A stretch of DNA of 64,000 nt, taken from positions 5,153 through 69,152 of the forward strand of contig CALVXC010000002.1 in assembly GCA_944368805.1 (NCBI GenBank), written 5' to 3'. The position numbers and the translations under genes are program-made. The DNA comes from an uncultured Bacilli bacterium (GTDB lineage Bacteria > Bacillota_I > Bacilli_A > RF39 > UBA660). Shown here in pieces: positions 1 through 64,000 of the stretch; within the stretch, counting starts at the first letter, position 1; every line of letters begins with the position of its first letter. A model generated the notes under the pieces. The model had not been told where the DNA came from and did no database searches. It saw only the letters and a list, made by a program, of their open reading frames with translations.

Positions 1-194
1 TATTTTCAATTTTTCAAGAAATATCAGCAAGTAGATAAATTAGAAAGAGGTTTATTACTCGAACTAATTGATACGATTTACATTTATGAGGGTAATCAAA
101 TAGAAATTAAATTTAAGTTTGCAGATCAACAAAAACATATTTTAGCTTTGATTAAAGAATATCAGAAAACTAAAACGAAAAAATTTGACCTTTA
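1..194 (+). CDS. C-terminal end of a large serine recombinase; 5' part lies upstream of the window. Paralog of the recombinase at 3254-4972.
   Basis: The in-frame tail ...[23 protein letters not shown]...TKKFDL* aligns with the C-terminus of the 572-aa recombinase (LLLELIEKIYIYPNKEVEIKFKF). It ends at TAG 192-194. Confidence 0.6.
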
Positions 195-200
195 GAATAT

Positions 201-482
201 GTGTCTACTGGAGCAACGGGTGCAACAGGAGCGACAGGAGCAACAGGGCCAGCTACTATAACAGTAGGTACAACAACAACAAGTGAACCGGGCACATCGG
301 CATCAGTTGTTAATTCAGGAACCAATCAAAATGCTGTTCTTAATTTTATTATTCCTCGTGGTGCGACGGGAGCAACAGGGCCAACCGGACCAACAGGACC
401 AACTGGTGCTACTGGAGCTAGTGGAGCAACAGGGCCAACCGGACCAACGTTTTCAGTAACACAAACCAATAACTATAGCTAA
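201..482 (+). CDS. Collagen-like G-X-T repeat protein fragment (BclA-like). GTG start, no RBS; likely a cassette or 3' gene fragment.
   Basis: The translation is [16 protein letters not shown] triplets around a non-collagenous core ...[25 protein letters not shown]. It is homologous to ORF 4991-5374. A hairpin plus T-run terminator follows. Confidence 0.5.
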
Positions 483-498
483 AATCACAACCAAAAAA

Positions 499-536
499 AG
501 AATTATTGAAGGTGCAACTCAATAATTCTTTTTTAA
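499..536 (+). terminator. Rho-independent terminator
   Basis: aagaattattga-N-tcaataattctttttt. Confidence 0.6.
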
Positions 537-938
537 TAATAAATGAAACATTTTTAAATATTAGAATACAAAAAATGCCTAATTTATCTTTTAATCGTTA
601 TAAACAAAAAATAAAGGAATTGTAATAAAATTATTTCATTACGAACCCTTTGTTTATCAAATTATTTCATATTATGATTTAATTTCAATTTTCTATTTTT
701 TGTTCTTTCATAACTAGATATATAATCTATTTCTTTTTTATGAAAAAATACTTAATATTTCAAGCAGATTTTTAACTTTTTTAATTATTAGGCTTGTTTT
801 GTCCAATATTAAAAAGAAAATCCATAATTTTATAAGCTTTCATACTTATATTTTTTCTTTAATCATATATTAAAATTGATATTTCTATTTAAATGCGCTA
901 TAATATTTTAAACTCCAAAAACAAGGTTGTGGTAGAAG

Positions 939-1541
939 ATGAATGATCATTTAAAAAAAATTATAATTTTAATAATAATTATAACCATTTACATCGGGAT
1001 ACCATTATCAATACTAATTAATTTAATAAGTTTTGAATATAAGTTTCATGCTTTAACCATTGGTGGGGTAATTGTATATTTGTTATCCATATTATTAGGT
1101 TTTAAAAATAAGGATTTAGGAATAACTAATCTCAAGTTATTCTTATCAATTAAAAAAGTTCTACCTATAACATTTGTTCTATCAATACTAGGAATTATAA
1201 TATATCTTTTAGGGTTTTCTAGAATAACCCCAAATGAAAGTGTATTATTTTTTGTATTCTATGTTTTTGTTTCATGTCCAATTCAAGAGTTTCTTTATAG
1301 AGGCGTTCTTTCATGTTATTGTGAATTTTTTAAACTGAAAATAGTTAGTTCGGCTATTATCACATCGTTACTTTATAGTTTTATACATATAGTTTATAAT
1401 GACATTCTGACTCTTGTTTTAACCTTTATGATTGGCTTAATTTGGTTTTTTAATTATAATAAATCCAAAAATTTACTTGGGGTTAGTATAAGCCACATTA
1501 TATTAGGCGTTATAACTATATTAACAGGAATGATTAATTGA
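939..1541 (+). CDS. CPBP-family intramembrane metalloprotease (CAAX protease / bacteriocin-immunity Abi type)
   Basis: Polytopic membrane protein with the CPBP motifs EFLYRG and FxxxH (YSFIHIV). Ends at a TGA stop. Confidence 0.6.
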   Translation: MNDHLKKIIILIIIITIYIGIPLSILINLISFEYKFHALTIGGVIVYLLSILLGFKNKDLGITNLKLFLSIKKVLPITFVLSILGIIIYLLGFSRITPNESVLFFVFYVFVSCPIQEFLYRGVLSCYCEFFKLKIVSSAIITSLLYSFIHIVYNDILTLVLTFMIGLIWFFNYNKSKNLLGVSISHIILGVITILTGMIN

Positions 1542-1680
1542 AAATCATATAGGTGGTGATAGTATTACTACCAAGAAGAAAAAAAAGAACTCAAAAAAGA
1601 ATAAAAATAGAACTGTAGCAAGCCATAATAAAAAAGAAGTAACAGAAAATTTTAAATCAATTTTTTTATTACTTGTTTCC

Positions 1681-2217
1681 TTGTTGCATGGTACTCTATT
1701 TTTTATTTTATGTGAGTGTTTGGTATCTCTAATAAACAACTTTAGTGTTTTAGAACTATCTATCTTCGTTTTACAATTAGCAATGTTTTTTAGAATAATA
1801 CAAACCCATTTATTAGCAGCAATTAAATATCCAAGAATGTGGAAAATTAAACCTTTTGATTATATTCTAGTCTTTTTAACAGCTTTTTTTGAATATATTT
1901 TATTATCCTATAAAAACTTTGATTTTGATAATGAAATATTTATTTCGATTTTATTAATTCTTTTTTCTGTATATGGTATTATTGGATACGCTTTAACCTA
2001 TTTAAGTATTAAAAAAGGTTTAACCAATAATAAAGAATTGCGAAAAGAAAGAAAAATTCATATTATTAACATAACAGTACTTATTATTATATTGACTTTT
2101 TATTTGATAAACTTTCATAAAGAAATAAATGCTTTCGTGCATATTAACTACATAACATCAATTTTATTAATAGTTAATATATTCTTATCTATGAAATTAA
2201 GTAGTCATAAATTTTAA
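1681..2217 (+). CDS. Hypothetical polytopic membrane protein
   Basis: 178-aa hydrophobic ORF downstream of the CPBP gene; no recognised motif. Confidence 0.4.
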   Translation: MLHGTLFFILCECLVSLINNFSVLELSIFVLQLAMFFRIIQTHLLAAIKYPRMWKIKPFDYILVFLTAFFEYILLSYKNFDFDNEIFISILLILFSVYGIIGYALTYLSIKKGLTNNKELRKERKIHIINITVLIIILTFYLINFHKEINAFVHINYITSILLIVNIFLSMKLSSHKF

Positions 2218-2483
2218 ATATTATACAAATCATAATAATGAATTTGTTTAACAATAATTATAAATAAAAATATAATCTTGATTGATAAAATATTATAAAT
2301 GCTATAACCCCACTCAAAAAAAGTCAACATCTTTCACGGTATATTCTCGGATGAATATCCTGCGATATTCCATGTTCTGTTGACTTTTTTTATTTTGTCT
2401 TGTTTTCCACCGTTAACACCGCCAAGCACTTTGATTTCTTTTGCACACATTACCCGCCATCTTTCAAGTTCCCATAATACCAA

Positions 2484-2532
2484 CCGATCTCTTTCAACTA
2501 ACCTCACAACCTCGCTCACACCCCCTTAGTCC
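2484..2532. repeat. Left arm of ~45-bp imperfect inverted repeat (core GTGAGCG[A/G]GGTTGTGAG)
   Basis: Reverse complement GGACTAAGGGGGTGTGAGCGAGGTTGTGAGGTTAGTTGAAAGAG matches 2662-2717. Confidence 0.7.
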
Positions 2533-2585
2533 TATATATGTCATAACTCAATAAATATACGTAAGTAGAAACTATGTAGAAAGAG

Positions 2586-2617
2586 TTAGGTCTCGGGTAA
2601 TATTAGCCGAGACCTAA
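2586..2617. repeat. Perfect 11-bp-stem hairpin inside the IR-flanked segment
   Basis: ttaggtctcgg gtaatattag ccgagacctaa. Confidence 0.8.
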
Positions 2618-2661
2618 CTATTTTGAAGTAGTGTTTTATTGGCGTTATGAGAATATATGAA

Positions 2662-2717
2662 GGACATAAAGGGGGTCAGTATTAAAGTGAGCGGGGTTGT
2701 GAGCAGTTGAAAATACC
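2662..2717. repeat. Right arm of inverted repeat
   Basis: GGACATAAAGGGGGT[10-nt insert]GTGAGCGGGGTTGTGAGCAGTTGAAAATACC. The core is 16/17 identical to the left arm in inverted orientation. Confidence 0.7.
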
Positions 2718-2889
2718 TAAAAACCTTTATTTCCCAAAGATTAAGACAAGTTGTTTTCCGTTTACTATTTTAAGACAAAAAGGAAAAAGCGTTCAGGCGA
2801 CTTTTGAAATTGCCCAAACACTTTTCCTTATTTGCCTTTTGGGGCAGTAACCGAAAACAAAGGTAAATGATTATCAGCTGTTTTATTGT

Positions 2890-3228
2890 TTGATTTTTTT
2901 GTCATACGTCCTTTTTTGTTTCATAGGTTTAACTATGAAAGGGGGCGTTTTTTTGTGGACAAAAAATGAATTGAAAATGTTAAGCGAAATAGATATTAGA
3001 AATATAAATCCTGATGAATTACTAGAAATATCGGAACTAAATATTTCTTCAACATTACCAATAGAACAAAAAATGGAATTGTTATCACATTTTCTTAAAA
3101 ATCCATATTGTTATAAAGTTGATGGCGTACCTGTAAAAATTAGCTTTACAAATCATAATCAAAAATTATCTGATTGTTTGTCTAATTACTTTATAAATAA
3201 AATTAATTCGGAATATGACAAACTATGA
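2890..3228 (+). CDS. Hypothetical protein (112 aa) directly upstream of the recombinase
   Basis: ORF only; no motif recognised. Could be an accessory or directionality factor. Confidence 0.3.
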   Translation: MIFLSYVLFCFIGLTMKGGVFLWTKNELKMLSEIDIRNINPDELLEISELNISSTLPIEQKMELLSHFLKNPYCYKVDGVPVKISFTNHNQKLSDCLSNYFINKINSEYDKL

Positions 3229-3253
3229 TATAATATTTTTGTGGTTGTGATTA

Positions 3254-4972
3254 ATGGAAAGGAGAATAATTATTAATCATGACAAATTACCTATAAATCT
3301 ATCTAAATTTGTTCATTATTTTAAAAAATTGTATGACGGTAAAATGACATGGCGTATTGGTATTTATGTAAGGTTATCAAAAGAAGATGGAAATTCAGTA
3401 AGTGCCAGTATTGAAAATCAAATAAAAAGAATTGCCAGATATCTAAGGGATTTTGAAGATTTTGTTATTTATGATATTTACATTGATGATGGTTTAACGG
3501 GGACAGATTTTAATAGAGAAGATTATATACGTTTACAAAATGATGTAAAATCAAAACGTATTAATTGTGTTGTTTTTAAAGATTTAACAAGATATGCCAG
3601 AAATTTAGCTGATGGAATTAAGGAACTTGATACTTTTGTTTTAGAACATAAAATCCGATTTATATCACTTCGTCCAGAAGTAGATACATTCAAAAATCCT
3701 AGAGCCATTTCTAGTGCAGAAGTATATGAAGAATTACAGCAAGCCGAAGCCCATGCTAGAACGACTTCTTTAAAGGTAAGAGAAATCAAGGAATTACAAA
3801 GAGAAGATGGTGAACCAACTGGCGGATTTCCACCATATGGTTTTATTAGAAGTTCTAATTCTAAAGAATGGATAATAGATGAATACGCCAGTGAAATTAT
3901 TAAGAAAATCTTTAAGTGGTATGCTGATGGTTTATCAATTAATAATATTGCTAAAAAATTAAATTCGTTAGGAATTTTAAATCCAACAGCATATAAACAA
4001 TCAATAGGTTTAAAATATAAAAATCCTCATGCTATAAATAATAGTGGTTTATGGTGGCCGACAACAGTATCAAGAATTTTAGAAGATAAAAATTATATTG
4101 GTTATTCAGTACAAGGCAAAAGTAGTTCTTTTGACCATAAAAGACATAAACAAGAACCCAAACCAAAAGAAGAATATATAGAAGTTGTGAACGCTCATGA
4201 AAAGGCTGTTGATGAAGAATTGTTCAATTTAGCTATCAATAATAAAAAGCAACATGCAAGAGCTACTAAATCGGGCGAAAAGCATATTTTTTCAAATCTT
4301 GTTTGTTGTGCGAATTGTAAAAGGTCAATGGCTAGAACAAATTCAGGTAAAAATGTTTATTTAGTGTGTAGAACATATAGAACTTTTGGAAAAGAGTATT
4401 GTAATGAAAGAACATCAATAAACTATGAACAGTTGGAAAAAATAGTTTTAAAATCAATTCAAGCACAAATAAATTTGATTGACGATTTACAAGAAGTGAT
4501 TGAGAAAATTAATCAAAATAAAAAAGTCAATAATAAATCTTCAAGGATTGATAAACTTATTAAAAACAACGAACAACAAATAGCAAAAGAAATAAATATT
4601 TTAGATGAAAGTTATTATGATTGGAAAAATGGTGATATATCAAAAGAACAATATCATAGAGTAAAAGAAGAAAAGGAAAAGAAAATCGAACAGTTAAGAG
4701 AAACATTATATTATTTAGCTGAACAAGAAAGGGAACTGAAAAAAGGAATAGAAGCAAATAACATTTTTTTTACTCGCTTTTTAAAATATAAAAACATAGA
4801 AAGTTTAGATAGAAAATTATTATTAGAACTTATAGAAAAAATATATATTTATCCTAATAAAGAAGTTGAAATAAAGTTTAAATTTCAAGATGAATATTTA
4901 CTAATATTGGATTATATAGAAGAAAATACAAAGAATACAAAGCAAAAAATAAAGACAAAAATAAAGCATTAA
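3254..4972 (+). CDS. Large serine recombinase: resolvase catalytic domain, recombinase domain, Zn-ribbon, coiled-coil. The true start is possibly the ATG at 3341.
   Basis: N-terminal MTWRIGIYVRLSKEDG catalytic-Ser motif. C-terminal CCANCKRSMAR...YLVCRTY Cys cluster followed by a coiled-coil, as in phiC31/TP901/SpoIVCA-type integrases. Confidence 0.85.
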   Translation: MERRIIINHDKLPINLSKFVHYFKKLYDGKMTWRIGIYVRLSKEDGNSVSASIENQIKRIARYLRDFEDFVIYDIYIDDGLTGTDFNREDYIRLQNDVKSKRINCVVFKDLTRYARNLADGIKELDTFVLEHKIRFISLRPEVDTFKNPRAISSAEVYEELQQAEAHARTTSLKVREIKELQREDGEPTGGFPPYGFIRSSNSKEWIIDEYASEIIKKIFKWYADGLSINNIAKKLNSLGILNPTAYKQSIGLKYKNPHAINNSGLWWPTTVSRILEDKNYIGYSVQGKSSSFDHKRHKQEPKPKEEYIEVVNAHEKAVDEELFNLAINNKKQHARATKSGEKHIFSNLVCCANCKRSMARTNSGKNVYLVCRTYRTFGKEYCNERTSINYEQLEKIVLKSIQAQINLIDDLQEVIEKINQNKKVNNKSSRIDKLIKNNEQQIAKEINILDESYYDWKNGDISKEQYHRVKEEKEKKIEQLRETLYYLAEQERELKKGIEANNIFFTRFLKYKNIESLDRKLLLELIEKIYIYPNKEVEIKFKFQDEYLLILDYIEENTKNTKQKIKTKIKH

Positions 4973-4990
4973 TTTTTTTTAATAGCTTAA

Positions 4991-6457
<1,467 letters not shown>

Positions 6458-6466
<9 letters not shown>

Positions 6467-6481
6467 AACTCTTCTTTTTTG
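6458..6481 (+). terminator. Rho-independent terminator
   Basis: gaagagtaaaactcttctttttt. Confidence 0.6.
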
Positions 6482-6632
6482 GTAATAAAATTTAGACATC
6501 ATTAAAATTGGAAATAATACTAAAAAAAACGCTTTATTTAATACGTTTTCTTTACTTAAAATGGTAATTAATTCTGATTTTAGTTTACAATATATAATAA
6601 GAAATGATATAATTAATAAGAAGGTGAAACTT

Positions 6633-7787
6633 ATGATTAATAAGAAAAATAATGATAAAATTAATTACAAAAATGTTAACGAAGTTGTTTCGTTATCAAA
6701 ACGTATTTTAAAAATAGCCTATTTTTTAGTTATACTTTTAGGAGTTTATGGAATTATTGTATTGCTTAAAGAATTAAAAATAGTTGGTTTTCTTCTAACT
6801 ATTTTAAAAGTAGTTTCTCCACTTTTTATTGGTTTATTTATAGCCTGGTTATTTGATCCAGCTGTCAAATGGTTAAACCATAAAGGAATTAGAAGAGGTT
6901 TAGGAGCTACTTTAGTTTATATGATTTTTCTAGCCATTATTTTTATAATTTGTTGGTCGATTATTCCTGTTTTATCTGATCAGATTAATGATTTTGTAAA
7001 AATAATTCCAAGTGTTTTTAATACAATTAAAGATTGGGCTACTGACTTATTTTTAAAACTAGATCAAATTCAAAATTTTGATGCTATGGCTATTAGAGAA
7101 AACTTCTTTTCTAGAATTGAAGAAATTGGTTTAAGTTTAACAACATCATTACCTGATTTGATTGTTAATTTTGTAACCTCACTTTTCTCAGTGATTGGTA
7201 TTATCGTAATTGGCTTAATTATCGGCTTCTATCTATTAGTAAGCTTTGATAATGCAGCAGATTCAATCATAACCGTTTTACCTAAAAGAATGCATAAAGA
7301 CGCCAGAAATTTAGCTAATGAAGTAAACACCTCTTTACGTAGATTTGTAATTGGAGCTTTATTAGATGCTTTCTTAGTCTTTATCGTAACATCTATTGGC
7401 TTTGGCTTAGTCGGACTTAAAGCACCATTATTATTTGGCTTGTTTTGTGGTTTAACTAACGTAATACCATATGCTGGACCTTATATTGGAGGAGCCCCAG
7501 CCGTAATTGTTGGTTTTTCGCAAGGAGTTTTAATTGGAATCTTAACTTTAGTTGTAATTGTTGTTGTACAATTTTTAGAAGGTAATTTCTTACAACCACT
7601 TATTATGAGTAAAACAGTTAAACTACATCCAGTTACCATTATATTAGGTTTATTAATTTTTGGTTATTTATGGGGAATACTTGGTATGTTAATTTCAACA
7701 CCAGTTATTGCATGCGCTAAAGCAATTATTAGTTTCTTTGATGAAAAATATAACTTTTTGAATTTTAATGATCGTGAGGTGACATAA
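6633..7787 (+). CDS. AI-2E family transporter (PerM/UPF0118)
   Basis: Polytopic membrane protein with the conserved ...NVIPYAGPYIGGAP... region. RBS AAGGTG lies before the ATG at 6633. Confidence 0.75.
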   Translation: MINKKNNDKINYKNVNEVVSLSKRILKIAYFLVILLGVYGIIVLLKELKIVGFLLTILKVVSPLFIGLFIAWLFDPAVKWLNHKGIRRGLGATLVYMIFLAIIFIICWSIIPVLSDQINDFVKIIPSVFNTIKDWATDLFLKLDQIQNFDAMAIRENFFSRIEEIGLSLTTSLPDLIVNFVTSLFSVIGIIVIGLIIGFYLLVSFDNAADSIITVLPKRMHKDARNLANEVNTSLRRFVIGALLDAFLVFIVTSIGFGLVGLKAPLLFGLFCGLTNVIPYAGPYIGGAPAVIVGFSQGVLIGILTLVVIVVVQFLEGNFLQPLIMSKTVKLHPVTIILGLLIFGYLWGILGMLISTPVIACAKAIISFFDEKYNFLNFNDREVT

Positions 7788-8351
7788 ATGGATGTCGAAG
7801 AAAAAAAGCCAAAAATATTTTTGATTGCTGGAAAAGCTAGACATGGCAAAGATACAGTAGCAGAAATGATTTTAGACGAATATAATAACCGCAATAAAAA
7901 AGGAGTTAATTTAGCTTTAGGTTCTTACATAAAAATGTACGCGCAAAAAATTAGTAATTGGGACGGTAATGATGAGACTAAACCTAGAGAATTATTACAA
8001 TATTTAGGAACAGATGTTATTAGAAAAAAAATTGACGATTTATTTTTTGTTAATCGCATTTGTGAAGACATCAAAGTTTATTCATATTTTTTTGATATAA
8101 TAACTGTTAGTGATGTTCGCTTTGTTTGTGAAATAGAAATTCCTGAAGCAATGTTTGAAAATGTAATAAAAATAAAAGTAGAACGCCCTAATGTTGAAAC
8201 TAATTTAACCGAAAAAGAAAAAAAACATCAATCAGAAATTGATTTAGATAATTATACTGATTATGATTATGTTATTAAAAATGATGGTAGTTTAGATGAA
8301 TTAAAAAATAAAGTTCATCATATAATCGAGGTGATAGAAAATGAACATTAA
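7788..8351 (+). CDS. P-loop protein, dNMP-kinase-like
   Basis: IFLIAGKARHGKDT Walker A resembling the T4 dNMP kinase family. Overlaps the alaS start. Confidence 0.45.
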   Translation: MDVEEKKPKIFLIAGKARHGKDTVAEMILDEYNNRNKKGVNLALGSYIKMYAQKISNWDGNDETKPRELLQYLGTDVIRKKIDDLFFVNRICEDIKVYSYFFDIITVSDVRFVCEIEIPEAMFENVIKIKVERPNVETNLTEKEKKHQSEIDLDNYTDYDYVIKNDGSLDELKNKVHHIIEVIENEH

Positions 8352-10092
8352 AGATTTATATATTGATTTTTTCTTAAGTAAAGGTCATAAAAAACTTAAT
8401 AGTGCACCAATCATACCAGAAAATGACCCAACTTGTCTTTTTAATAGTGCTGGTATGCAACCATTAGTTCCCTATTTAATGGGACAAAAACATCCTTTAG
8501 GAAAAAGATTAACTAATTTTCAAAAATGTTTTCGATTAACTGATTTAGACCAAATAGGTGATAAAACCCACCATACTTTTTTTGAAATGTTAGGTAATTG
8601 GTCATTAGGGGATTATTTTAAAGATGAATCTATTCGTTGGTCTTTTGAATTTCTAACTGAACATTTACATATTCCTGTGGAAAAGTTAGCGGTATCTGTA
8701 TTTAAAGGTAATGATTTAGTTCCAGCTGATAATGAATCAGCTGATATTTGGAAAAGTTTAGGAATACCTAATGAGCGTATTGCCTATTTAGGTGAAGAAG
8801 ATAATTGGTGGAGTCCTGGACCAACCGGACCATGTGGACCAGATAGTGAAATTTTTTATTGGTCAAGCAAAGAGCCAGCACCAACTAAATTTGATCCAAA
8901 AGATGAACGTTGGGTAGAAATTTGGAACAATGTTTTTATGCAATACAATCATAAAGAAGATGGTAGTTTTGAACCACTCGCACATAAGAACGTTGATACC
9001 GGTATGGGAGTTGAGAGAGTAACAGCAGTTTTAGAAGGAATGGATGATAACTATCAAACTTCAATTTGGAAAGATATTATTGAAAAAATAGAAGAAGTTT
9101 CGAATTTGTCATATCAAGATTACCCTAAAGAAATGCGTATTATTGCTGATCATATAAGATCAATTGTAATAATTAGTGGTGATGATGCTAAAATAGTGCC
9201 TTCTAACACTGATCAAGGTTACATTTTAAGACGTTTAATTAGAAGAATGATTAGATATGCTAAAAAAATAAATATTGATATCAATAGTGATTTTGATATA
9301 GAGTTAGCTAATATGATTATTGATAAATATAAAAAATATTATCCAGAACTTGAAAAAAATAAAGAACAAATATTTAATGTTTTAACGACTGAAAAGAAAA
9401 AATTTGCCCGTACTTTAGAAAAAGGTTTACGTGAATTTGATAAGAGTATTAAACATTTAGAAAACGATAAAATAGATGCTTCTTTAGCTTTTAAACTTTA
9501 TGATACATATGGCTTTCCAATTGAATTAACTGAAGAATTAGCTAGTGAACATCATTTAAAAGTTGATACAGAAGGTTTTAAACAAAAATTTAAAGAACAT
9601 CAAGAAAAATCTCGTGCTGGTTCTAAAGGTAAATTTAAAGGAGGACTATCTAGTACTAGTGAAATGGATATTAAATATCATACAGCTACCCATTTATTAA
9701 ATGCTGCTTTAAAAATAGTTTTAGGTAGTCATGTTCATCAAATGGGAAGTAATATTACTCCTGAACGTTTACGATTTGATTTTTCACATGATTCAAAAAT
9801 GACTGATGAAGAAAAAAGAAAAACCGAACAATTAGTTAATAAATGGATTAATGAAGGCTTAAAAGTTGAAAAACTAGAAATGACCAAAGAAGAAGCTTTA
9901 AAAACTGGTGCTGAAGCTATGTTTGCATCTAAATATGCAGATATTGTAACAGTTTATAAAATAGGTGATGTTTCAACAGAAATTTGTGGTGGACCACATG
10001 TTAAGAATACTAAAGAATTAGGTAAATTTATTATTAAAAAAGAAGAAGCTAGTTCTTCAGGAGTTAGACGAATAAAAGCAATTTTAGAATAG
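8341..10092 (+). CDS. alaS: Alanine--tRNA ligase, compact form (583 aa, no C-Ala domain)
   Basis: Class II AlaRS motifs NSAGMQP, KCFRLTD and HHTFFEMLGNWSLGDYFK. Editing-domain motifs HTATHLL and CGGPHV. Confidence 0.85.
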   Translation: MNIKDLYIDFFLSKGHKKLNSAPIIPENDPTCLFNSAGMQPLVPYLMGQKHPLGKRLTNFQKCFRLTDLDQIGDKTHHTFFEMLGNWSLGDYFKDESIRWSFEFLTEHLHIPVEKLAVSVFKGNDLVPADNESADIWKSLGIPNERIAYLGEEDNWWSPGPTGPCGPDSEIFYWSSKEPAPTKFDPKDERWVEIWNNVFMQYNHKEDGSFEPLAHKNVDTGMGVERVTAVLEGMDDNYQTSIWKDIIEKIEEVSNLSYQDYPKEMRIIADHIRSIVIISGDDAKIVPSNTDQGYILRRLIRRMIRYAKKINIDINSDFDIELANMIIDKYKKYYPELEKNKEQIFNVLTTEKKKFARTLEKGLREFDKSIKHLENDKIDASLAFKLYDTYGFPIELTEELASEHHLKVDTEGFKQKFKEHQEKSRAGSKGKFKGGLSSTSEMDIKYHTATHLLNAALKIVLGSHVHQMGSNITPERLRFDFSHDSKMTDEEKRKTEQLVNKWINEGLKVEKLEMTKEEALKTGAEAMFASKYADIVTVYKIGDVSTEICGGPHVKNTKELGKFIIKKEEASSSGVRRIKAILE

Positions 10093-10129
10093 TTGATATA
10101 AGCTACTATTTTTGATATGGAGGTATTGA

Positions 10130-11263
10130 ATGAATATCAAACAAAATATGCTTAAAAATGAAAAATTTTTAAGTAAATATGCTTGTAAAGACGAAGATGC
10201 TATTAGATTAAAGCCCTTAGTGGGTGAAGATATTAGATCAAATTATTTTCGGGATATAGATCGAATTATTTACTCGTTATCATATTCTAGATATATCGAT
10301 AAAACTCAAGTATTTAGTAATATCGAAAACGATCATATTAGTAAAAGAATTATCCATGTTCAAATGGTTAGTAAAATTGCTAGAACAATTGGACGAGCTT
10401 TAAATTTAAATGAAGATTTAATTGAAGCTATCGCGCTAGGACATGATATTGGACATGTACCATTTGGTCACCCTGGTGAAAGTATTTTAAATAATTTAAG
10501 CTTAAAATATAACGAAGGATGTTTTAGGCATAATGCTCAAAGTGTAAGAACGATGATGGAAGTTGATCATCAAGGATTAGGAAATAATTTAACAATTCAA
10601 GTATTAGACGGTATTTTATGTCATAATGGAGAATTTGTTCAAAATGAATATTATCCTAAAAAAAAGACGGTTGAAGATTTTTTAAATGATTATCAAAATT
10701 GTTTTAACGATGTTAATTATACTAAAAAATTAATACCAATGACTTTAGAAGGTTGTGTTGTAAGAATTAGTGATGTTATTGGGTATTTAGGACGTGATAT
10801 CGAAGATGCGATAAGGTTAAATGTAATTAAAATAACCGATTTACCTTTAAAAATAGTTAAAGTTTTAGGAAAAACTAATAAAGAAGTAATTAATACGATC
10901 ATTTTAGATATTATTAAAAATAGTTATGATAAACCTTATTTAAAATTATCTGATGAAGTATTTGAAGCTGTTGTAGAGTTAAAAAAATTCAATTATGAAA
11001 ATATTTATTTTAAAGCTAATACTAAAGAAGACTTAAAAGAATATGAAAAAATGTTTGAAACTTTATTTGAGTATTATTTAGATGACTTAAAAGGTAGTAA
11101 ACAAAGTAGTATTTATGATTCGTTTTTAAAAGAAATGGATTCTTCATATTTAAAAAACAATACTGATAAACGTAAAGTAATTGACTATATAGCGGGAATG
11201 ACGGATGATTATTTTGTCAATCAATATCGTTTAATAAGTAAAAAACATTGTCAAAAAGTGTAA
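10130..11263 (+). CDS. HD-domain phosphohydrolase (dGTPase-like)
   Basis: GHDIGHVPFGH HD motif. Confidence 0.7.
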   Translation: MNIKQNMLKNEKFLSKYACKDEDAIRLKPLVGEDIRSNYFRDIDRIIYSLSYSRYIDKTQVFSNIENDHISKRIIHVQMVSKIARTIGRALNLNEDLIEAIALGHDIGHVPFGHPGESILNNLSLKYNEGCFRHNAQSVRTMMEVDHQGLGNNLTIQVLDGILCHNGEFVQNEYYPKKKTVEDFLNDYQNCFNDVNYTKKLIPMTLEGCVVRISDVIGYLGRDIEDAIRLNVIKITDLPLKIVKVLGKTNKEVINTIILDIIKNSYDKPYLKLSDEVFEAVVELKKFNYENIYFKANTKEDLKEYEKMFETLFEYYLDDLKGSKQSSIYDSFLKEMDSSYLKNNTDKRKVIDYIAGMTDDYFVNQYRLISKKHCQKV

Positions 11264-11304
11264 TAAATGATAAAATAAAAGTGTATTCATAGGAAGGTGA
11301 AATC

Positions 11305-11547
11305 ATGAGCGAAACCAAAGTTTATAATACCCAAAAGTTCGAAGATGCTTTGATTAAAGAAACGCTTAAAGAAGTGGTGGAAATTTTAAAAGAACGTGGT
11401 TATAATCCAATCAATCAATTAGTTGGTTATTTAATGAGTGGAGATCCAGGATATATTTCTAACCATAAAGAAGCAAGAAATCGTTTAATTAAATTTGAGC
11501 GTGATAAAATTTTAGAGATTTTAGTTAAGGATTTTATTAATAAATAA
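11305..11547 (+). CDS. ireB: IreB-family regulatory phosphoprotein (UPF0297/YrzL)
   Basis: 80-aa protein in the conserved alaS-yrzL-yrrK-yrzB-yrrL-yrrM gene order. Confidence 0.7.
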   Translation: MSETKVYNTQKFEDALIKETLKEVVEILKERGYNPINQLVGYLMSGDPGYISNHKEARNRLIKFERDKILEILVKDFINK

Positions 11548-11972
11548 TGCGTTATCTAGGATTAGATTTAGGAACTAAAACTTTAGGAGTGGCTGTTAGT
11601 GATGAAACAGGTCTAATTGCTTCAACTTATAAAACAATTTTTTATCAAGGTGACGAAAAATTATTATTTAATGAATTGAAACAAATTATTAAAGAGTTGA
11701 ATATAAAAAAAATTATTTTGGGTTTTCCAAAAAACATGAATAATTCCGTTGGTGAACGTGGACAAAGGGCTCTTGAATTTAAAGAAAAACTTCAAAACAA
11801 ATTGAATATCGAAGTAGTAATGTTAGATGAAAGATTAACAACTAAAGAAGCTACTAATTATATGTTAGAAGCTAATATATCAAGAAAAAAAAGAAAACAA
11901 AAAATTGATAGTTTAGCAGCTAATATAATTTTACAAACGTATTTAGATAGAAAGGAAAAAGAAAATGAGTGA
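11547..11972 (+). CDS. ruvX: Holliday-junction-resolvase-like YqgF/RuvX
   Basis: N-terminal LGLDLGTKTLGVAVSD motif. Confidence 0.85.
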   Translation: MRYLGLDLGTKTLGVAVSDETGLIASTYKTIFYQGDEKLLFNELKQIIKELNIKKIILGFPKNMNNSVGERGQRALEFKEKLQNKLNIEVVMLDERLTTKEATNYMLEANISRKKRKQKIDSLAANIILQTYLDRKEKENE

Positions 11973-12255
11973 TGAAAGAATAACGTTTAAAGTAAAAAAT
12001 GATGAAGGAAAAGAAGTAGAATGTGAAGTATTATTTACTTTTGAATCTGATGAAACGAAAAAAAACTATATGGTTTATACTGATTATACTAAAGATGATG
12101 CAGGTAATACGCGTGTTTATGCTTCAATTTATGATCCTAATGATGAAGAACCAATTTTACAACCAATTGAAACCGAAAAAGAATGGAAAATAATTGAAAC
12201 TATTTTGGAACAGATTCAAAATGAAGTAATAGGAGGAGACGATAACGAGCAATAA
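11965..12255 (+). CDS. DUF1292 protein (YrzB-like)
   Basis: Size and synteny. Confidence 0.6.
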   Translation: MSDERITFKVKNDEGKEVECEVLFTFESDETKKNYMVYTDYTKDDAGNTRVYASIYDPNDEEPILQPIETEKEWKIIETILEQIQNEVIGGDDNEQ

Positions 12256-12272
12256 TGGCTCGTTTTTGAGGT

Positions 12273-13385
12273 ATGAATAAAAAGAGCAAATGGCAAATAT
12301 TTAGACACAATCTTGGTGTTATTTATAAACGTCATAAAACAAGAAACACATTAACAATTGTTTTAGTTTTATTGTTGATTATTTTAATTAGTTTATTTTT
12401 GATTTATCAAAATAATTTAAAAGCTGTTAGTAAAGAAGATCAAAATGTGTCTTTTACAATTGAACAAGGTGATACGTATATGTCTATCGCACCTGTTTTA
12501 AAAGAAGCCGGACTAATAAAATCAGAATTGTTTTATAAAATATATGTTAAATTCCATGATCCTGGTGAACTTAATATTGGAATTTATACTTTAAATACTA
12601 ATATGAGTGTAAAAGAGATTGTTGATACATTAAGTGAGGGAAGCGAATATGGAGCAGGTACGGTTATTTTTACAATTCCTGAAGGCTGGCATTTTGAACA
12701 AATAGTTGAGTATACAGCAAGTGTTACTAATAATAGTACTGATGAAATAATAAATGCTTGGCAAAACGAACAGTTTATTGATGAATTGATTAGTAAATAT
12801 TGGTTTATTACAGAAGAAGTTAAGAATTCTAATATTCGTTATTACTTAGAAGGCTATTTCTTTCCAGCAACTTATTATTTTGAAAGTAAAGATGTTAATC
12901 CTAATGAAATAGCTTATAAAATGTTAGATCAAATGGAAGTTATTTTAAATAAGTATCAAACAGAAATTAATAATAGTAATTATACTGTTCATCAAATTTT
13001 AACAATGGCTAGTATAATTGAACATGAAGCAATTTTAGATGAAGATCGTCAAATGATTGCTAGCGTTTTTTACAATCGTTTAAATAGTGATATGCCACTT
13101 CAAAGCTGTGCCACTTTAGGTTATGCAACTGGAGAGTGGAAATTAACTTATACTTATGACGATATGCAAATAGACTCACCATATAACACTTATTTATATA
13201 ATGGTTTTCCAGCTGGTCCAGGAAATATGCCTGGCGAAGCTAGTATCGAAGCTGCATTAAAACCAGCTAGTAGTAATTATTATTATTTTATGGCTAACGT
13301 TTGTGATGAAGAAGCAACTGAAACTTATTATGCTGAAACTTATGAAGAACATCAAGCTAATATTGAGAAGTATTTAACATGTTAG
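12273..13385 (+). CDS. mltG: Endolytic murein transglycosylase MltG (YceG-like)
   Basis: N-terminal TM segment, YceG-like domain and synteny. Confidence 0.8.
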   Translation: MNKKSKWQIFRHNLGVIYKRHKTRNTLTIVLVLLLIILISLFLIYQNNLKAVSKEDQNVSFTIEQGDTYMSIAPVLKEAGLIKSELFYKIYVKFHDPGELNIGIYTLNTNMSVKEIVDTLSEGSEYGAGTVIFTIPEGWHFEQIVEYTASVTNNSTDEIINAWQNEQFIDELISKYWFITEEVKNSNIRYYLEGYFFPATYYFESKDVNPNEIAYKMLDQMEVILNKYQTEINNSNYTVHQILTMASIIEHEAILDEDRQMIASVFYNRLNSDMPLQSCATLGYATGEWKLTYTYDDMQIDSPYNTYLYNGFPAGPGNMPGEASIEAALKPASSNYYYFMANVCDEEATETYYAETYEEHQANIEKYLTC

Positions 13386-13966
13386 ATAAATTAGAACAAA
13401 CAGCTATAAAAAATAATATTCCAATTATGAGTAAAGATGGCATTAATTATTTAATAAACTTTATTAAAGAAAATAAAGTAAAAACGATTTTAGAAATAGG
13501 TACAGCAATTGGTTATTCAGCTATTAAAATGGCTTTCATTGATCCTGAGATAAAAATAGTAACAATTGAACGTGATCAAAATAGATATAATGAAGCTATT
13601 GTTAATGTAAAAGAATTTGGCTTAGAAAAACAAATTGATGTTATTTTAGCTGATGCTTTAGAAATTGATATAACTAGTAAATTTGATTTAGTTTTTATTG
13701 ATGCTGCTAAAGCACAATATATAAAATTTTTTGAAAAATTTAAACATAATTTAAATAAACATGGTATAATAGTATCAGACAACTTAAATTTTCATGGTTT
13801 AGTTAATAGTGATAAGACTGATTTAAGTCGTAATTTACGTAATTTAGTTTTAAAAATTGAAAAATATATTCAATTTTTAGAAAATAATATCGAATTTAAA
13901 ACCAAATTTATTAATATTGGTGACGGTATAAGTATAAGTAGAAAGGATGATGAAGATGAAAATTAA
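13379..13966 (+). CDS. SAM-dependent O-methyltransferase (YrrM-like)
   Basis: LEIGTAIGYSA motif I and synteny. Confidence 0.75.
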   Translation: MLDKLEQTAIKNNIPIMSKDGINYLINFIKENKVKTILEIGTAIGYSAIKMAFIDPEIKIVTIERDQNRYNEAIVNVKEFGLEKQIDVILADALEIDITSKFDLVFIDAAKAQYIKFFEKFKHNLNKHGIIVSDNLNFHGLVNSDKTDLSRNLRNLVLKIEKYIQFLENNIEFKTKFINIGDGISISRKDDEDEN

Positions 13967-14528
13967 AGTTTTGATTATCGTGTTAGTAATTATTTTGTTG
14001 TTAGTAGTAGGTGGCTTTTTCTTTGTTTCATATAAGAAAGACAAAGCTAAAGAAATTATTTTAGAAGATGTTAATGCTTTAGAAAAAGATATTGATATTA
14101 TTAATGATGGAACTGAAATTGATGATTTTAAATTAATTTATGAAATGGAATTTTATTTTGAAAATGTCAAATATGATTATGCTGTTAATTTATTAACTAA
14201 TGAAATTGTTAATTATGATCAAGAAGGTCAAAATAATACAAATAATCAAAGTAATAACAATCAAAATAACAATAATCAAACAACCAATACTAATCAAACT
14301 GATACGAATACTACTAATACAATTACTAGTGAAGAAGCAAAAACAATTGCTTTAGAAGATGCTAAAGTACCTAGTGAAAGCGTAAATAATGTTATTATCG
14401 AACAAGATTATAATAATGGTTTACTAGAATACGAAATTGAATTTTCATTTGACCAAATTAGATACGAATATACAATTGACGCTAATGGAAATATTGTTAG
14501 CTTTGATAAAGAGCAAATAAGAAGTTAA
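13947..14528 (+). CDS. Membrane-anchored PepSY-domain protein
   Basis: N-terminal TM segment, N/Q/T-rich linker and two PepSY-like repeats (YEMEFYFENVKYDY / YEIEFSFDQIRYEY). Confidence 0.5.
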   Translation: MMKMKIKVLIIVLVIILLLVVGGFFFVSYKKDKAKEIILEDVNALEKDIDIINDGTEIDDFKLIYEMEFYFENVKYDYAVNLLTNEIVNYDQEGQNNTNNQSNNNQNNNNQTTNTNQTDTNTTNTITSEEAKTIALEDAKVPSESVNNVIIEQDYNNGLLEYEIEFSFDQIRYEYTIDANGNIVSFDKEQIRS

Positions 14529-14551
14529 ATTTGAAAAAGTTTAACTTTTTT
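14520..14551 (+). terminator. Rho-independent terminator
   Basis: aagttaaa-tttgaaaaag-tttaactttttttg. Confidence 0.6.
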
Positions 14552-14647
14552 TGTGGAATTATTATTTTATAAATAACAAACTACTGTATTAAAAATTTAA
14601 TTTTACTTCTTAAAAACTAAATGATATAATAGTTTTAGGTGATTTAA

Positions 14648-16444
14648 ATGCAACAAAAAAATATTCGTAACTTTTCAATAATTGCCCATATTGATCATGG
14701 TAAAAGTACGTTAGCTGATCGTATTTTAGAACTTACTAACGCAATTAGTTCTAGAGAAATGCAAGCTCAACTTTTAGATAATATGGACTTAGAACGAGAA
14801 CGTGGAATTACAATTAAATTAAATGCTGTACAATTAAAATATAATTATAAAAACGAAGATTATATTTTACACTTAATTGATACACCAGGTCATGTTGATT
14901 TTACATATGAAGTTAGTCGTAGTCTAGCAGCTTGTGAGGGGGCTATTTTAGTAGTTGATGCAGCCCAAGGAATTGAAGCTCAAACATTAGCCAATCTTTA
15001 TTTAGCTTTAGAAAATGATTTGACAATAATTCCTGTTATTAATAAAATAGATTTACCTAATGCTAATCCTTCAAAAGTAAAACAAGAACTTATGGATAAT
15101 TTAGGCTTTAAAGAAGATGAAATAATTTTAACTAGTGCTAAAGAAGGAATTGGTATTAAAAAACTTGTTGAAACTGTTATTGAAAAAGTTAAAGCTCCCC
15201 AAAGTAATAGTGATAAATTACAAGCCTTAATTTTTGATAGTTATTATGATCCGTATAAAGGAATTGTTGCTTTAATTAGAATAGTAAATGGTAAATTAAA
15301 TGTTGGTGATAAAATTAAAATGATGGCTACCAATAGTGATTATGAAGTAGTTGAACTAGGTGTTCATACTCCGCATGAAGTAAAAAAGAAAAGTTTAGTT
15401 AGTGGTGAAGTAGGTTATGTATGTGCCAGTATAAAAAATATTGATGATGTTAAAGTTGGTGATACAATTACTTTAAAAGACGATCCGGCTGCCGAATCTT
15501 TACCAGGATATAAACCAATGAAACCAATGGTTTTTTGTGGACTTTATCCAATTCAATCATCTAAATATAAAGATTTAAGAGAAGCTTTAGAAAAACTAAA
15601 ACTAAATGATGCTTCTTTAGAATTCATTCCTGAAACTTCTAAAGCTTTAGGTTTTGGTTTTAGAACTGGTTTTTTAGGTTTATTACACATGGAAATTATT
15701 GAAGAAAGAATTGAACGTGAATACAATATTGAACTAATTGCTACTAGTCCTTCTGTTATTTATGAAATCGAACTTACTGATGGCGAAATAATCAAAATTG
15801 ATAGTCCAGCTAAAATGCCAGATCGTGGTAAAATAAAAGTAATTAAAGAACCGTATATTAGAACTAATATTTTTGTTCCAAGTGATTATATTGGTCCAAT
15901 TATGGAGTTATGTCAAGATAAAAGAGGTAATTATATTTCTTTAGAATATATAGATCAAACACGTGTTAATATTCATTATGAAATACCACTTTCAGAAATT
16001 GTCTATGATTTTTTTGATAAACTAAAAAGTGTTAGTAAAGGTTATGCTTCTTTTGATTATGAACTTATTGGTTATAAAGAAAGTAAATTAGTTAAAATGG
16101 ATATTTTAATTAATGGTGAAATAGTTGATGCTTTAAGTATTATTGTTCATAAAGATTTTGCATATAAACGTGGTAAAGCAATTGTTGAAAATTTAAAAAA
16201 ACTAATTCCAAGACAACAATTTGAAGTTCCAATTCAAGCTAGTATAGGTAGTAAAGCAATTGCTAGAGCTGATATTAAAGCAGTTAGGAAAAACGTTTTA
16301 GCTAAATGTTATGGTGGAGATGTTTCTAGAAAACGAAAACTATTAGAGAAACAAAAAGAAGGAAAAAAACGTATGAAAATGGTTGGTAGTGTTGAAATAC
16401 CAGAAGAAGCTTTTTTAGCTGTATTGAAAATGGATGAAGAGTAA
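14648..16444 (+). CDS. lepA: Elongation factor 4
   Basis: [21 protein letters not shown]1 motif plus the LepA C-terminus. Confidence 0.95.
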
Positions 16445-16802
16445 AGGAAGTGATAAGTTGAGTATTCAAATAAAACAAGGACGAATTAAATTTCGAATGA
16501 CCGTTCCATTTATTGAAGAAATACAAGATCCTAATTTTTCATATAAAGTTTATAGAGATACTTATAAAGAAAAATATATTAATAATACTATAAACGAAGA
16601 AGATTTAGATAAAATATATGAAATAATAGATAGTCCTATACCATTAAAAAAAAGAGATCTTTTGGAACTTAATAAAAAATTAGAAAGTCTTCAACAAGAA
16701 TATGAAACACGTATCCAAAAAGAAGATCCGAATTTAGTTAGTGAAGATATTACAAATAGAATGAAAGATTTAGTGGAAAATAAAAATGGAAAACATATCT
16801 AA
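16434..16802 (+). CDS. Hypothetical protein
   Basis: ORF overlapping the lepA end and hemW start; no motif recognised. Confidence 0.35.
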
Positions 16803-17880
16803 ATCTGTATATATTCATATTCCTTTTTGTAAAAATATTTGCCATTATTGTGATTTTTGTAAAATGTATTATCAAACTAATTGGATAGATAAATATTTAG
16901 AAGCTTTAAAAAAAGAAGTTATAACTAACTATAAAGGTGAATTAATAAAAACAATTTATATCGGTGGTGGAACACCTAGTTGTTTAAATTTAGAAGAGTT
17001 GAAAAATTTATTTTTGATTATTAAGTTATTTAAAAAAAGTCCTGATTTAGAATTTACTTTTGAATGTAATATTGAAGATATAACTTTAGATAAATTAAAA
17101 TTATTATCAAAAAATGGTGTGAATCGAATTAGTATTGGTATTCAAACATTTAATAAAACTCATCAAAAATTTATTAATCGGGAAAATAGTTATAATATAG
17201 TTTTAAATAAAATTAACTTGATTAAAAAATATTTTAATAATATTAATTTAGATTTAATGTATGGTTTTGAAAATCAGACTTTAAAACAATTAGAAAAAGA
17301 TATAAATTTGTTTTTAAAATTAGATGTTAATCATATTTCAACTTATTCTTTAATTATTGAACCACATACTAAATTTTATATTGATAAAATTAAATCAATT
17401 GATGAAGATTTAGATTATAAAATGTATCAATTGATTAATAAAAAATTATTAGATAGTGGTTTTGAACATTATGAAATAAGCAACTATAGTAAAAAAAATT
17501 ATAAATCAAAACATAATTTAACTTATTGGAATAATGAACATTATTATGGTTTTGGCTTAGGAGCTAGTGGCTATATAAATAATATTAGATATGATAATAC
17601 AAGAAATTTAAATAAATATTTAAAAGGTGATTATGTTTTTGAAAGTCACAAACTATCTTTAAAAGAAACAATGGAAAATGAACTTATTTTAGGTTTAAGA
17701 AAAATAAATGGAGTTAATAGAAAAATATTTTTTGATAAATATAAAAGAAATATTGAAGAAGTTTTTGATATAAAAAAATTACTTATTGATAAAAAATTAA
17801 TAAAGAAAAATAATTATTATTTTATTAATAAAGATTATCTATATTTATCTAATGATATTTTAATTAATTTTATTGATTAG
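16786..17880 (+). CDS. hemW: Radical SAM heme chaperone HemW (coproporphyrinogen-III-oxidase-like)
   Basis: CKNICHYCDFC radical SAM motif with GGGTPS. Found next to lepA, as is usual. Confidence 0.85.
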   Translation: MENISKSVYIHIPFCKNICHYCDFCKMYYQTNWIDKYLEALKKEVITNYKGELIKTIYIGGGTPSCLNLEELKNLFLIIKLFKKSPDLEFTFECNIEDITLDKLKLLSKNGVNRISIGIQTFNKTHQKFINRENSYNIVLNKINLIKKYFNNINLDLMYGFENQTLKQLEKDINLFLKLDVNHISTYSLIIEPHTKFYIDKIKSIDEDLDYKMYQLINKKLLDSGFEHYEISNYSKKNYKSKHNLTYWNNEHYYGFGLGASGYINNIRYDNTRNLNKYLKGDYVFESHKLSLKETMENELILGLRKINGVNRKIFFDKYKRNIEEVFDIKKLLIDKKLIKKNNYYFINKDYLYLSNDILINFID

Positions 17881-17972
17881 TTTTTAATAGATAAATAGTG
17901 TAAAGAAATGTATATATTGTTTAGTTTTGGATTAAATAATGTTATAATAAAGATAGTAAAGGATGGTGTTTT

Positions 17973-18989
17973 ATGAAGTGTGTTGCTATAAAAGATGTAA
18001 AACAATTTGAACTTAAAGATATTGCTGAACCAAAATCAGAAAATGGTGAGGTAATAATTGATGTTAAGAAAACTGGAATATGTGGATCAGATATTCATTA
18101 TTGGGTTTTAGGAGAACCTAAAGGATTGGTTATGGGACATGAGTATTGTGGTGTTGTTACTGATCCTGGTAGTAGAGATGATTTGAAAGTAGGAGATCGC
18201 ATAACAGCTTTACCGATTTCTCCTTGTAATAAATGCGAAGCTTGTTTAAGTGGTAATATTCAATATTGTAGTGAAACTTGGAATCAAGCTACAGGGTTAT
18301 CTTTAACTAATTCTGGTGCATTAGCGCCTAAAATGGCAATTAGACCAGATATGGTAATTAAAGTTCCTGAAAATGTAACTGATGAAGAAGTGGCTATGGT
18401 TGAACCAACAGCTGTTGGTTTACATGCAATTCATTTAGCTAATGTTAAAGTTGGTAATCGTGTTTTAATTGTTGGTGGTGGAATTATTGGTTTAGTTTCT
18501 GCTATGTTTGCCAAAATGCAAGGAGCAAGTTATGTAGCTGTTAGTGAAACTAATGCTTCACGTGGTGAAAAAGCTTTAAAATTAAAAGTGGCTGATGAAT
18601 GGTTTGATGTTAAAGATGAAAAAACGATGGGGTTATTATTAGATAAAAATTTTGATATTGTTATTGAATGTTGTGGCAATAGTGCTGCTGTTAATACAGC
18701 CATTAGTGTTGTTAAACCTGGTGGTACTGTTGTTTTAGTCGGAGTATCAATGGAAAATATTAATATGGCGTCAATAGTAGCAGTTATGCATGAATTAACA
18801 CTTCAAGGAGCAATTGCTTATACTTATAATGAATTTAAAACATGTTTGGAATTAATGAGTAAAAAACAAATTGATGTTTTGAAATTTGTCGATGATGTAG
18901 TTGGTTTAGAAGATGTCCAAGCCTCTTATGAACGTTTAACATCAGGTAAAGATGATGCAATTAAGATATTGGTTGATCCTAATAAGTAA
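17973..18989 (+). CDS. Zn-dependent alcohol/polyol dehydrogenase (MDR family)
   Basis: GICGSDIHYW, GHEYCGVV and GGGIIGL motifs. Confidence 0.8.
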   Translation: MKCVAIKDVKQFELKDIAEPKSENGEVIIDVKKTGICGSDIHYWVLGEPKGLVMGHEYCGVVTDPGSRDDLKVGDRITALPISPCNKCEACLSGNIQYCSETWNQATGLSLTNSGALAPKMAIRPDMVIKVPENVTDEEVAMVEPTAVGLHAIHLANVKVGNRVLIVGGGIIGLVSAMFAKMQGASYVAVSETNASRGEKALKLKVADEWFDVKDEKTMGLLLDKNFDIVIECCGNSAAVNTAISVVKPGGTVVLVGVSMENINMASIVAVMHELTLQGAIAYTYNEFKTCLELMSKKQIDVLKFVDDVVGLEDVQASYERLTSGKDDAIKILVDPNK

Positions 18990-18991
18990 AA

Positions 18992-19022
18992 TTATTGATT
19001 AAGTTCAATAATTTTTTTATAC
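18992..19022 (+). terminator. Rho-independent terminator
   Basis: attattga-ttaag-ttcaataattttttt. Confidence 0.6.
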
Positions 19023-19233
19023 AAAAAAGATTTAGAAAAAATGAAGAGAGTTTTTGAAAAGAAATGAAAAACTTTTGTAAAACAAAAAATTAAAATAAAA
19101 CAGAAAAAAGATTGACTTAAACAAGAACATATGTTACTATTTGAATAGTGAAAAAGATTGCTTTTAAAATGCTATTTAATTTAAAAAATAGACATTTAAT
19201 TAAGGATTTGATACAATAATGTTAGGTGGTAAG

Positions 19234-19815
19234 ATGGATAAAGGAAGTTATTTTAAACAAGAAATAAATTATATTAAAAATAGTAAATATCGCGAGAATG
19301 CTTTGATATTAATTAAGCTTTTACCTGATTATTTTTTTGAAGTACCTGCTTCATCAACTGGAAAATATCATCCAGCTTTTGCTTTAGGAATGGGAGGATT
19401 AGTTAGACATACTAAAGTAGCGGTTAAAATAGCGTATGAACTTTTAAATAATCCTATAATTGGTGAACCATTTAAAAGTGAAGAAAAAGATTTAATGATT
19501 TTATCTTTAATTTTACATGATGGTTTAAAATCAGGAGTTAGAAAAAGTAATTATACTTGTTTTGATCATCCTATTTTAATAGCCAATTTTATTAAAGAAC
19601 ATAAAAAAGATTTAACTTTAACTGATAATGAAATTTTATTTATTACTAATGTAATTGAAAGTCATATGGGACCTTGGAATAAAAGCGATTATAGTGACGT
19701 TGTTTTACCGATTCCTAAAAACAAATACCAGAAATTTGTTCATATGTGTGATTATTTAGCTAGTCGTAAATTTTTGAATATTGATTTTGATAAAAATAAT
19801 AATATTAAGGAGTGA
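19234..19815 (+). CDS. HD-superfamily phosphohydrolase
   Basis: H...HD motifs (ILHDGLK). RBS AGGTGG lies before the ATG at 19234. Confidence 0.5.
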   Translation: MDKGSYFKQEINYIKNSKYRENALILIKLLPDYFFEVPASSTGKYHPAFALGMGGLVRHTKVAVKIAYELLNNPIIGEPFKSEEKDLMILSLILHDGLKSGVRKSNYTCFDHPILIANFIKEHKKDLTLTDNEILFITNVIESHMGPWNKSDYSDVVLPIPKNKYQKFVHMCDYLASRKFLNIDFDKNNNIKE

Positions 19816-19821
19816 GTTGTA

Positions 19822-20913
19822 ATGTTAATAGATGGAAAAAAATATAAAATTAATAAAGATACGATAGCGATAAGTGAATGGGATAAAATTTACTGTGAAT
19901 TATTGAAACAAGTTATTAATGAAGGAGAAGAAAAACCTAATCGAACAGGTATTGATACTATTAGTGACGAAGGAATTTATTTTAAATTAAATGTTGGTGA
20001 AGCTTTTCCTATTTTAGAAACAAAAAAAGTTAATATTAAAAATGCTTTATCAGAAATGTTATGGATATATCAAGCCCAATCTAATGATGTTAATTGGCTA
20101 AAAGAACGTAATAATCCAATTTGGAATGAATGGGAAATTGGCGCTGATGGTTATTGGCGCGCTGTTCAAATGGTACCTGATGAAAATGGTAAACTAGTAA
20201 AGAAAAAAATCGAAAAATACTTTGGTAAAGAATATGCTGGTACAATAGGAACTGCATATGGATGGATAAATGCGAAGTTTAAAAGACCACAATATGTTTT
20301 AGAACAGTTGAAAAATAATCCTAATGATCGAAGAATGGTTATTAGTTTATGGCAAGATGAATATTTAAAAACAGCTGTGTTACCATCTTGTGTTTGGAGT
20401 AGTGAATGGAAAGTAAAAAATGGAAAACTTAATGTTTTTGTTCATCAACGTAGTTGTGATATTCCACTAGGTTTACCATTTAATGTTAGTCAGTATGCTA
20501 TATTGCTTTCTTTATTTGCTAAAGTATCTAATTTAGAAGTAGGTAATTTAAATTGGAGTATTATGGATGCGCATATTTATAAAAATCAGTTAGAAGGTAT
20601 TAAATTACAACTAAAACGTTATGATAAAATGCTTCATTGGGAAAAATTTATTAAAGATCATTCTTTAAGCGAAATTGAAATTATGTATAATTTTTTAAAT
20701 CATAAATTGAATTCGAACGAAGATAATATTGATAAAGAAGATGTAACTGAAGATATGAACATTTTAAAATTCTTATTAACAAAAGAAAAACCAATTTTAG
20801 CTTTAGCTGATAAAGATGATTTCTTTGCTTTTGATAATAGTGAAGATAATAAAGATATAAAAGTTCTAAATTACTCATCATTACCATTTATTAAAATGCC
20901 GATTGCTAAATGA
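19822..20913 (+). CDS. thyA: Thymidylate synthase, long form with extended C-terminus
   Basis: RTGIDT, SLWQ, PSCVW, HQRSCDIPLGLPFN and DAHIY motifs. Ends at TGA inside the folA ATGA overlap. Confidence 0.85.
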   Translation: MLIDGKKYKINKDTIAISEWDKIYCELLKQVINEGEEKPNRTGIDTISDEGIYFKLNVGEAFPILETKKVNIKNALSEMLWIYQAQSNDVNWLKERNNPIWNEWEIGADGYWRAVQMVPDENGKLVKKKIEKYFGKEYAGTIGTAYGWINAKFKRPQYVLEQLKNNPNDRRMVISLWQDEYLKTAVLPSCVWSSEWKVKNGKLNVFVHQRSCDIPLGLPFNVSQYAILLSLFAKVSNLEVGNLNWSIMDAHIYKNQLEGIKLQLKRYDKMLHWEKFIKDHSLSEIEIMYNFLNHKLNSNEDNIDKEDVTEDMNILKFLLTKEKPILALADKDDFFAFDNSEDNKDIKVLNYSSLPFIKMPIAK

Positions 20914-21398
20914 AGAAAATAGTTTTAATAGCAGCTATAGGTAAAAATAATGAATTAGGTCGAGATAATCAATTACTTTGGCATCTTCCTAGTGATTTAA
21001 AGTTTTTTAAAAATCAAACTTTAGGAAAAACGGTCGTGATGGGATATAATACGTTTGTTTCTTTAAATAAGCCTTTACCACAAAGAGACAATGTAGTATT
21101 AACAACTAAAGATATTGATTTGGGATCTGAAGTAATGGTTTTTCATAGTAAAGATGAACTTTTAAATAATATTAATACTGATGAATTATATATAATTGGT
21201 GGATCTAAAGTTTATAATCAGTTTATTGATGAAGCTCAAATTATGCTTTTAACTGAAATTGAAAAGCAAGCAGTTGCTGATGTCTTTTTTCCAGAATTTG
21301 ATCGTAGCGAATTTGATGTCGAAAAATTAGGTGAAGTTTCTGAAAATGGGATAAAATATAAACATTTAAAATATGTGAGGCGATTTAATGAAAGGTAA
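20910..21398 (+). CDS. folA: Dihydrofolate reductase
   Basis: IVLIAAIGKNNELG, LPW-like and GG.KVY motifs. Confidence 0.85.
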   Translation: MKKIVLIAAIGKNNELGRDNQLLWHLPSDLKFFKNQTLGKTVVMGYNTFVSLNKPLPQRDNVVLTTKDIDLGSEVMVFHSKDELLNNINTDELYIIGGSKVYNQFIDEAQIMLLTEIEKQAVADVFFPEFDRSEFDVEKLGEVSENGIKYKHLKYVRRFNER

Positions 21399-22062
21399 AT
21401 TGATTGTTATTGAAGGAACTGATTGTTCTGGTAAAGAAACACAAACAAAACTATTGTTAAAAAAACTTAACGAAAAACAAATTGAAACTAAATATTTTTC
21501 TTATCCTAATTACGCTTCACCAACAGGTAAAATAATTGGTGGACCTTATTTAGGAAAAAAAGAAATATGTGAGGGGTGGTTTAAAGAAGGAGCTACTTTA
21601 GTTGATCCTTATGTGGCTAGTCTTTATTATGCAGCTGATCGTAGATATAATTATCAAGATATTTTAAATTTATTAAATAAAGGAATTAATGTTATTTTAG
21701 ATCGTTATGTTTATTCTAATATGGCACATCAAGCTGGTAAATTTTTAAATAAAACAGAAAGAGAAAAAATGTATCATTTTTTAGATGAATTAGAATTTAA
21801 TTTGTTGGAGTTACCAATTCCCGATTTGAAAATATTTTTAGATATGCCAGTTGAATATGCTAAAATATTAAAAGAAAATAGAGTTAATATTGATGAACAT
21901 GAAAGTAATGAAGAATATTTAAAACAAGCTTATTTAACTTATAAAGAGATTGCTAAATTATATCAATTTAAAACAATTGAATGTGTTAAAGATGGTAAAA
22001 TTAGAAGTATTGAAAGTATTAATGATGAGCTTTGTGAATATATTTTTACTGAGGTGTCATAA
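21388..22062 (+). CDS. tmk: Thymidylate kinase
   Basis: LIVIEGTDCSGKET P-loop and DRY motif. Confidence 0.85.
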   Translation: MKGKLIVIEGTDCSGKETQTKLLLKKLNEKQIETKYFSYPNYASPTGKIIGGPYLGKKEICEGWFKEGATLVDPYVASLYYAADRRYNYQDILNLLNKGINVILDRYVYSNMAHQAGKFLNKTEREKMYHFLDELEFNLLELPIPDLKIFLDMPVEYAKILKENRVNIDEHESNEEYLKQAYLTYKEIAKLYQFKTIECVKDGKIRSIESINDELCEYIFTEVS

Positions 22063-22746
22063 ATGGAAATTATTGCGCATCGTGGGAATAATAATCATGA
22101 TTATAGTGAAAATACCTTAGAAGCAATTTTAGCTAGTATTAATAAAGAATATGTTGATGGTGTTGAATTTGATATTAGACTGACTAAAGATAATAAGTTA
22201 GTTGTTATTCATGACTATTTAATTAACGAAGTAAGCGATGGTGTAGGAATTGTTCATGAAATGACTTTACAAGAGATAAAAAAATATAATTTTGGTACTA
22301 AAGAAAAGCCTTCTAAAATAGCTACTTTAGAAGATGTTTTGAAAAATGTAACGAATGGTAAAAAATTGTTGATTGAAATTAAAGAAGAAAGTAATGATTT
22401 TCTTAAATTAGGAGAAGTGTTAGATAGTGTTTTAAAAAAATATCCTAATCGCAATATCCTGTTGTGTAGTTTTAATTATAAGTTATGTAAATATTTAAAG
22501 AAAAATTATAATTATAAAATTGGACTTTTAATAGGGATTAAATTAAATGTTGATAAGTTTTATAATGATTTTAATTTTAATTCAATTAATTATCGTCATT
22601 TAAATAAAATTGTTTTTCGTTTTAAACGTAATTATGTTTGGACAATTAATGATGAAAAAACTTTTAAAAGGATTAAAAAGAAAGTTATTAAATATAATGT
22701 TGGAGTAATAACTGATAAACCGTATTTAATTAAGGAGTTTGTATGA
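22063..22746 (+). CDS. Glycerophosphodiester phosphodiesterase family protein
   Basis: IIAHRG...EFDIRLTKD...VIHD motif. Confidence 0.75.
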   Translation: MEIIAHRGNNNHDYSENTLEAILASINKEYVDGVEFDIRLTKDNKLVVIHDYLINEVSDGVGIVHEMTLQEIKKYNFGTKEKPSKIATLEDVLKNVTNGKKLLIEIKEESNDFLKLGEVLDSVLKKYPNRNILLCSFNYKLCKYLKKNYNYKIGLLIGIKLNVDKFYNDFNFNSINYRHLNKIVFRFKRNYVWTINDEKTFKRIKKKVIKYNVGVITDKPYLIKEFV

Positions 22747-23132
22747 AAGTATTAAGCATTAAAGAACCTTACGCTTCATTAATAAAAGAAAAAGTGAAAT
22801 TAATAGAAACAAGAAGTTGGAAGACTAAATATCGTGGTTGTTTATATATTCATGCTAGTAAAAGTAAGATTTCTAAAGATGAAAAAACGAAACAATTAGT
22901 TAATTTATTGAAAAATAAAAATTTTAATTATGGGTATATCATAGCTAAATGTTATTTGGTTGATTGTATTTTAATGGATGAAGATTTTATTAATAAGATC
23001 AAACAAAATAAAACAGAATATCTTTGCGGTGAATACGCTACTAATAGATATGCTTGGATATTAACGGATATTGAGGTTTTAGATAAACCCATTCCAGCTA
23101 AAGGAAAATTAAATATTTGGAATTATGAATAA
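22743..23132 (+). CDS. ASCH-domain protein
   Basis: Domain size and N-terminal pattern MKVLSIKEPYA...IETRSW. Confidence 0.5.
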   Translation: MKVLSIKEPYASLIKEKVKLIETRSWKTKYRGCLYIHASKSKISKDEKTKQLVNLLKNKNFNYGYIIAKCYLVDCILMDEDFINKIKQNKTEYLCGEYATNRYAWILTDIEVLDKPIPAKGKLNIWNYE

Positions 23133-23148
23133 ATTATAAAATTCAGGT

Positions 23149-23655
23149 TTATATTTTACCTGAGTTTTTGCTTTCTAAATTCCAAACGTTTTCTGAAATG
23201 ATAATAGAATTTTTATCAAGTTCTCTAATTAATTTGACAACATTATGACGTTTTTTTCTTTTTATAACAATCATTAGAATGATTTTATTATCTGTTTTTT
23301 CACCAGTTAAAACAGTAACAATATGACCATTGTTTTTTAAAGTATTTACTATTTTTGAAGCAACTTCTTTAGCTACTACAGTAAATAACATATTATTTCC
23401 TAAAGCAACTTTTTCTTCAATGATGCTTCCTACATACGATCCTATAAATGATCCTAAGGCGAAAAAGATAACTTTGAAAGGGTCTTCCGTTATATTAACA
23501 ATAACAGCCCCTGTTACAAAAATCCAAACTAAAGCAATGATAAAGTTTAAAATCGCGCCTAATAATTTTTTACCATTAGCAACAATAATTAATCTTAAAG
23601 TAGATAGGGTGTTTTCAATAACTTTTGATAAAAAAATTAGAATGTACAATATCAT
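23149..23655 (-). CDS. UPF0316/DUF2179 membrane protein
   Basis: N-terminal TM helices plus a C-terminal DUF2179-like domain. Confidence 0.5.
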   Translation of the reverse strand: MILYILIFLSKVIENTLSTLRLIIVANGKKLLGAILNFIIALVWIFVTGAVIVNITEDPFKVIFFALGSFIGSYVGSIIEEKVALGNNMLFTVVAKEVASKIVNTLKNNGHIVTVLTGEKTDNKIILMIVIKRKKRHNVVKLIRELDKNSIIISENVWNLESKNSGKI

Positions 23656-23731
23656 AGTATCAACCTCTTATTTAGTATGTGAAAAAAAATTAAAAAAATT
23701 AAAAAACTAATGAAGTTTTGTCATTAGTTTT

Positions 23732-24570
23732 TTAATTAATTAATTTCATTAGTTCTTGTTTGGTAATACCAGTAGAAGCAGTAATAATATCAATTGGTAT
23801 TTTATTTTTATATAAGTTAATGGCTGTTTTAGAATAAGCTTCTTTTTTACCTTCGTTATATTTAACTTCTTGTTGATAACGATCATAAAATCTTTCATCA
23901 ATATCATCAAAGATATTTCTAAATTCTTCTTCATTAAAATCTTCAATGTTTTCGTTTACTTTTTTCAAAATATCATTCCTTCCTACAATTTTTTTTCTTT
24001 TTTTACTATCTATGACAATTAATATTAATAAGTATCTTTCTAATGTTGTTAAATCTTTTATATTTTTATTATAACAGTATTTTTCTAAATATTTTAAATT
24101 AATATGATATATTTCTAAATTTCTGTTATCTATTTGATAATTTTGATTTTTCATTTGACTTTTATAAATTAATTTATTGTTTTTAAAATAATCATAATTA
24201 TCAAAATTAATTAAAATCAATTTTTTATCTTTAGTATAGTTTTGTCTTTTTTTATATAAAGAAATACCAACTTTATATAAGTAGTGATAACTTTTATTAA
24301 TAAGACCATGATAAAAGTTTTTATTCATTTCAATAATAATAAAATTTTCATCATACTTTAATAAAATATCAACTCTAGAACTTTTGTGTTTTTTCTTATC
24401 AACAAGAAGTTCACTATTGATAACAGTTAAATTATTTAAATCGTTATAATTTATTTTAGTAATTAAGCTAATTAAAGATTTTAAATAATCAAGATTATTA
24501 TCATTTAATAATACCTTTTTAAATACACTGTCATAGATAGCCGGATAAAATTCTAAAAGACTATAAATTT
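23732..24570 (-). CDS. Rpn-family PD-(D/E)XK nuclease / putative transposase. No canonical start; the frame stays open upstream of the ATG at 24328.
   Basis: RVDILLKYDENFIIIEMNKN (D...E.K nuclease core) and a C-terminal ...ITASTGITKQELMKLIN helix, typical of the Rpn/YhgA-like family. The frame is open from a TAA at ~24577 with only ATT/ATA candidate starts after a strong AAGGGGGTGA Shine-Dalgarno. Confidence 0.5.
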
Positions 24571-24641
24571 TATCACCCCCTTACTTATATCATTCGATAA
24601 AAGTTATTCATTTTCCTACTTATTTTGAAAAAAAATATTTT

Positions 24642-24668
24642 TTGGCACTCATATATTGACAATGCTAA
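24642..24668 (+). promoter_or_regulatory. CIRCE-like HrcA operator 1
   Basis: TTGGCACTC-N9-CAATGCTAA vs consensus TTAGCACTC-N9-GAGTGCTAA. Confidence 0.6.
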
Positions 24669-24684
24669 CATATAATGTTATAAT
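24656..24684 (+). promoter_or_regulatory. SigA promoter of the hrcA operon
   Basis: TTGACA, 17-nt spacer, TATAAT; overlapped by the CIRCE elements. Confidence 0.65.
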
Positions 24685-24688
24685 GGTT

Positions 24689-24715
24689 TTAGCATTCATA
24701 ACTGATGATTGCTAA
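24689..24715 (+). promoter_or_regulatory. CIRCE-like HrcA operator 2
   Basis: TTAGCATTC-N9-GATTGCTAA. Confidence 0.7.
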
Positions 24716-24773
24716 TTATTGTTGTTGGTGTATTGATTGTTAATCATTTCCAATATTCAGATGGAGGTATAAT

Positions 24774-25763
24774 ATGATGAGCGAAAGACAAGAAAAATTG
24801 TTGAAATTGATTATTGAAGATTATATTAAAACGGCTCGTCCAGTTAGTTCGAAAGCTTTATCAGAAATTATGGATTGTTCTAGTGCAACTATTAGAAATG
24901 AAATGAGTTATTTAGAGGAAAATGGTTTAATTGAAAAAATGCATACTTCATCAGGACGAATTCCTAGTGAAAAAGGTTATCGTTATTATGTTGACAATAT
25001 TATGGAACCGAAAGAGATCACCGGTGATGATATGCTTAAACTACAAACCATATTTCGCAATAATTCGTTAATGTTAAATGATACAATTATTAAAAGTATG
25101 GAAATAATTTCCGAACTTACTAATTATACTTCAATTGTTTTAGGAAAAGCATCTAATGAAAATAAAGTTTCTAAAGTAGAAGTTGTTCCGATTGGTGAAA
25201 ATAGTTTAATTGCTATTGTAATTACCGATAAAGGTCATGTTGAACATCGTAATTTAGTTATTAATGGTAATGTATCTTTAAGTGAAATTAAACAAACGGT
25301 TGATTTGATTAATCAATTGATTATTGGAACACCGATTGATGAAGTTAGCCGAAAATTAGAATTTGAAGTAAAACCAATTATACCTAAATTTGTTAAGCAA
25401 CATGAAGTGCTTTATAATGCGTTTTACAATGTATTTAATGATTTTTCACACAATCCCAATGTTAAAATGGCTGGAACTAAAAACATTTTAATGCAACCAG
25501 AGTTTGATGATACTAATAAAATAAGAGAAATAGTTAGTAAATTCGAAGATCAAGATTTGATTAGCAGCATCAAAGAAGAAGAAAGTGGTATAAATATATA
25601 TATAGGCAGTGAAAATGAATTTGATGAAAATGTAACAGTCATTAAAACTAAATATAATATTAATGGAGAAGAAGGAACTATCGCTTTAGTTGGTCCTAAA
25701 CGAATGGATTATGGTCGAGTTATGGCTCTATTGGATTATATTAAAAATAATATAGAAAGGTGA
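24774..25763 (+). CDS. hrcA: Heat-inducible transcription repressor HrcA
   Basis: N-terminal winged helix (LLKLIIEDYIKTARPVSSKALSE); found upstream of grpE-dnaK. Confidence 0.9.
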   Translation: MMSERQEKLLKLIIEDYIKTARPVSSKALSEIMDCSSATIRNEMSYLEENGLIEKMHTSSGRIPSEKGYRYYVDNIMEPKEITGDDMLKLQTIFRNNSLMLNDTIIKSMEIISELTNYTSIVLGKASNENKVSKVEVVPIGENSLIAIVITDKGHVEHRNLVINGNVSLSEIKQTVDLINQLIIGTPIDEVSRKLEFEVKPIIPKFVKQHEVLYNAFYNVFNDFSHNPNVKMAGTKNILMQPEFDDTNKIREIVSKFEDQDLISSIKEEESGINIYIGSENEFDENVTVIKTKYNINGEEGTIALVGPKRMDYGRVMALLDYIKNNIER

Positions 25764-25764
25764 T

Positions 25765-26466
25765 ATGGTGGAAAAGACAAAAGAAGAAAAAGAACTTAAA
25801 AAAGAAATTAAACAAGAGTGCCATTGCAAAGAAGGTGAAAAATGCACTTGTGAAGATGAATGCACTTGCGATGAGAATTGTGAATGTAAACAAAATAGTG
25901 AAAAGCAAGTTGAAAAATGCGAGTGTGACGAAAGTTCATGTAAGTGTGAAACTGATCAAAATCAAAATGGCGAAGATAATTTAAAAAAGAAATCTAAAAA
26001 GGATAAAAGTAGTAAAAAAGTTAAAGAATTAGAAACAACAATTAAAACTTTAGAGCAGAAAATTTTAATGAAAGATGCAGATTTGATTAATTATCGTAAA
26101 CGTAAAGATGAAGAGCTATCTAAAATGTTAAAATATTCTAACGAAGATTTAGTTAAAGAAATTTTGCCAACTTTAGATAATTTCGAACGCGCTATAAATA
26201 TGGATGATGATAATTTAGATGATGAAGTTTCTAAATTTCTATCTGGTTTTAAAATGATTTATTGTCATTTGAAAGATGTTTTAGAAAAATTTGAAGTTAT
26301 TGCTATCGATGGCACTAATAAACCATTTGACCCAACTTATCATCAAGCAGTATTAACTGAAAAAAGAACTGATTTAGAACCAGGTATGGTTATTGAAGTT
26401 ATGCAAAAAGGTTATTTATTAAAAGATAAAGTTATAAGACCAGCGATGGTTAGAGTAAGTGAATAA
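25765..26466 (+). CDS. grpE: Nucleotide exchange factor GrpE with Cys-rich N-terminal extension
   Basis: The C-terminal GrpE domain (...FDPTYHQAV...) is typical. The N-terminus carries about 13 Cys in roughly 50 aa. Confidence 0.85.
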   Translation: MVEKTKEEKELKKEIKQECHCKEGEKCTCEDECTCDENCECKQNSEKQVEKCECDESSCKCETDQNQNGEDNLKKKSKKDKSSKKVKELETTIKTLEQKILMKDADLINYRKRKDEELSKMLKYSNEDLVKEILPTLDNFERAINMDDDNLDDEVSKFLSGFKMIYCHLKDVLEKFEVIAIDGTNKPFDPTYHQAVLTEKRTDLEPGMVIEVMQKGYLLKDKVIRPAMVRVSE

Positions 26467-26478
26467 AAGAAAGGATGA

Positions 26479-28320
<1,842 letters not shown>

Positions 28321-28322
28321 TA

Positions 28323-28350
28323 AAGAAGTTCTAGCTTAACTAGAACTTCC
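28323..28350 (+). terminator. Hairpin, weak terminator after dnaK
   Basis: gaagttctag-ctta-actagaacttc with a weak T tail. Confidence 0.4.
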
Positions 28351-28378
28351 TATTATATATTATTAAAAAGGAGAGAAT

Positions 28379-30178
28379 ATGGGGAAATTATTAAAGCGTA
28401 GTATGATTGATGAAAAAGATAAATGGGACATAGCTAAAATGTTTGAAAATGAAGAACAATTTAATCAATGCTTAACTGAAATCAAACAAGATGTTAACAA
28501 AGTTTTAGCTTTTAAAGGTAAAATTATGCTTAATAGTGATAGTTTATATAATTTTTATCAAGAATATGAACATTTTAATCGTAAACTAGAAAAAGTATGG
28601 GTATATGCTAAAATGCTTTTTGATAGTGAAACTAATAACAATGAATTTGCTGTTAGAAAAATGCGAGTTGAAAAATTATTTGAACAAATAAATGATAAAT
28701 TATCATTTATAACACCAGAAATATTAAGTGTTAATAAACAAAAAGTTATGGATTTTATAAATGAAAATCCTGCTTTAGAACCTTATCGTTTTGATTTGGA
28801 AATGTTATTCAAATATCAAAACCATACTTTAAGTGAAGCTGAAGAGTTAATTATTACTAAAGCTTTAAATGCGATGGGAACAGGGAGTCAGGCTTTTAAT
28901 AGCTTGAATAATACAGATATCGATTTAGGAACAATTACTTTAGATGATGGTAAAACAGTTCAATTAACTAACTCTAATTATTCGGTTTATATGAGTAGTA
29001 AAGATCGAAAAGTTAGAATGGCCGCTTTTAATAATATGTATCATTATTGGAAACAACATATTAATACAGTAGCTAGTACTTTAAAAGGAACAATTAAAGA
29101 ACATTTTTTTATTAGTGATGTTCATAAATTTGAAAGTCCTTTAAAAGAAAGTTTATATGGTGATGATATTGATATTAAAGTTTATCAAAACTTAATAAAA
29201 ACAGTTCATGATAATTTTGATAAAATATATGATTATATGGCTATTAGAAAAAAAATGCTTAATTTAGATGAATTACATATGTATGATATCTATGTTGATT
29301 TAGTTAATGAAAAAGAAATTAAAGTTCCTTTTGAAGAAGGTAAAAAGATTGTATTTGAAGCGTTAAAACCTTTAGGAGAAAAATATTTAAAAGATTTAGA
29401 ACAAGCTTTTAATAATCGTTGGATCGATATATATCCTAATATTGGTAAAAGATCAGGCGCTTATAGTTGGGGATGTTATGATTCATATCCATATTTACTT
29501 TTGAATTATGAAAATGACATTGATAGTGTATCGACGATGATTCATGAGTTAGGTCATTCAATGCATTCATATTATTCAAATAAAACGCAATCATATACGT
29601 ATCATAGTTATCCTATTTTCTTAGCTGAAATTGCTTCGACGGTTAATGAAGCTTTACTTAATCAATATTTATATGATCATGCTCAAACGAAAGAAGAAAA
29701 AATTAATTATTTAACCCAATTTTTAGATTTATTTAGAACGACTATTCATCGTCAAACAATGTTTGCCGAATTTGAAATGATTATGTATAATAAAGAAGAA
29801 CAAGGAGTAGCTTTAACCGAACAAGAATTTTGTGATACATACTATAATTTGAATAAACTATATTTTGGTGATAATGTTGTTAGTGATGATCTAATTCGTT
29901 ATGAATGGGCTAGAATTCCACATTTTTATACACCATTTTATGTTTATAAATATGCTACAGGGTTATCAGCTGCTTTAGCTATAGTTAGTGAAATCTTAAA
30001 TGGAAATACATCTGTTAGAGATAAATATTTAGAATTTTTAGCTAGTGGTGGTAGTGATTATCCTTTAAATATTTTAAAAAAGGTTGGAGTAGATATGACA
30101 ACTTCAAAACCAATTCAAAAAGCTTTTGATATGTTTGAAGAAAAATTAAATTTATTAAAAAAGTTGAGTGAACAATAA
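28379..30178 (+). CDS. pepF: Oligoendopeptidase F (M3B)
   Basis: HELGHSMH zinc motif, M3B length and architecture. Confidence 0.85.
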   Translation: MGKLLKRSMIDEKDKWDIAKMFENEEQFNQCLTEIKQDVNKVLAFKGKIMLNSDSLYNFYQEYEHFNRKLEKVWVYAKMLFDSETNNNEFAVRKMRVEKLFEQINDKLSFITPEILSVNKQKVMDFINENPALEPYRFDLEMLFKYQNHTLSEAEELIITKALNAMGTGSQAFNSLNNTDIDLGTITLDDGKTVQLTNSNYSVYMSSKDRKVRMAAFNNMYHYWKQHINTVASTLKGTIKEHFFISDVHKFESPLKESLYGDDIDIKVYQNLIKTVHDNFDKIYDYMAIRKKMLNLDELHMYDIYVDLVNEKEIKVPFEEGKKIVFEALKPLGEKYLKDLEQAFNNRWIDIYPNIGKRSGAYSWGCYDSYPYLLLNYENDIDSVSTMIHELGHSMHSYYSNKTQSYTYHSYPIFLAEIASTVNEALLNQYLYDHAQTKEEKINYLTQFLDLFRTTIHRQTMFAEFEMIMYNKEEQGVALTEQEFCDTYYNLNKLYFGDNVVSDDLIRYEWARIPHFYTPFYVYKYATGLSAALAIVSEILNGNTSVRDKYLEFLASGGSDYPLNILKKVGVDMTTSKPIQKAFDMFEEKLNLLKKLSEQ

Positions 30179-30200
30179 CAACTAAGGAAGTAGGTGAATT

Positions 30201-31304
30201 ATGAATAAGAAAGATTATTATGAAGTGCTTGGTGTTGATAAAAATGCTAGTGAAGCAGAAATTAAAAGTGCTTTTCGAAAGTTAGCTAAAAAGTATCATC
30301 CTGATGTTTCTAAAGAACCAAATGCTGAAGAAAAATTTAAAGAAGCGCAAGAAGCTTATGCTGTATTAAGTGATCCTAATAAAAAAGCTCAATATGATCA
30401 ATTTGGTCATTCAGCTTTTGAAGGTGCACAAGGAGGGGCAGGATTTGATTTTTCTGATTTTGATTTTTCCGATATTTTTAATGATATTTTTGGAAGTAGT
30501 TTTGGTTTTAATTTTGGAAGTGGTAATCGAAAAACTAATCGTGCGAGAAAAGGTAGTGATTTACTAATAAGAGTAAATTTAACTTTTGATGAAGCAATTA
30601 ATGGTACTAAAAAAATAGTTAATGTTAACACAACTGAAACTTGTAATGAGTGCCACGGTGATGGTGGATTTGGTGAAAAGACTTGTTCTAATTGTCATGG
30701 TAGTGGCCAAGTTACTAGTGAACAGCGTACTATTTTTGGTTCTTTTATGACTAAATCAACTTGTTCTGTTTGTAATGGTCGTGGTAAAACTTATGATCAA
30801 ACTTGTTCCAAATGCCGTGGTAAAGGTACAATTAAACAAAATAAAGATTTAGAAGTGAAAGTTCCAGCTGGTGTTGATACCGGTAATCAATTAAGATTAG
30901 CTGGTAAAGGGGAAGCTGGTATTAATGGTGGACCTAACGGTGATATTTATATTGAATTTTATGTTAAAGAACATCCACTTTTTGTTAGAGATGGTAATGA
31001 TATTTATTTGGAATTGCCACTAACGTTTGCAGAAGCTGCTTTAGGATGTAAAAAAGATGTGCCAACTATTTATGGTAGTGTTAAATTGTCAATTAGTGAA
31101 GGAACAGAAACTGGTGACAAATATCGTTTAAGAGGTAAAGGTGTTAGTGAAATTTCATCTAGTCGTAAAGGTGATATGTATGTTATTGCTAAAGTGATAA
31201 CACCTAAGAAATTAAATCGTCATCAAAAGAAATTATTAGAAGAATTATCAAAAACTGGTTTAAACGATAGTAGTGAATTTAGAAAAGTAGAAAAATATTT
31301 ATAA
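30201..31304 (+). CDS. dnaJ: Chaperone DnaJ
   Basis: J-domain HPD, Gly/Phe region and four CxxCxGxG repeats. Confidence 0.95.
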
Positions 31305-31365
31305 GACATTTATTGTCTTTTTTTTTTGTCAATAAAAAAATGTAGATTTTCATCTACATTAATTA
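31305..31365. terminator. Bidirectional terminator region
   Basis: aagacatttattgtcttttttttt on +; atgtagattttcatctacat hairpin for the convergent - strand gene. Confidence 0.55.
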
Positions 31366-32684
31366 TGTCTTAATTTACGGTAAGTTACAAATGCACCACT
31401 AGCAGTTGTTAAACCTAAGATAACATATAATAGAATACTATCAGCTGTATTTGGGTTTTCAATTTGTTCTGTTGGTTCTTCAGAAGTTATAGGGTTATCT
31501 ACAACAATTTCTGTAAGTTTAGCAAATAGTGTAATATCGTCATTAACTTCACTTGCAGTATCAAAAGTGTTTTCAAAGTTTTCATCAGTATACCATCCTT
31601 CGAAAGTATATCCATCTAATTCAAAATTTAATGCTTCTTCTGGTATTATTGAACCAACTGGTATAGTAATTGTTGAAGTAACACCTAAAATATCAATAGT
31701 TACAGTTACATAATTGTTAGCAGTACTATAAACTTTACCATTGGCACTTTCAATTGTTGTATCGCTCATAACTACGATATTTTCATTAGCGCTTACACCT
31801 TCAGTTATATAATTAATAACACTACTATTTGTTGTTGTATCAGTGTTAATTAATTTTGAAGAGTTTATTTCGATATTAACATTTTGACTATCTTCATAAG
31901 CATCACCAAAATGGATTAAGTCTTGCATTTGACTAACAACAAATTTATTAGTAACTGTTGAATTATTAATAGTTAATTGTAAACTATCTTGACCTCCAAT
32001 TACAATTGTTCCATATCCATTTGATGGTCCTGTTGATGTAGCAACCCCAAGTAAAGTTGAACCGTTAACAGTTACAACATTGTTTGCTGCTAAAGAACTT
32101 TGTGGTTTTGGTGAATTTGAAATATCAAGTGCTGCCCAACCAGTAATAGAAGAACTATTAACAGTTACATTGTTTTCTTGACCATGTACCCAAATAGCAT
32201 ATTTTGCTTTAATTTCTGAATTATTAACAGTTAAAGTTGAACCATTCGCGCTTTTTGATAACCAAATACCAGTAAAGTAATCATTATTACCGTAATCGTC
32301 ACCTACAATATTGGCATATTGAATTAAGGCATCACTTATTGTAACATTAGAAGTACCTGTTAATTTTACACCAGCTGTATCAGATCCTTGTTTTTCAATT
32401 GTTAATGATTCTAAACTAACTAATGCATTGTTACTAGCAATATTTATTTGACCATTAATAATTGTGTTTTCTTTAGAAGTACCTTTAATGGTAAGTGCTT
32501 TATCAATTGTAATATCACCAGTATATGTACCATCTTCAAGAACCAAAACATCTCCAGGTGAAGCTTGTGTTACCTTATCAGATAAGCTTTCACCACTACT
32601 AACATTAATAGTAGCTGCACTAACATTAGGAATTATAACAAAAGCGCTAATTACCATTCCTACTGTTATTAAAAATCTTTTCAT
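31359..32684 (-). CDS. Secreted parallel-beta-helix surface protein with Listeria-Bacteroides repeat and C-terminal sorting-signal-like anchor
   Basis: Signal peptide. Repetitive T/N/S/V-rich beta-helix-like repeats. GYTFEGWYTDENFENTFD...LFAKL is a List-Bact repeat. C-terminus is NPNTAD, a hydrophobic stretch, then RKLRHN. Confidence 0.6.
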   Translation of the reverse strand: MKRFLITVGMVISAFVIIPNVSAATINVSSGESLSDKVTQASPGDVLVLEDGTYTGDITIDKALTIKGTSKENTIINGQINIASNNALVSLESLTIEKQGSDTAGVKLTGTSNVTISDALIQYANIVGDDYGNNDYFTGIWLSKSANGSTLTVNNSEIKAKYAIWVHGQENNVTVNSSSITGWAALDISNSPKPQSSLAANNVVTVNGSTLLGVATSTGPSNGYGTIVIGGQDSLQLTINNSTVTNKFVVSQMQDLIHFGDAYEDSQNVNIEINSSKLINTDTTTNSSVINYITEGVSANENIVVMSDTTIESANGKVYSTANNYVTVTIDILGVTSTITIPVGSIIPEEALNFELDGYTFEGWYTDENFENTFDTASEVNDDITLFAKLTEIVVDNPITSEEPTEQIENPNTADSILLYVILGLTTASGAFVTYRKLRHN

Positions 32685-33136
32685 CTTACGCTCCCTTCTT
32701 TCTACTATAATATTATCAAATAATCTAGATTAAGTCAATAAATATACAGACTATTTTTTCTGGTTGACATTTTGCTATTAAAATCCTTATTAAAACAAAT
32801 AAATTTGATTTATATATGATTTTTATATACTTTTTATCATATATTTTTTTAAGTATAAGTAAAATAAAACTGTATAATAACAAAAATATAATTAAAATAA
32901 TTAATAAAATTGAATATCCTGAAGATGTCAAAAAAATGACTAAAAGTGTAAACTATAGTAATAGGTTAATAATTATGTAAAAATAATATAATAATTTGTA
33001 ATAAAAATTTTTAGTTTTTTAAAAATGTTATCATTATAAGTTAAACGTTTTTAAGAAAATTAACATATTAAAGTAGCAAAAACTTTACATGTTGCATAAT
33101 TAATAGTATTATATATAATATAAGTAGGGTGAAGTT

Positions 33137-34003
33137 ATGAACGTAACAAGTAAAGTAATGGTTATAAGTATGATTACTAATTTAGGTTTATCAATTATTA
33201 AAATTGTTTTTGGCTTTTTTGGGAAATCTGGGGCTTTAATAGCTGATGGATTTCATTCTTTAAGTGATTTAATAACTGATGTTTTTGCTATATTCGGCTC
33301 ATGGTTATCACGTAAACCAGCTGATAAAAAACATCCATATGGCCATGGAAAGTTAGAATATATAACCAGTATCGTTATTAGTTTAATGATTCTAGGAGTT
33401 GGTTTAGGACTTATTAATAATGCCTTTCATAGAGAAATTATAATTCCAAGTGTTTTTGTTATTTTAGTAAGTTTGTTTACAATTATAGTTAAATTTATTT
33501 TATCGGGCTATGTTTTAAAAATGGGAAAAAAATATCAAAACAATATATTAATTTCAAGTGGCTATGAAAGTTCAACCGATGTTATTTCGTCTTTAATTGT
33601 TTTTATTTCTGTTATATTAATTCAATTTTCTAATTATATTGAATGGTTTAAATATGCGGATATAATAGCTACTATTATTATTGGTATATTGGTTATTAAA
33701 ATAGGTTTTGATTTATTAAAAGTAAATTTAAGTTTAGTACTAGATGAACAGGTAACAGATGAAGAATATTTAACTAAAATAAAAAATATCATTTTGCAAA
33801 ATAAAGAAATATATAAGATTGATCAGTTAATTATTTTAAAAAATGGTCCATATTACAAATTAATTATTGAATTAGTTATGGATTATCAGAAACCTTTAGA
33901 AGAAGTTCATAATATTTTAGATGATGTTGAAAACGAATTAAAAAGATATGACCCTAAAATAAAATATATTACAATTCACGTTAATCCTAATAAAAACAAT
34001 TAA
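33137..34003 (+). CDS. Cation diffusion facilitator family transporter
   Basis: HSLSDLITD...HPYGHGK motifs, six TM segments and a C-terminal cytoplasmic domain. Confidence 0.75.
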   Translation: MNVTSKVMVISMITNLGLSIIKIVFGFFGKSGALIADGFHSLSDLITDVFAIFGSWLSRKPADKKHPYGHGKLEYITSIVISLMILGVGLGLINNAFHREIIIPSVFVILVSLFTIIVKFILSGYVLKMGKKYQNNILISSGYESSTDVISSLIVFISVILIQFSNYIEWFKYADIIATIIIGILVIKIGFDLLKVNLSLVLDEQVTDEEYLTKIKNIILQNKEIYKIDQLIILKNGPYYKLIIELVMDYQKPLEEVHNILDDVENELKRYDPKIKYITIHVNPNKNN

Positions 34004-34058
34004 TTTTACTTGTCAAAAAATAGTTAATATATTATAATAATATTATACGGAGGTTATT

Positions 34059-34601
34059 ATGGAAGATATTTTATTGGAAGTTGAAATGAAAATGAATGCA
34101 GCCATTACTAATATGGAAAAAAGATTTATTAATGTAAGAGCAGGAAGAGCTAATCCAGCTATTTTAGATAATGTTATGGTTAATTATTATGGTAGTGAAA
34201 CACCTTTAAAACAATTAGCGACTATTTCAATACCTGAAGCTCGTCAATTGTCAATTAAACCTTTCGATAAAGGTGCTTTACATGATATTGAAAAAGGAAT
34301 ATATGAAGCTAATATTGGTTTGACACCAAATAATAATGGAGAAGTTATCATTTTGAATATTCCCGTTTTAACAGAAGAAACACGCAAAGATTATGTTAAA
34401 CAAGTTAAAGGTATAGCTGAAGATTGCAAAATTGCTTTAAGAAATATTCGTCAAGATGGTAATAGTGAAATTAAAAAGTTAGAAATTACTGATGATGATA
34501 AAAAATTTGGTAATGATCAAGTTCAAGATTTAATCAATAAATATAATAAAATAGTTGATGAAAAATTAAAAGAAAAAGAAAATGAACTTATGAGTGTTTA
34601 A
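34059..34601 (+). CDS. frr: Ribosome recycling factor
   Basis: RRF consensus (NVRAGRANPAILD...). Confidence 0.9.
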   Translation: MEDILLEVEMKMNAAITNMEKRFINVRAGRANPAILDNVMVNYYGSETPLKQLATISIPEARQLSIKPFDKGALHDIEKGIYEANIGLTPNNNGEVIILNIPVLTEETRKDYVKQVKGIAEDCKIALRNIRQDGNSEIKKLEITDDDKKFGNDQVQDLINKYNKIVDEKLKEKENELMSV

Positions 34602-34636
34602 AGTGTTACATTAAAGTAATGCTTTTTTAATTAAAA

Positions 34637-34660
34637 AAACCTGAATTAAATCAGGTTTTA
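34637..34660. terminator. Bidirectional terminator (frr / rpmB convergent)
   Basis: aaacctgaattaaatcaggtttt. Confidence 0.65.
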
Positions 34661-34864
34661 TTCAAAACTTATTTCTTCGTTATTTTGTGCTTTAGAACTA
34701 TCTTTGCGCATACTTCTTAATTCTCTCGCGCTTACTCTAACTGTTCTACCATTATCTAAAGTGATTTTTTGTAAGTTAGGTTTTTGAGCATGCTTAGTAG
34801 CATTACAAGCATGTGAACGAAGATTTCCGTGTAAAGGTTTTTTACTTGTCATCTTTTTTGGCAT
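34658..34864 (-). CDS. rpmB: 50S ribosomal protein L28. Start at the internal ATG after AAAGGAGG.
   Basis: MPKKMTSKKPLHGNLRSHACNATKH...PNLQK...RVSARELR matches the L28 consensus. Strong RBS. Confidence 0.8.
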   Translation of the reverse strand: MPKKMTSKKPLHGNLRSHACNATKHAQKPNLQKITLDNGRTVRVSARELRSMRKDSSKAQNNEEISFE

Positions 34865-34985
34865 ATAATTTCCTCCTTTTTTAGTTAACTCATGCTTTAT
34901 AACTTTATCATATATTCTTAAATAAGTCAAATATTTATAGCAAAAATAAGCAAAATATAGTAAAATAATGATAGGTGGTGATAAT

Positions 34986-37901
34986 GTGAAATATGTACCT
35001 TTGTATATTAAAACTAATAACAGTTTACTTAATAGTATGATTAAGTTAAATGAATTAGTAAAAAAAGCGCAAGAAAATCACTTTACCGCCTTGACAATTA
35101 CTGATAATAATATGTATGGAGTATTAGATTTTTATTATTTATGTTTAAAAAATAATATTAAACCAATTATAGGTTTAGAAATAAAAATTCAAGATAGAAA
35201 AATCGTTTTATATTGTAAGAATTATCAAGGTTATCAAAATTTATGTAAATTATCAACGATTATGTCAGATTCTAAACTTAATCTTGAACATCTTAAACAG
35301 TTTAGTCAAAATATAATTTGTATTGTTCTTTTTAAATCTTTGAATTTATATAATGATTTAAATAAAATATTTCAAGATATTTTTATTGGTTATGAAAATA
35401 AAGAACAATTAGAAAATTTAAATTATTCTAATTTAGTTTATATGAAAGAAGTTTTATATTTAGATAAAACAGATAGTTATTATTATCCATATTTAACTTG
35501 TATTAAAGATGGGAAAATTATTAGTGAAAATGAATTTTCAACATATAATAATCATTTAGATACTTATCAATATGTTTTAGAAAATTTTAATGAACACTTA
35601 AATAATAATTATAAAATATTTGATATGTGTAATTTAGTTATTCCTAAATTAGAAAATTTATTACCTAAATATAATTGTCCTGATCATTTAGATAGTTATA
35701 CTTATTTAAAACATTTGTGCAAAGAAGGGTTGAAAAATATTTTTGGACAAACAGTTAGTAAAGTTTATATTGATAGATTAAAATATGAATTAGATGTTAT
35801 TAATAAAATGGGTTTTTGTGATTATTTCCTAGTTGTTTTCGATTATGTTAAATACGCTAAAGAAAAAGGTATTTTAGTAGGACCAGGAAGAGGAAGTGCA
35901 GCTGGATCGTTAGTTTCTTATTGTCTTAATATTACAACAATTGATCCTATAAAATATAATTTAATGTTTGAACGTTTTTTAAATCCTGAACGTGTTTCAA
36001 TGCCTGATATTGATATTGATTTTGCCGATGATCGAAGAGAAGAAGTAATTGAATATTGTACTAATAAATATGGAATAAAAAAAGTCGCACCTATTATAAC
36101 TTTTGGAACTTTAAAAACAAAGCAAGTTATTCGTGATGTAGCTAGAGTTATGGATATTGATTTAAAACAAGTTGATAATATGAGTAAATTATTAGATCCT
36201 TATATATCATTAGCGGATAATTTAAAAAACGAAAAAGTAAAAAAATATTTGGATTTTAATAAACAATTTGCTAAATGCTATAAAATAGCTATGAAATTTG
36301 AAGGTTTAAAACGTCATAGTTCAATTCATGCAGCTGGTATTGTTATGTGTAATGAAGATTTAGATAATATTATTCCTTTAGATAAACATGAAAATGAATA
36401 TTTAACTGGTTTTGATATGACTTATTTAGAACAGATTGGTTTACTTAAAATGGATTTTTTAGGTCTTAAAAATTTAACCTTAATTACTAATGTTTTAAAA
36501 GATATCGATACCGAGTTAACTTTTGATAATATTCCTTTAAATGATTTAAAAGTTTTAGAAATATTTACTAGTGCTAATACAATTGGTATTTTTCAATTTG
36601 AATCAAGTGGTATGATTAATTTTTTAAGAAAATTTAGACCATCTACTTTTGAAGATATTATTGCTTCAATTGCTTTATTTAGACCAGGGCCAATGAAAAA
36701 TATTGATTTATATATTAGAAGAAAAAAAGGTTTAGAAAAAATTGATTATTTAGATCCTAGTTTAGAAAGTGTTTTAAAACCGACTTATGGAATTATTGTT
36801 TATCAAGAACAAATTATGCAAATTGCTCATATTATGGCTGATTATACTTTAGGAGAAGCCGATATTTTAAGAAGAGCGATGAGTAAGAAAAAAGAAGATA
36901 TTTTATTAAAAGAAAAAGATAAGTTTATTCTTCGTAGTCTTAAAAAAGGTTATAAAAAAGAGGTTGCTTTAAAAGTTTATAATTTAATTTTAAAATTTGC
37001 TTCATATGGTTTTAATCGAGCTCATTCTGTTGCTTATTCAGTTATTGCTTATAAAATGGCTTATTTAAAATATTATTATCCGAAAATATTTTTAAAAAAT
37101 ATTTTATCTAATGTTATGGGTAGTAGTAGTGATACTAAAAAATACATTTATGAAGCTAAATTAAATAATATTAAAATTTTAAGTCCTGATATAAATATTA
37201 GTACCGAAAATTATGAAGTTAGTAGTGAAGGTATTATTTATCCACTTACTGGAATTAAAAATGTTGGTTTGACGGCAATTCAAACTATTTTAAAAACGCG
37301 TAGTGAAGGTAAATTTAAAGATATTTTTGACTTTGCTAAAAGAACTTATGGTAAAAGTATTAATCGTAAAACATTAGAAAGTTTAATAATGGCTGGTTGT
37401 TTTGATAGCTTTAATTTAAATAAGAAAACTTTATATATGAATTTAGATGCGATTATTAATTATAGTGAAATTGGTGAGTTATTAGATGAAGAAAGTTTAA
37501 AACCAATTATTAAAAAATATGATGAGTATTCTGATCAAGAATTATTAGCTAAAGAATTTGAAGTATTTGGTTTTTATTTGAATAATCATCCTGTTACTAA
37601 ATATAAATTTAAATATTCTAGTGTAGCCATTAATAAATTAGATAGTTATTTTGATAAAATTGTTAATACCATTGTTTATGTTGATAAGATAAAAAAAATA
37701 ACAACTAAAAAGGGTGAAGAGATGTGTTTTATCACTGGTAGTGATGAAGTAAGCAATTTAGATATTGTTATGTTTCCGAAAATTTATAATGTTTATAAAG
37801 ATATTAAAGTTGGAGATATTTTATTATTAAATGGTAAAATTGAAAAACGTTTTGATAAAATACAATTAGTTGTCAATAAAGCTAAAAAGTTAATTGACTA
37901 G
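34986..37901 (+). CDS. dnaE: DNA polymerase III alpha subunit (DnaE type). GTG start after AGGTGG.
   Basis: PHP domain, polymerase core (GPGRGSAAGSLVSYCL..., FLNPERVSMPDIDIDF) and OB domain. Confidence 0.9.
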   Translation: MKYVPLYIKTNNSLLNSMIKLNELVKKAQENHFTALTITDNNMYGVLDFYYLCLKNNIKPIIGLEIKIQDRKIVLYCKNYQGYQNLCKLSTIMSDSKLNLEHLKQFSQNIICIVLFKSLNLYNDLNKIFQDIFIGYENKEQLENLNYSNLVYMKEVLYLDKTDSYYYPYLTCIKDGKIISENEFSTYNNHLDTYQYVLENFNEHLNNNYKIFDMCNLVIPKLENLLPKYNCPDHLDSYTYLKHLCKEGLKNIFGQTVSKVYIDRLKYELDVINKMGFCDYFLVVFDYVKYAKEKGILVGPGRGSAAGSLVSYCLNITTIDPIKYNLMFERFLNPERVSMPDIDIDFADDRREEVIEYCTNKYGIKKVAPIITFGTLKTKQVIRDVARVMDIDLKQVDNMSKLLDPYISLADNLKNEKVKKYLDFNKQFAKCYKIAMKFEGLKRHSSIHAAGIVMCNEDLDNIIPLDKHENEYLTGFDMTYLEQIGLLKMDFLGLKNLTLITNVLKDIDTELTFDNIPLNDLKVLEIFTSANTIGIFQFESSGMINFLRKFRPSTFEDIIASIALFRPGPMKNIDLYIRRKKGLEKIDYLDPSLESVLKPTYGIIVYQEQIMQIAHIMADYTLGEADILRRAMSKKKEDILLKEKDKFILRSLKKGYKKEVALKVYNLILKFASYGFNRAHSVAYSVIAYKMAYLKYYYPKIFLKNILSNVMGSSSDTKKYIYEAKLNNIKILSPDINISTENYEVSSEGIIYPLTGIKNVGLTAIQTILKTRSEGKFKDIFDFAKRTYGKSINRKTLESLIMAGCFDSFNLNKKTLYMNLDAIINYSEIGELLDEESLKPIIKKYDEYSDQELLAKEFEVFGFYLNNHPVTKYKFKYSSVAINKLDSYFDKIVNTIVYVDKIKKITTKKGEEMCFITGSDEVSNLDIVMFPKIYNVYKDIKVGDILLLNGKIEKRFDKIQLVVNKAKKLID

Positions 37902-37942
37902 TAGTTATAAATTGTTTTATAATTAATTTAGGAGTTGAAACG

Positions 37943-38308
37943 ATGAATGAAAATGGGTTTACTTTAATTGAGTTAATTGCTATTATTGTTATTATTGGTA
38001 TTGTAGCTTTAATTACAATTCCAACTGTAACAAGTGTTATTAACAATGCAAGAGAAAATTTAACTGATCAACAGATTAAAACGATTGAATTATCAGCTAA
38101 AAAATGGGGATTAGATAATATCGATAGATTACCAACGGATGAAACAACTACAGGTTGTGTTTCTTTAAACACTTTACAATCACTAGGTTATTTAGATAAT
38201 GATATAATTAATCCAACTAATAATGAGGTAATGGAAGGTAGTGTAAAAATAACTTATTTAAAAGACTATAAACAATATGAATATGAATATCAACAAACTA
38301 GTTGTTAG
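37943..38308 (+). CDS. Type IV pilin / ComGC-like pseudopilin
   Basis: Class III signal peptide G|FTLIELIAIIVIIGIV with the Glu at +5. Confidence 0.7.
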   Translation: MNENGFTLIELIAIIVIIGIVALITIPTVTSVINNARENLTDQQIKTIELSAKKWGLDNIDRLPTDETTTGCVSLNTLQSLGYLDNDIINPTNNEVMEGSVKITYLKDYKQYEYEYQQTSC

Positions 38309-38318
38309 GAGAGATTTT

Positions 38319-39206
38319 ATGAAACAATTTTTAAATGTTTTTACAGCTTTAATTTGTTCTATTTTAACGATTATTTTATATTTAGTAGTTGTTAGTTTTT
38401 TAAGTGTTGTTATGTGTCGTGGTTTAATTAGTGAAGAAGGTATTAAAGAAATTACTGATGAAGTTGATATTCTATCTTTTAAAGCGACTGGTATTTTAGC
38501 TAATGAAGAACTTACAGATGCAACGATTAAAGATGTTATCGTTTCAAAAGCTACTTCACAAGGAGTATCAGAAGTTTTAGTTTTACAAGTTTTAGAAGAT
38601 CCTAAATTTAATCAAATAATTAATCAATTTTTAACAGATTATAGTAATTATATATTAGATGATGGAGTAAAACCAGAAATTGATCAAGAAGCAATAAATG
38701 AATTAATTGTTACTAGTCGTGATTCGGTAAAAGAACAAACAGGTTATGTTATTCCTGATAGTCAATTGAATGAATTAACTAAAATAGCTAATGATTTTGC
38801 TTTAGAGATTAATAATAGTATTCCTTTAAAAGAACAAATAGTTGATAATGGAGCTGATCAAGTTTTTGAATTAATTTATTCTAATTGGTTTATTTTTATT
38901 TCAATATGTACTATTATTTTGATTTTATTAGCGTTTATGCTGTTTTGTTTTAGTGTTATTGCGCCATTAATTTGGGGTGGAATTGCCTTTATTATGTCTG
39001 GTTCGACTTTGACTGTAATTGCGGTTTTAAAATCATTTATTACTAGTATAGTTAATCAATATGATAATGTTTATAGTAGCGTTTTTAAAGCTATAAGTGG
39101 TGGTTTATTTAAAAATATTTATTTTTATGGTATTGGTGTTTTATTATTAGGAATCTTAATGGTAATTATTTATAACGTTTTAAAAAAGAAAAAATTAAAA
39201 GATTAA
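38319..39206 (+). CDS. Hypothetical membrane protein downstream of the pilin gene (start uncertain, 38277 alternative)
   Basis: N-terminal and C-terminal TM segments; no motif recognised. Confidence 0.4.
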   Translation: MKQFLNVFTALICSILTIILYLVVVSFLSVVMCRGLISEEGIKEITDEVDILSFKATGILANEELTDATIKDVIVSKATSQGVSEVLVLQVLEDPKFNQIINQFLTDYSNYILDDGVKPEIDQEAINELIVTSRDSVKEQTGYVIPDSQLNELTKIANDFALEINNSIPLKEQIVDNGADQVFELIYSNWFIFISICTIILILLAFMLFCFSVIAPLIWGGIAFIMSGSTLTVIAVLKSFITSIVNQYDNVYSSVFKAISGGLFKNIYFYGIGVLLLGILMVIIYNVLKKKKLKD

Positions 39207-39228
39207 TTAAAGTTATGGAGTAAAGAGA

Positions 39229-39275
39229 TTAATGTTATGTATTAATACAAGAAATATTTACTGCATAACATTTTT
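39229..39275 (+). terminator. Rho-independent terminator
   Basis: atgttatg-N-cataacatttttt. Confidence 0.5.
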
Positions 39276-39473
39276 TATTGTATATTAATATTTGTTTTTA
39301 ATAATTAGAGGTTTGATTTTTATGATAAGTATAATTGGACAAATAAATAGATACGAAAGTTACTTTAGGATAAATAGTAATGATAATAACGAAGAAGTTT
39401 ATAATAATTTTAATTTATATTAAAAAGCTGTCCTTTTATTAGGTACAACTTTTTTAATAAATATATATTTAAA

Positions 39474-40595
39474 TTATTTTAATAATTTAGTTAAATATTC
39501 TTCTGCTTTAAAAAATTCTGGGTTTAAATCAGTTTTAGGATAAGTAACTGATGTTTTAGCTATTTTAACTAATTCTAAAGGTTCTTTAGAATCATTATGT
39601 AAAACCTGATTATTTTCAACAGTTATTTTATTAATAACATTACTAAAAGTTCCGATTGGATAATTAGCTTTTAATTCAGATAAATTTCTAGTTGCTACAA
39701 TTATTTTAACATTATTTAATGGTAGATTTAACATATTATATAAACAGTTTAATTGATTAATAAAATCAATGTTATCTAAAATAAAATTAAATGATAAATT
39801 GTTTTCTTTAACTAGGTGATAAACTTGTTCAATAAATATATTAGCAAAATTATTAATATTTTTATTATCATCTTTTAAAATGATAAAAATAGCTGTTTTC
39901 TTTTGACCAATATTAAGTAAATCAAAATTAGTCTTACTTATAAGCGCGAGTAAATCAGTTCTTAAACAATAATTTTTAATTTTTTGTCTAGCAACTGATA
40001 AAATACTTTCTTTAGTATCACGTGGTGCATAAACAGTACTAGAAGCAGATAAATAAATAGGATCAGTTGGTTCTAATTTGTTTAAATACATTGTTATTAA
40101 ATTACTATCTTGATCTTTTTTAGTTGTTAGATCCATAACAGTACTAATACTACCTAAATTAACTTCTGCTTCTTTAGCTTCTTTAATCGTTAATAAACTC
40201 ATACCAGTAAATAAATCAGCTGAAGTGTTTGTCCAAAAAGGATCAATATTATTTTTTTCATCTTCTTCAGTAAAAATGCGATAAGAAATTTTTTCAATTA
40301 ATTCAAAACATTTATCAATATTATTATTTTTATAGTAATAATAAGGTAGGGTAAAAGGATTGTAGTTATTACTTTTAGTAGGATCTGATAAATTGATAGT
40401 AATAATTTCATAACCTTTTTCTTGTAATTGATTTATATATTGTTTATAATATTCTTGTTTTAAATCCAAAAATAATAAATTTTCATCATTTTTAATTAAT
40501 TGATTAACTTCCTTAAAAATAATACCGGTTGTTTTTCCAGAATCAATTTTTCCTTCAATTAAATTTGTTTTATAATTTTCCAAATAATTTTTCAT
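39474..40595 (-). CDS. P-loop ATPase resembling an N-terminally truncated TraG/TraD/VirD4 coupling protein (degenerate)
   Basis: GKIDSGKTTG Walker A, NYNPF and DPFW motifs. An IILKDD Walker-B-like motif replaces the usual DE. Confidence 0.4.
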   Translation of the reverse strand: MKNYLENYKTNLIEGKIDSGKTTGIIFKEVNQLIKNDENLLFLDLKQEYYKQYINQLQEKGYEIITINLSDPTKSNNYNPFTLPYYYYKNNNIDKCFELIEKISYRIFTEEDEKNNIDPFWTNTSADLFTGMSLLTIKEAKEAEVNLGSISTVMDLTTKKDQDSNLITMYLNKLEPTDPIYLSASSTVYAPRDTKESILSVARQKIKNYCLRTDLLALISKTNFDLLNIGQKKTAIFIILKDDNKNINNFANIFIEQVYHLVKENNLSFNFILDNIDFINQLNCLYNMLNLPLNNVKIIVATRNLSELKANYPIGTFSNVINKITVENNQVLHNDSKEPLELVKIAKTSVTYPKTDLNPEFFKAEEYLTKLLK

Positions 40596-40604
40596 AAATT
40601 CCTC

Positions 40605-41444
40605 CTAATTTAAATTTTTTTTCATTTGAATATATTTTATTTGATTTTTAGTTATTTGATTATCTTCTATAAATCCATATTGTTTAGCTAAATTAATTTT
40701 TTCTTTATCAGTTAGTTTAATTAAAATAGTAATATATTTATAATCAGATTTTAATTTATCAAAAATCAAATGCATTAATTCGATACTATTAAAAGTACTA
40801 TCGGGATTATTTAAGTTAATATCTAATAAGTTATTTGAATTATAAATAATGAAATCATCAGTAATGGAGCTATTTTCATAAATGATATAATAAGTAGCTT
40901 TTTTACTTTTAACATCATTAGTTAATGTTTGGTTAAGATTTGTTTTCCTTTGAAATAACAATTGATCATAACTAGCTTTGACGATTCTTTTAATAGTATT
41001 TAAATTATTATCGATTTTCTTAACTTTTTGATGTTCTATTTCGTAAGTAGGGTTATTTAAAATAATCTTACCATTATGAATACAACTTCTTAAATAATCG
41101 ATTTTTTTTATTTTTTCTTTCGTAATATTTATTTGATTTAACAATTGCTGTTTTTTTTCATTCATTTTAAAGTCATCGAAATTGTTCCAATAGTTTTTTA
41201 TTTCTTCTAATGTAAAACCAACATTTTTAAGTTCAGTAATAATTTTATATTCTTCAATTTTAGCGTCACTATAGTAGCGATAACCGGTATAAATATCAAT
41301 ATTGTCAGGTTTAAATAAATCTATTTCATCATAATATCTAAGAGTTCGAATTGATGCACCAGTAAGTTTAGAAAAAGTGCCTATTCTATACACCTCTTTA
41401 CTCCTTTCAGTTGACTTTAAAATATCGATTGTTAAATTTGTCAT
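40605..41444 (-). CDS. MerR-family regulator with ~150-aa uncharacterised C-terminal domain
   Basis: YRIGTFSKLTGASIRTLRYYDEIDLFKP helix-turn-helix. Confidence 0.65.
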   Translation of the reverse strand: MTNLTIDILKSTERSKEVYRIGTFSKLTGASIRTLRYYDEIDLFKPDNIDIYTGYRYYSDAKIEEYKIITELKNVGFTLEEIKNYWNNFDDFKMNEKKQQLLNQINITKEKIKKIDYLRSCIHNGKIILNNPTYEIEHQKVKKIDNNLNTIKRIVKASYDQLLFQRKTNLNQTLTNDVKSKKATYYIIYENSSITDDFIIYNSNNLLDINLNNPDSTFNSIELMHLIFDKLKSDYKYITILIKLTDKEKINLAKQYGFIEDNQITKNQIKYIQMKKNLN

Positions 41445-41457
41445 TATTATATCATGT

Positions 41458-41745
41458 TTAAATGATATTGAAAAGTTTTAAAATAATTGCTAAAAGGATA
41501 AGGGTAACAGCTATAAAAATATTAAAACCTAGTGAACCATCATATTTATTTTGTGTTTGTTTAGCTTCGGTATAGATATCTTCACGTTTAAAATTATTTC
41601 GCGCATAAGCTTCACTAAAATATTCACATCGTTCGTTATTAGCCCAAACAAATTTGTTAATTTTAGAACAATAACAATAACCGGCTTTGTTATCTTTTAT
41701 TTTGTCAGGATTTAAATATGTGCAATCACTGCAATATCTTGCCAT
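41458..41745 (-). CDS. Small Zn-ribbon-like protein with C-terminal TM anchor
   Basis: CSDC...CYC...C pattern with a hydrophobic tail. Confidence 0.4.
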   Translation of the reverse strand: MARYCSDCTYLNPDKIKDNKAGYCYCSKINKFVWANNERCEYFSEAYARNNFKREDIYTEAKQTQNKYDGSLGFNIFIAVTLILLAIILKLFNII

Positions 41746-41911
41746 AAATTCCTCCTCTCACTGTTGATTTTATTACTCTAGTTAACTGGAGAGTCAATAC
41801 TTATAAGCAAAATTTAAGCCATAAAAAAACATATGTTTTTTTATCAAATACTATTTGTTTTTAATTGACTTTGTAATGGACAATTAATATAATATATATT
41901 AGGAGGATAAT

Positions 41912-42748
41912 ATGAAATATAAAATGAATGTTACATTAAGTAATAGCGAAGTTGTAGAAATAGAAATTGAAAAACCAGAATTAATATATGGAGCTACCGC
42001 ATTTATTGTTAATTATAAAGTAGATGGTTATGCATTAAATCCAATTACTAATGAAAAACTAGAAATTATCCAAGGAGAAGAAACAAGATTTTTTATTCCG
42101 GCACATATAGAAAAAGATTATATTTATGCAAAAGAACATCATTTACCAATCAAACAAGTCGTCGCACCATATTTTTATGGTAAGGGGGAAGAAGCACCAA
42201 GAAATGATAAAGAAACTCAAAGAAGATATAGTGTTGTTGGAATTATAAAACATCATAAGGAAGATCAGTATTTGTGTGAAGATGCGAAGGGAAGAAATTG
42301 TAAAAGCTTTGTTATGGGTGGTATTGAAGAAAATGAAACACCTGAAGAAGCTTGTATTCGTGAAGTTTTTGAAGAAACCGGATATCAAGATGTAGAAATT
42401 GATTTTGTTAGTAACTTTGTTGTTGTAAATCATTTCTATGCTGGTTATAAAGGAGTTAACCGTTATGCTTATTTAAATTTTGTATATGGACATTTAACAA
42501 GTGATAAACATGAAAATATTACCGAAGAGGAGCGTGCAAAACACGTTGTAAAATGGATTTCTAAAGATGATTTAAAAGACTTCATTAATATAGACTTAAA
42601 TAAAATGGCACTAGATATTTTACTTTATGGTCAACATGCTTATATAGAAGATGGAATTATGATTACAAACGATGATAATAACGAAAAAACATCACAAGAG
42701 GTTAGAAAAAACATAATTAAAATGCTTAATTTGGAAGGTATTAAATAA
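41912..42748 (+). CDS. Nudix hydrolase with ~100-aa unknown N-terminal domain
   Basis: Nudix box GGIEENETPEEACIREVFEETGY. Confidence 0.7.
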   Translation: MKYKMNVTLSNSEVVEIEIEKPELIYGATAFIVNYKVDGYALNPITNEKLEIIQGEETRFFIPAHIEKDYIYAKEHHLPIKQVVAPYFYGKGEEAPRNDKETQRRYSVVGIIKHHKEDQYLCEDAKGRNCKSFVMGGIEENETPEEACIREVFEETGYQDVEIDFVSNFVVVNHFYAGYKGVNRYAYLNFVYGHLTSDKHENITEEERAKHVVKWISKDDLKDFINIDLNKMALDILLYGQHAYIEDGIMITNDDNNEKTSQEVRKNIIKMLNLEGIK

Positions 42749-42765
42749 TTATATTTTTAAAATAA

Positions 42766-42810
42766 AAGACTGTCAGCAAACTAATTTTGCCAACAGTCTT
42801 ATTTTAATCC
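42766..42810. terminator. Bidirectional terminator
   Basis: aagactgtcagcaaa-ctaa-tttgccaacagtctt with a T-run. Confidence 0.55.
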
Positions 42811-43005
42811 TTTTTCTAAGGTGTCTAAAATATATTCTTGATTATTTATATCGCTGTTATTCCAAAGAATTTCAAAGAAAATACCTAAACCTGGTAAAGT
42901 AATTTCATCATTACTACTAATTGCTTCGGTAATTGACGTTTTAATTTCATCTTTTTCTGCACCTTTAAAATTTTCTTTGATGCTTTTACGAATATTAATT
43001 TCCAT
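42799..43005 (-). CDS. sspI: Small acid-soluble spore protein I
   Basis: EITLPGLGIFFEILW...LDTLEKGLK matches B. subtilis SspI (...LPGLGVLFEVIW...LKTLEGGLK). Confidence 0.75.
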   Translation of the reverse strand: MEINIRKSIKENFKGAEKDEIKTSITEAISSNDEITLPGLGIFFEILWNNSDINNQEYILDTLEKGLK

Positions 43006-43110
43006 TTTATCCCTCCTAATTATAAGATGTCAAATATTTAAAAAAAATATACAAAATTATTCCAATTTAGATATTTTTATTATATAATGTTAATAGAATG
43101 GAGGAAGAAA

Positions 43111-43662
43111 ATGATTGCTTTAATTATTGTTGGTGTTATTGTTTTAATCTTAATTATTTTTGTAGTTGTAACTTATAACAGTTTAGTTAATTTAAGAAAC
43201 AAAGTTAAAGACCAATGGGCAAGTATCGATGTATTATTAAAAAGAAGAGCTGATTTAATACCTAATTTAGTGGAAACTGTCAAAGGGTATGCTGCTCATG
43301 AGAAAGAAACTTTAGATGAAGTTATTGAAGCACGCAATCAAAGTGTTATAGCTAATACGCCTGAAGCTGAAATGAAAGCTAGTGGTGAGTTAACACAAGC
43401 GTTAAGTAAATTATTTGCTTTAAGTGAAGCTTATCCTGATTTAAAAGCTAATACTAATTTTATGCAGTTACAAACTGACTTAACTGATACTGAAGATAAA
43501 ATTGCTCATGCTAGACAATTTTATAATGATGCAGTATTACTTTATAAAAATAAATTAGAGATGTTTCCGTCAAATATTATTGGCTCAATGTTTGGATTTA
43601 AACAAGAGGCATTCTTTGAAGCTGACGAATCATCAAAAGAAACACCAAAAGTACAATTTTAA
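43111..43662 (+). CDS. lemA: LemA family protein
   Basis: N-terminal TM segment and LemA consensus; paired with the downstream DUF2207 gene. Confidence 0.8.
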   Translation: MIALIIVGVIVLILIIFVVVTYNSLVNLRNKVKDQWASIDVLLKRRADLIPNLVETVKGYAAHEKETLDEVIEARNQSVIANTPEAEMKASGELTQALSKLFALSEAYPDLKANTNFMQLQTDLTDTEDKIAHARQFYNDAVLLYKNKLEMFPSNIIGSMFGFKQEAFFEADESSKETPKVQF

Positions 43663-43663
43663 A

Positions 43664-43688
43664 GGCTTGTTTAAGCCTTTTTTAGGAG
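43664..43688 (+). terminator. Rho-independent terminator
   Basis: aaggcttgtttaagccttttttagg. Confidence 0.6.
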
Positions 43689-43694
43689 GAAAAA

Positions 43695-45542
43695 ATGAAA
43701 AGGTTTTTATGGTTGATTTTTCTTATTTTAGTTGTTCCTTTTAGTGTTAAAGCTAATGGAATAACTGATTATAAAATAAATGCAACGGTTTTAAATAATG
43801 GCGATTTATTAGTTCAAGAAGCTTTTAAGTTAGATGGACAATATAACGGTTTTGAAAGAATTATTAATTTTAAAAATAGTAGTGCTCCTACCTTTGATGG
43901 CAGTTATGAATCGTTTGATGGTAGTGATATTTATAATGGAACTAGTATTGAACTTAAACAAATACGTGCGATCACGAATGGTAATTATAGTTTTGAGCAA
44001 ATGAAAACAAGTGGAGATAAATTTAGTAAAGTATCATCAGCTAATAAAGGTGATTATGGAGTTTATACCGAAACTTTAAATTCTTCATCAAATAGCTATC
44101 TGATTTATAATCCTAGTAGTAGTGGTAAATTCTTTTATTTAGAATATGTTGTAACTAATTTAGCTGTTGTTCATAATGACGTAGCTGAAATTGGCTATAA
44201 TATTTTTACATCGTTAAATGAAGATGTTGCTAATTTAGAAGTAACAGTTAATATTCCTGGTAATCAAAATGAATTACGAGCTTGGGCTCATGGACCATTA
44301 ACTGGAAATATTACAATTAATAATAAAGAACAATTTATTTTAACTTTAAATGGTTTGTACGCTAATGAAGCAATTGATACGAGGTTTGTTTTTGATAAAA
44401 ACCTTATTACTAATCCGATTAAAACAACTGGAATTGATGCTTTAGATAAAATTATAAAAGTAGAAACTGATCGGGCAAATGAAGCTAATCAAGAAAGAGA
44501 AGCTTTACAAAACAAATTAATATTACAAAAATTAATAGTTATTAGTGTTACTTCTCTTTATTTAATGATTTTGATTATTTTATTAGTTAGATTTTATTTA
44601 AAATATGATCGTGAATTAAAATCCGATTTTAAACAAAAGTATTTTAGAGATATTCCAAGTAATTATCCACCAACTACAGTTGGTTACTTGTTCAACAAAA
44701 AAGTTGGAACTAATGATTTATCAGCTTCTATCTTATCTTTAATTGAACAAAAAATTATTACTGTTGAAGGTAATGATAAGAAAAATTATAAATTTATTTA
44801 TAAAAATAAAAATGCGGAATTAGATAAAAATCAAACTTCTTTAATATCTTTAGTTTTTAATGGAAAAGATGAAATATTATTGACCGATTTTAAAAAAGAA
44901 GCTAAAAAAAGTTATAGTAGTTTTTTAAAACGTTATAATGAATGGATATCGTTAGTTACTGATGAAGCAATTAAAGAAAACTTTTTTGAAAAAAGAAAAA
45001 TTTGGGGATATACTTTATATATGATTGCTGGTTTTTTCATTGGAATTATGATGTTATCTTGGTCTTTATTAGGTCTAATATGTATTTTTAGTTCAGTAAT
45101 AGCTTTGATGTATGTTACGAAAAGTAACAAACGAACTAAAAAAGGTAACGATGATTTTGTTAAATGGAAAGCTTTAAAAAATTTTATGAATGATTTTAGT
45201 ATTATTGATAAAAGAGAGTTACCCGAAGTTAGTTTGTGGGGTAAATATTTAGTTTATGCCGTTAGTTTAGGTTGTGCTGATAAATTAGCTAAAGATATGG
45301 CCGTTAGAGTTAAAGAGTTTGACGATATTTATTATGGAAATATTTTATATAATCCTAACGATATTATTATGCTTACAAGTTTTAATCACGTTATTAATGA
45401 TTCTGTTAATAGTGCAGTTAATATGGCTCGTTCAGCTAGTGCAAGTGCTAATTCATCAAGATCTTCATCAGGTGGTTTTGGAGGAGGATTTTCTTCCGGT
45501 GGTGGATCATTTGGTGGAGGCGGCGGTGGAGGTCGTTTCTAA
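43695..45542 (+). CDS. DUF2207 membrane protein with Gly/Ser-rich C-terminal tail
   Basis: Signal sequence, central TM, GGFGGGFSSGGG tail, and the classic LemA-DUF2207 pairing. Confidence 0.7.
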   Translation: MKRFLWLIFLILVVPFSVKANGITDYKINATVLNNGDLLVQEAFKLDGQYNGFERIINFKNSSAPTFDGSYESFDGSDIYNGTSIELKQIRAITNGNYSFEQMKTSGDKFSKVSSANKGDYGVYTETLNSSSNSYLIYNPSSSGKFFYLEYVVTNLAVVHNDVAEIGYNIFTSLNEDVANLEVTVNIPGNQNELRAWAHGPLTGNITINNKEQFILTLNGLYANEAIDTRFVFDKNLITNPIKTTGIDALDKIIKVETDRANEANQEREALQNKLILQKLIVISVTSLYLMILIILLVRFYLKYDRELKSDFKQKYFRDIPSNYPPTTVGYLFNKKVGTNDLSASILSLIEQKIITVEGNDKKNYKFIYKNKNAELDKNQTSLISLVFNGKDEILLTDFKKEAKKSYSSFLKRYNEWISLVTDEAIKENFFEKRKIWGYTLYMIAGFFIGIMMLSWSLLGLICIFSSVIALMYVTKSNKRTKKGNDDFVKWKALKNFMNDFSIIDKRELPEVSLWGKYLVYAVSLGCADKLAKDMAVRVKEFDDIYYGNILYNPNDIIMLTSFNHVINDSVNSAVNMARSASASANSSRSSSGGFGGGFSSGGGSFGGGGGGGRF

Positions 45543-45595
45543 AATAAAAAATTGATAAATAGATTATTTCTAATATCAATTTTTTTTTGTATTTT

Positions 45596-45988
45596 TTATT
45601 TTAAAGCATATAGAAAGATAATTATAAATGATATTAAACTAAAAGTAGCTGTAATACTAGTAAGTATTAGAACATCAATAAAGGCATTACTATCAAAATG
45701 AAATGGTTGTTCTTGATCAGTTTCAAATGATTTTGTAGAGCCGTTACCACTATTAGATAAAACTTTAACTCTACCATTATATGCATTAGATTGTGATTCT
45801 AAATTAGTTTGATTTTCTTGATCTATAGTTTCGTTAAATAAATTAATAATGTTATTTTTAGTTTCAGGATTAATATTTTGGTCGCTTATAAACTGCAAGA
45901 TTTTATTTTGCTGTTCTTGATCAAGGTTTTTAAAATTTTTTAAAACTTTTGAAAATCTAGTAATAGTTGATTTTTCCATTACGATCAC
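45596..45988 (-). CDS. Hypothetical tail-anchored protein
   Basis: 130 aa with a C-terminal TM segment. Confidence 0.35.
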   Translation of the reverse strand: MIVMEKSTITRFSKVLKNFKNLDQEQQNKILQFISDQNINPETKNNIINLFNETIDQENQTNLESQSNAYNGRVKVLSNSGNGSTKSFETDQEQPFHFDSNAFIDVLILTSITATFSLISFIIIFLYALK

Positions 45989-46121
45989 CTATTTTTATTA
46001 TAGCAAATTTTAACTTAATTACAATGATAATTAGTCAAATTTACTTTTTGTTGTCAAAAAGTAAAAAAAGGGATTTCGCTTAGTTTTATCGAATGATATA
46101 AGTAAGGAGGTGATTTGTTAA

Positions 46122-47702
46122 ATGCGAAAAATATTTTTTGTTTTGATTTTATTTTTAAGTAATATGGCTTTTATTAAAGCAGAAACTTTTTATTCAAAAT
46201 ATTCAGATTATAGTGATTATACTGATGAATATGTTGAAGAATCTGATATCATTTCGGTAAAAAAAGAAAGACGTTATAGATGGTATAAAAATATTAAACA
46301 ATTAGGTGATTATTATCCATTTACTAGTAATGTTTTAGATTATCCAGAAGTTGATGTTAACGATTACTATGAAACCGATTATAGTGATTGGTCTATAAAT
46401 TATCCTGGTTTTATATTATATCGAACTATTGAAACAAGGGATGTTTATGAATATAAAGATCCACAACCAATTAGATATATTCAGTTTCATAGTTTAAAAG
46501 GTGGTAATGGTTTCTTTACAATTACTGAATTAGAAATTTTTAATAATAATGATTTAATAGATTATAAAATATTAAATAATACTAGTGATTTTGCTAAACG
46601 TTTAAAAGACGGTAATTATAATGATATTGATAATAAAATAATTAATAATTCTAAGATAATTATCGATTTAAATGATTATTATCAAGTTAAAGATATTAAA
46701 ATGAAATTATATTTATATGATACTACTAATCAAGTTAATCAAATTAAAGCTAAATTTACAAGGGATTCTTCTTTTAATAGTTATAGTTTTGCTGAATTAT
46801 ATACTTTAAATTATTTTGTATGTAATAGTGTAACTGATATTAAAACACTAGCGTATGAAGCTAAAGATTATCGTCTTTTTACACCTAAATATGATATAAA
46901 TTATTCTTTAGAATATCCTTTAGAAAAAGAAGGTAGAATTATTAATCAAGTTATTCAATATCGTTATAAAGACACTTTATTTCGTCATTATCGTTTAACT
47001 AAAGAATATTTAACTAACTATTATAAAGATAATCCTGGCGATTATATTAAAGATATTAATTTATTTAAAGATTATTATAGTTATAAAAAGCGAGACAAGG
47101 TGGTTATTGATGATGACTTAGTTTTTACTGATTATAATAAAAAATTAGAAGATTTAATATTAGAAACAACAGTTAATGATATAAAAATTGATACTAATTT
47201 TAATATTAATAAAAATGGTAAATATCAAGTCAAGTTTATTTTGCCTTTTATGAGTATTGAAAAAATAGTTACTGTTGATATTCTTCAAAATGAAATTAAT
47301 GAGATAAATGATAAGTTATTAGAAACGGAAAAACAATTAAAAGAAAAGAAAGATTTATTAAATAGCTATAAAGAACAACTTACTAAATTAAAACAAGAAT
47401 TAGAAAAATCAAAAGAAAATAAAGAAGAAGAAAAAATAAAAGAATATGAAGCTAAAATATTAGTTTTAGAACAGCATATTGAATATTTAATTGAAAAAAT
47501 TAACCAATTAGATCAGAAACGAATAGAATATAATAATAAACTTAAATGTTTATTAGAAAAGCAAAAAGAAGAAAAGATAGTTAAAGAAAATAAAAAAACA
47601 AATTATTTTAGTAATCTTAAACTATGGTTATGGCTAATTATTTTAATTATATTGCTTATATTATTGATAAAAATTATTAAAATGAAAAAATTGTCATATT
47701 AA
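46122..47702 (+). CDS. Secreted surface protein with long coiled-coil and C-terminal TM anchor
   Basis: Signal peptide, Y/D/N-rich globular part, K/E coiled-coil at 380-490 and an LWLWLIILIIL anchor. Confidence 0.5.
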   Translation: MRKIFFVLILFLSNMAFIKAETFYSKYSDYSDYTDEYVEESDIISVKKERRYRWYKNIKQLGDYYPFTSNVLDYPEVDVNDYYETDYSDWSINYPGFILYRTIETRDVYEYKDPQPIRYIQFHSLKGGNGFFTITELEIFNNNDLIDYKILNNTSDFAKRLKDGNYNDIDNKIINNSKIIIDLNDYYQVKDIKMKLYLYDTTNQVNQIKAKFTRDSSFNSYSFAELYTLNYFVCNSVTDIKTLAYEAKDYRLFTPKYDINYSLEYPLEKEGRIINQVIQYRYKDTLFRHYRLTKEYLTNYYKDNPGDYIKDINLFKDYYSYKKRDKVVIDDDLVFTDYNKKLEDLILETTVNDIKIDTNFNINKNGKYQVKFILPFMSIEKIVTVDILQNEINEINDKLLETEKQLKEKKDLLNSYKEQLTKLKQELEKSKENKEEEKIKEYEAKILVLEQHIEYLIEKINQLDQKRIEYNNKLKCLLEKQKEEKIVKENKKTNYFSNLKLWLWLIILIILLILLIKIIKMKKLSY

Positions 47703-47778
47703 AATAAATTCTACTTTTGTCGATTTGGTATAAAAAAAATAAGTTGTGTGCTAAATTAAAGTAGACGGGGTGAATAAT

Positions 47779-48126
47779 ATGTTAAATATTAATATGGAAT
47801 TTAGAAAAGGAATTTTGTTTGTAAGATTAGCTGGTGAACTTACTAAAAATACTTATAGTAAGTTAAATGATGAAGTTACTATTTTAGTTAAAGAAAATGG
47901 TATTCGTAATATTGTCTTTAACGTATCTGAATTAGAGCAAATTGATATGAAAGGGATAAGTTTTCTTTATTATAATTATGAGTTATGTAATCGAAATAAT
48001 GGTAAGATTTTAGTTTGTGGTTTAAAAAGTGAAAATGTTAAACATCGTTTAAGGCATAGTCGAATTCTTAATTACATGTATGAAGTTAGTGATGAGTTAA
48101 AAGCAATGGAAACAATTAATGTGTAG
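47779..48126 (+). CDS. spoIIAA: Anti-sigma-F factor antagonist SpoIIAA-like STAS protein
   Basis: Aligns with B. subtilis SpoIIAA (ILFVRLAGEL... vs VLCIRLTGEL...). The canonical phospho-Ser position seems replaced (DMKG vs DSSG). Confidence 0.65.
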   Translation: MLNINMEFRKGILFVRLAGELTKNTYSKLNDEVTILVKENGIRNIVFNVSELEQIDMKGISFLYYNYELCNRNNGKILVCGLKSENVKHRLRHSRILNYMYEVSDELKAMETINV

Positions 48127-48134
48127 GTGATGAT

Positions 48135-48794
48135 ATGCAAGTTGAAACAATTATTGAAGATAATCAAAATTTAGTTTACTCACTAGCTTATAAATTTAAA
48201 AACTATTCTCAAAAAGAAGATTTGTTCCAAGTAGGGAAACTAGGATTAATTAAAGCTTATGAAAATTATGATGAAACAAAAGGTGCGAAATTTACAACAT
48301 ATGCTTTTCCATATGTCTTAGGTGAAATGAAAAAGTTAGTTAGAGAAGATAAAGGTTATAAAGTTAGTCGCGAGATAAATGCTTTAAATGCTAAAATTGA
48401 ACAAGTTTATACTTTGCTTTCACAAAAACTTATGAAAGAACCTTCTACTTTAGAAGTGGCTAATTATCTTGAAATTGATGAACAATTAGTTATTCAAGCT
48501 TTGAATGCAAATTATCCCATTAGTAGTATCGACGAACCATTTAATTTAGATGGTAAGGAAATGACGTTACATGATACTTTAGCTGATTTAGAAAAAATCG
48601 ATTTAGATACGTTAATTGCTTTAAAATTGTGTTTGGAATATTTATCATTAGATGAACAAATGTTAATTAATTATCGTTATATGAATGATTTAACGCAAAG
48701 TGAAACAGCTAAGTTACTTGGAATTAATCAGGTTCAAGTATCGAGATTAGAACATAAGGTTTTAAAAAAAATGCGTCAATATTTAGTATCTTAA
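48135..48794 (+). CDS. sigF: Sporulation sigma factor SigF-like
   Basis: DLFQVGKLGLIKAYENYD...FTTYAFPYVLGEMKK...KVSR and TQSETAKLLGINQVQVSRLEHKVLKKMR closely match B. subtilis SigF regions 2 and 4. Confidence 0.8.
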   Translation: MQVETIIEDNQNLVYSLAYKFKNYSQKEDLFQVGKLGLIKAYENYDETKGAKFTTYAFPYVLGEMKKLVREDKGYKVSREINALNAKIEQVYTLLSQKLMKEPSTLEVANYLEIDEQLVIQALNANYPISSIDEPFNLDGKEMTLHDTLADLEKIDLDTLIALKLCLEYLSLDEQMLINYRYMNDLTQSETAKLLGINQVQVSRLEHKVLKKMRQYLVS

Positions 48795-48822
48795 AAGGTC
48801 AAATGACCTTTTTTTGCTGTTT
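48795..48822 (+). terminator. Rho-independent terminator between sigF and spoVAC
   Basis: aaggtcaaatgacctttttttg. Confidence 0.65.
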
Positions 48823-48868
48823 AGGTATATTTGCTAAAATTATTTTCATAATAATTTTAGGTGATATT

Positions 48869-49315
48869 ATGGATAAGAAAGATTATCAAAAGTTAGTTGA
48901 TAAAAATACTCCTAAAGAAAAACGTTTAAAAAATGGAATCGTTGCTTTTTTTATTGGAGGATTTATGGGGATTATTGGTCAAGGGTTAATTGATTTATAT
49001 ATGAATTGGTTTGATATTTCTAGTAAACAAGCTTCCGTTTTTATGATTGTAACACTAATTTTTGTTGGTTGTTTTTTAACTTGTTTAGGTTTTTTTGATA
49101 AATGGGTTAATTTTGCAAGATGTGGTTTAATTGTTCCGATAACTGGTTTTGCTCATGCTATGATGAGTGCAGCTTTGGAATATAAAAAAGAAGGTATGGT
49201 TACAGGAATTGGGGCGAATATGTTTAAATTAGCTGGTAGTGTTATTATTTTTGGTGTCGTCAGTGCTTATACTTTTGGTCTTATTAGATTATTGATTTTA
49301 GGAGGTAGTGTATGA
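48869..49315 (+). CDS. spoVAC: Stage V sporulation protein AC
   Basis: Four-TM protein with the GLIVPITGFAHAM motif. Confidence 0.8.
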   Translation: MDKKDYQKLVDKNTPKEKRLKNGIVAFFIGGFMGIIGQGLIDLYMNWFDISSKQASVFMIVTLIFVGCFLTCLGFFDKWVNFARCGLIVPITGFAHAMMSAALEYKKEGMVTGIGANMFKLAGSVIIFGVVSAYTFGLIRLLILGGSV

Positions 49316-50301
49316 CTTTTAAATATAATAATGTATATTTAGAAAATACTTCCACGGTAACGGGACCTTATGAAAAAAATGGACCATTAGGTAATTTTTT
49401 TGATAAAAGTTATGATGATTTATATTGTGGTAATAAAACTTGGGAATATGCCGAAGTTCAGCTGATTTTAGATAGTATTGATTTGGTTTTGAAAAAGCAA
49501 AATAAAACTAAAAATGATATCGATTTACATATTAGTGGAGATTTGTTAAATCAAACAGTTGCTTCTAATTATGCTTCAGCTCAAATAAAAAGACCTTTTT
49601 TAGGTGTTTATAGTGCTTGTGCTTCTAGTGTTGAAACTTTAATTATTGGTGCTAATATGATTGAAAGTAATCAGATTAAAAATTGTTTATGTACAACTTC
49701 ATCACATAATAATAGTGCTGAAAAACAATTTCGTTATCCGGTTGAATATGGAGGACCTAAACCAATTACGACAACTTTTACAACAACTGGAGGAGTGGCT
49801 GCTTATTTAGGTAGAGAAAAAAAGGGTGTTAGAATTGAAAGTGCTACTATTGGTATTGTAAACGATTATGGAATTAAAGATGTTTTTCATATGGGAGCAG
49901 TTATGGCTCCAGCCGCTGCTGATACAATTTATCGTCATTTAAAAGATTTAAAAAGAGATATTAATTATTATGATATGATTTTAACTGGTGATTTGGGTAT
50001 TTATGGCAAAGATATTTTAAAAGATTTTATGAAAGAAGAATATAATATTGAGTTAAATAATCATGATGATGCAGCTTGTATGATTTTCAATCGAGATAAA
50101 CAACCAGTTTTAGCAGGAGGCAGTGGACCTGCTTGTGCGCCTTTAGTAACTTATAGTTATATTTTTGAAAAAATGAAAGAAAAACAAATATCGAAAGTTT
50201 TATTAGTAGCAACCGGTGCTTTAATGAATCCTTCGATGACAAATGAAAAAGAAGCAATTCCAAGTATTGCTCATGCAATTAGTTTGGAGGCGATAAAATG
50301 A
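49312..50301 (+). CDS. spoVAD: Stage V sporulation protein AD
   Basis: Thiolase/FabH-like fold protein in the spoVA position. Confidence 0.8.
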   Translation: MTFKYNNVYLENTSTVTGPYEKNGPLGNFFDKSYDDLYCGNKTWEYAEVQLILDSIDLVLKKQNKTKNDIDLHISGDLLNQTVASNYASAQIKRPFLGVYSACASSVETLIIGANMIESNQIKNCLCTTSSHNNSAEKQFRYPVEYGGPKPITTTFTTTGGVAAYLGREKKGVRIESATIGIVNDYGIKDVFHMGAVMAPAAADTIYRHLKDLKRDINYYDMILTGDLGIYGKDILKDFMKEEYNIELNNHDDAACMIFNRDKQPVLAGGSGPACAPLVTYSYIFEKMKEKQISKVLLVATGALMNPSMTNEKEAIPSIAHAISLEAIK

Positions 50302-50648
50302 TTTATTTATATGCTTTTCTTTTTGCAGGTTTGGTTTGTTTAATCGGTCAAATTATTTTAGATAATACGAAGTTAACACCAGGACATATTACAACTATTT
50401 TTGTTGTTTTAGGAACTTTATTAGACGTTTTTGATATATATGATAAATTTGTTTTATTTGCCGGTGGTGGTGCGTTAGTTCCTATTACTAGTTTTGGTCA
50501 TTTGTTAATTCATGGAGCAATGGATACTGCTAGTCAAGAAGGTTTTATGGGGTTAGTTATGGGAATGTTTGATTTAACGGCTTCTGGAATTACGTCAGCT
50601 ATTATTTTTTCTTTCTTTTTAGCGCTTATTTTTAAACCAAAAGATTAA
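50298..50648 (+). CDS. spoVAEB: Stage V sporulation protein AEb
   Basis: GGGALVPITSFGH motif, paralog of SpoVAC. Confidence 0.75.
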   Translation: MIYLYAFLFAGLVCLIGQIILDNTKLTPGHITTIFVVLGTLLDVFDIYDKFVLFAGGGALVPITSFGHLLIHGAMDTASQEGFMGLVMGMFDLTASGITSAIIFSFFLALIFKPKD

Positions 50649-50690
50649 AGCTATATGAAATTATTTTGTTTCATTATAGCTTTTTTCAAG
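50645..50690. terminator. Bidirectional terminator (spoVAEb / degV convergent)
   Basis: aaagctatatgaaattattttgtttcattatagcttttttc. Confidence 0.55.
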
Positions 50691-51602
50691 TTTTTTAACA
50701 TAACTAATACCACATAAATTTTCTGAACCATATGCTGCAACGACGCCACTAATATCTTGACGAATAAGGTGTTTGAAATTGGTTTTTTCTTGCAAATAAT
50801 TTTTAGCTTTTTCCATAGAACTTTCTTCTGAAGCAATCGTACCATAAACGATAAATTGTTGATCAGCTTGATTAAGTTTTTCAATATTTTGTTTTATTAA
50901 ATTTAAAATAGCCAATTGTTCTTGTTTACCTCTATAACATTTAACAATATGTAACTGACCATCGACAACATCAACTTGTGGTTGTAGTTTTAATTTGTTA
51001 ATAGCTTTACTAGCAAATTTAGTAGCAATATTCATAAGATGACTGTTAGTTGTTTTGTTTCGACCACTTCTAATAAAACCAGTTACATCAGGTACGATAA
51101 AAGATGTTTGAATTCGAGGAATAAAATTATGAATAATTTTATCATAAATTTCATTAGCCGAATAGCCATCTTTAATTAATTGTTCAATTAAAGTAACAAT
51201 TAATTTGCCAGTTGTTGCACCAGCTTTGGAATCAATTACGTAAATATGTTTACCATATTTTTGATTTAATAAATTAGCTTCTGTGTAAGCATTATTAAGT
51301 GAAGAACTAGAAATACTTTCACCCATGCTTACATGAAAAACAGTATCTGATATTTCTAAAGCTTCAGTAAATGTTTTTTCATAAGAGGAAAGATAAGGAC
51401 TTGCTGTTTTGAAAATTTCTCCTTGATTATTACGATTTGTAATTTCTTTAGGTGTTATATCAATTAAATCGAGATATTCTTGATCATTTTCATCAATAAT
51501 TAAAGCTGGAATTGTTTTAATAGGAATTTCTTTAGGGTCAGTCAAAATATTTTGTCCAGGTATACAGCCACTATCAGCTGTGATAATATAATTTTTTTTC
51601 AT
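50661..51602 (-). CDS. DegV family fatty-acid-binding protein
   Basis: DegV length and pattern (IITDSGCIPGQ...). Confidence 0.75.
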   Translation of the reverse strand: MKKNYIITADSGCIPGQNILTDPKEIPIKTIPALIIDENDQEYLDLIDITPKEITNRNNQGEIFKTASPYLSSYEKTFTEALEISDTVFHVSMGESISSSSLNNAYTEANLLNQKYGKHIYVIDSKAGATTGKLIVTLIEQLIKDGYSANEIYDKIIHNFIPRIQTSFIVPDVTGFIRSGRNKTTNSHLMNIATKFASKAINKLKLQPQVDVVDGQLHIVKCYRGKQEQLAILNLIKQNIEKLNQADQQFIVYGTIASEESSMEKAKNYLQEKTNFKHLIRQDISGVVAAYGSENLCGISYVKKLEKSYNETK

Positions 51603-51936
51603 GTTTTGCTCCTTACTAATTTTTTTTATTATAGCATGTGTAAATTTAGATGTAAATTAATCATAGACAATAATGGTTTATTTTGTTGTAGGTTTGTCAA
51701 ACAAAAGAGATAAAGTCACAACAAACTAGCGAAGGATTATTTTAAATTGTTAAAATAATCACGAAGCAATTCATCAGGTGATTTCCAATTTAAGGGTTGC
51801 ATAGGGAATTTGTTATATATGATAATAGTGATTCTAAAGAAGTTTAAGTATATTTTAAATTTAAAGAATTCGAATATATTGTAAGAAATTTGAAGTGGTT
51901 TTGTCCTACGGGTTATAACAAAAATAAAGGCAACCC

Positions 51937-51985
51937 TATATTTTTTATAGTTTTAAAAGGGCAAAGGGGTTGCCATTTTGTTACT
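51937..51985 (-). terminator. Rho-independent terminator for the - strand RiPP-like operon
   Basis: - strand: GGCAACCCC-loop-GGGTTGCC then TTTATTTTTGTT. Confidence 0.55.
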
Positions 51986-52230
51986 CTCAAAACTATATTC
52001 AAATTTTCCCATTATAATAAGGGCTTTTGGAAGATTTGATTTGTAGTTTTTTTTGTTAAATTTAGAAAAATTATGAAAAGACACAAAAAAAATTGCAACT
52101 TTTTGGAGATTATTTTCTCATTACAACACTCAAAATTAGGACTTTTAGGTATCTAAAAATTGAAGGTTATTATGGAAAAAGTAATTAACTATTGATAATA
52201 CATTTTTATTTGCATAGATTTATTTCACAT

Positions 52231-52701
52231 TCAAATAATGTTTGCCCATTTTTTTAATTTTTCTAATGATATTTGATAAATAGTATTACCTATAAATTTA
52301 AAACCTATATGTTTAAATACCTTTTGAGATAATTCATTATTACTATTTATATGTATTGTTACTATATCATAAGATTGAATATTGTTTATTGCAGTAAATT
52401 CTTTTATTAAATTTTTAAGTATTCTATTATTAATATATTCTTTTTTTATTTGGCATTCTGATATCCATAATTGTTTATTATTTATGGAATATGATAAAAA
52501 ACCTATTATTTTATTTTCTTTTTTATAAGCTAGTATATGATAATTTTTATTATTTTTAATCATAGTACTCCATTTTATAAATTTTTCATCATTATAGTAA
52601 TCATCTTTATGAAAAGTTGGATATGTTTTTAATAAGTTTTCAATTAAGATGTTATACATTTCTTTTAAGTTGTTATTAGTTTTTTTTATTTTTGCTATCA
52701 T
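52231..52701 (-). CDS. GNAT N-acetyltransferase
   Basis: GNAT fold pattern; 5 nt downstream of the rSAM gene. Confidence 0.6.
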   Translation of the reverse strand: MIAKIKKTNNNLKEMYNILIENLLKTYPTFHKDDYYNDEKFIKWSTMIKNNKNYHILAYKKENKIIGFLSYSINNKQLWISECQIKKEYINNRILKNLIKEFTAINNIQSYDIVTIHINSNNELSQKVFKHIGFKFIGNTIYQISLEKLKKWANII

Positions 52702-52706
52702 TTTTA

Positions 52707-53951
52707 TTATTTAAACTCCTTTATCAACTTATCAGCTAATTCACAATAAAAATTTGGTACATTGGTTAAACTTCCTGTTTCCATATAAAACTTTCCTGGA
52801 CAATATCTACATAATGATTTTTTATTACAATTCATACACTTATTATCGGATCTATATATATATTTTTCAGGTATTTTTTCAAATTTGTTACAAGCATCTT
52901 CTATAGATATTTCCTTTAAATTATATTTAAAAGGTACTACTAAACATGGCCTAATATCTAAGTTCGAGCTTATATAAATTCTACCTGAATTTATACTACA
53001 TTGGAATACGTGATTGTCTATAGTATTCTTTATGTTTATATTTTTTATTTTTTCTTTGAAAAAAGTTGTACTATCATTATCTTCTTTTAATACTTTTATA
53101 ATTTCATCAGGTGTACATCTTTGCATGTTTTGACATATATTATCTTGATTAGGAAAAATTATATAATCATATCTAAATGGTAAATTTTTTTCTTTGGCAT
53201 AAGATTTTAATTTATATAGATAATTTTTGTTTTTCTTTGTTAAAACAGTTTTTAAGTTCAAATTTATACTATAGTCAATTAGTTTATCTATATTATTATT
53301 TATAATATTAAAAGCTCGTTTTGTATGTGTAAAATTATAATAACTTTTATTATCATAACCATAGATACTTAGTTCAATATTTCTAGGTTTATATTCAATA
53401 AATAAATTTAATAGCATTTCATTAAGAAGATATCCATTTGTATTTATAGTAACAAGAAAACCATTTTTTTTGGCTGAGAGATAAATATCAACAAAACTGT
53501 TATGTAAAAAAGGTTCTCCTCCCGTTATTAGAATTTCATTATAATCTAATTTAATTAATTGATTTATTAAATTTTGAAAATTTTCTAAATTTAATATTTC
53601 TTTTTTGTTTGATACAAAACAATGATCACATTTAAATGGACATGTATTAATTATTTCAATTGTTGCATTTTTAATACTATATATATTATTACTTATGATC
53701 TTTTTTTCAATATTATTTGGTGTAATTTTTAAATCATTTAATTGATTTATAAAATTATTATAATCATTTTCTATTATATCTTTAGAAATATTTTTGTATT
53801 TGTTTTTTAATAATTTTAATGTTAAATTTTTATTATTAATATTATCGATAATGATTTTTGAAACATCTGAAAATTCATATATTTCTTCTGCTTCTTTGAT
53901 ATTAATGACAATCGTCTTATCAATATATTGTCTAATTACATAATCTTTCAT
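52707..53951 (-). CDS. Radical SAM / SPASM-domain peptide-modifying enzyme with N-terminal RRE-like extension
   Basis: CPFKCDHC (Cx3Cx2C). C-terminal Cys cluster CMNCNKKSLCRYCPGK...NFYCE is typical of the SPASM auxiliary cluster. About 95 aa lie upstream of the radical SAM core. Confidence 0.75.
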   Translation of the reverse strand: MKDYVIRQYIDKTIVINIKEAEEIYEFSDVSKIIIDNINNKNLTLKLLKNKYKNISKDIIENDYNNFINQLNDLKITPNNIEKKIISNNIYSIKNATIEIINTCPFKCDHCFVSNKKEILNLENFQNLINQLIKLDYNEILITGGEPFLHNSFVDIYLSAKKNGFLVTINTNGYLLNEMLLNLFIEYKPRNIELSIYGYDNKSYYNFTHTKRAFNIINNNIDKLIDYSINLNLKTVLTKKNKNYLYKLKSYAKEKNLPFRYDYIIFPNQDNICQNMQRCTPDEIIKVLKEDNDSTTFFKEKIKNINIKNTIDNHVFQCSINSGRIYISSNLDIRPCLVVPFKYNLKEISIEDACNKFEKIPEKYIYRSDNKCMNCNKKSLCRYCPGKFYMETGSLTNVPNFYCELADKLIKEFK

Positions 53952-54004
53952 TTTAATTTTCCTCTTTTATAAAATAATAAGGCTTTTTATAAAAGCCTTA
54001 TTAT

Positions 54005-54208
54005 TTAACATCCATCTCCATCATTAGCAGAGTAGCTTTGTTCCCAACATCCCATAACGATTTTGTGATTGTTGTTTTTCTTCACCAACTTTTTAATTTT
54101 TGGAGATTGATATTGATTGTCTTTAATTTTAGTATTATAATCTGGTTCTTTTAAGGCTAAATTTCCGTCAATAGTCTTAATTGATGTAAAAGTCTTAATT
54201 TTCATCAT
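54005..54208 (-). CDS. Candidate RiPP precursor peptide (~67 aa; core ...KIVMGCWEQSYSANDGDGC)
   Basis: The ATG-ATG pair has its own AAGGAGG RBS and a TTGACA-16-TATAAT promoter embedded in the longer predicted ORF. Lys-rich leader with two Cys at the extreme C-terminus. Sits directly upstream of the rSAM/SPASM gene. Confidence 0.55.
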   Translation of the reverse strand: MMKIKTFTSIKTIDGNLALKEPDYNTKIKDNQYQSPKIKKLVKKNNNHKIVMGCWEQSYSANDGDGC

Positions 54209-54224
54209 ATACCTCCTTGGGTTT

Positions 54225-54252
54225 ATTATAACATTTATAATATAAATGTCAA
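54225..54252 (-). promoter_or_regulatory. SigA promoter for the precursor/rSAM/GNAT operon
   Basis: - strand TTGACA, 16 nt, TATAAT, then AAGGAGG. Confidence 0.6.
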
Positions 54253-54374
54253 GTTCGAATTTAATCATGTAAAATGGTTTATTGTGCGTTTATACCTTTT
54301 TTGTTCTACTTCTATTATAAACGAACATTGTAGACAATAATGGTTTATTTTGTTATATTATTATTGGTGATAAA

Positions 54375-54887
54375 ATGAGTTTATTTATACTTGCTCAATG
54401 TTTTGGTGTTCTAGCTTTAGTTAGTTGGATTTTTAGTGTTTTACAAACTAAACGTTTTAAAATTTTAAAATTTCAAAATTTTGCGAATATGTTTTATGCA
54501 ACTCAATATATATTGTTAGGTGCATATCCAGCTGCTTGTATGAATTTGATTTCAATGTTAAGAGGAATAATGTTTAATAGTTTTGATAAGAAAAAACAAG
54601 AAATTAGTTTTAAAATTTTAATTTTATTTTTACTTGTGATTATAGCTATCGGTTTTGCCACTTTTCAAAACATTTATAGTTTAATTCCAATTATTATTAC
54701 ATCATTATATAGTTATTCAGTTTGGCAAAAGAACTTAACTGTTTTTCGAATAATTTTCGTAATTGCAGCCAGTGGTTGGTTTATTTATAATTTTTTAGTT
54801 GGTGCTTATGTATCTTTAATAGGAAATGGTTTAGAACTCATTTTTGGCATTAGTGCTATAATTAAACATGATTTTATGAAGAAGTAG
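54375..54887 (+). CDS. Hypothetical small polytopic membrane protein
   Basis: 170 aa, 5-6 TM segments. Confidence 0.4.
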   Translation: MSLFILAQCFGVLALVSWIFSVLQTKRFKILKFQNFANMFYATQYILLGAYPAACMNLISMLRGIMFNSFDKKKQEISFKILILFLLVIIAIGFATFQNIYSLIPIIITSLYSYSVWQKNLTVFRIIFVIAASGWFIYNFLVGAYVSLIGNGLELIFGISAIIKHDFMKK

Positions 54888-55063
54888 CATTTGCATTTAT
54901 TTTAAAATTAATATATAATAATAGTAGTTATTGATATTAAGATAATGATACTTATTTTAAAATTAGAATATAATTATTATAAGATGAGGTTATTGTTAAT
55001 GTTTAATGACTAATTAAAAATATTTGTTAAAATTAAAAAGTTAAATTTTAGGAGGAGTTAAAA

Positions 55064-55516
55064 ATGGCTGAAAAAAAAGAAAAAGTAGAAAAAAAGGAAG
55101 AGGTTGAAGAAACCAAAAAAGTAGAAGATAAAAAAGAAGAAGAGACTGTTTCTAAAGGAAATACTAAAATATATAAAATTTTAGCTTATTTTGGTATTTT
55201 ATGGATTGTTGGTTTATTAGTTCAAGAAAAAGACGATAAAAGTGTTCGTTTTCATGTCGGTCAAGGAATGTTGATAACGATTTTAGGAGTTATTATTGCT
55301 TTAATTAATAATTTATTAGTTGCTAATATATTTGTTGTAACTAAAACTGGTTATTGGGGATTAGTTGAATATCAAACGACTAGTGGTTTAGGTATGTTTA
55401 TAATGGCTATTTTATGGATAATACCTACCGTTTTAGCAATCATAGGAATTATTAATGCGGCTAAAGATCAAGATAAAGAATTACCAGTTATTGGTAAATT
55501 AGCTTTTTATAAATAG
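55064..55516 (+). CDS. DUF4870-like membrane protein with K/E-rich N-terminus
   Basis: ILAYFGILWIVGL...VRFHVGQGMLI pattern. Confidence 0.5.
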   Translation: MAEKKEKVEKKEEVEETKKVEDKKEEETVSKGNTKIYKILAYFGILWIVGLLVQEKDDKSVRFHVGQGMLITILGVIIALINNLLVANIFVVTKTGYWGLVEYQTTSGLGMFIMAILWIIPTVLAIIGIINAAKDQDKELPVIGKLAFYK

Positions 55517-55523
55517 TGATAAT

Positions 55524-55850
55524 ATGAAAAAAATAGGAGTAGTATTAATATTATTAACCCTTATGCTAGTCGGATGTGGTCAAGAAGAATTGATATTTAA
55601 ATCTGATGCATATGGTGAGGAATCACAAATAACTGTTTATTTTAAAGACGGTAAAGCTTTAAAAGCTAAAAGTATGACAGTTTATGATACGGAAGAGGAA
55701 GCTTTAGAAGAATTTAAATATTTAAAAGAATCTGATGTTTATTTAAATCCTAAATTAGAAGATAAAACTATTACGTATGAACAAACTGCTTATATTAAAG
55801 GAATGAGTAAAGAAGAAGTTAAAGCGTTATTTGAAGAAGCCGAAGAATAA
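55524..55850 (+). CDS. Lipoprotein
   Basis: Lipobox LMLVGC. Confidence 0.6.
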   Translation: MKKIGVVLILLTLMLVGCGQEELIFKSDAYGEESQITVYFKDGKALKAKSMTVYDTEEEALEEFKYLKESDVYLNPKLEDKTITYEQTAYIKGMSKEEVKALFEEAEE

Positions 55851-55880
55851 AAAAGTAGAAGTTTATCTACTTTTTTAATC
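55851..55880. terminator. Bidirectional terminator
   Basis: aaaagtagaagtttatctactttttt. Confidence 0.6.
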
Positions 55881-55883
55881 ACT

Positions 55884-56885
55884 TTATTTAAAGAAACGAG
55901 AAATTAAATTTTTATCGTTTTTCTTTTTTGCTTGCAAAGGTTCTGATTTTTTATTTAAAGAATAAATTATTGGGCGGCTTAATATTTTAGAAATATTTCT
56001 AACTAAACCTTTCGTTTGACTTTTAACTCTAGCATAATAACTATCTAAAGAGTCATGTTGAAAATTCAAAATATCATTTAATTTATGACTATCTAGGAAA
56101 TAACCACAGTGGAAATTTTTTTCGGCAAAAGCGCTTTCTTTTAGAAATTTAATATTTAAACCATATATTTTAAACATATTAGTAATAAAATCACGATAAG
56201 TAGTTCGACAATTTTTACCACCACCTAAATTATAAATATGGTGGTTTAATTTTTTTGTATGTTCTAAAGCATTAACTAAAGCTAAAGCAGTATCTTGAGT
56301 TGAAGCTATCTCCATTTTAGTATTTAAAGGCATATGAAACATTAAAGGATCAGTTTTTGGATGGCCCATAATACCTGTTAACCTAAAAATAGTATAATTA
56401 ATATGTGATGAGGCAATTAATTTTTCAGTTTCTATTTTTGTGTATGCATAATAATCACTATAACTAGCTTTAAGTTTATCGCCAACTTTTATCCATGGAT
56501 TATCAATTCTATCACCATAAACACTTACAGAAGATGTATAAATCAAAAAACATTTTTTATTATATTTTTTAATTGCTTTAACTATATTTAAAGTTCCAAA
56601 ATAATTAACTTTTCTAGTTAAATCAGGATTTTTATCAGCTAGAGGTGGAATAATAGCAGCTAGGTGAATAACAGCGTCTTGATTTTTAATAGCTTTTGTA
56701 ATTAATTCTTCATCATTAATACTCCCAAATAAAATTTTAGCTTGTCCCATATACTTTTTTAATAATTTTTTATTTTTTTTAGTTGGTAAATCAATAACCG
56801 TAACTTCATAATTTTTTTCAATTAAAACCTTTAAAGTTTCATGGCCAATACTTCCAGCAGCTCCTGTTAATAACACTTTTAACAT
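55884..56885 (-). CDS. NAD-dependent epimerase/dehydratase (SDR)
   Basis: LLTGAAGSIG Rossmann motif and YxxxK. Confidence 0.7.
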   Translation of the reverse strand: MLKVLLTGAAGSIGHETLKVLIEKNYEVTVIDLPTKKNKKLLKKYMGQAKILFGSINDEELITKAIKNQDAVIHLAAIIPPLADKNPDLTRKVNYFGTLNIVKAIKKYNKKCFLIYTSSVSVYGDRIDNPWIKVGDKLKASYSDYYAYTKIETEKLIASSHINYTIFRLTGIMGHPKTDPLMFHMPLNTKMEIASTQDTALALVNALEHTKKLNHHIYNLGGGKNCRTTYRDFITNMFKIYGLNIKFLKESAFAEKNFHCGYFLDSHKLNDILNFQHDSLDSYYARVKSQTKGLVRNISKILSRPIIYSLNKKSEPLQAKKKNDKNLISRFFK

Positions 56886-56991
56886 AAATTCCCTCCAATT
56901 ATATTATAACAAATATCTTTTTAAATAGTCAAAAATTCTTGTAATTTTCACAAATGATTAGTATAATTAAAGAGTATATGGAGATGATTTA

Positions 56992-57858
56992 ATGAAAAAA
57001 TTACAAAAACAAAAGCCTTTAGAACGTCTTTTATCATATATAATGATTACAATAGGATCTACTTTAGTTGCAATTGCCTTGGGTAATTTATTAGTTCCCA
57101 ATTCTATTTTAGATGGTGGAATTAATGGTATTTCAATTATGTTAGGTTTTCTAACTAAAATTCCTATTAGTGTTTTTATCGTTGTTATTAATATACCTTT
57201 TTTATTAATCGGGTTTAAGAAATTTGGTAAAGAATTTTTAGTTAGATGTTTATATGCAATGGTTTTAATGGCTGTTTTATTAGTTTACTTTGAAAGATTA
57301 CCAGCAATTACTGATGATTTATTATTATCAACCGTTTTTGGTGGTTTAATGTTAGGTATAGGAGTTGGATTAGTTATTCGGTATGGAGGATGTTTAGATG
57401 GTACAGAGATTATTGCGATGTTAATTAGTAAAAAAACTTCCTTTTCGGTTGGACAACTAGTTTTAGCGTGTAATGTGTTTATTTATGCATGGGCTGGATT
57501 TTTATTTAGTTGGGATCGTGCTTTATATTCTTTATTAACATATTTTATTACTTTCAAAGTAATTGATATGGTATCAGAAGGATTAGAACAAGCTAAAGAA
57601 GCAATTATTGTTACAACACAAGGCAAAGAAATAGCTGATGAAATTTATAAAACATTAGGAAGAACTGTTACTTTAATTGAAGGGAAAGGATTAATTACTG
57701 GACAAACAGTTGTTTTGTATTCTGTTATTACAAGAATTGAAGTTCCCCAACTTAAAAAAATAATTGCAAGTGGTGATCGGAAAGCTTTTGTTACCATTAG
57801 TGATGTTTCAGAAATAATTGGTCGACATATAAAAAGTTTACCTGATCAAAAAAATTGA
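56992..57858 (+). CDS. YitT-family membrane protein (DUF161 + DUF2179)
   Basis: Architecture and sequence pattern. Confidence 0.6.
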   Translation: MKKLQKQKPLERLLSYIMITIGSTLVAIALGNLLVPNSILDGGINGISIMLGFLTKIPISVFIVVINIPFLLIGFKKFGKEFLVRCLYAMVLMAVLLVYFERLPAITDDLLLSTVFGGLMLGIGVGLVIRYGGCLDGTEIIAMLISKKTSFSVGQLVLACNVFIYAWAGFLFSWDRALYSLLTYFITFKVIDMVSEGLEQAKEAIIVTTQGKEIADEIYKTLGRTVTLIEGKGLITGQTVVLYSVITRIEVPQLKKIIASGDRKAFVTISDVSEIIGRHIKSLPDQKN

Positions 57859-57868
57859 GGTGAAAAAA

Positions 57869-58993
57869 ATGATTTATTTAGATTATTCAGCAACAACACC
57901 AGTTAATAAAGATGTATTAGATAGTTTTAATAAAGTATGTTTAAATTATTTTGGAAACCCTAATTCTTTACATAAATTAGGGACTGAAGCTAAAAGCTTA
58001 ATTGATAGTTCAACGAAACAAATTGCTGATTGTTTAAAACTTGAAAAACAAGAAATTATTTATACTAGTGGTTCATCAGAAGCTAATAATTTAGCTATTA
58101 AAGGAATTGCTTTAAAATATCAAAATAGAGGTAAACATATTATTACAACAACTTTAGAACATTCTTCAGTTATTGGGCCGATTAGCTATTTAGAAAAAAT
58201 AGGTTTTGATATTGATTTTGTTCCTTTATTAGAAGATGGAACTGTTGATTTAAAAGTTTTAGCTTCTTTAATTCGTGATGATACGATTTTAGTTTCTATT
58301 TGTTCAGTTAATAGTGAAATAGGGATTGTCCAACCAATTGAAGAAATAGCTAAAATAGTTAAAAAATATCCTAAATGTTTTTTTCATACTGATTTAACAC
58401 AAAGTATTGGTAAAATAAATATTTCTTTAAAAGACATTGATTTAGCTAGTTTTTCAGGCCATAAAATATTCGGCCTAAAAGGAATAGGCGCTTTAATTAA
58501 AAAAGAAAAAATTTTGTTAGAACCATTAATTCATGGTGGTAAAAGTACAACTGTTTTTCGAAGTGGAACGCCAGCCACTCCTTTGATTGTTAGTTTAGCC
58601 AAAGCTTTACGCTTATCGTTAGTTGATTTAGATAAAAAATATGATTATGTTAAAAGTTTAAATCAAAAATTAAAATCAGGTTTAAAAAAATATTCTAATG
58701 TATTTATCAATAGTAATGATAAATGTCTACCGTATGTTTTAAATATTAGTATTTTAACAATCAAACCAGAAACTTTTCAACATGCTTTAGAGGAAAATGA
58801 TATTTATATTTCAACTCAAACAGCTTGTTCAAGCTCAGATACTCCATCGAAAGCTGTTTATGCGGTTACTAATAATAAAGAAAAAGCGCTTTCTTCATTA
58901 CGAATAAGTTTAGCTCATATAACTAAAGAAGAAGAAATCGATAAATTTTTAAATGCTTTTGATAAATGTTATAATAGTTTAATGTTGAGGTGA
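57869..58993 (+). CDS. Cysteine desulfurase (class V aminotransferase, NifS/IscS-like)
   Basis: IYLDYSATTP, SFSGHKIFG PLP-Lys region and C-terminal active-site Cys region. Confidence 0.8.
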   Translation: MIYLDYSATTPVNKDVLDSFNKVCLNYFGNPNSLHKLGTEAKSLIDSSTKQIADCLKLEKQEIIYTSGSSEANNLAIKGIALKYQNRGKHIITTTLEHSSVIGPISYLEKIGFDIDFVPLLEDGTVDLKVLASLIRDDTILVSICSVNSEIGIVQPIEEIAKIVKKYPKCFFHTDLTQSIGKINISLKDIDLASFSGHKIFGLKGIGALIKKEKILLEPLIHGGKSTTVFRSGTPATPLIVSLAKALRLSLVDLDKKYDYVKSLNQKLKSGLKKYSNVFINSNDKCLPYVLNISILTIKPETFQHALEENDIYISTQTACSSSDTPSKAVYAVTNNKEKALSSLRISLAHITKEEEIDKFLNAFDKCYNSLMLR

Positions 58994-58997
58994 GTTA

Positions 58998-59261
58998 ATG
59001 AAAATAATAAAAATAGGAGCTTTATGGTGTCCAGCTTGTTTGATTGTTAATAAACATTTAAAAAAAATTGATAATGTTGACATAGTAAGTTATGACTATG
59101 ATTTTGATGAAGAAATAGTTAAAAAGTATGATGTTGGTAAAATTTTACCTGTTCTTATTTTTTTAGATAGTTTAGGTAATGAGAAAAAAAGATTGATTGG
59201 AGAAGTTAGTCAAAAAGAGATTGAAAATGCAATAAAGGATGTTTTATATGAAGTTAATTAA
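58998..59261 (+). CDS. Thioredoxin-like protein
   Basis: WCPAC redox motif. Confidence 0.6.
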   Translation: MKIIKIGALWCPACLIVNKHLKKIDNVDIVSYDYDFDEEIVKKYDVGKILPVLIFLDSLGNEKKRLIGEVSQKEIENAIKDVLYEVN

Positions 59262-60429
59262 AAAAGTAATTTTTGTTGTTTGTTTATTTATGATAACGCC
59301 ATTTGTTATTAATGCCCAAGAAGAAGTTGATATTTATTTATTTTGGGGAGATGGTTGTCCTCATTGTGCGCATGAAAAAGAGTTTTTAAATGAATTAGAA
59401 AAAGAAGATGAAAATTTAAATGTTCATTTATACGAAGTGTGGAACGATGAAGATAATGCTGAACTTATGGAACAAGTAAAAACTTCTTTTGGAATCGAAG
59501 CAACATCAAGTGTACCATTTACTGTTATTGGTAATCAAGTTTTTAGTGGCTATAGTGATAGTATTGGTTCACAAATCGAATCAGCTTTAGATAAATGTTA
59601 TGAAAATGGCTGTGAAGATGTAGTTGCTCAAATTATGAATGATAATGATATAAAAATAGAAAATAGTAGTAGTTTAGATGATGAAGTTGATATTCCTCTT
59701 TTAGGTAATGTTAATGTAAAAGAGGCATCTTTGCCATTAATTGCTTTAGTAATAGGGCTAGTTGATGGTTTTAATCCTTGTGCGATGTGGATTTTATTAT
59801 TTTTAATTAGTATGCTTTTAGGTATGAAAAATAAAAAAAGAATGTGGGCGCTTGGAATAACCTTTTTAGTAGCCTCTTCAATAGTATATTTATTGTTTAT
59901 GGTAGCTTGGTTAGGAATTACTTTAAAAATAAGTCAGGTTTTAATTGTCAGAATTATTATTGCTGTTATTGCTTTGATTGGTGGAATTGTTAATCTTCGC
60001 AGTTATTTTAAAGCTAATGATAGTGGTTGTGAAGTAGTTGATGATAGAAAACGTAAAAAAATTATTGATAAAATCAAGAAAATTATTCATGAGAAAAGTT
60101 TTATTTTAGCTATTTTGGGGGTAATTGCTTTAGCTTTTACTGTTAATTTAATTGAATTAGCTTGTTCAGCTGGATTGCCTTTATTATTTACTCAAATTTT
60201 AGCTTTAAATGATTTAAGTAATGTACAATATATTGTTTATATTTTAATTTATATTTTCTTTTTCTTACTTGATGATTTAATAGTTTTTATTGTTGCAATG
60301 GTAACTTTACAAGTAACTGGTATTACAACTAAATATAATAAAGTTTCGCATTTAATTGGTGGCGTTTTAATGATTTTAATTGGTCTTTTATTGATTTTCA
60401 AACCAGAATGGATAATGTTTAATTTTTAA
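59248..60429 (+). CDS. Fusion of secreted thioredoxin-like domain with CcdA/DsbD-type membrane domain
   Basis: Signal peptide, WGDGCPHC, then a TM domain with the NPC motif (DGFNPCAMW). Confidence 0.65.
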   Translation: MKLIKKVIFVVCLFMITPFVINAQEEVDIYLFWGDGCPHCAHEKEFLNELEKEDENLNVHLYEVWNDEDNAELMEQVKTSFGIEATSSVPFTVIGNQVFSGYSDSIGSQIESALDKCYENGCEDVVAQIMNDNDIKIENSSSLDDEVDIPLLGNVNVKEASLPLIALVIGLVDGFNPCAMWILLFLISMLLGMKNKKRMWALGITFLVASSIVYLLFMVAWLGITLKISQVLIVRIIIAVIALIGGIVNLRSYFKANDSGCEVVDDRKRKKIIDKIKKIIHEKSFILAILGVIALAFTVNLIELACSAGLPLLFTQILALNDLSNVQYIVYILIYIFFFLLDDLIVFIVAMVTLQVTGITTKYNKVSHLIGGVLMILIGLLLIFKPEWIMFNF

Positions 60430-60443
60430 TATTGGAGGCAAGT

Positions 60444-60983
60444 ATGAAGTATTTTAAAAAAATTGAAGGTTCAAGAATATATTTATCACCAATGAATATA
60501 GATGATTTAGAAATATATACTAAATGGTTAAACGATTGTAATGTAACTAATGGTATACATGGTACTCATAAAATGATTAATTTAGAAACTGAAAAAGAAT
60601 ATTTAAATAAATGCCTTTCCAATGGTGAGTATCAATTTGCAATCGTAAAAAAAGAAAACGATGAATTGATTGGTAATTGTGGAATAGATGATATAAGTTT
60701 TCGTGATCAAAATGGAGTTATAGGTTTATTTATTGGTGAAGAAGAGAATAGAAATAAAGGTTATGGCAAAGAAGCTATTGATTTATTATTAGAATATTGT
60801 TTTAATTATTTAAATTTAAATAATATTATGTTAAAAGTATTTTCATTTAATGAAAGAGCTATTAAGTGTTATAAAAAAGTGGGTTTTAAAGAAATAGGTA
60901 GAAGAAGAAAATGTTGTTATTTAAATGGTAAGTTTTATGATGATGTTTATATGGATATTTTAAAAGAAGAATATTTTAAGTGA
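60444..60983 (+). CDS. GNAT N-acetyltransferase (RimL-like)
   Basis: GNAT motifs. RBS GGAGG lies before the ATG at 60444. Confidence 0.65.
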   Translation: MKYFKKIEGSRIYLSPMNIDDLEIYTKWLNDCNVTNGIHGTHKMINLETEKEYLNKCLSNGEYQFAIVKKENDELIGNCGIDDISFRDQNGVIGLFIGEEENRNKGYGKEAIDLLLEYCFNYLNLNNIMLKVFSFNERAIKCYKKVGFKEIGRRRKCCYLNGKFYDDVYMDILKEEYFK

Positions 60984-61176
60984 TATTATTTAAAAAAATT
61001 ATATACTAATAAAATTATAAATTGGTATATAATTTTTTATTTTGATTGAACAAAAAATAAAAGTTTTTTTGTTTGTATCCTAAAAAAATGTAAAAAATGA
61101 TAGTTAATAAAATTATAAAATTTTTAATGTTATTTTATATTAGTTTTTAAACTTAATAAATATATTTTGTAAAGAA

Positions 61177-61203
61177 AAACGTTAGATTAATTTCTAACGT
61201 TTA
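61177..61203 (-). terminator. Terminator after glmS
   Basis: aaacgttagaaattaatctaacgttt hairpin. Confidence 0.5.
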
Positions 61204-63006
61204 TTCAACAGTAACCGATTTAGCTAAATTTCTAGGTTTATCAATATCGCATCCTCTTAATAAAGCAACTTCATAAGCTATTACTTGAAGTGGGATAATT
61301 GAAAGTAAAGGTTGCGTAAATGGATTTACACTAGGAATGACAATTTTTTCATCATAATAATCTGATTCTGTATTTAAGTTTTCAGAAATAATTAAAATAA
61401 CTTTCGCACCTCTAGCTTTGACTTCTTTAATATTACTAATAGTTTTACTAGCTAATTTTTCATCAGTAACAATAGCTATAACCGGAGTATCTTTTTCGAT
61501 TAAAGAAATAGAACCATGTTTTAATTCTCCAGCTGCATAAGATTCACAGTGGATATAAGAAATTTCTTTTAATTTCAAAGCTCCTTCTTTAGCAATTGCT
61601 TCATCAATACCACGTCCAATAAAGAAGATATGTTCTTTTTTATATATTTTTTTAGCTATTTTTTTATAATCTTGATTGATTAAATCTTTTATTAAACTAG
61701 GTAATTTTTTCATTTCATCGAAAATTTTACTAACTAAAACATTATCTAGTTTCTTTTTATTAATTGCAATATTTAAAGCAATTAATGATAATAATGTTGA
61801 CTGCGCTAAATAAGCTTTAGTAGTAGCAACAGCTATTTCACATCCAGCTTTAATATATAATGTTTTATCAGCTTCTCTAGCAATTGAGCTACCAACAACA
61901 TTGATAATGGCAAGTGAATCAATACCTTGTTCTTTGACTTTTCTTAAACAAGCTAAGGTATCGGCTGTTTCACCAGATTGGGAAATAAAAATAACTAAAG
62001 TTTTGGCGTTATAAAAAACTTTTTTATAGCGATATTCACTAGCAATTTCAACTGAAACAGGAATTTCACCAAATTCTTCAATTAAAGCTTTGCCGACTAA
62101 ACCAGTATGATAAGCACTACCACATGCAACAATATGAATTTGTTCATATTTACTTAAATCAGGTATTTCTTTTCGTAAACTTTGTTTACCATCTTTGATA
62201 CAAGGTGCGATTGTATCTTCGATAACAAAAGGTTGTTCATTTATTTCTTTTAACATAAAATGATCGTAACCATTTTTCATAGCGTTTTCTAAATCTAAAT
62301 CAAAAGTTTGAAGTTCTTTTTTGACTTCTTTTAAATCGTGATTGTAAATAGTTAAATTATCTTTACTGATTTTACCAATTTCGTTATTTTCAATTAAGTA
62401 ATATTTATTGGTATATTTTAAAATAGCTGGAACATCAGAAGCTATAAAATAACCATCAGTTGATTTAGCAATAATTAAAGGACTATCTTTTTTTAAACAA
62501 TATAAATGATTAGGATCATCGGTACAAATAATTCCCATTGCATAAGATCCTTCAAAAATGTCTTGACATTTACTTAAAGCTTTTAAAATATCTTTTTCTT
62601 GATTATACATTTTATCAATTAAAGCAGTAGCAATTTCGGTATCGGTTTCAGAATAAAATTTATAACCGTCTTTTATAAGTTTTTGTTTTAATTTTTCATA
62701 ATTTTCAATAATTCCATTATGAACTAAAGCTATTTTTCCTTGCATATGAGGATGCGCATTATTTTCGCTAGGGGCACCATGAGTTGCCCATCTTGTATGA
62801 CCAATTCCTAAATTAGATTTTTGTTTATAATTAACACATTTATCTAAATTTTCTAATTTTCCTTGCTTTTTTAATATATTTATTTTATCTGTCATATAGG
62901 CAATACCAGCTGAATCATAACCACGGTATTCTAAAGATTTTAAACCATTGATTAGAAATTCTAAAGTATTATCGTTTTTTCCTATATAACCTACAATTCC
63001 ACACAT
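61201..63006 (-). CDS. glmS: Glutamine--fructose-6-phosphate aminotransferase
   Basis: MCGIVGY N-terminal nucleophile, two SIS domains. Confidence 0.95.
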   Translation of the reverse strand: MCGIVGYIGKNDNTLEFLINGLKSLEYRGYDSAGIAYMTDKINILKKQGKLENLDKCVNYKQKSNLGIGHTRWATHGAPSENNAHPHMQGKIALVHNGIIENYEKLKQKLIKDGYKFYSETDTEIATALIDKMYNQEKDILKALSKCQDIFEGSYAMGIICTDDPNHLYCLKKDSPLIIAKSTDGYFIASDVPAILKYTNKYYLIENNEIGKISKDNLTIYNHDLKEVKKELQTFDLDLENAMKNGYDHFMLKEINEQPFVIEDTIAPCIKDGKQSLRKEIPDLSKYEQIHIVACGSAYHTGLVGKALIEEFGEIPVSVEIASEYRYKKVFYNAKTLVIFISQSGETADTLACLRKVKEQGIDSLAIINVVGSSIAREADKTLYIKAGCEIAVATTKAYLAQSTLLSLIALNIAINKKKLDNVLVSKIFDEMKKLPSLIKDLINQDYKKIAKKIYKKEHIFFIGRGIDEAIAKEGALKLKEISYIHCESYAAGELKHGSISLIEKDTPVIAIVTDEKLASKTISNIKEVKARGAKVILIISENLNTESDYYDEKIVIPSVNPFTQPLLSIIPLQVIAYEVALLRGCDIDKPRNLAKSVTVE

Positions 63007-63009
63007 ATA

Positions 63010-63170
63010 ACCTCCTAAAATTGTGATTAATAAATGATATATTCTTTGTTGTAAGACGATATTTTACTTTTTAAAATATATCTAACGAAGTTATCGCTCC
63101 GTAGTAGCATCCGCTGATAATTCGACAACTACTATCCTCGTCAACTAATTAAGTCCAAGCGCTAAATAAT
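63010..63170 (-). ncRNA. glmS ribozyme: glmS ribozyme (GlcN6P-responsive self-cleaving riboswitch)
   Basis: - strand AGCGCUUGGACU...GACGAGGAUAGUAGUUGUCGAAUUAUCAGCGGAUGCUACUAC... matches the B. subtilis glmS core (GACGAGGAUGGAGGUUAUCGAAUUUUCGGCGGAUGCCUCC). Lies in the 5' UTR of glmS. Confidence 0.8.
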
Positions 63171-63208
63171 TAACATTTTACCTCCTTTTAGGTTAATTAT
63201 CTATTAAT

Positions 63209-63237
63209 ATTATATTATATATTTTTAAATTGTTCAA
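63209..63237 (-). promoter_or_regulatory. SigA promoter of glmS
   Basis: - strand TTGAAC, 17 nt, TATAAT. Confidence 0.55.
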
Positions 63238-63455
63238 TAAAAATTGTTTAAATGGATTTTAATTGACAATAAAAATTAATGAATATTATGAATAACAACT
63301 TTAAAATGTTATGATTTACTATATTATCTTCTAAGTATAATACCAATCTGAATATTATTATGGTATAATGATAAGGAAATGAAAATATCTAAATTTGGAA
63401 AAGAAATTCGTTTAAAAATAAATAAAGATGATATAAAAAAGTAGAGGTGGTATTG

Positions 63456-63950
63456 ATGAATGAAATTGAAAAGAAGTTTTTAGTTAAAGAAATTCCTACT
63501 AATTTAGAAAATTTTGTTAGTGATAAGATTATTCAGGGATATTTAAATATTACATCGGAGCCAGTTTTAAGAATTAGAGCAAAGAAAAATAAGTATTTTT
63601 TAACATATAAAAGTTCAATAAAAGGAAAATCATCTTTTGATTATAATATATGTAATGAATATGAACTGCCAATTTCTTTAGATGCTTTTGAGCATTTAAA
63701 AACCAAAATAGACGGAAATTTAATTGTTAAAGATCGTTATTATATAAAACTTGATAACAATTTAACTGCTGAATTAGATGTGTTTGATGGTAAATTAAAA
63801 GGTTTAGTTTTGGTTGAAGTTGAATTTGAATGTGAAGATGATGCTAAAAACTTTATAAAGCCTAATTGGTTTGGAAAAGATGTTTCGAAAGATAAAAAAT
63901 ATCGAAATTCCTTTTTATCAACAATTAATTCTTTAGAAGAGTTATTATAA
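63456..63950 (+). CDS. CYTH-domain protein (CyaB/triphosphatase-like)
   Basis: EIEKKFLV N-terminal CYTH signature. RBS GAGGTGG lies before the ATG at 63456. Confidence 0.65.
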   Translation: MNEIEKKFLVKEIPTNLENFVSDKIIQGYLNITSEPVLRIRAKKNKYFLTYKSSIKGKSSFDYNICNEYELPISLDAFEHLKTKIDGNLIVKDRYYIKLDNNLTAELDVFDGKLKGLVLVEVEFECEDDAKNFIKPNWFGKDVSKDKKYRNSFLSTINSLEELL

Positions 63951-64000
63951 AAAACTTATAACATTAGACTATCAACAAATTCGTTAATAGTCTTTTAAAG

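What the first reader, a model, noticed from the sequence alone, without database searches (positions are those of the whole stretch)
47770..50648. Reduced sporulation block: spoIIAA-sigF without spoIIAB, SpoIIAA lacking the canonical phospho-serine, and spoVA reduced to C/D/Eb
In endospore formers the forespore sigma is encoded as spoIIAA-spoIIAB-sigF. Here the STAS antagonist (ends 48126) is followed 8 nt later by sigF, and no GHKL anti-sigma kinase is present. When aligned to B. subtilis SpoIIAA, the Ser58 position (DSSG) reads DMKG, so the partner-switch phosphorylation site appears absent. SigF also lacks ~35 N-terminal residues. A terminator separates sigF from spoVAC. The spoVA operon lacks spoVAA/AB/AEa/AF. 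This suggests a rewired or minimal sigma-F control circuit.
Basis: partly seen in the sequence, partly recalled or inferred. Interest (0 to 1): 0.5.

Follow-up and report, generated by a model that had tools for sequence, protein, structure and literature searches.

The report
Sigma-F operon lacking its SpoIIAB kinase
An uncultured, AT-rich, RF39-type gut bacterium keeps the spore-starting sigma factor σF and a remodelled SpoIIAA-like partner that cannot be phosphorylated at the usual site, but lacks the SpoIIAB kinase/anti-sigma gene between them; this holds across a whole lineage, while the short σF and the three-gene spoVA operon are ordinary.

Summary
Window 47779-50648 encodes a STAS protein, then 8 nt, a σF-type sigma, a terminator, and spoVAC-AD-AEb. 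No SpoIIAB-like sequence occurs in the 64-kb window or in about 386 kb of related loci.

About 25 distinct low-GC "Bacilli/Mollicutes" MAG species share the layout. One of them is a GTDB RF39 genome. Field et al. 2024 already reported RF39 as largely lacking spoIIAB and spoIIE.

I found no prior description of these points:
- The SpoIIAA descendant is retained under purifying selection (dN/dS 0.15, the same as σF).
- It still folds like SpoIIAA (TM 0.91).
- It has lost the phospho-acceptor Ser58, the SpoIIAB/SpoIIE docking residue Arg67 and the DHH motif. Family-specific conserved residues replace them.
- A Spo0A box sits at a fixed distance upstream in nearly all loci.
- σG/σF-type promoters precede spoVA and sspI.

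The short σF N-terminus also occurs in canonical SpoIIAB-linked σF. The C/D/Eb-only spoVA operon is normal outside Bacillaceae.

Best reading: a lineage-wide, phosphorylation-free reduction of the σF partner switch. The role of the retained STAS protein is unknown. Whole-genome absence of spoIIAB was not tested here.

The parts
47716..47724 (+). Spo0A-box-like element TTTGTCGAT (consensus TGTCGAA, one mismatch), about 55-60 nt upstream of the STAS start codon
   Evidence: An exact TGTCGAA lies 53-75 nt upstream of the first gene of the operon in 19 of 25 related loci. Chance expectation is 0.01 per 120 nt.
47728..47758 (+). Conserved promoter-like block GTATA-N17-GCTAAATTA downstream of the 0A box; the sigma factor that reads it is unresolved
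   Evidence: The same block with the same spacing is present in L004, L005, L006, L008, L019 and L013. No sigma-H type GAAT -10 element is present.
47779..48126 (+). SpoIIAA-derived STAS protein (115 aa) that lacks the phospho-acceptor Ser58, Arg67 and the DHH motif
   Evidence: Sequence: Pfam STAS 1.2e-14; TIGR02886 48 bits, below its cut-off of 114.75. Structure: AF2 pLDDT 95.9; best PDB fold match is SpoIIAA 1THN_B, TM 0.91, 30% identity; best PDB sequence match is SpoIIAA, 1e-18. Residue columns. Selection: dN/dS 0.15.
48135..48794 (+). Sigma-F-type sporulation sigma factor (219 aa), 8 nt downstream of the STAS gene, RBS AGGTGA at 48125-48130
   Evidence: Sigma-70 regions r2, r3 and r4 are present. 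NCBIfam scores are SigF 176, SigG 149 and SigB 137 bits. It scores 206 bits on a context-defined SigF HMM and 154 on the SigG HMM, and it falls in a monophyletic clade with the sigmas of the related loci. The family has 661 homologues of about 218 aa. dN/dS is 0.16.
48793..48822 (+). Intrinsic terminator (8-bp stem AAAAGGTC/GACCTTTT plus T-run) ending the STAS-sigF operon
   Evidence: It is the only terminator-like site found in 47600-50900. Fold energy is -11.9 kcal/mol, z = -3.15.
48825..48853 (+). Forespore-type (sigma-G/sigma-F class) promoter GTATA-N17-CATAATA in front of spoVAC
   Evidence: It matches the pattern GHATR-N17/18-CATnHTA and is conserved upstream of spoVAC in most related loci. 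The consensus is quoted from my own knowledge of B. subtilis sigma-G promoters.
48869..49315 (+). spoVAC (148 aa)
   Evidence: TIGR02838 175.2 bits, above its cut-off of 164; Pfam SpoVAC_SpoVAEB 2e-33.
49312..50301 (+). spoVAD (329 aa)
   Evidence: NF006160 415.3 bits, above its cut-off of 402; Pfam SpoVAD 3e-122.
50298..50648 (+). spoVAEb (116 aa)
   Evidence: TIGR02839 146.4 bits, above its cut-off of 131.1.

Best explanation
This is the spoIIA-spoVA region of a reduced-genome, RF39-type member of the class Bacilli. In this lineage the textbook sigma-F partner-switching module (SpoIIAA, SpoIIAB kinase/anti-sigma, SpoIIE phosphatase) has been cut down.

Shown here:
- spoIIAB is gone from between spoIIAA and sigF.
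- The SpoIIAA descendant is kept under purifying selection and still has the SpoIIAA fold.
- Its phospho-acceptor Ser58, the SpoIIAB/SpoIIE docking residue Arg67 and the DHH motif have been replaced by family-specific conserved residues. It therefore cannot work as a phosphorylation-controlled antagonist.
- The two-gene operon sits behind a strongly conserved Spo0A box and ends in a terminator.
- The spoVAC-AD-AEb genes that follow, and sspI nearby, carry sigma-G/sigma-F-type promoters.

Inferred:
- Sigma-F is switched on mainly by Spo0A-dependent transcription of its own operon.
- Sigma-F or sigma-G then reads the GTATA-N17-CATAATA promoters.
- The retained STAS protein acts without phosphorylation, either on sigma-F directly or on an unidentified partner.
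- Sub-lineages that have also lost the STAS gene but kept the promoter suggest sigma-F can run with transcriptional control alone.
For: Anatomy and absence of the kinase:
- Gene layout and domain assignments.
- No SpoIIAB-like sequence in the window plus about 386 kb of related loci.
- The search model was validated: it recovers 24 SpoIIAB genes in the canonical position, one of them confirmed as TIGR01925 at 186 bits against a cut-off of 135.

Lineage-wide pattern:
- STAS-sigma(-spoVA) without the kinase in the window and 19 other loci. The intergenic gap is -4 to +14 nt.
- Five further loci have sigma alone and four of them keep the 0A box.
- L014 is Ca. Coprosoma intestinipullorum, GTDB order RF39.
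- Field et al. [quoted passage not shown]

STAS protein:
- Its best structural and sequence match is SpoIIAA.
- In 120 close members the Ser58 column is never Ser (M/I/L/V/C/Y/T/F/A). Ser59 is Lys in 100 of 120 and Arg67 is Asn in 118 of 120.
- In 150 representatives at 50% clustering the position is unconstrained (S or T in 23 of 150) and Arg67 is kept in 2 of 150.
- Arg67 lies in both the SpoIIAB and the SpoIIE interfaces (PMC11418112).

Selection:
- dN/dS is 0.15 for STAS and 0.16 for sigma.
- The ratio of STAS to sigma divergence is 1.20, against 1.18 in canonical operons.

Sigma orthology:
- Context-defined SigF HMM scores exceed SigG HMM scores by about 25-75 bits across the clade (52 bits for the window), which is monophyletic.
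- A separate SigG-like gene (L075) and pro-sigma-K-like genes (L004, L006, L008) exist in low-GC Bacilli MAG loci from the same scan; the latter three lie next to group-A operons.

Promoters and terminator.
Against: - Whole-genome absence of spoIIAB and spoIIE was not tested for this genome. It rests on a KEGG-style survey of RF39, and such pipelines also fail to name this divergent sigma-F and STAS protein. NCBI calls them only 'sigma-70 family' and 'STAS domain-containing'. A very divergent kinase elsewhere therefore cannot be excluded.
- Assignment of the window itself to RF39 is indirect.
- No tool result shows what the STAS protein binds.
- Whether these uncultured organisms form spores at all is unknown.
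- The sigma factor that reads the operon promoter is unresolved.
- The residue of sigma-F that I recalled as SpoIIAB-related (E149) shows no informative change.
Confidence: 0.6

Rival explanations
1. The retained STAS protein has itself become the direct regulator of sigma-F. It would act as a one-component anti-sigma or as a stoichiometric chaperone or activator, binding sigma-F through the remodelled face that used to bind SpoIIAB.
For: - The STAS and sigma genes are co-transcribed and tightly coupled, with a gap of -4 to +14 nt in 17 loci.
- STAS is as constrained as sigma-F.
- The motifs that form the SpoIIAB/SpoIIE-binding face (DHH, DSSG, GRY) are not simply degraded. In the close family they are replaced by other conserved residues: K at position 24, ID-x-KG at 56-60, YNY at 66-68.
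- Several residues invariant in both sigma-F and sigma-G, which both bind SpoIIAB (PMC3174212), are switched in this clade's sigma: R55 to Y, G56 to N/S, E115 to K.
Against: - There is no direct evidence of binding, and a complex prediction could not be run with the tools allowed.
- Adjacency is inherited from the ancestral operon, so it is not independent evidence.
- Five related lineages do without the STAS gene altogether, and one has only a 72-aa remnant.
- In the wider family the position-58 column is unconstrained.
Confidence: 0.25
2. A SpoIIAB-type anti-sigma, relocated or highly diverged, exists elsewhere in the genome. The STAS protein would still work as its antagonist, but as a constitutive one that cannot be phosphorylated.
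For: - Only 64 kb of this genome and up to 10 kb on either side in relatives were searched.
- Annotation models under-call the divergent proteins of this clade.
- Non-phosphorylatable antagonists paired with a kinase-type anti-sigma are known in M. tuberculosis (RsfA with UsfX). This is from my own knowledge; the related structure 8IH8 appears.
Against: - Arg67 and the DHH motif, which belong to the SpoIIAB-contacting surface, are lost together with Ser58.
- The published genome-wide survey finds spoIIAB reduced or absent in RF39.
- An antagonist that can never be switched off and is co-expressed with sigma-F would make an anti-sigma pointless.
Confidence: 0.1
3. The region is a relic. The lineage no longer sporulates and these genes are decaying or have been co-opted for something else.
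For: - RF39 and its neighbours are reduced-genome, host-associated lineages with repeated losses of sporulation genes.
- There is a graded series from STAS-sigma, to a truncated STAS, to sigma alone.
- No cultured spore-forming representative is known to me, and none turned up in the literature searches.
Against: - All five genes have intact ORFs.
- dN/dS is 0.10-0.16 for sspI, STAS and sigma.
- The Spo0A box and the forespore-type promoters are conserved.
- Pro-sigma-K-like and SigG-like genes are present in relatives.
- Field et al. predict that RF39 is still able to form spores.
Confidence: 0.15
4. The missing kinase is an artefact of assembly or binning: a collapsed or chimeric contig.
For: The source is a metagenome assembly. 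Some related contigs carry implausible taxonomic labels such as 'Muribaculaceae'.
Against: - The identical junction occurs on independent contigs from different samples and assemblers.
- It also occurs in about 25 species-level genomes, each with its own sequence.
- The STAS protein is co-adapted to the loss, having no Ser58 or Arg67.
Confidence: 0.01

Closest known systems
spoIIA operon (spoIIAA-spoIIAB-sigF) of Bacillus, Geobacillus and Clostridia: the SpoIIAA/SpoIIAB/SpoIIE partner switch controlling sigma-F
   Same: - The first gene is a SpoIIAA-fold STAS protein. Its best PDB match is G. stearothermophilus SpoIIAA (TM 0.91, 30% identity).
- The last gene is a sigma-F-type sigma.
- There is a Spo0A box upstream, a terminator after the operon, and spoVA downstream behind a forespore-type promoter.
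   Different: - The middle gene, the SpoIIAB anti-sigma/kinase, is absent.
- Ser58, Arg67 and the DHH motif of SpoIIAA are replaced.
- spoIIE is reported as largely absent in the lineage (literature).
- The circuit therefore cannot use phosphorylation and dephosphorylation.
Sporulation gene content of order RF39 as surveyed by Field, Bowerman & Hugenholtz 2024 (Microb Genom, PMC10868615)
   Same: [quoted passage not shown] One of the kinase-less loci here (L014) is an RF39 genome.
   Different: - The survey is a presence/absence table.
- In the text I read it does not describe the retained, remodelled SpoIIAA, the loss of its phosphosite and docking residues, the conserved 0A-box promoter, or the sub-lineages lacking the STAS gene too.
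- The window's own membership of RF39 was not tested here.
M. tuberculosis SigF system: UsfX anti-sigma with antagonists RsfA (not phosphorylated, redox-sensitive) and RsfB (own knowledge; RsfB-UsfX structure 8IH8 appears)
   Same: A STAS-type antagonist that lacks a phosphorylatable Ser and works without a kinase/phosphatase cycle. The family here also has two conserved cysteines (C70 nearly invariant, C80 invariant).
   Different: RsfA still acts on a GHKL-type anti-sigma. Here no such anti-sigma is found. A redox role for the cysteines is pure speculation.
Three-gene spoVAC-spoVAD-spoVAE operons of Clostridia and Erysipelotrichia
   Same: The gene set, gene order and position directly after sigF match canonical loci L015, L018 and L041. 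spoVAA, spoVAB and spoVAEA are bacillar genes missing in Erysipelotrichia and Planococcaceae (Galperin et al.).
   Different: Nothing notable. This part of the finding is ordinary.

Membership tests
SpoIIAA (anti-sigma F factor antagonist) | STAS alpha/beta fold superimposable on solved SpoIIAA | tested here: met
   The AF2 model has pLDDT 95.9. The Foldseek top five hits are G. stearothermophilus SpoIIAA chains, with TM 0.90-0.91 and rmsd 1.6-1.8 A.
SpoIIAA (anti-sigma F factor antagonist) | Closest sequence relatives among characterised proteins are SpoIIAA; score above the NCBIfam equivalog cut-off | tested here: inconclusive
   A family profile searched against PDB gives SpoIIAA at 1e-18 as the best hit. 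TIGR02886 scores only 48.3 bits against a cut-off of 114.75. However, a canonical SpoIIAB-linked SpoIIAA (L080) also fails that cut-off, at 90.2 bits.
SpoIIAA (anti-sigma F factor antagonist) | Phosphorylatable Ser58 in the D-S-S-G loop | tested here: not met
   The window reads D-M-K-G. None of 120 close family members has Ser at this position. The position is unconstrained in 150 representatives at 50% clustering. It is Ser in 25 of 25 canonical sequences.
SpoIIAA (anti-sigma F factor antagonist) | Arg67, a docking residue shared by the SpoIIAB and SpoIIE interfaces (PMC11418112) | tested here: not met
   It is Asn in 118 of 120 family members. Arg is kept in 2 of 150 representatives. The canonical frequency is R 0.96.
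SpoIIAA (anti-sigma F factor antagonist) | Cognate SpoIIAB kinase/anti-sigma encoded in the same operon | tested here: not met
   There are 8 nt between the STAS stop and the sigma start. No SpoIIAB-like sequence is found in the window or in related loci.
SpoIIAA (anti-sigma F factor antagonist) | First gene of the Spo0A-controlled operon that encodes sigma-F | tested here: met
   This follows from the gene order and from the conserved 0A box at a fixed distance upstream. Control by Spo0A itself is inferred, not shown.
Sigma-F (SigF, TIGR02885) | Group-3 sigma-70 architecture (regions 2, 3, 4), scoring best as SigF among the sporulation sigmas | tested here: met
   The Pfam regions r2, r3 and r4 are present. 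NCBIfam scores are SigF 176, SigG 149 and SigB 137 bits. Context-defined HMM scores are SigF 206 and SigG 154 bits. It is below the equivalog cut-off of 321, as is the canonical sigma-F of L080 at 219 bits.
Sigma-F (SigF, TIGR02885) | Synteny: downstream of spoIIAA(-spoIIAB) and upstream of spoVA | tested here: met
   The same order is seen in canonical loci L015, L018 and L041.
Sigma-F (SigF, TIGR02885) | Held inactive by SpoIIAB and released in the forespore | not testable with these tools
   No SpoIIAB was found locally. Compartment-specific activity needs experiments.
SpoIIAB (anti-sigma F factor, TIGR01925) | A GHKL-fold protein of about 145 aa present in the region | tested here: not met
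   hmmsearch, including a six-frame search with --max, gives no hit at E<=0.01 in the window. The rest of the genome was not available.
SpoVAC / SpoVAD / SpoVAEb | Score above the NCBIfam curated cut-offs; contiguous C-D-Eb order | tested here: met
   The scores are 175.2 against a cut-off of 164, 415.3 against 402, and 146.4 against 131.1.
GTDB order RF39 (class Bacilli) | Phylogenomic placement of the source genome | not tested
   The evidence is indirect only. The window has 25.8% GC. The closest relatives are labelled Mollicutes, Tenericutes or Bacilli MAGs. L014, with the same architecture, is RF39/CAG-822. The gene-loss pattern matches.

The most novel reading that the evidence does not exclude
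In a whole order of uncultured gut Bacilli, the SpoIIAA-derived STAS protein has been converted from a phosphorylation-controlled anti-anti-sigma into a kinase-independent, direct regulator of sigma-F. This would be a two-protein STAS-sigma module that replaces the SpoIIE/SpoIIAA/SpoIIAB partner switch. Forespore-specific gene activation would then be achieved, if it is achieved at all, by a mechanism different from that of every studied endospore former.
Probability: 0.25. Interest if true: 0.75.

Novelty: new variant of a known kind. Interest (0 to 1): 0.5.

Why it matters
The SpoIIE-SpoIIAA-SpoIIAB-sigma-F switch is the textbook mechanism by which one of two sister cells turns on a cell-specific programme. 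Comparative surveys of cultured spore formers describe these genes as highly conserved in every sporulating lineage (Galperin et al.).

A large, diverse clade departs from this. It comprises about 270 clusters at 50% identity, keeps sigma-F, a constrained SpoIIAA descendant, Spo0A boxes and forespore promoters, and drops the kinase and the phosphosite. Either sigma-F can be made cell-specific without phosphorylation, or these abundant gut bacteria run a non-compartmentalised or otherwise altered developmental programme.

It also gives a natural series: three genes, then two genes, then sigma alone. That series can be used to ask what the minimal control of sigma-F is.

Practically, it shows that marker-based predictions of sporulation in MAGs will misjudge this lineage, because standard models name neither its sigma-F nor its SpoIIAA.

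Tried and rejected
1. Sigma truncated by a deletion that also removed spoIIAB. Rejected. The 218-219 aa length is uniform over hundreds of homologues. Canonical SpoIIAB-linked sigma-F genes are equally short and align to the SigF model over the same span.
2. Pseudogenised sigma in L014 and L066. Rejected. The N-termini are in frame and simply start at ATT/ATA-type codons that my ORF finder ignored.
3. Sigma is SigG or SigB rather than SigF. Rejected on HMM scores and synteny. The NJ tree does not resolve the deep order of the F and G clades.
4. A sigma-H promoter for the operon. No GAAT-type -10 was found. The match to a sigma-F-type -10 is poor, and an extended -10 sigma-A reading is possible. 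Left unresolved.
5. Loss of the sigma-F residue I recalled as SpoIIAB-related (E149, equivalent to sigma-G E156). The column is not informative.
6. Basic pI of the STAS family (9.4 against 7.3 in canonical SpoIIAA). Not used as evidence, because AT-rich genomes are Lys-rich in general.
7. Looking for gene tables in the supplement of Field et al. No occurrences of the gene names or KO numbers.
8. Whole-genome check for spoIIAB and spoIIE. Not possible.
9. Predicting the STAS-sigma complex.
10. Count of sigma-G-type promoter matches in the window. It is no higher than chance overall (3 observed against 2.8 expected). Only the positions, directly upstream of spoVAC and sspI, are meaningful.

Full report
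WHAT IS THERE

The window has 25.8% G+C. It comes from a metagenome-assembled genome. The same sigma gene lies on an ENA scaffold, on two Logan contigs and on an NCBI MAG contig.

Between 47.7 and 50.7 kb the plus strand carries, in order:
- a STAS-domain gene. The longest ORF starts at GTG 47770. The start used by gene callers, and by the whole family, is ATG 47779, giving 115 aa with RBS GGGGTG;
- 8 nt (GTGATGAT);
- a 219-aa sigma factor with sigma-70 regions 2, 3 and 4;
- an intrinsic terminator at 48793-48812 plus a T-run;
- spoVAC, spoVAD and spoVAEb, each above its NCBIfam cut-off.

The rest of the window is housekeeping: alaS, lepA, hrcA-grpE-dnaK-dnaJ, dnaE, thyA-folA and others. It also holds an sspI gene and contains no other sigma or anti-sigma gene.

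IS THE KINASE REALLY MISSING?

They recovered 24 SpoIIAB ORFs lying exactly between a STAS gene and a sigma gene in Clostridia loci fetched with the sigma profile. One of them was confirmed as TIGR01925 at 186 bits against a cut-off of 135.

An HMM built from those 24 finds nothing at E<=0.01 in the window or in about 386 kb of related low-GC loci. This includes a six-frame search with HMMER's filters off. The rest of this genome was not available to me.

A LINEAGE TRAIT, NOT AN ACCIDENT

The 80 loci returned by the genome scan fall into three architectures:
- Canonical Clostridia have STAS-SpoIIAB-sigF.
- Another set has sigE-sigG pairs.
- A monophyletic group of low-GC MAGs, labelled Bacilli, Mollicutes or Tenericutes, has STAS-sigma with a gap of -4 to +14 nt, usually followed by spoVAC-AD-AEb, and never a kinase.

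Within that third group:
- Five loci (L013, L016, L021, L024, L038) lack the STAS gene as well, and four of them retain the upstream promoter. L013 looks like a clean excision.
- L066 keeps only a 72-aa STAS remnant.
- L014 is Candidatus Coprosoma intestinipullorum, which Gilroy et al. assign to GTDB order RF39, family CAG-822.

Field, Bowerman and Hugenholtz (2024) annotated 2650 Bacilli genomes. [quoted passage not shown] The gene loss is therefore already in the literature at survey level. This gives indirect support for genome-wide absence here.

[quoted passage not shown] Turicibacter has both SpoIIAA and SpoIIAB.

THE SIGMA IS THE SIGMA-F ORTHOLOGUE

- NCBIfam scores are SigF 176, SigG 149 and SigB 137 bits.
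- On HMMs defined purely by genomic context, the clade scores about 25-75 bits higher as SigF than as SigG (52 bits for the window).
- The neighbours, a SpoIIAA-like gene upstream and spoVA downstream, are those of sigF.
- Low-GC Bacilli MAG loci recovered in the same scan also carry a separate SigG-like gene (L075) and pro-sigma-K-like genes (L004, L006, L008). The latter three lie next to group-A operons.

The sigma is below the equivalog cut-off, and NCBI names it only 'sigma-70 family'. The same is true of the canonical, SpoIIAB-linked 217-aa sigma-F of L080. That protein aligns to the SigF model over the same span (residues 3-213 to model positions 13-229) as the window protein (3-217 to 13-231). 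The '35 missing N-terminal residues' are therefore a peculiarity of Bacillus, not of this gene.

THE STAS PROTEIN IS A REMODELLED, STILL-CONSTRAINED SPOIIAA

Fold and ancestry:
- Its AlphaFold model (pLDDT 95.9) superimposes on G. stearothermophilus SpoIIAA with TM 0.91 at 30% identity, ahead of RsbV, RsbS and other STAS proteins.
- The family profile hits SpoIIAA at 1e-18 in the PDB.
- That alignment also fixes the register: canonical D57-S58-S59-G60 aligns with D-M-K-G in the window.

Residue changes:
- In 25 canonical sequences S58, S59 and G60 are invariant. H24, H25, G66 and R67 are at least 92% conserved.
- In 120 close relatives of the window protein D57 and G60 stay invariant. Position 58 is M/I/L/V/C/Y/T/F/A and never Ser. 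Position 59 is Lys in 100. Position 24 is Lys in 115. GRY becomes YNY.
- In 150 representatives at 50% clustering, position 58 is unconstrained: L, S, I, E, K, N, M and others, with S or T in 23. Arg67 survives in 2. The profile search found 272 representatives at E<=1e-10.
- Arg67 is reported to lie in both the SpoIIAB and the SpoIIE interfaces of SpoIIAA (PMC11418112). Its loss together with Ser58 fits the loss of both partners.

Constraint:
- The gene is not decaying. dN/dS against an 87%-identical relative is 0.15, compared with 0.16 for sigma and 0.10 for sspI.
- The ratio of STAS divergence to sigma divergence is the same in kinase-less operons (1.20) and canonical operons (1.18).
- The close family has its own invariant residues, including two cysteines.

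REGULATORY SIGNALS

- An exact TGTCGAA lies 53-75 nt upstream of the first gene of the operon in 19 of 25 loci. The window has TGTCGAT. Chance expectation is 0.01 per 120 nt. This is the Spo0A-box consensus as I know it from Bacillus and Clostridium.
- The box is followed by a conserved GTATA-N17-GCTAAATTA block. I could not assign a sigma factor to it.
- A GTATA-N17-CATAATA element, matching the sigma-G/sigma-F class consensus GHATR-N17/18-CATnHTA (own knowledge), precedes spoVAC here and in most relatives.
- The only other well-placed match in the window sits directly upstream of sspI.

The logic 'Spo0A, then the sigF operon, then forespore-type promoters' therefore seems intact.

HOW IT MOST LIKELY WORKS

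Shown: the anatomy, the loss of the kinase locally and across the clade, the loss of the phosphosite and docking residues, purifying selection, and the conserved 0A box and forespore promoters.

Inferred:
- Sigma-F is controlled chiefly through Spo0A-dependent synthesis.
- The STAS protein acts without phosphorylation.

What the STAS protein binds is open. I give about 0.25 to a direct STAS-sigma-F interaction, about 0.1 to a hidden anti-sigma elsewhere, and about 0.15 to a relic in non-sporulating organisms. The remainder goes to a phosphorylation-independent role on an unknown partner.

The sigma-only sub-lineages argue that the STAS protein is dispensable in some genomes. That favours 'transcriptional control is sufficient' as the core of the circuit.

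COMPARISON AND NOVELTY

The spoVA part and the short sigma are ordinary. The absence of spoIIAB and spoIIE in RF39 is published.

Within the literature I could search, these points appear new:
- the kinase-less lineage keeps a constrained SpoIIAA descendant stripped of Ser58, Arg67 and DHH;
- the conserved 0A-box promoter;
- the graded series down to sigma alone.

I therefore class it as a new variant of a known kind, with moderate interest.

LIMITS

- There is no whole-genome check for this MAG.
- RF39 membership is inferred.
- The B. subtilis reference sequences and the promoter consensus sequences come from memory. The reference sequences were validated only by their strong hits.
- The trees are simple NJ trees.
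- Sporulation in these organisms has not been demonstrated.

Noticed in passing
window 46122-47702 (+): A 526-aa protein with a signal peptide, a long coiled coil and a C-terminal membrane anchor. It has no Pfam hit. It lies immediately upstream of the STAS-sigF operon here and in L004-L008, L010 and L088, and it evolves fast (dN/dS 0.5). It occupies the position that dacF holds in B. subtilis (own knowledge).
   Followed up: partly
window 42799-43005 (-), promoter 43023-43052 (-): An SspI-family small acid-soluble spore protein gene (68 aa) with a sigma-G-type promoter, GTATA-N18-CATCTTA, directly upstream. dN/dS is 0.10 against L088.
   Followed up: partly
window 52231-54268 (-): A possible RiPP cluster. 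A small ORF (up to 87 aa, ending ...MGCWEQSYSANDGDGC) lies directly upstream of a radical-SAM enzyme with a Cys-rich C-terminus (52707-53951) and a GNAT acetyltransferase (52231-52701).
   Followed up: no
window 201-5374 (+): Two collagen-like GXT-repeat ORFs (201-482 and 4991-5374), with similar non-repeat modules, flank a segment of about 4.5 kb. That segment encodes a large serine recombinase (3254-4972), a DUF6870 protein and a CAAX-protease-like protein. It could be an integrated element, or a recombinase-associated variable surface or exosporium-like gene.
   Followed up: partly
window 39474-41745 (-): A VirD4/TraG-like T4SS coupling protein, a MerR-family regulator and a small ORF. This is probably a remnant of a conjugative or integrative element next to prepilin-type (N_methyl) genes at 37943-39206.
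   Followed up: no
window 63027-63174 (-): A glmS ribozyme (70.8 bits) upstream of the 601-aa ORF at 61201-63006, which is presumably glmS.
   Followed up: no
L013, L016, L021, L024, L038 (sigma starts 3262, 9989, 9986, 2986, 1935); L066 9764-9982: Relatives in which the STAS gene is absent. Four of the five (not L038) keep the 0A-box promoter directly in front of sigF. L013 looks like a clean deletion. In L066 the STAS gene is cut down to 72 aa.
   Followed up: partly
L014 about 870-1515; L066 about 9985-10636: The sigF genes appear to start at ATT, ATA or ATC codons. The N-terminus is in frame, with a good RBS but no ATG, GTG or TTG.
   Followed up: partly
L008, L009, L010: These contigs are labelled 'uncultured Muribaculaceae bacterium' in their records. 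They have about 25% G+C and carry Bacillota sporulation genes, so they are probably mis-binned.
   Followed up: no
L004 7-714 (-), L006 7175-7876 (-), L008 24-731 (-): Pro-sigma-K-like genes (N-terminal ...SNNVFPDPLS...) lie within 2-10 kb of the kinase-less sigF operon in three relatives. No such gene is present in the window.
   Followed up: partly
STAS family alignment A2 (window protein residues C70 and C80): There are two conserved cysteines in a 115-aa protein from a very AT-rich genome. C80 is invariant and C70 is at least 90% conserved. Neither is conserved in canonical SpoIIAA. Their meaning is unknown.
   Followed up: no

What the first reader, a model, noticed from the sequence alone, without database searches (positions are those of the whole stretch)
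52231..54268. Compact RiPP-like operon: precursor peptide (C-terminal CWEQSYSANDGDGC), radical SAM/SPASM maturase with RRE-like N-terminus, and GNAT
On the - strand, a TTGACA-16-TATAAT promoter and AAGGAGG RBS lie inside the longer predicted ORF. They point to a ~67-aa peptide with a Lys-rich leader and a short C-terminal core containing Trp, Glu, Tyr and two terminal Cys. Fifty-three nt downstream is a 414-aa radical SAM enzyme (Cx3Cx2C) with a C-terminal SPASM-type Cys cluster and a ~95-aa N-terminal extension that could be a precursor-recognition element. A GNAT follows 5 nt later, and then a terminator. SPASM enzymes install Cys-to-carbon thioethers (sacti/ranthipeptides) or Lys-Trp, Trp-Trp and Glu-Tyr carbon-carbon crosslinks (streptide, darobactin, PQQ). 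The GCWEQSY...GC core could support any of these. I know of no characterised RiPP with this core, and the GNAT suggests additional N-acylation. No transporter or protease is encoded nearby.
Basis: partly seen in the sequence, partly recalled or inferred. Interest (0 to 1): 0.75.

Follow-up and report, generated by a model that had tools for sequence, protein, structure and literature searches.

The report
Peptide–radical SAM–acetyltransferase RiPP operon
This is a real three-gene cassette for making a small modified peptide (a precursor ending in GCW…NxxDxC, a radical SAM enzyme, and an acetyltransferase that is often fused to that enzyme); it recurs in uncultured gut Firmicutes and matches no curated or described family I could find, but its chemistry and purpose are still unknown.

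Summary
On the minus strand there is a 12/12 consensus promoter, an AAGGAGG ribosome-binding site, a 66/67-aa peptide gene, a 414-aa radical SAM (rSAM) enzyme and a 156-aa GNAT.

The RiPP reading is supported:
- The rSAM enzyme has a PqqD-like recognition domain (RRE), a CX3CX2C motif and a seven-Cys SPASM motif. Its AF2 model has pLDDT 93.5 and best matches CteB, SuiB and SkfB.
- All 20 related loci with enough sequence carry a peptide with the core G-C-[W/Y]…N-x-x-D-x-C-stop. Core dN/dS is about 0.03.
- The only conserved neighbours are the RRE, the rSAM and the GNAT. The GNAT is fused to the rSAM in about half of the members, and the RRE is sometimes a separate ORF.
- A stem-loop with a U-run follows the peptide stop codon in 11/11 loci.

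No NCBIfam cutoff is reached, and my literature searches found no description. Lys-Trp and Glu-Tyr crosslinks are unlikely, because Lys is almost absent from the cores and E56 and Y59 vary.

The closest solved sequence relative is the sactisynthase SkfB, and SkfA shares the MGCW donor motif. My best guess is therefore a Cys-derived thioether macrocycle plus acetylation. This is inferred, not shown. I rate it a new variant of a known kind, of moderate interest.

The parts
54225..54252 (-). Sigma-70-type promoter: TTGACA, a 16-nt spacer with an extended TG, then TATAAT
   Evidence: It scores 12/12 and is the only perfect match in 51900-54500. Consensus-like promoters sit directly upstream of the peptide gene in most homologous loci.
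54212..54218 (-). Ribosome-binding site AAGGAGG
   Evidence: Read directly from the sequence. It lies 3 nt before the ATG at 54208 and 6 nt before the ATG at 54205.
54005..54208 (-). Precursor peptide gene (67 aa, or 66 aa from the second ATG). The leader carries the motifs GNLALK and Y-Q-S-P-K-I-K-K-L.
   Evidence: It is conserved next to the enzyme in all 20 family loci. There are 56 family peptides with 40 unique cores. For L011 against L006, dN/dS is 0.22 over the whole gene.
54008..54052 (-). Core peptide GCWEQSYSANDGDGC. It contains the invariant C54 and the terminal C67, an aromatic residue at position 55, and the tail N62-x-x-D65-x-C67.
   Evidence: Position statistics come: G before the first Cys in 40/42, W or Y after it in 42/42, N at -5 in 36/42 and D at -2 in 35/42 relative to the terminal Cys. 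Core dN is 0.025 against dS 0.97.
53968..54010 (-). Stem-loop with a U-rich tail between the peptide and rSAM genes, probably a leaky terminator or attenuator
   Evidence: dG is -17.1 kcal/mol and z is -4.5, and 0 of 200 shuffles fold as well. An equivalent stem-loop and U-run follows the peptide stop in 11/11 homologous loci despite different sequences.
52707..53951 (-). Radical SAM/SPASM peptide maturase, 414 aa
   Evidence: Pfam Radical_SAM, E 7.5e-17. AF2 gives pLDDT 93.5 and pTM 0.91. The best Foldseek matches are CteB, SuiB and SkfB. The best PDB hit by sequence profile is SkfB, E 4e-23.
53727..53951 (-). N-terminal RRE (PqqD-like winged helix-turn-helix), about residues 1-75
   Evidence: The AF2 model shows strands E4-8, E12-17 and E24-28, then helices H29-36, H41-51 and H57-73. 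Pfam PqqD gives E 0.25 here and hits 15 of 38 family members, best E 4.7e-6. In L013 and L023 the domain is a discrete ORF.
53619..53642 (-). CX3CX2C motif (C104, C108, C111) that binds the SAM-cleaving [4Fe-4S] cluster
   Evidence: These residues are invariant in the 38-sequence alignment A1.
52743..53000 (-). SPASM-type auxiliary-cluster region with seven invariant Cys: C318, C336, C372, C375, C381, C384, C403
   Evidence: The alignment shows C-x12-G-x4-C, then CX2CX5CX2C, then a final C. Pfam SPASM hits 8 of 38 members but not the window protein itself.
52231..52701 (-). GNAT acetyltransferase, 156 aa; a separate gene here but fused to the rSAM C-terminus in about half of the family
   Evidence: Pfam Acetyltransf_10 scores 31.8 bits against a 23.6 cutoff, and Acetyltransf_1 scores 29.1 against 20.7. 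AF2 gives pLDDT 94.1 with generic GNAT fold matches. Fusion proteins of 577-600 aa and 495-507 aa are seen. Invariant residues are W44, G67, E82, N122, S125, F129, G133 and Y142.
51918..51975 (-). Terminator-like hairpin plus U-run about 255 nt downstream of the GNAT, possibly the end of the operon
   Evidence: dG is -17.9 kcal/mol and z is -2.9, and 0 of 200 shuffles fold as well. It lies outside the finding's coordinates.

Best explanation
This is a self-contained RiPP operon with three conserved protein modules: RRE, rSAM/SPASM and GNAT.

Shown:
- A strong promoter drives a 66/67-aa precursor gene.
- A stem-loop with a U-run after that gene precedes the two enzyme genes.
- The enzyme has an RRE, an rSAM core and a seven-Cys SPASM domain.
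- The peptide, the rSAM and the GNAT always travel together, and they are often fused.

Inferred:
1. The stem-loop is a leaky terminator, so precursor transcript outnumbers enzyme transcript.
2. The leader docks on the RRE through Y-x-x-P-x-[I/V] and GNLALK.
3. The rSAM cleaves SAM, and the resulting 5'-deoxyadenosyl radical removes an H atom from a core residue.
4. The thiolate of C54 (in G-C-W) forms a thioether macrocycle onto the conserved N62/D65 tail, either a sactionine or a beta/gamma-thioether. The thiolate may be held at the open site of auxiliary cluster I. The terminal C67 may form a second bridge or a disulfide.
5. The GNAT then transfers an acetyl group from acetyl-CoA to an amine of the same enzyme-bound peptide, most simply an alpha-amine.
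6. Leader removal and export, if they occur, use genes outside the cluster.

My probabilities: RiPP operon in general about 0.85; thioether chemistry about 0.4-0.45; GNAT as a tailoring N-acetyltransferase about 0.5.
For: Co-occurrence:
- All 20 family loci with enough sequence carry the peptide.
- Neighbour clustering leaves only the peptide, the rSAM and the GNAT as conserved.
- About 19 of 41 complete rSAM proteins are GNAT fusions.
- In six of six unfused loci the GNAT gene lies immediately downstream.
- The RRE is fused in some loci and discrete in others.

Enzyme:
- Invariant CX3CX2C and seven SPASM Cys.
- A high-confidence AF2 model with RRE topology.
- Best fold matches are the peptide maturases CteB, SuiB and SkfB.
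- Best solved sequence relative is the sactisynthase SkfB at 85 bits, against MoaA 54, anSME 40 and PqqE 34.

Peptide:
- The core is under strong purifying selection.
- Only the two Cys, the adjacent aromatic residue and the N-x-x-D-x-C tail are conserved.
- SkfA shares M-G-C-W, and that Cys is the sactionine donor to a residue 8 positions on (PMC8172795; SkfA sequence validated; motifs aligned). N62 is 8 positions after C54.
- Asn is a known sactionine acceptor in thurincin H and RumC.
- The leader motif Y-x-x-P-x-[I/V/L/A] occurs in 42 of 56 peptides. It matches the motif bound by PqqD-type RREs in lasso peptide pathways (own knowledge).

GNAT: an invariant Glu on strand beta-4 and the N-x-x-S-x-x-x-F-x-x-x-G-F block fit an active acyl-CoA enzyme.

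Regulation: the hairpin is conserved in 11/11 loci, and promoters are conserved in position.
Against: - No product has been observed, so the chemistry is pure inference.
- The MGCW match to SkfA covers only 8 columns, with hhalign probability 27%.
- The window enzyme scores only 30 bits on the SkfB model against a 300 cutoff, and it has a full SPASM domain rather than SkfB's Twitch domain.
- The distance from the first Cys to the conserved Asn varies (+8 in 14-residue cores, +5 in 11-residue cores), and a few cores lack the Asn.
- Four peptides contain no Lys, three of them complete short-leader sequences. This leaves only the N-terminus as a universal amine, yet fusion to the rSAM suggests the GNAT acts before the leader is removed.
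- The usual GNAT general-acid Tyr position is Phe (F129), and the pyrophosphate loop is degenerate.
- No protease or transporter is linked, so a secreted antimicrobial role is not supported.
Confidence: 0.6

Rival explanations
1. The operon is the same kind of RiPP operon, but the defining rSAM reaction targets the invariant aromatic residue at position 55. It would form a C-C cyclophane, or a Cys-S-to-indole/phenol crosslink (for example terminal C67 to W55), rather than a thioether onto an aliphatic carbon.
For: W or Y follows the first Cys in 42/42 unique cores. SuiB, a Lys-Trp crosslinker, is among the best fold matches. WgkB is among the better RiPP-maturase HMM hits at 48 bits. Many rSAM/SPASM enzymes are known to form cyclophanes (papers listed).
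Against: SkfA also has W after its donor Cys, and that W is not modified. Known cyclophane partners such as Lys and Arg are almost absent from the cores. By sequence the closest solved enzyme is a thioether former.
Confidence: 0.2
2. The chemistry is Elp3-like. The GNAT domain does not acetylate an amine. Instead it presents acetyl-CoA to the rSAM active site. The 5'-deoxyadenosyl radical removes an H atom from the acetyl methyl group, and the resulting radical adds to the peptide (for example to W/Y55). After thioester hydrolysis the peptide carries a carboxymethyl group (+58 Da).
For: The domain order rSAM then GNAT is the same as in Elp3, which works this way on tRNA U34 (own knowledge: Selvadurai 2014; Glatt 2016). 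Fusion or translational coupling of the two modules is the rule in this family. The usual GNAT general-acid Tyr is replaced by Phe. An electron-rich aromatic residue is invariant. The SPASM clusters could re-oxidise an adduct radical (inference).
Against: There is no specific similarity to Elp3. No Elp3-type Radical_SAM_C domain appears in any of the 38 members, and no Elp3 structure is among the top 50 GNAT fold matches. The GNAT keeps an invariant Glu typical of amine-acetylating GNATs. An RRE/SPASM maturase already has a complete known catalytic logic without acetyl-CoA.
Confidence: 0.08
3. The GNAT is a self-protection enzyme rather than a tailoring enzyme. It would acetylate and inactivate the mature product, or a processed fragment of it, inside the producer, as the C-terminal GNAT domain of MccE does for microcin C.
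For: MccE is a precedent for a biosynthetic domain fused to an immunity GNAT (own knowledge). MccE is among the GNAT fold matches at rank 37-38. No other immunity gene or exporter is present in the cluster.
Against: The MccE fold match is no better than dozens of unrelated GNATs. Nothing indicates that the product is toxic. A universal 1:1 fusion with the maturase fits better with action on the enzyme-bound substrate.
Confidence: 0.1
4. The cassette is not a secreted natural product. It would make an intracellular modified peptide, such as a redox, metal-binding or cofactor-like molecule or a signal, in the way that SCIFF, mycofactocin and PQQ are made by minimal peptide-plus-rSAM cassettes. 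This concerns biological role and is compatible with the chemistry of the best explanation.
For: No transporter, protease or immunity gene is conserved nearby. In each genome the cassette sits among unrelated housekeeping genes. The acidic core bracketed by two Cys could bind metal. The hosts are uncultured gut Firmicutes known only from metagenome assemblies.
Against: The system is patchy rather than universal. Decayed copies exist in L021 and L010, which suggests an accessory trait. The strong dedicated promoter and attenuator are typical of bacteriocin-like precursors.
Confidence: 0.3
5. The small ORF is fortuitous, and the rSAM and GNAT act on a non-peptide substrate.
For: The best raw HMM scores of the rSAM are to MoaA and AhbD. 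The peptide has no Pfam or NCBIfam family.
Against: Those scores are 4-8 times below the family cutoffs. The peptide is present in 20/20 loci, with a core dN/dS of about 0.03. The enzyme carries an RRE, a domain that binds peptide leaders.
Confidence: 0.02

Closest known systems
Sporulation killing factor system (SkfA/SkfB, Bacillus subtilis; sactipeptide)
   Same: SkfB is the closest solved protein by sequence profile (E 4e-23). It has the same RRE-then-rSAM-then-auxiliary-cluster layout. SkfA contains the same M-G-C-W motif, and that Cys is the thioether donor to a residue 8 positions downstream.
   Different: The window enzyme scores 30 bits on the SkfB model against a 300 cutoff. It has a seven-Cys SPASM domain rather than a Twitch domain. 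The peptide does not match the SkfA model. There is no SkfC, SkfE, SkfF, SkfG or SkfH, and no head-to-tail cyclisation machinery. SKF has no GNAT. The core here is short, acidic and ends in Cys.
SCIFF/thermocellin maturase CteB and ranthipeptide maturases (PapB)
   Same: CteB is the best fold match (E 1.7e-17, full length including the RRE). It has a seven-Cys SPASM domain, and in CteB auxiliary cluster I has an open site that is ligated by a substrate Cys. SCIFF is likewise a minimal peptide-plus-maturase cassette without a transporter (own knowledge).
   Different: CteB does not appear in the sequence-profile PDB search at E<=0.01. PapB is not among the 25 window hits shown. The cores lack the repeated C-x3-D/E motifs or six-Cys pattern of those families. 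Those systems have no GNAT.
Streptide-type maturase SuiB and other Trp-crosslinking rSAM enzymes (WgkB)
   Same: SuiB is the second-best fold match. WgkB is among the better RiPP HMM hits (48 bits). An aromatic residue is invariant in the core.
   Different: Scores are far below the cutoffs (48 against 650). Lys and Arg partners are absent from the cores. The two invariant Cys have no counterpart in those substrates.
GNAT tailoring enzymes of RiPP pathways (GodH of goadsporin, MdnD of microviridin, lasso-peptide acetyltransferases)
   Same: A GNAT is encoded in a RiPP cluster and is presumed to acylate the peptide. GNAT acylation of lasso peptides is described in bioRxiv 10.1101/2024.12.31.630886. 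The GodH and MdnD examples are from my own knowledge.
   Different: Those GNATs are stand-alone and act after the leader is removed or on the mature scaffold. Here the GNAT is fused to the rSAM in about half of the members. It has no close solved relative (best phmmer E 0.067).
Elp3 (radical SAM + KAT/GNAT fusion; tRNA wobble-uridine carboxymethylation)
   Same: It has the same two-domain order, with the radical SAM domain N-terminal and the GNAT C-terminal (own knowledge).
   Different: There is no specific sequence or domain similarity. Elp3 has no RRE and no SPASM domain, and its substrate is tRNA rather than a peptide. The resemblance is an analogy only.

Membership tests
RRE-dependent radical SAM/SPASM RiPP cluster | Radical SAM core with a CX3CX2C motif | tested here: met
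   Pfam Radical_SAM, E 7.5e-17. C104, C108 and C111 are invariant in 38 sequences.
RRE-dependent radical SAM/SPASM RiPP cluster | C-terminal SPASM domain (seven-Cys motif for two auxiliary Fe-S clusters) | tested here: met
   Seven invariant Cys in the pattern C-x12-G-x4-C, then CX2CX5CX2C, then a final C. The fold matches the SPASM enzymes CteB, SuiB and anSME. Caveat: the Pfam SPASM HMM hits only 8 of 38 members and not the window protein.
RRE-dependent radical SAM/SPASM RiPP cluster | PqqD-like RiPP recognition element, fused or discrete | tested here: met
   AF2 topology is beta-beta-beta-alpha-alpha-alpha over residues 4-73 at pLDDT above 90. Pfam PqqD hits 15 of 38 members, best E 4.7e-6, and gives E 0.25 in the window protein. 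A discrete homologous 83-87-aa ORF occurs in L013 and L023.
RRE-dependent radical SAM/SPASM RiPP cluster | Small precursor gene conserved next to the maturase, with a variable leader and a constrained core | tested here: met
   Present in 20/20 loci. There are 56 peptides with 40 unique cores. Core dN/dS is about 0.03 and leader dN/dS about 0.28.
RRE-dependent radical SAM/SPASM RiPP cluster | The peptide is actually modified by the enzyme | not testable with these tools
   This needs co-expression and mass spectrometry.
Sactipeptide, SKF type (SkfA/SkfB) | Maturase meets the SkfB equivalog model TIGR04403 | tested here: not met
   30.3 bits against a cutoff of 300.
Sactipeptide, SKF type (SkfA/SkfB) | Precursor meets the SkfA model TIGR04404 | tested here: not met
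   No hit at E<=10 for four family peptides or at E<=1 for the window peptide. Genuine SkfA scores 123.8 bits. Only the MGCW motif aligns, at hhalign probability 27%.
Sactipeptide, SKF type (SkfA/SkfB) | Cys-S to alpha-carbon (sactionine) bond in the product | not testable with these tools
   This needs MS/MS and NMR.
Ranthipeptide / SCIFF (PapB, CteB) | Maturase meets the PapB model (and the SCIFF maturase model, if the library holds one); the core has C-x3-D/E repeats or six Cys | tested here: not met
   No such family reaches its cutoff. The cores have two Cys and no C-x3-D/E repeat. Only the fold resembles CteB.
Anaerobic sulfatase maturase or cofactor rSAM enzymes (MoaA, AhbD/NirJ, PqqE, MftC) | Meets the curated equivalog cutoff | tested here: not met
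   MoaA 67 against 284, AhbD 65 against 500, NirJ2 54 against 500, MftC 39 against 265, PqqE 35 against 381. The sulfatase maturase is not among the 25 hits shown.
GNAT acetyltransferase superfamily | GNAT fold and an acyl-CoA-binding motif | tested here: met
   Pfam Acetyltransf_10 scores 31.8 against 23.6, and Acetyltransf_1 scores 29.1 against 20.7. AF2 gives pLDDT 94.1, and Foldseek TM-scores to many GNATs are about 0.7. The conserved N-x-x-S...GF block is present. Substrate and activity were not tested.
Elp3-type rSAM-KAT enzymes | Elp3-specific Radical_SAM_C domain and similarity to Elp3 | tested here: not met
   No such Pfam hit appears in the families listed for the 38 members, 18 of which are fusions. 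No Elp3 is among the top GNAT fold matches.
Prokaryotic viperin (anti-phage defence) | Full-length match to pVip models | tested here: not met
   PADLOC pVip matches only the generic rSAM core, residues 99-243, at 58 bits. The RRE and SPASM domains are foreign to viperins.

The most novel reading that the evidence does not exclude
The obligatory pairing or fusion of an RRE/SPASM radical SAM maturase with a GNAT may reflect a new kind of peptide chemistry in which acetyl-CoA takes part in the radical reaction. By analogy with Elp3, this could be carboxymethylation or acetyl-radical addition onto the invariant Trp/Tyr or another core carbon. The result would be a previously unknown RiPP class made by uncultured gut Firmicutes.
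Probability: 0.1. Interest if true: 0.85.

Novelty: new variant of a known kind. Interest (0 to 1): 0.55.

Why it matters
Radical SAM-modified peptides from gut bacteria have yielded antibiotics and signals such as ruminococcin C, streptide and the enteropeptins. This cassette defines a compact and easily cloned family of about 2 kb with three parts. It has a sharply conserved 10-15-residue Cys-to-Cys core, and none of its parts reaches a curated family cutoff.

The recurrent rSAM-GNAT fusion is 'Rosetta stone' evidence that the two enzymes work on the same peptide. My searches found no described RiPP pathway with that pairing. Solving the product structure would therefore add either a new tailoring logic or a new crosslink type. 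It would also give a first function to a much larger unnamed clade of maturases that depend on a PqqD-type RRE and share the same Y-x-K-P-x-[I/V]-K leader signal.

The hosts are known only from gut metagenome assemblies, so heterologous expression is the only practical route to the compound.

Tried and rejected
- **Curated families.** NCBIfam, Pfam and PADLOC scans of all three proteins found no equivalog for the peptide or the rSAM. The anaerobic sulfatase maturase, MoaA, PqqE, MftC and viperin readings were rejected on score and architecture.
- **Pseudo-complex model.** I built an AF2 input joining peptide, linker and rSAM with paired alignment rows, to see how leader and core dock.
- **GNAT structure search.** It returned only generic GNATs. 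Sequence search of the PDB found nothing significant. The GNAT substrate therefore cannot be read from homology.
- **Literature.** Searches for rSAM with GNAT, Cys-Trp crosslinks, tryptathionine, Elp3-like peptide chemistry, the rSAM-RiPP atlas and the human-microbiome RaS-RiPP survey found no description of this family. Subscription-only papers were not searchable.
- **Mobile elements.** There is no close homologue on plasmids or phages.
- **Within-species variation.** Four other metagenome copies of the operon differ by at most one nucleotide (one rSAM substitution in L032), so they say nothing about selection. I used between-species dN/dS instead.
- **GNAT homologue search.** Only 4 hits came back because of the word-index limit. 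It helped only to show that the same locus recurs in many samples.
- **Terminator after the GNAT.** A terminator directly after the GNAT is not supported. A candidate lies 255 nt further on.

Full report
**Observation**

- The promoter is TTGACA (54252-54247), a 16-nt spacer with an extended TG, then TATAAT (54230-54225). It is the only 12/12 match in 51900-54500.
- AAGGAGG lies at 54218-54212, followed by two ATGs at 54208 and 54205. The product is 67 or 66 aa and ends ...KIVMGCWEQSYSANDGDGC*.
- Gene callers on identical metagenome contigs chose the 66-aa form. The promoter lies inside the 87-aa ORF that starts at 54268, so that longer ORF is not the gene.
- The rSAM gene (52707-53951, 414 aa, CPFKCDHC) starts 53 nt after the peptide stop. 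The GNAT gene (52231-52701, 156 aa) starts 5 nt after the rSAM stop.

Two corrections are needed.
- There is no convincing terminator directly after the GNAT. A terminator-like hairpin with a U-run lies about 255 nt further on, at 51928-51975 (dG -17.9, z -2.9).

**Is the peptide real and linked to the enzymes?**

A protein search with the rSAM found about 46 family clusters. All come from metagenomes or MAGs. A scan of species-representative genomes placed the family in uncultured gut Bacilli, Erysipelotrichaceae, Clostridia and Christensenellales.

In every family locus with enough flanking sequence (20 of 20), a small ORF next to the enzyme ends with the same kind of core. In one of these loci (L009) the peptide gene lies downstream of the GNAT instead of upstream.

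A profile of these peptides retrieved 45 further precursors, all unnamed. Across 56 peptides with 40 unique cores:
- G precedes the first Cys in 40/42.
- W (32) or Y (10) follows it in 42/42.
- The last residue is always Cys.
- Asn sits at -5 from that Cys in 36/42, and Asp at -2 in 35/42.
- The Cys-to-Cys span is 10-15 residues, and Lys or Arg occurs in only 4 of 40 cores.

Between two diverged loci (L011 and L006), the core has dN 0.025 against dS 0.97. The leader has dN 0.285 against dS 1.02. That is the signature of a translated gene with a constrained core.

All-against-all clustering of neighbouring ORFs leaves only three conserved components: the peptide, the rSAM and the GNAT.

**Module fusion and fission**

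About 19 of 41 complete rSAM proteins carry the GNAT as a C-terminal domain, giving proteins of 577-600 aa or 495-507 aa. Where the GNAT is separate, its gene lies immediately downstream, separated by at most about 10 nt or overlapping.

The N-terminal domain is likewise either fused or encoded as a discrete 83-87-aa ORF between the peptide and rSAM genes, as in L013 and L023. The three protein modules are therefore always kept, in varying covalent arrangements. This is strong evidence that they act on one substrate.

**Enzyme anatomy**

- Alignment of 38 members shows invariant C104, C108 and C111, plus seven invariant C-terminal Cys in a SPASM pattern: C-x12-G-x4-C, then CX2CX5CX2C, then a final C.
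- Pfam finds Radical_SAM in all 38 members, PqqD in 15 and SPASM in 8. In the window protein itself the PqqD match is weak (E 0.25) and SPASM is not detected.
- The AF2 model is confident (pLDDT 93.5, pTM 0.91). It begins with three strands and three helices, the topology of an RRE.
- Foldseek ranks the peptide maturases CteB, SuiB and SkfB first, ahead of anSME, PqqE and MoaA.
- By sequence profile the closest solved protein is the sactisynthase SkfB, at E 4e-23 and 85 bits. MoaA scores 54, anSME 40 and PqqE 34.
- No NCBIfam model reaches its cutoff.
- Seven Cys for two [4Fe-4S] clusters leaves one coordination site open. In CteB a substrate Cys occupies that site (PMC6231123). Applying this to the window enzyme is an inference.

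**GNAT**

Pfam GNAT models pass their cutoffs. The AF2 model (pLDDT 94.1) matches many GNATs at a TM-score of about 0.7, with none standing out. There is no close solved sequence relative.

Family-invariant residues include E82 on strand beta-4 and the N122-x-x-S125-x-x-x-F129-x-x-x-G133 block. This fits an active acyl-CoA enzyme, although the usual general-acid Tyr position is Phe.

**Regulation**

A stem-loop followed by a U-run sits right after the peptide stop codon in 11 of 11 loci folded, although the sequences differ. Consensus-like promoters sit directly upstream of the peptide gene in most loci. I infer a leaky terminator that gives more precursor transcript than enzyme transcript, as in many bacteriocin operons.

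**Mechanism (inferred)**

The leader motif Y-x-x-P-x-[I/V/L/A] occurs in 42 of 56 peptides, and G-N-L-A-L-K in 45 of 56. Together they are the likely RRE docking signals. The first resembles the motif bound by PqqD-type RREs in lasso peptide pathways (own knowledge). It also occurs in more distant clusters of the same superfamily.

SkfA contains the same M-G-C-W motif. I recalled the SkfA sequence and validated it against TIGR04404 at 123.8 bits. In SKF, that Cys donates its sulfur to the alpha-carbon of a residue 8 positions on (PMC8172795). In the window core, N62 is 8 positions after C54. Asn is a documented sactionine acceptor in thurincin H and RumC.

I therefore favour a thioether macrocycle from C54 onto the N/D tail, at about 0.4-0.45. 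C67 would form a second bridge or a disulfide.

There are caveats:
- The MGCW match covers only 8 columns, at hhalign probability 27%.
- Ring size varies between core types.
- A crosslink on the invariant aromatic residue cannot be excluded.

The GNAT most simply N-acetylates the peptide. Four family peptides contain no Lys, three of them complete short-leader sequences, so the only universal amine is an alpha-amine.

Two rivals for the GNAT remain open: an MccE-like immunity role, and an Elp3-like use of acetyl-CoA in the radical step. The Elp3 idea rests only on the shared domain order, since Elp3-specific features are absent.

**Wider family**

An exhaustive profile search found 3,939 cluster representatives at E<=1e-30. 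Most of the 150 best hits listed are 340-380-aa rSAM/SPASM proteins without a fused RRE. Of the four I looked up, three have a discrete PqqD gene next to them, Cys-containing peptides in two cases, and different tailoring genes. The fourth lay on a contig too short to show neighbours. None of the ten I scanned reaches an NCBIfam cutoff.

The GNAT-linked, GC[W/Y]...C-terminal group is one clade of this larger unnamed set.

**Known or new?**

The general type is well known: a precursor plus an RRE-rSAM/SPASM maturase. The peptide family, this enzyme clade and the obligatory or fused GNAT have no curated model (NCBIfam release of June 2026). They also do not appear in the papers I could search. 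Subscription-only literature was not covered.

There are no close relatives on plasmids or phages. No transporter, protease or immunity gene is linked, so an intracellular role, as proposed for SCIFF, is as plausible as a bacteriocin.

**Verdict**

I rate it a new variant of a known kind and of moderate interest. Interest would be high only if the rSAM-GNAT coupling turns out to encode new chemistry.

Noticed in passing
window 63027-63174 (-): A glmS ribozyme/riboswitch (RF00234, 70.8 bits, E 2.9e-14) lies upstream of the 601-aa ORF at 61201-63006 (-), which is presumably GlmS.
   Followed up: no
window 52001-54000: The operon is the most AT-rich 2-kb block of the window, at GC 0.193 against 0.21-0.31 elsewhere. 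This might indicate horizontal acquisition. No plasmid or phage relatives were found.
   Followed up: partly
window 48803-51602: SpoVAC, SpoVAD and SpoVAEb-like genes (48803-50648, +) and a DegV gene (50661-51602, -) flank the operon, so the host is probably a spore-forming Firmicute. The same synteny appears in all four metagenome copies shown, and the identical GNAT is indexed in 46 blocks of the collection.
   Followed up: partly
window 54375-54887 (+): A YgjV-like membrane protein (PF10688) is transcribed divergently from the peptide promoter. It is not conserved next to homologous clusters, so it is probably unrelated.
   Followed up: partly
L021 3600-4850 (Clostridium sp. CAG:762, HF996832.1): This is a decayed copy of the cassette. 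The core reads MGCRQQRYVANDGDGC (W changed to R), the leader is frameshifted and the rSAM has a large internal deletion, but the GNAT ORF is intact.
   Followed up: partly
L010 3500-3935 (Erysipelotrichaceae MAG): The leader of the precursor is frameshifted in this MAG, while intact versions (P0078) exist on other contigs. This is either an assembly error or a pseudogene.
   Followed up: no
L009 284-2304: The gene order is permuted. The peptide (...RIVMGCWTENNTINNGDGC*) lies downstream of the GNAT instead of upstream of the rSAM.
   Followed up: yes
L033 2710-6223; L030 202-3461; L035 79-3481: These are distant relatives of the rSAM at 250-330 bits to the family profile. Each has a discrete PqqD gene and different partners: a methyltransferase/ScmC-like protein, a second rSAM with an S24 peptidase, or an HprK-like protein plus a nucleotidyltransferase. 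The two adjacent peptides I read, in L033 and L030, share the Y-x-K-P-x-[I/V]-K leader motif, for example MKKKYSKPEIKSVKLKPQEAVLSGCKFDGATGVGAPTDCKYHGNKCSSVGT. None matches a curated family.
   Followed up: partly
window 51918-51975 (-): A long hairpin (GGCAACCC...GGGTTGCC) followed by UUUAUUUUUG lies between the GNAT and DegV genes (dG -17.9, z -2.9). It is the probable end of the operon. The 255-nt spacer before it contains no convincing ORF.
   Followed up: partly
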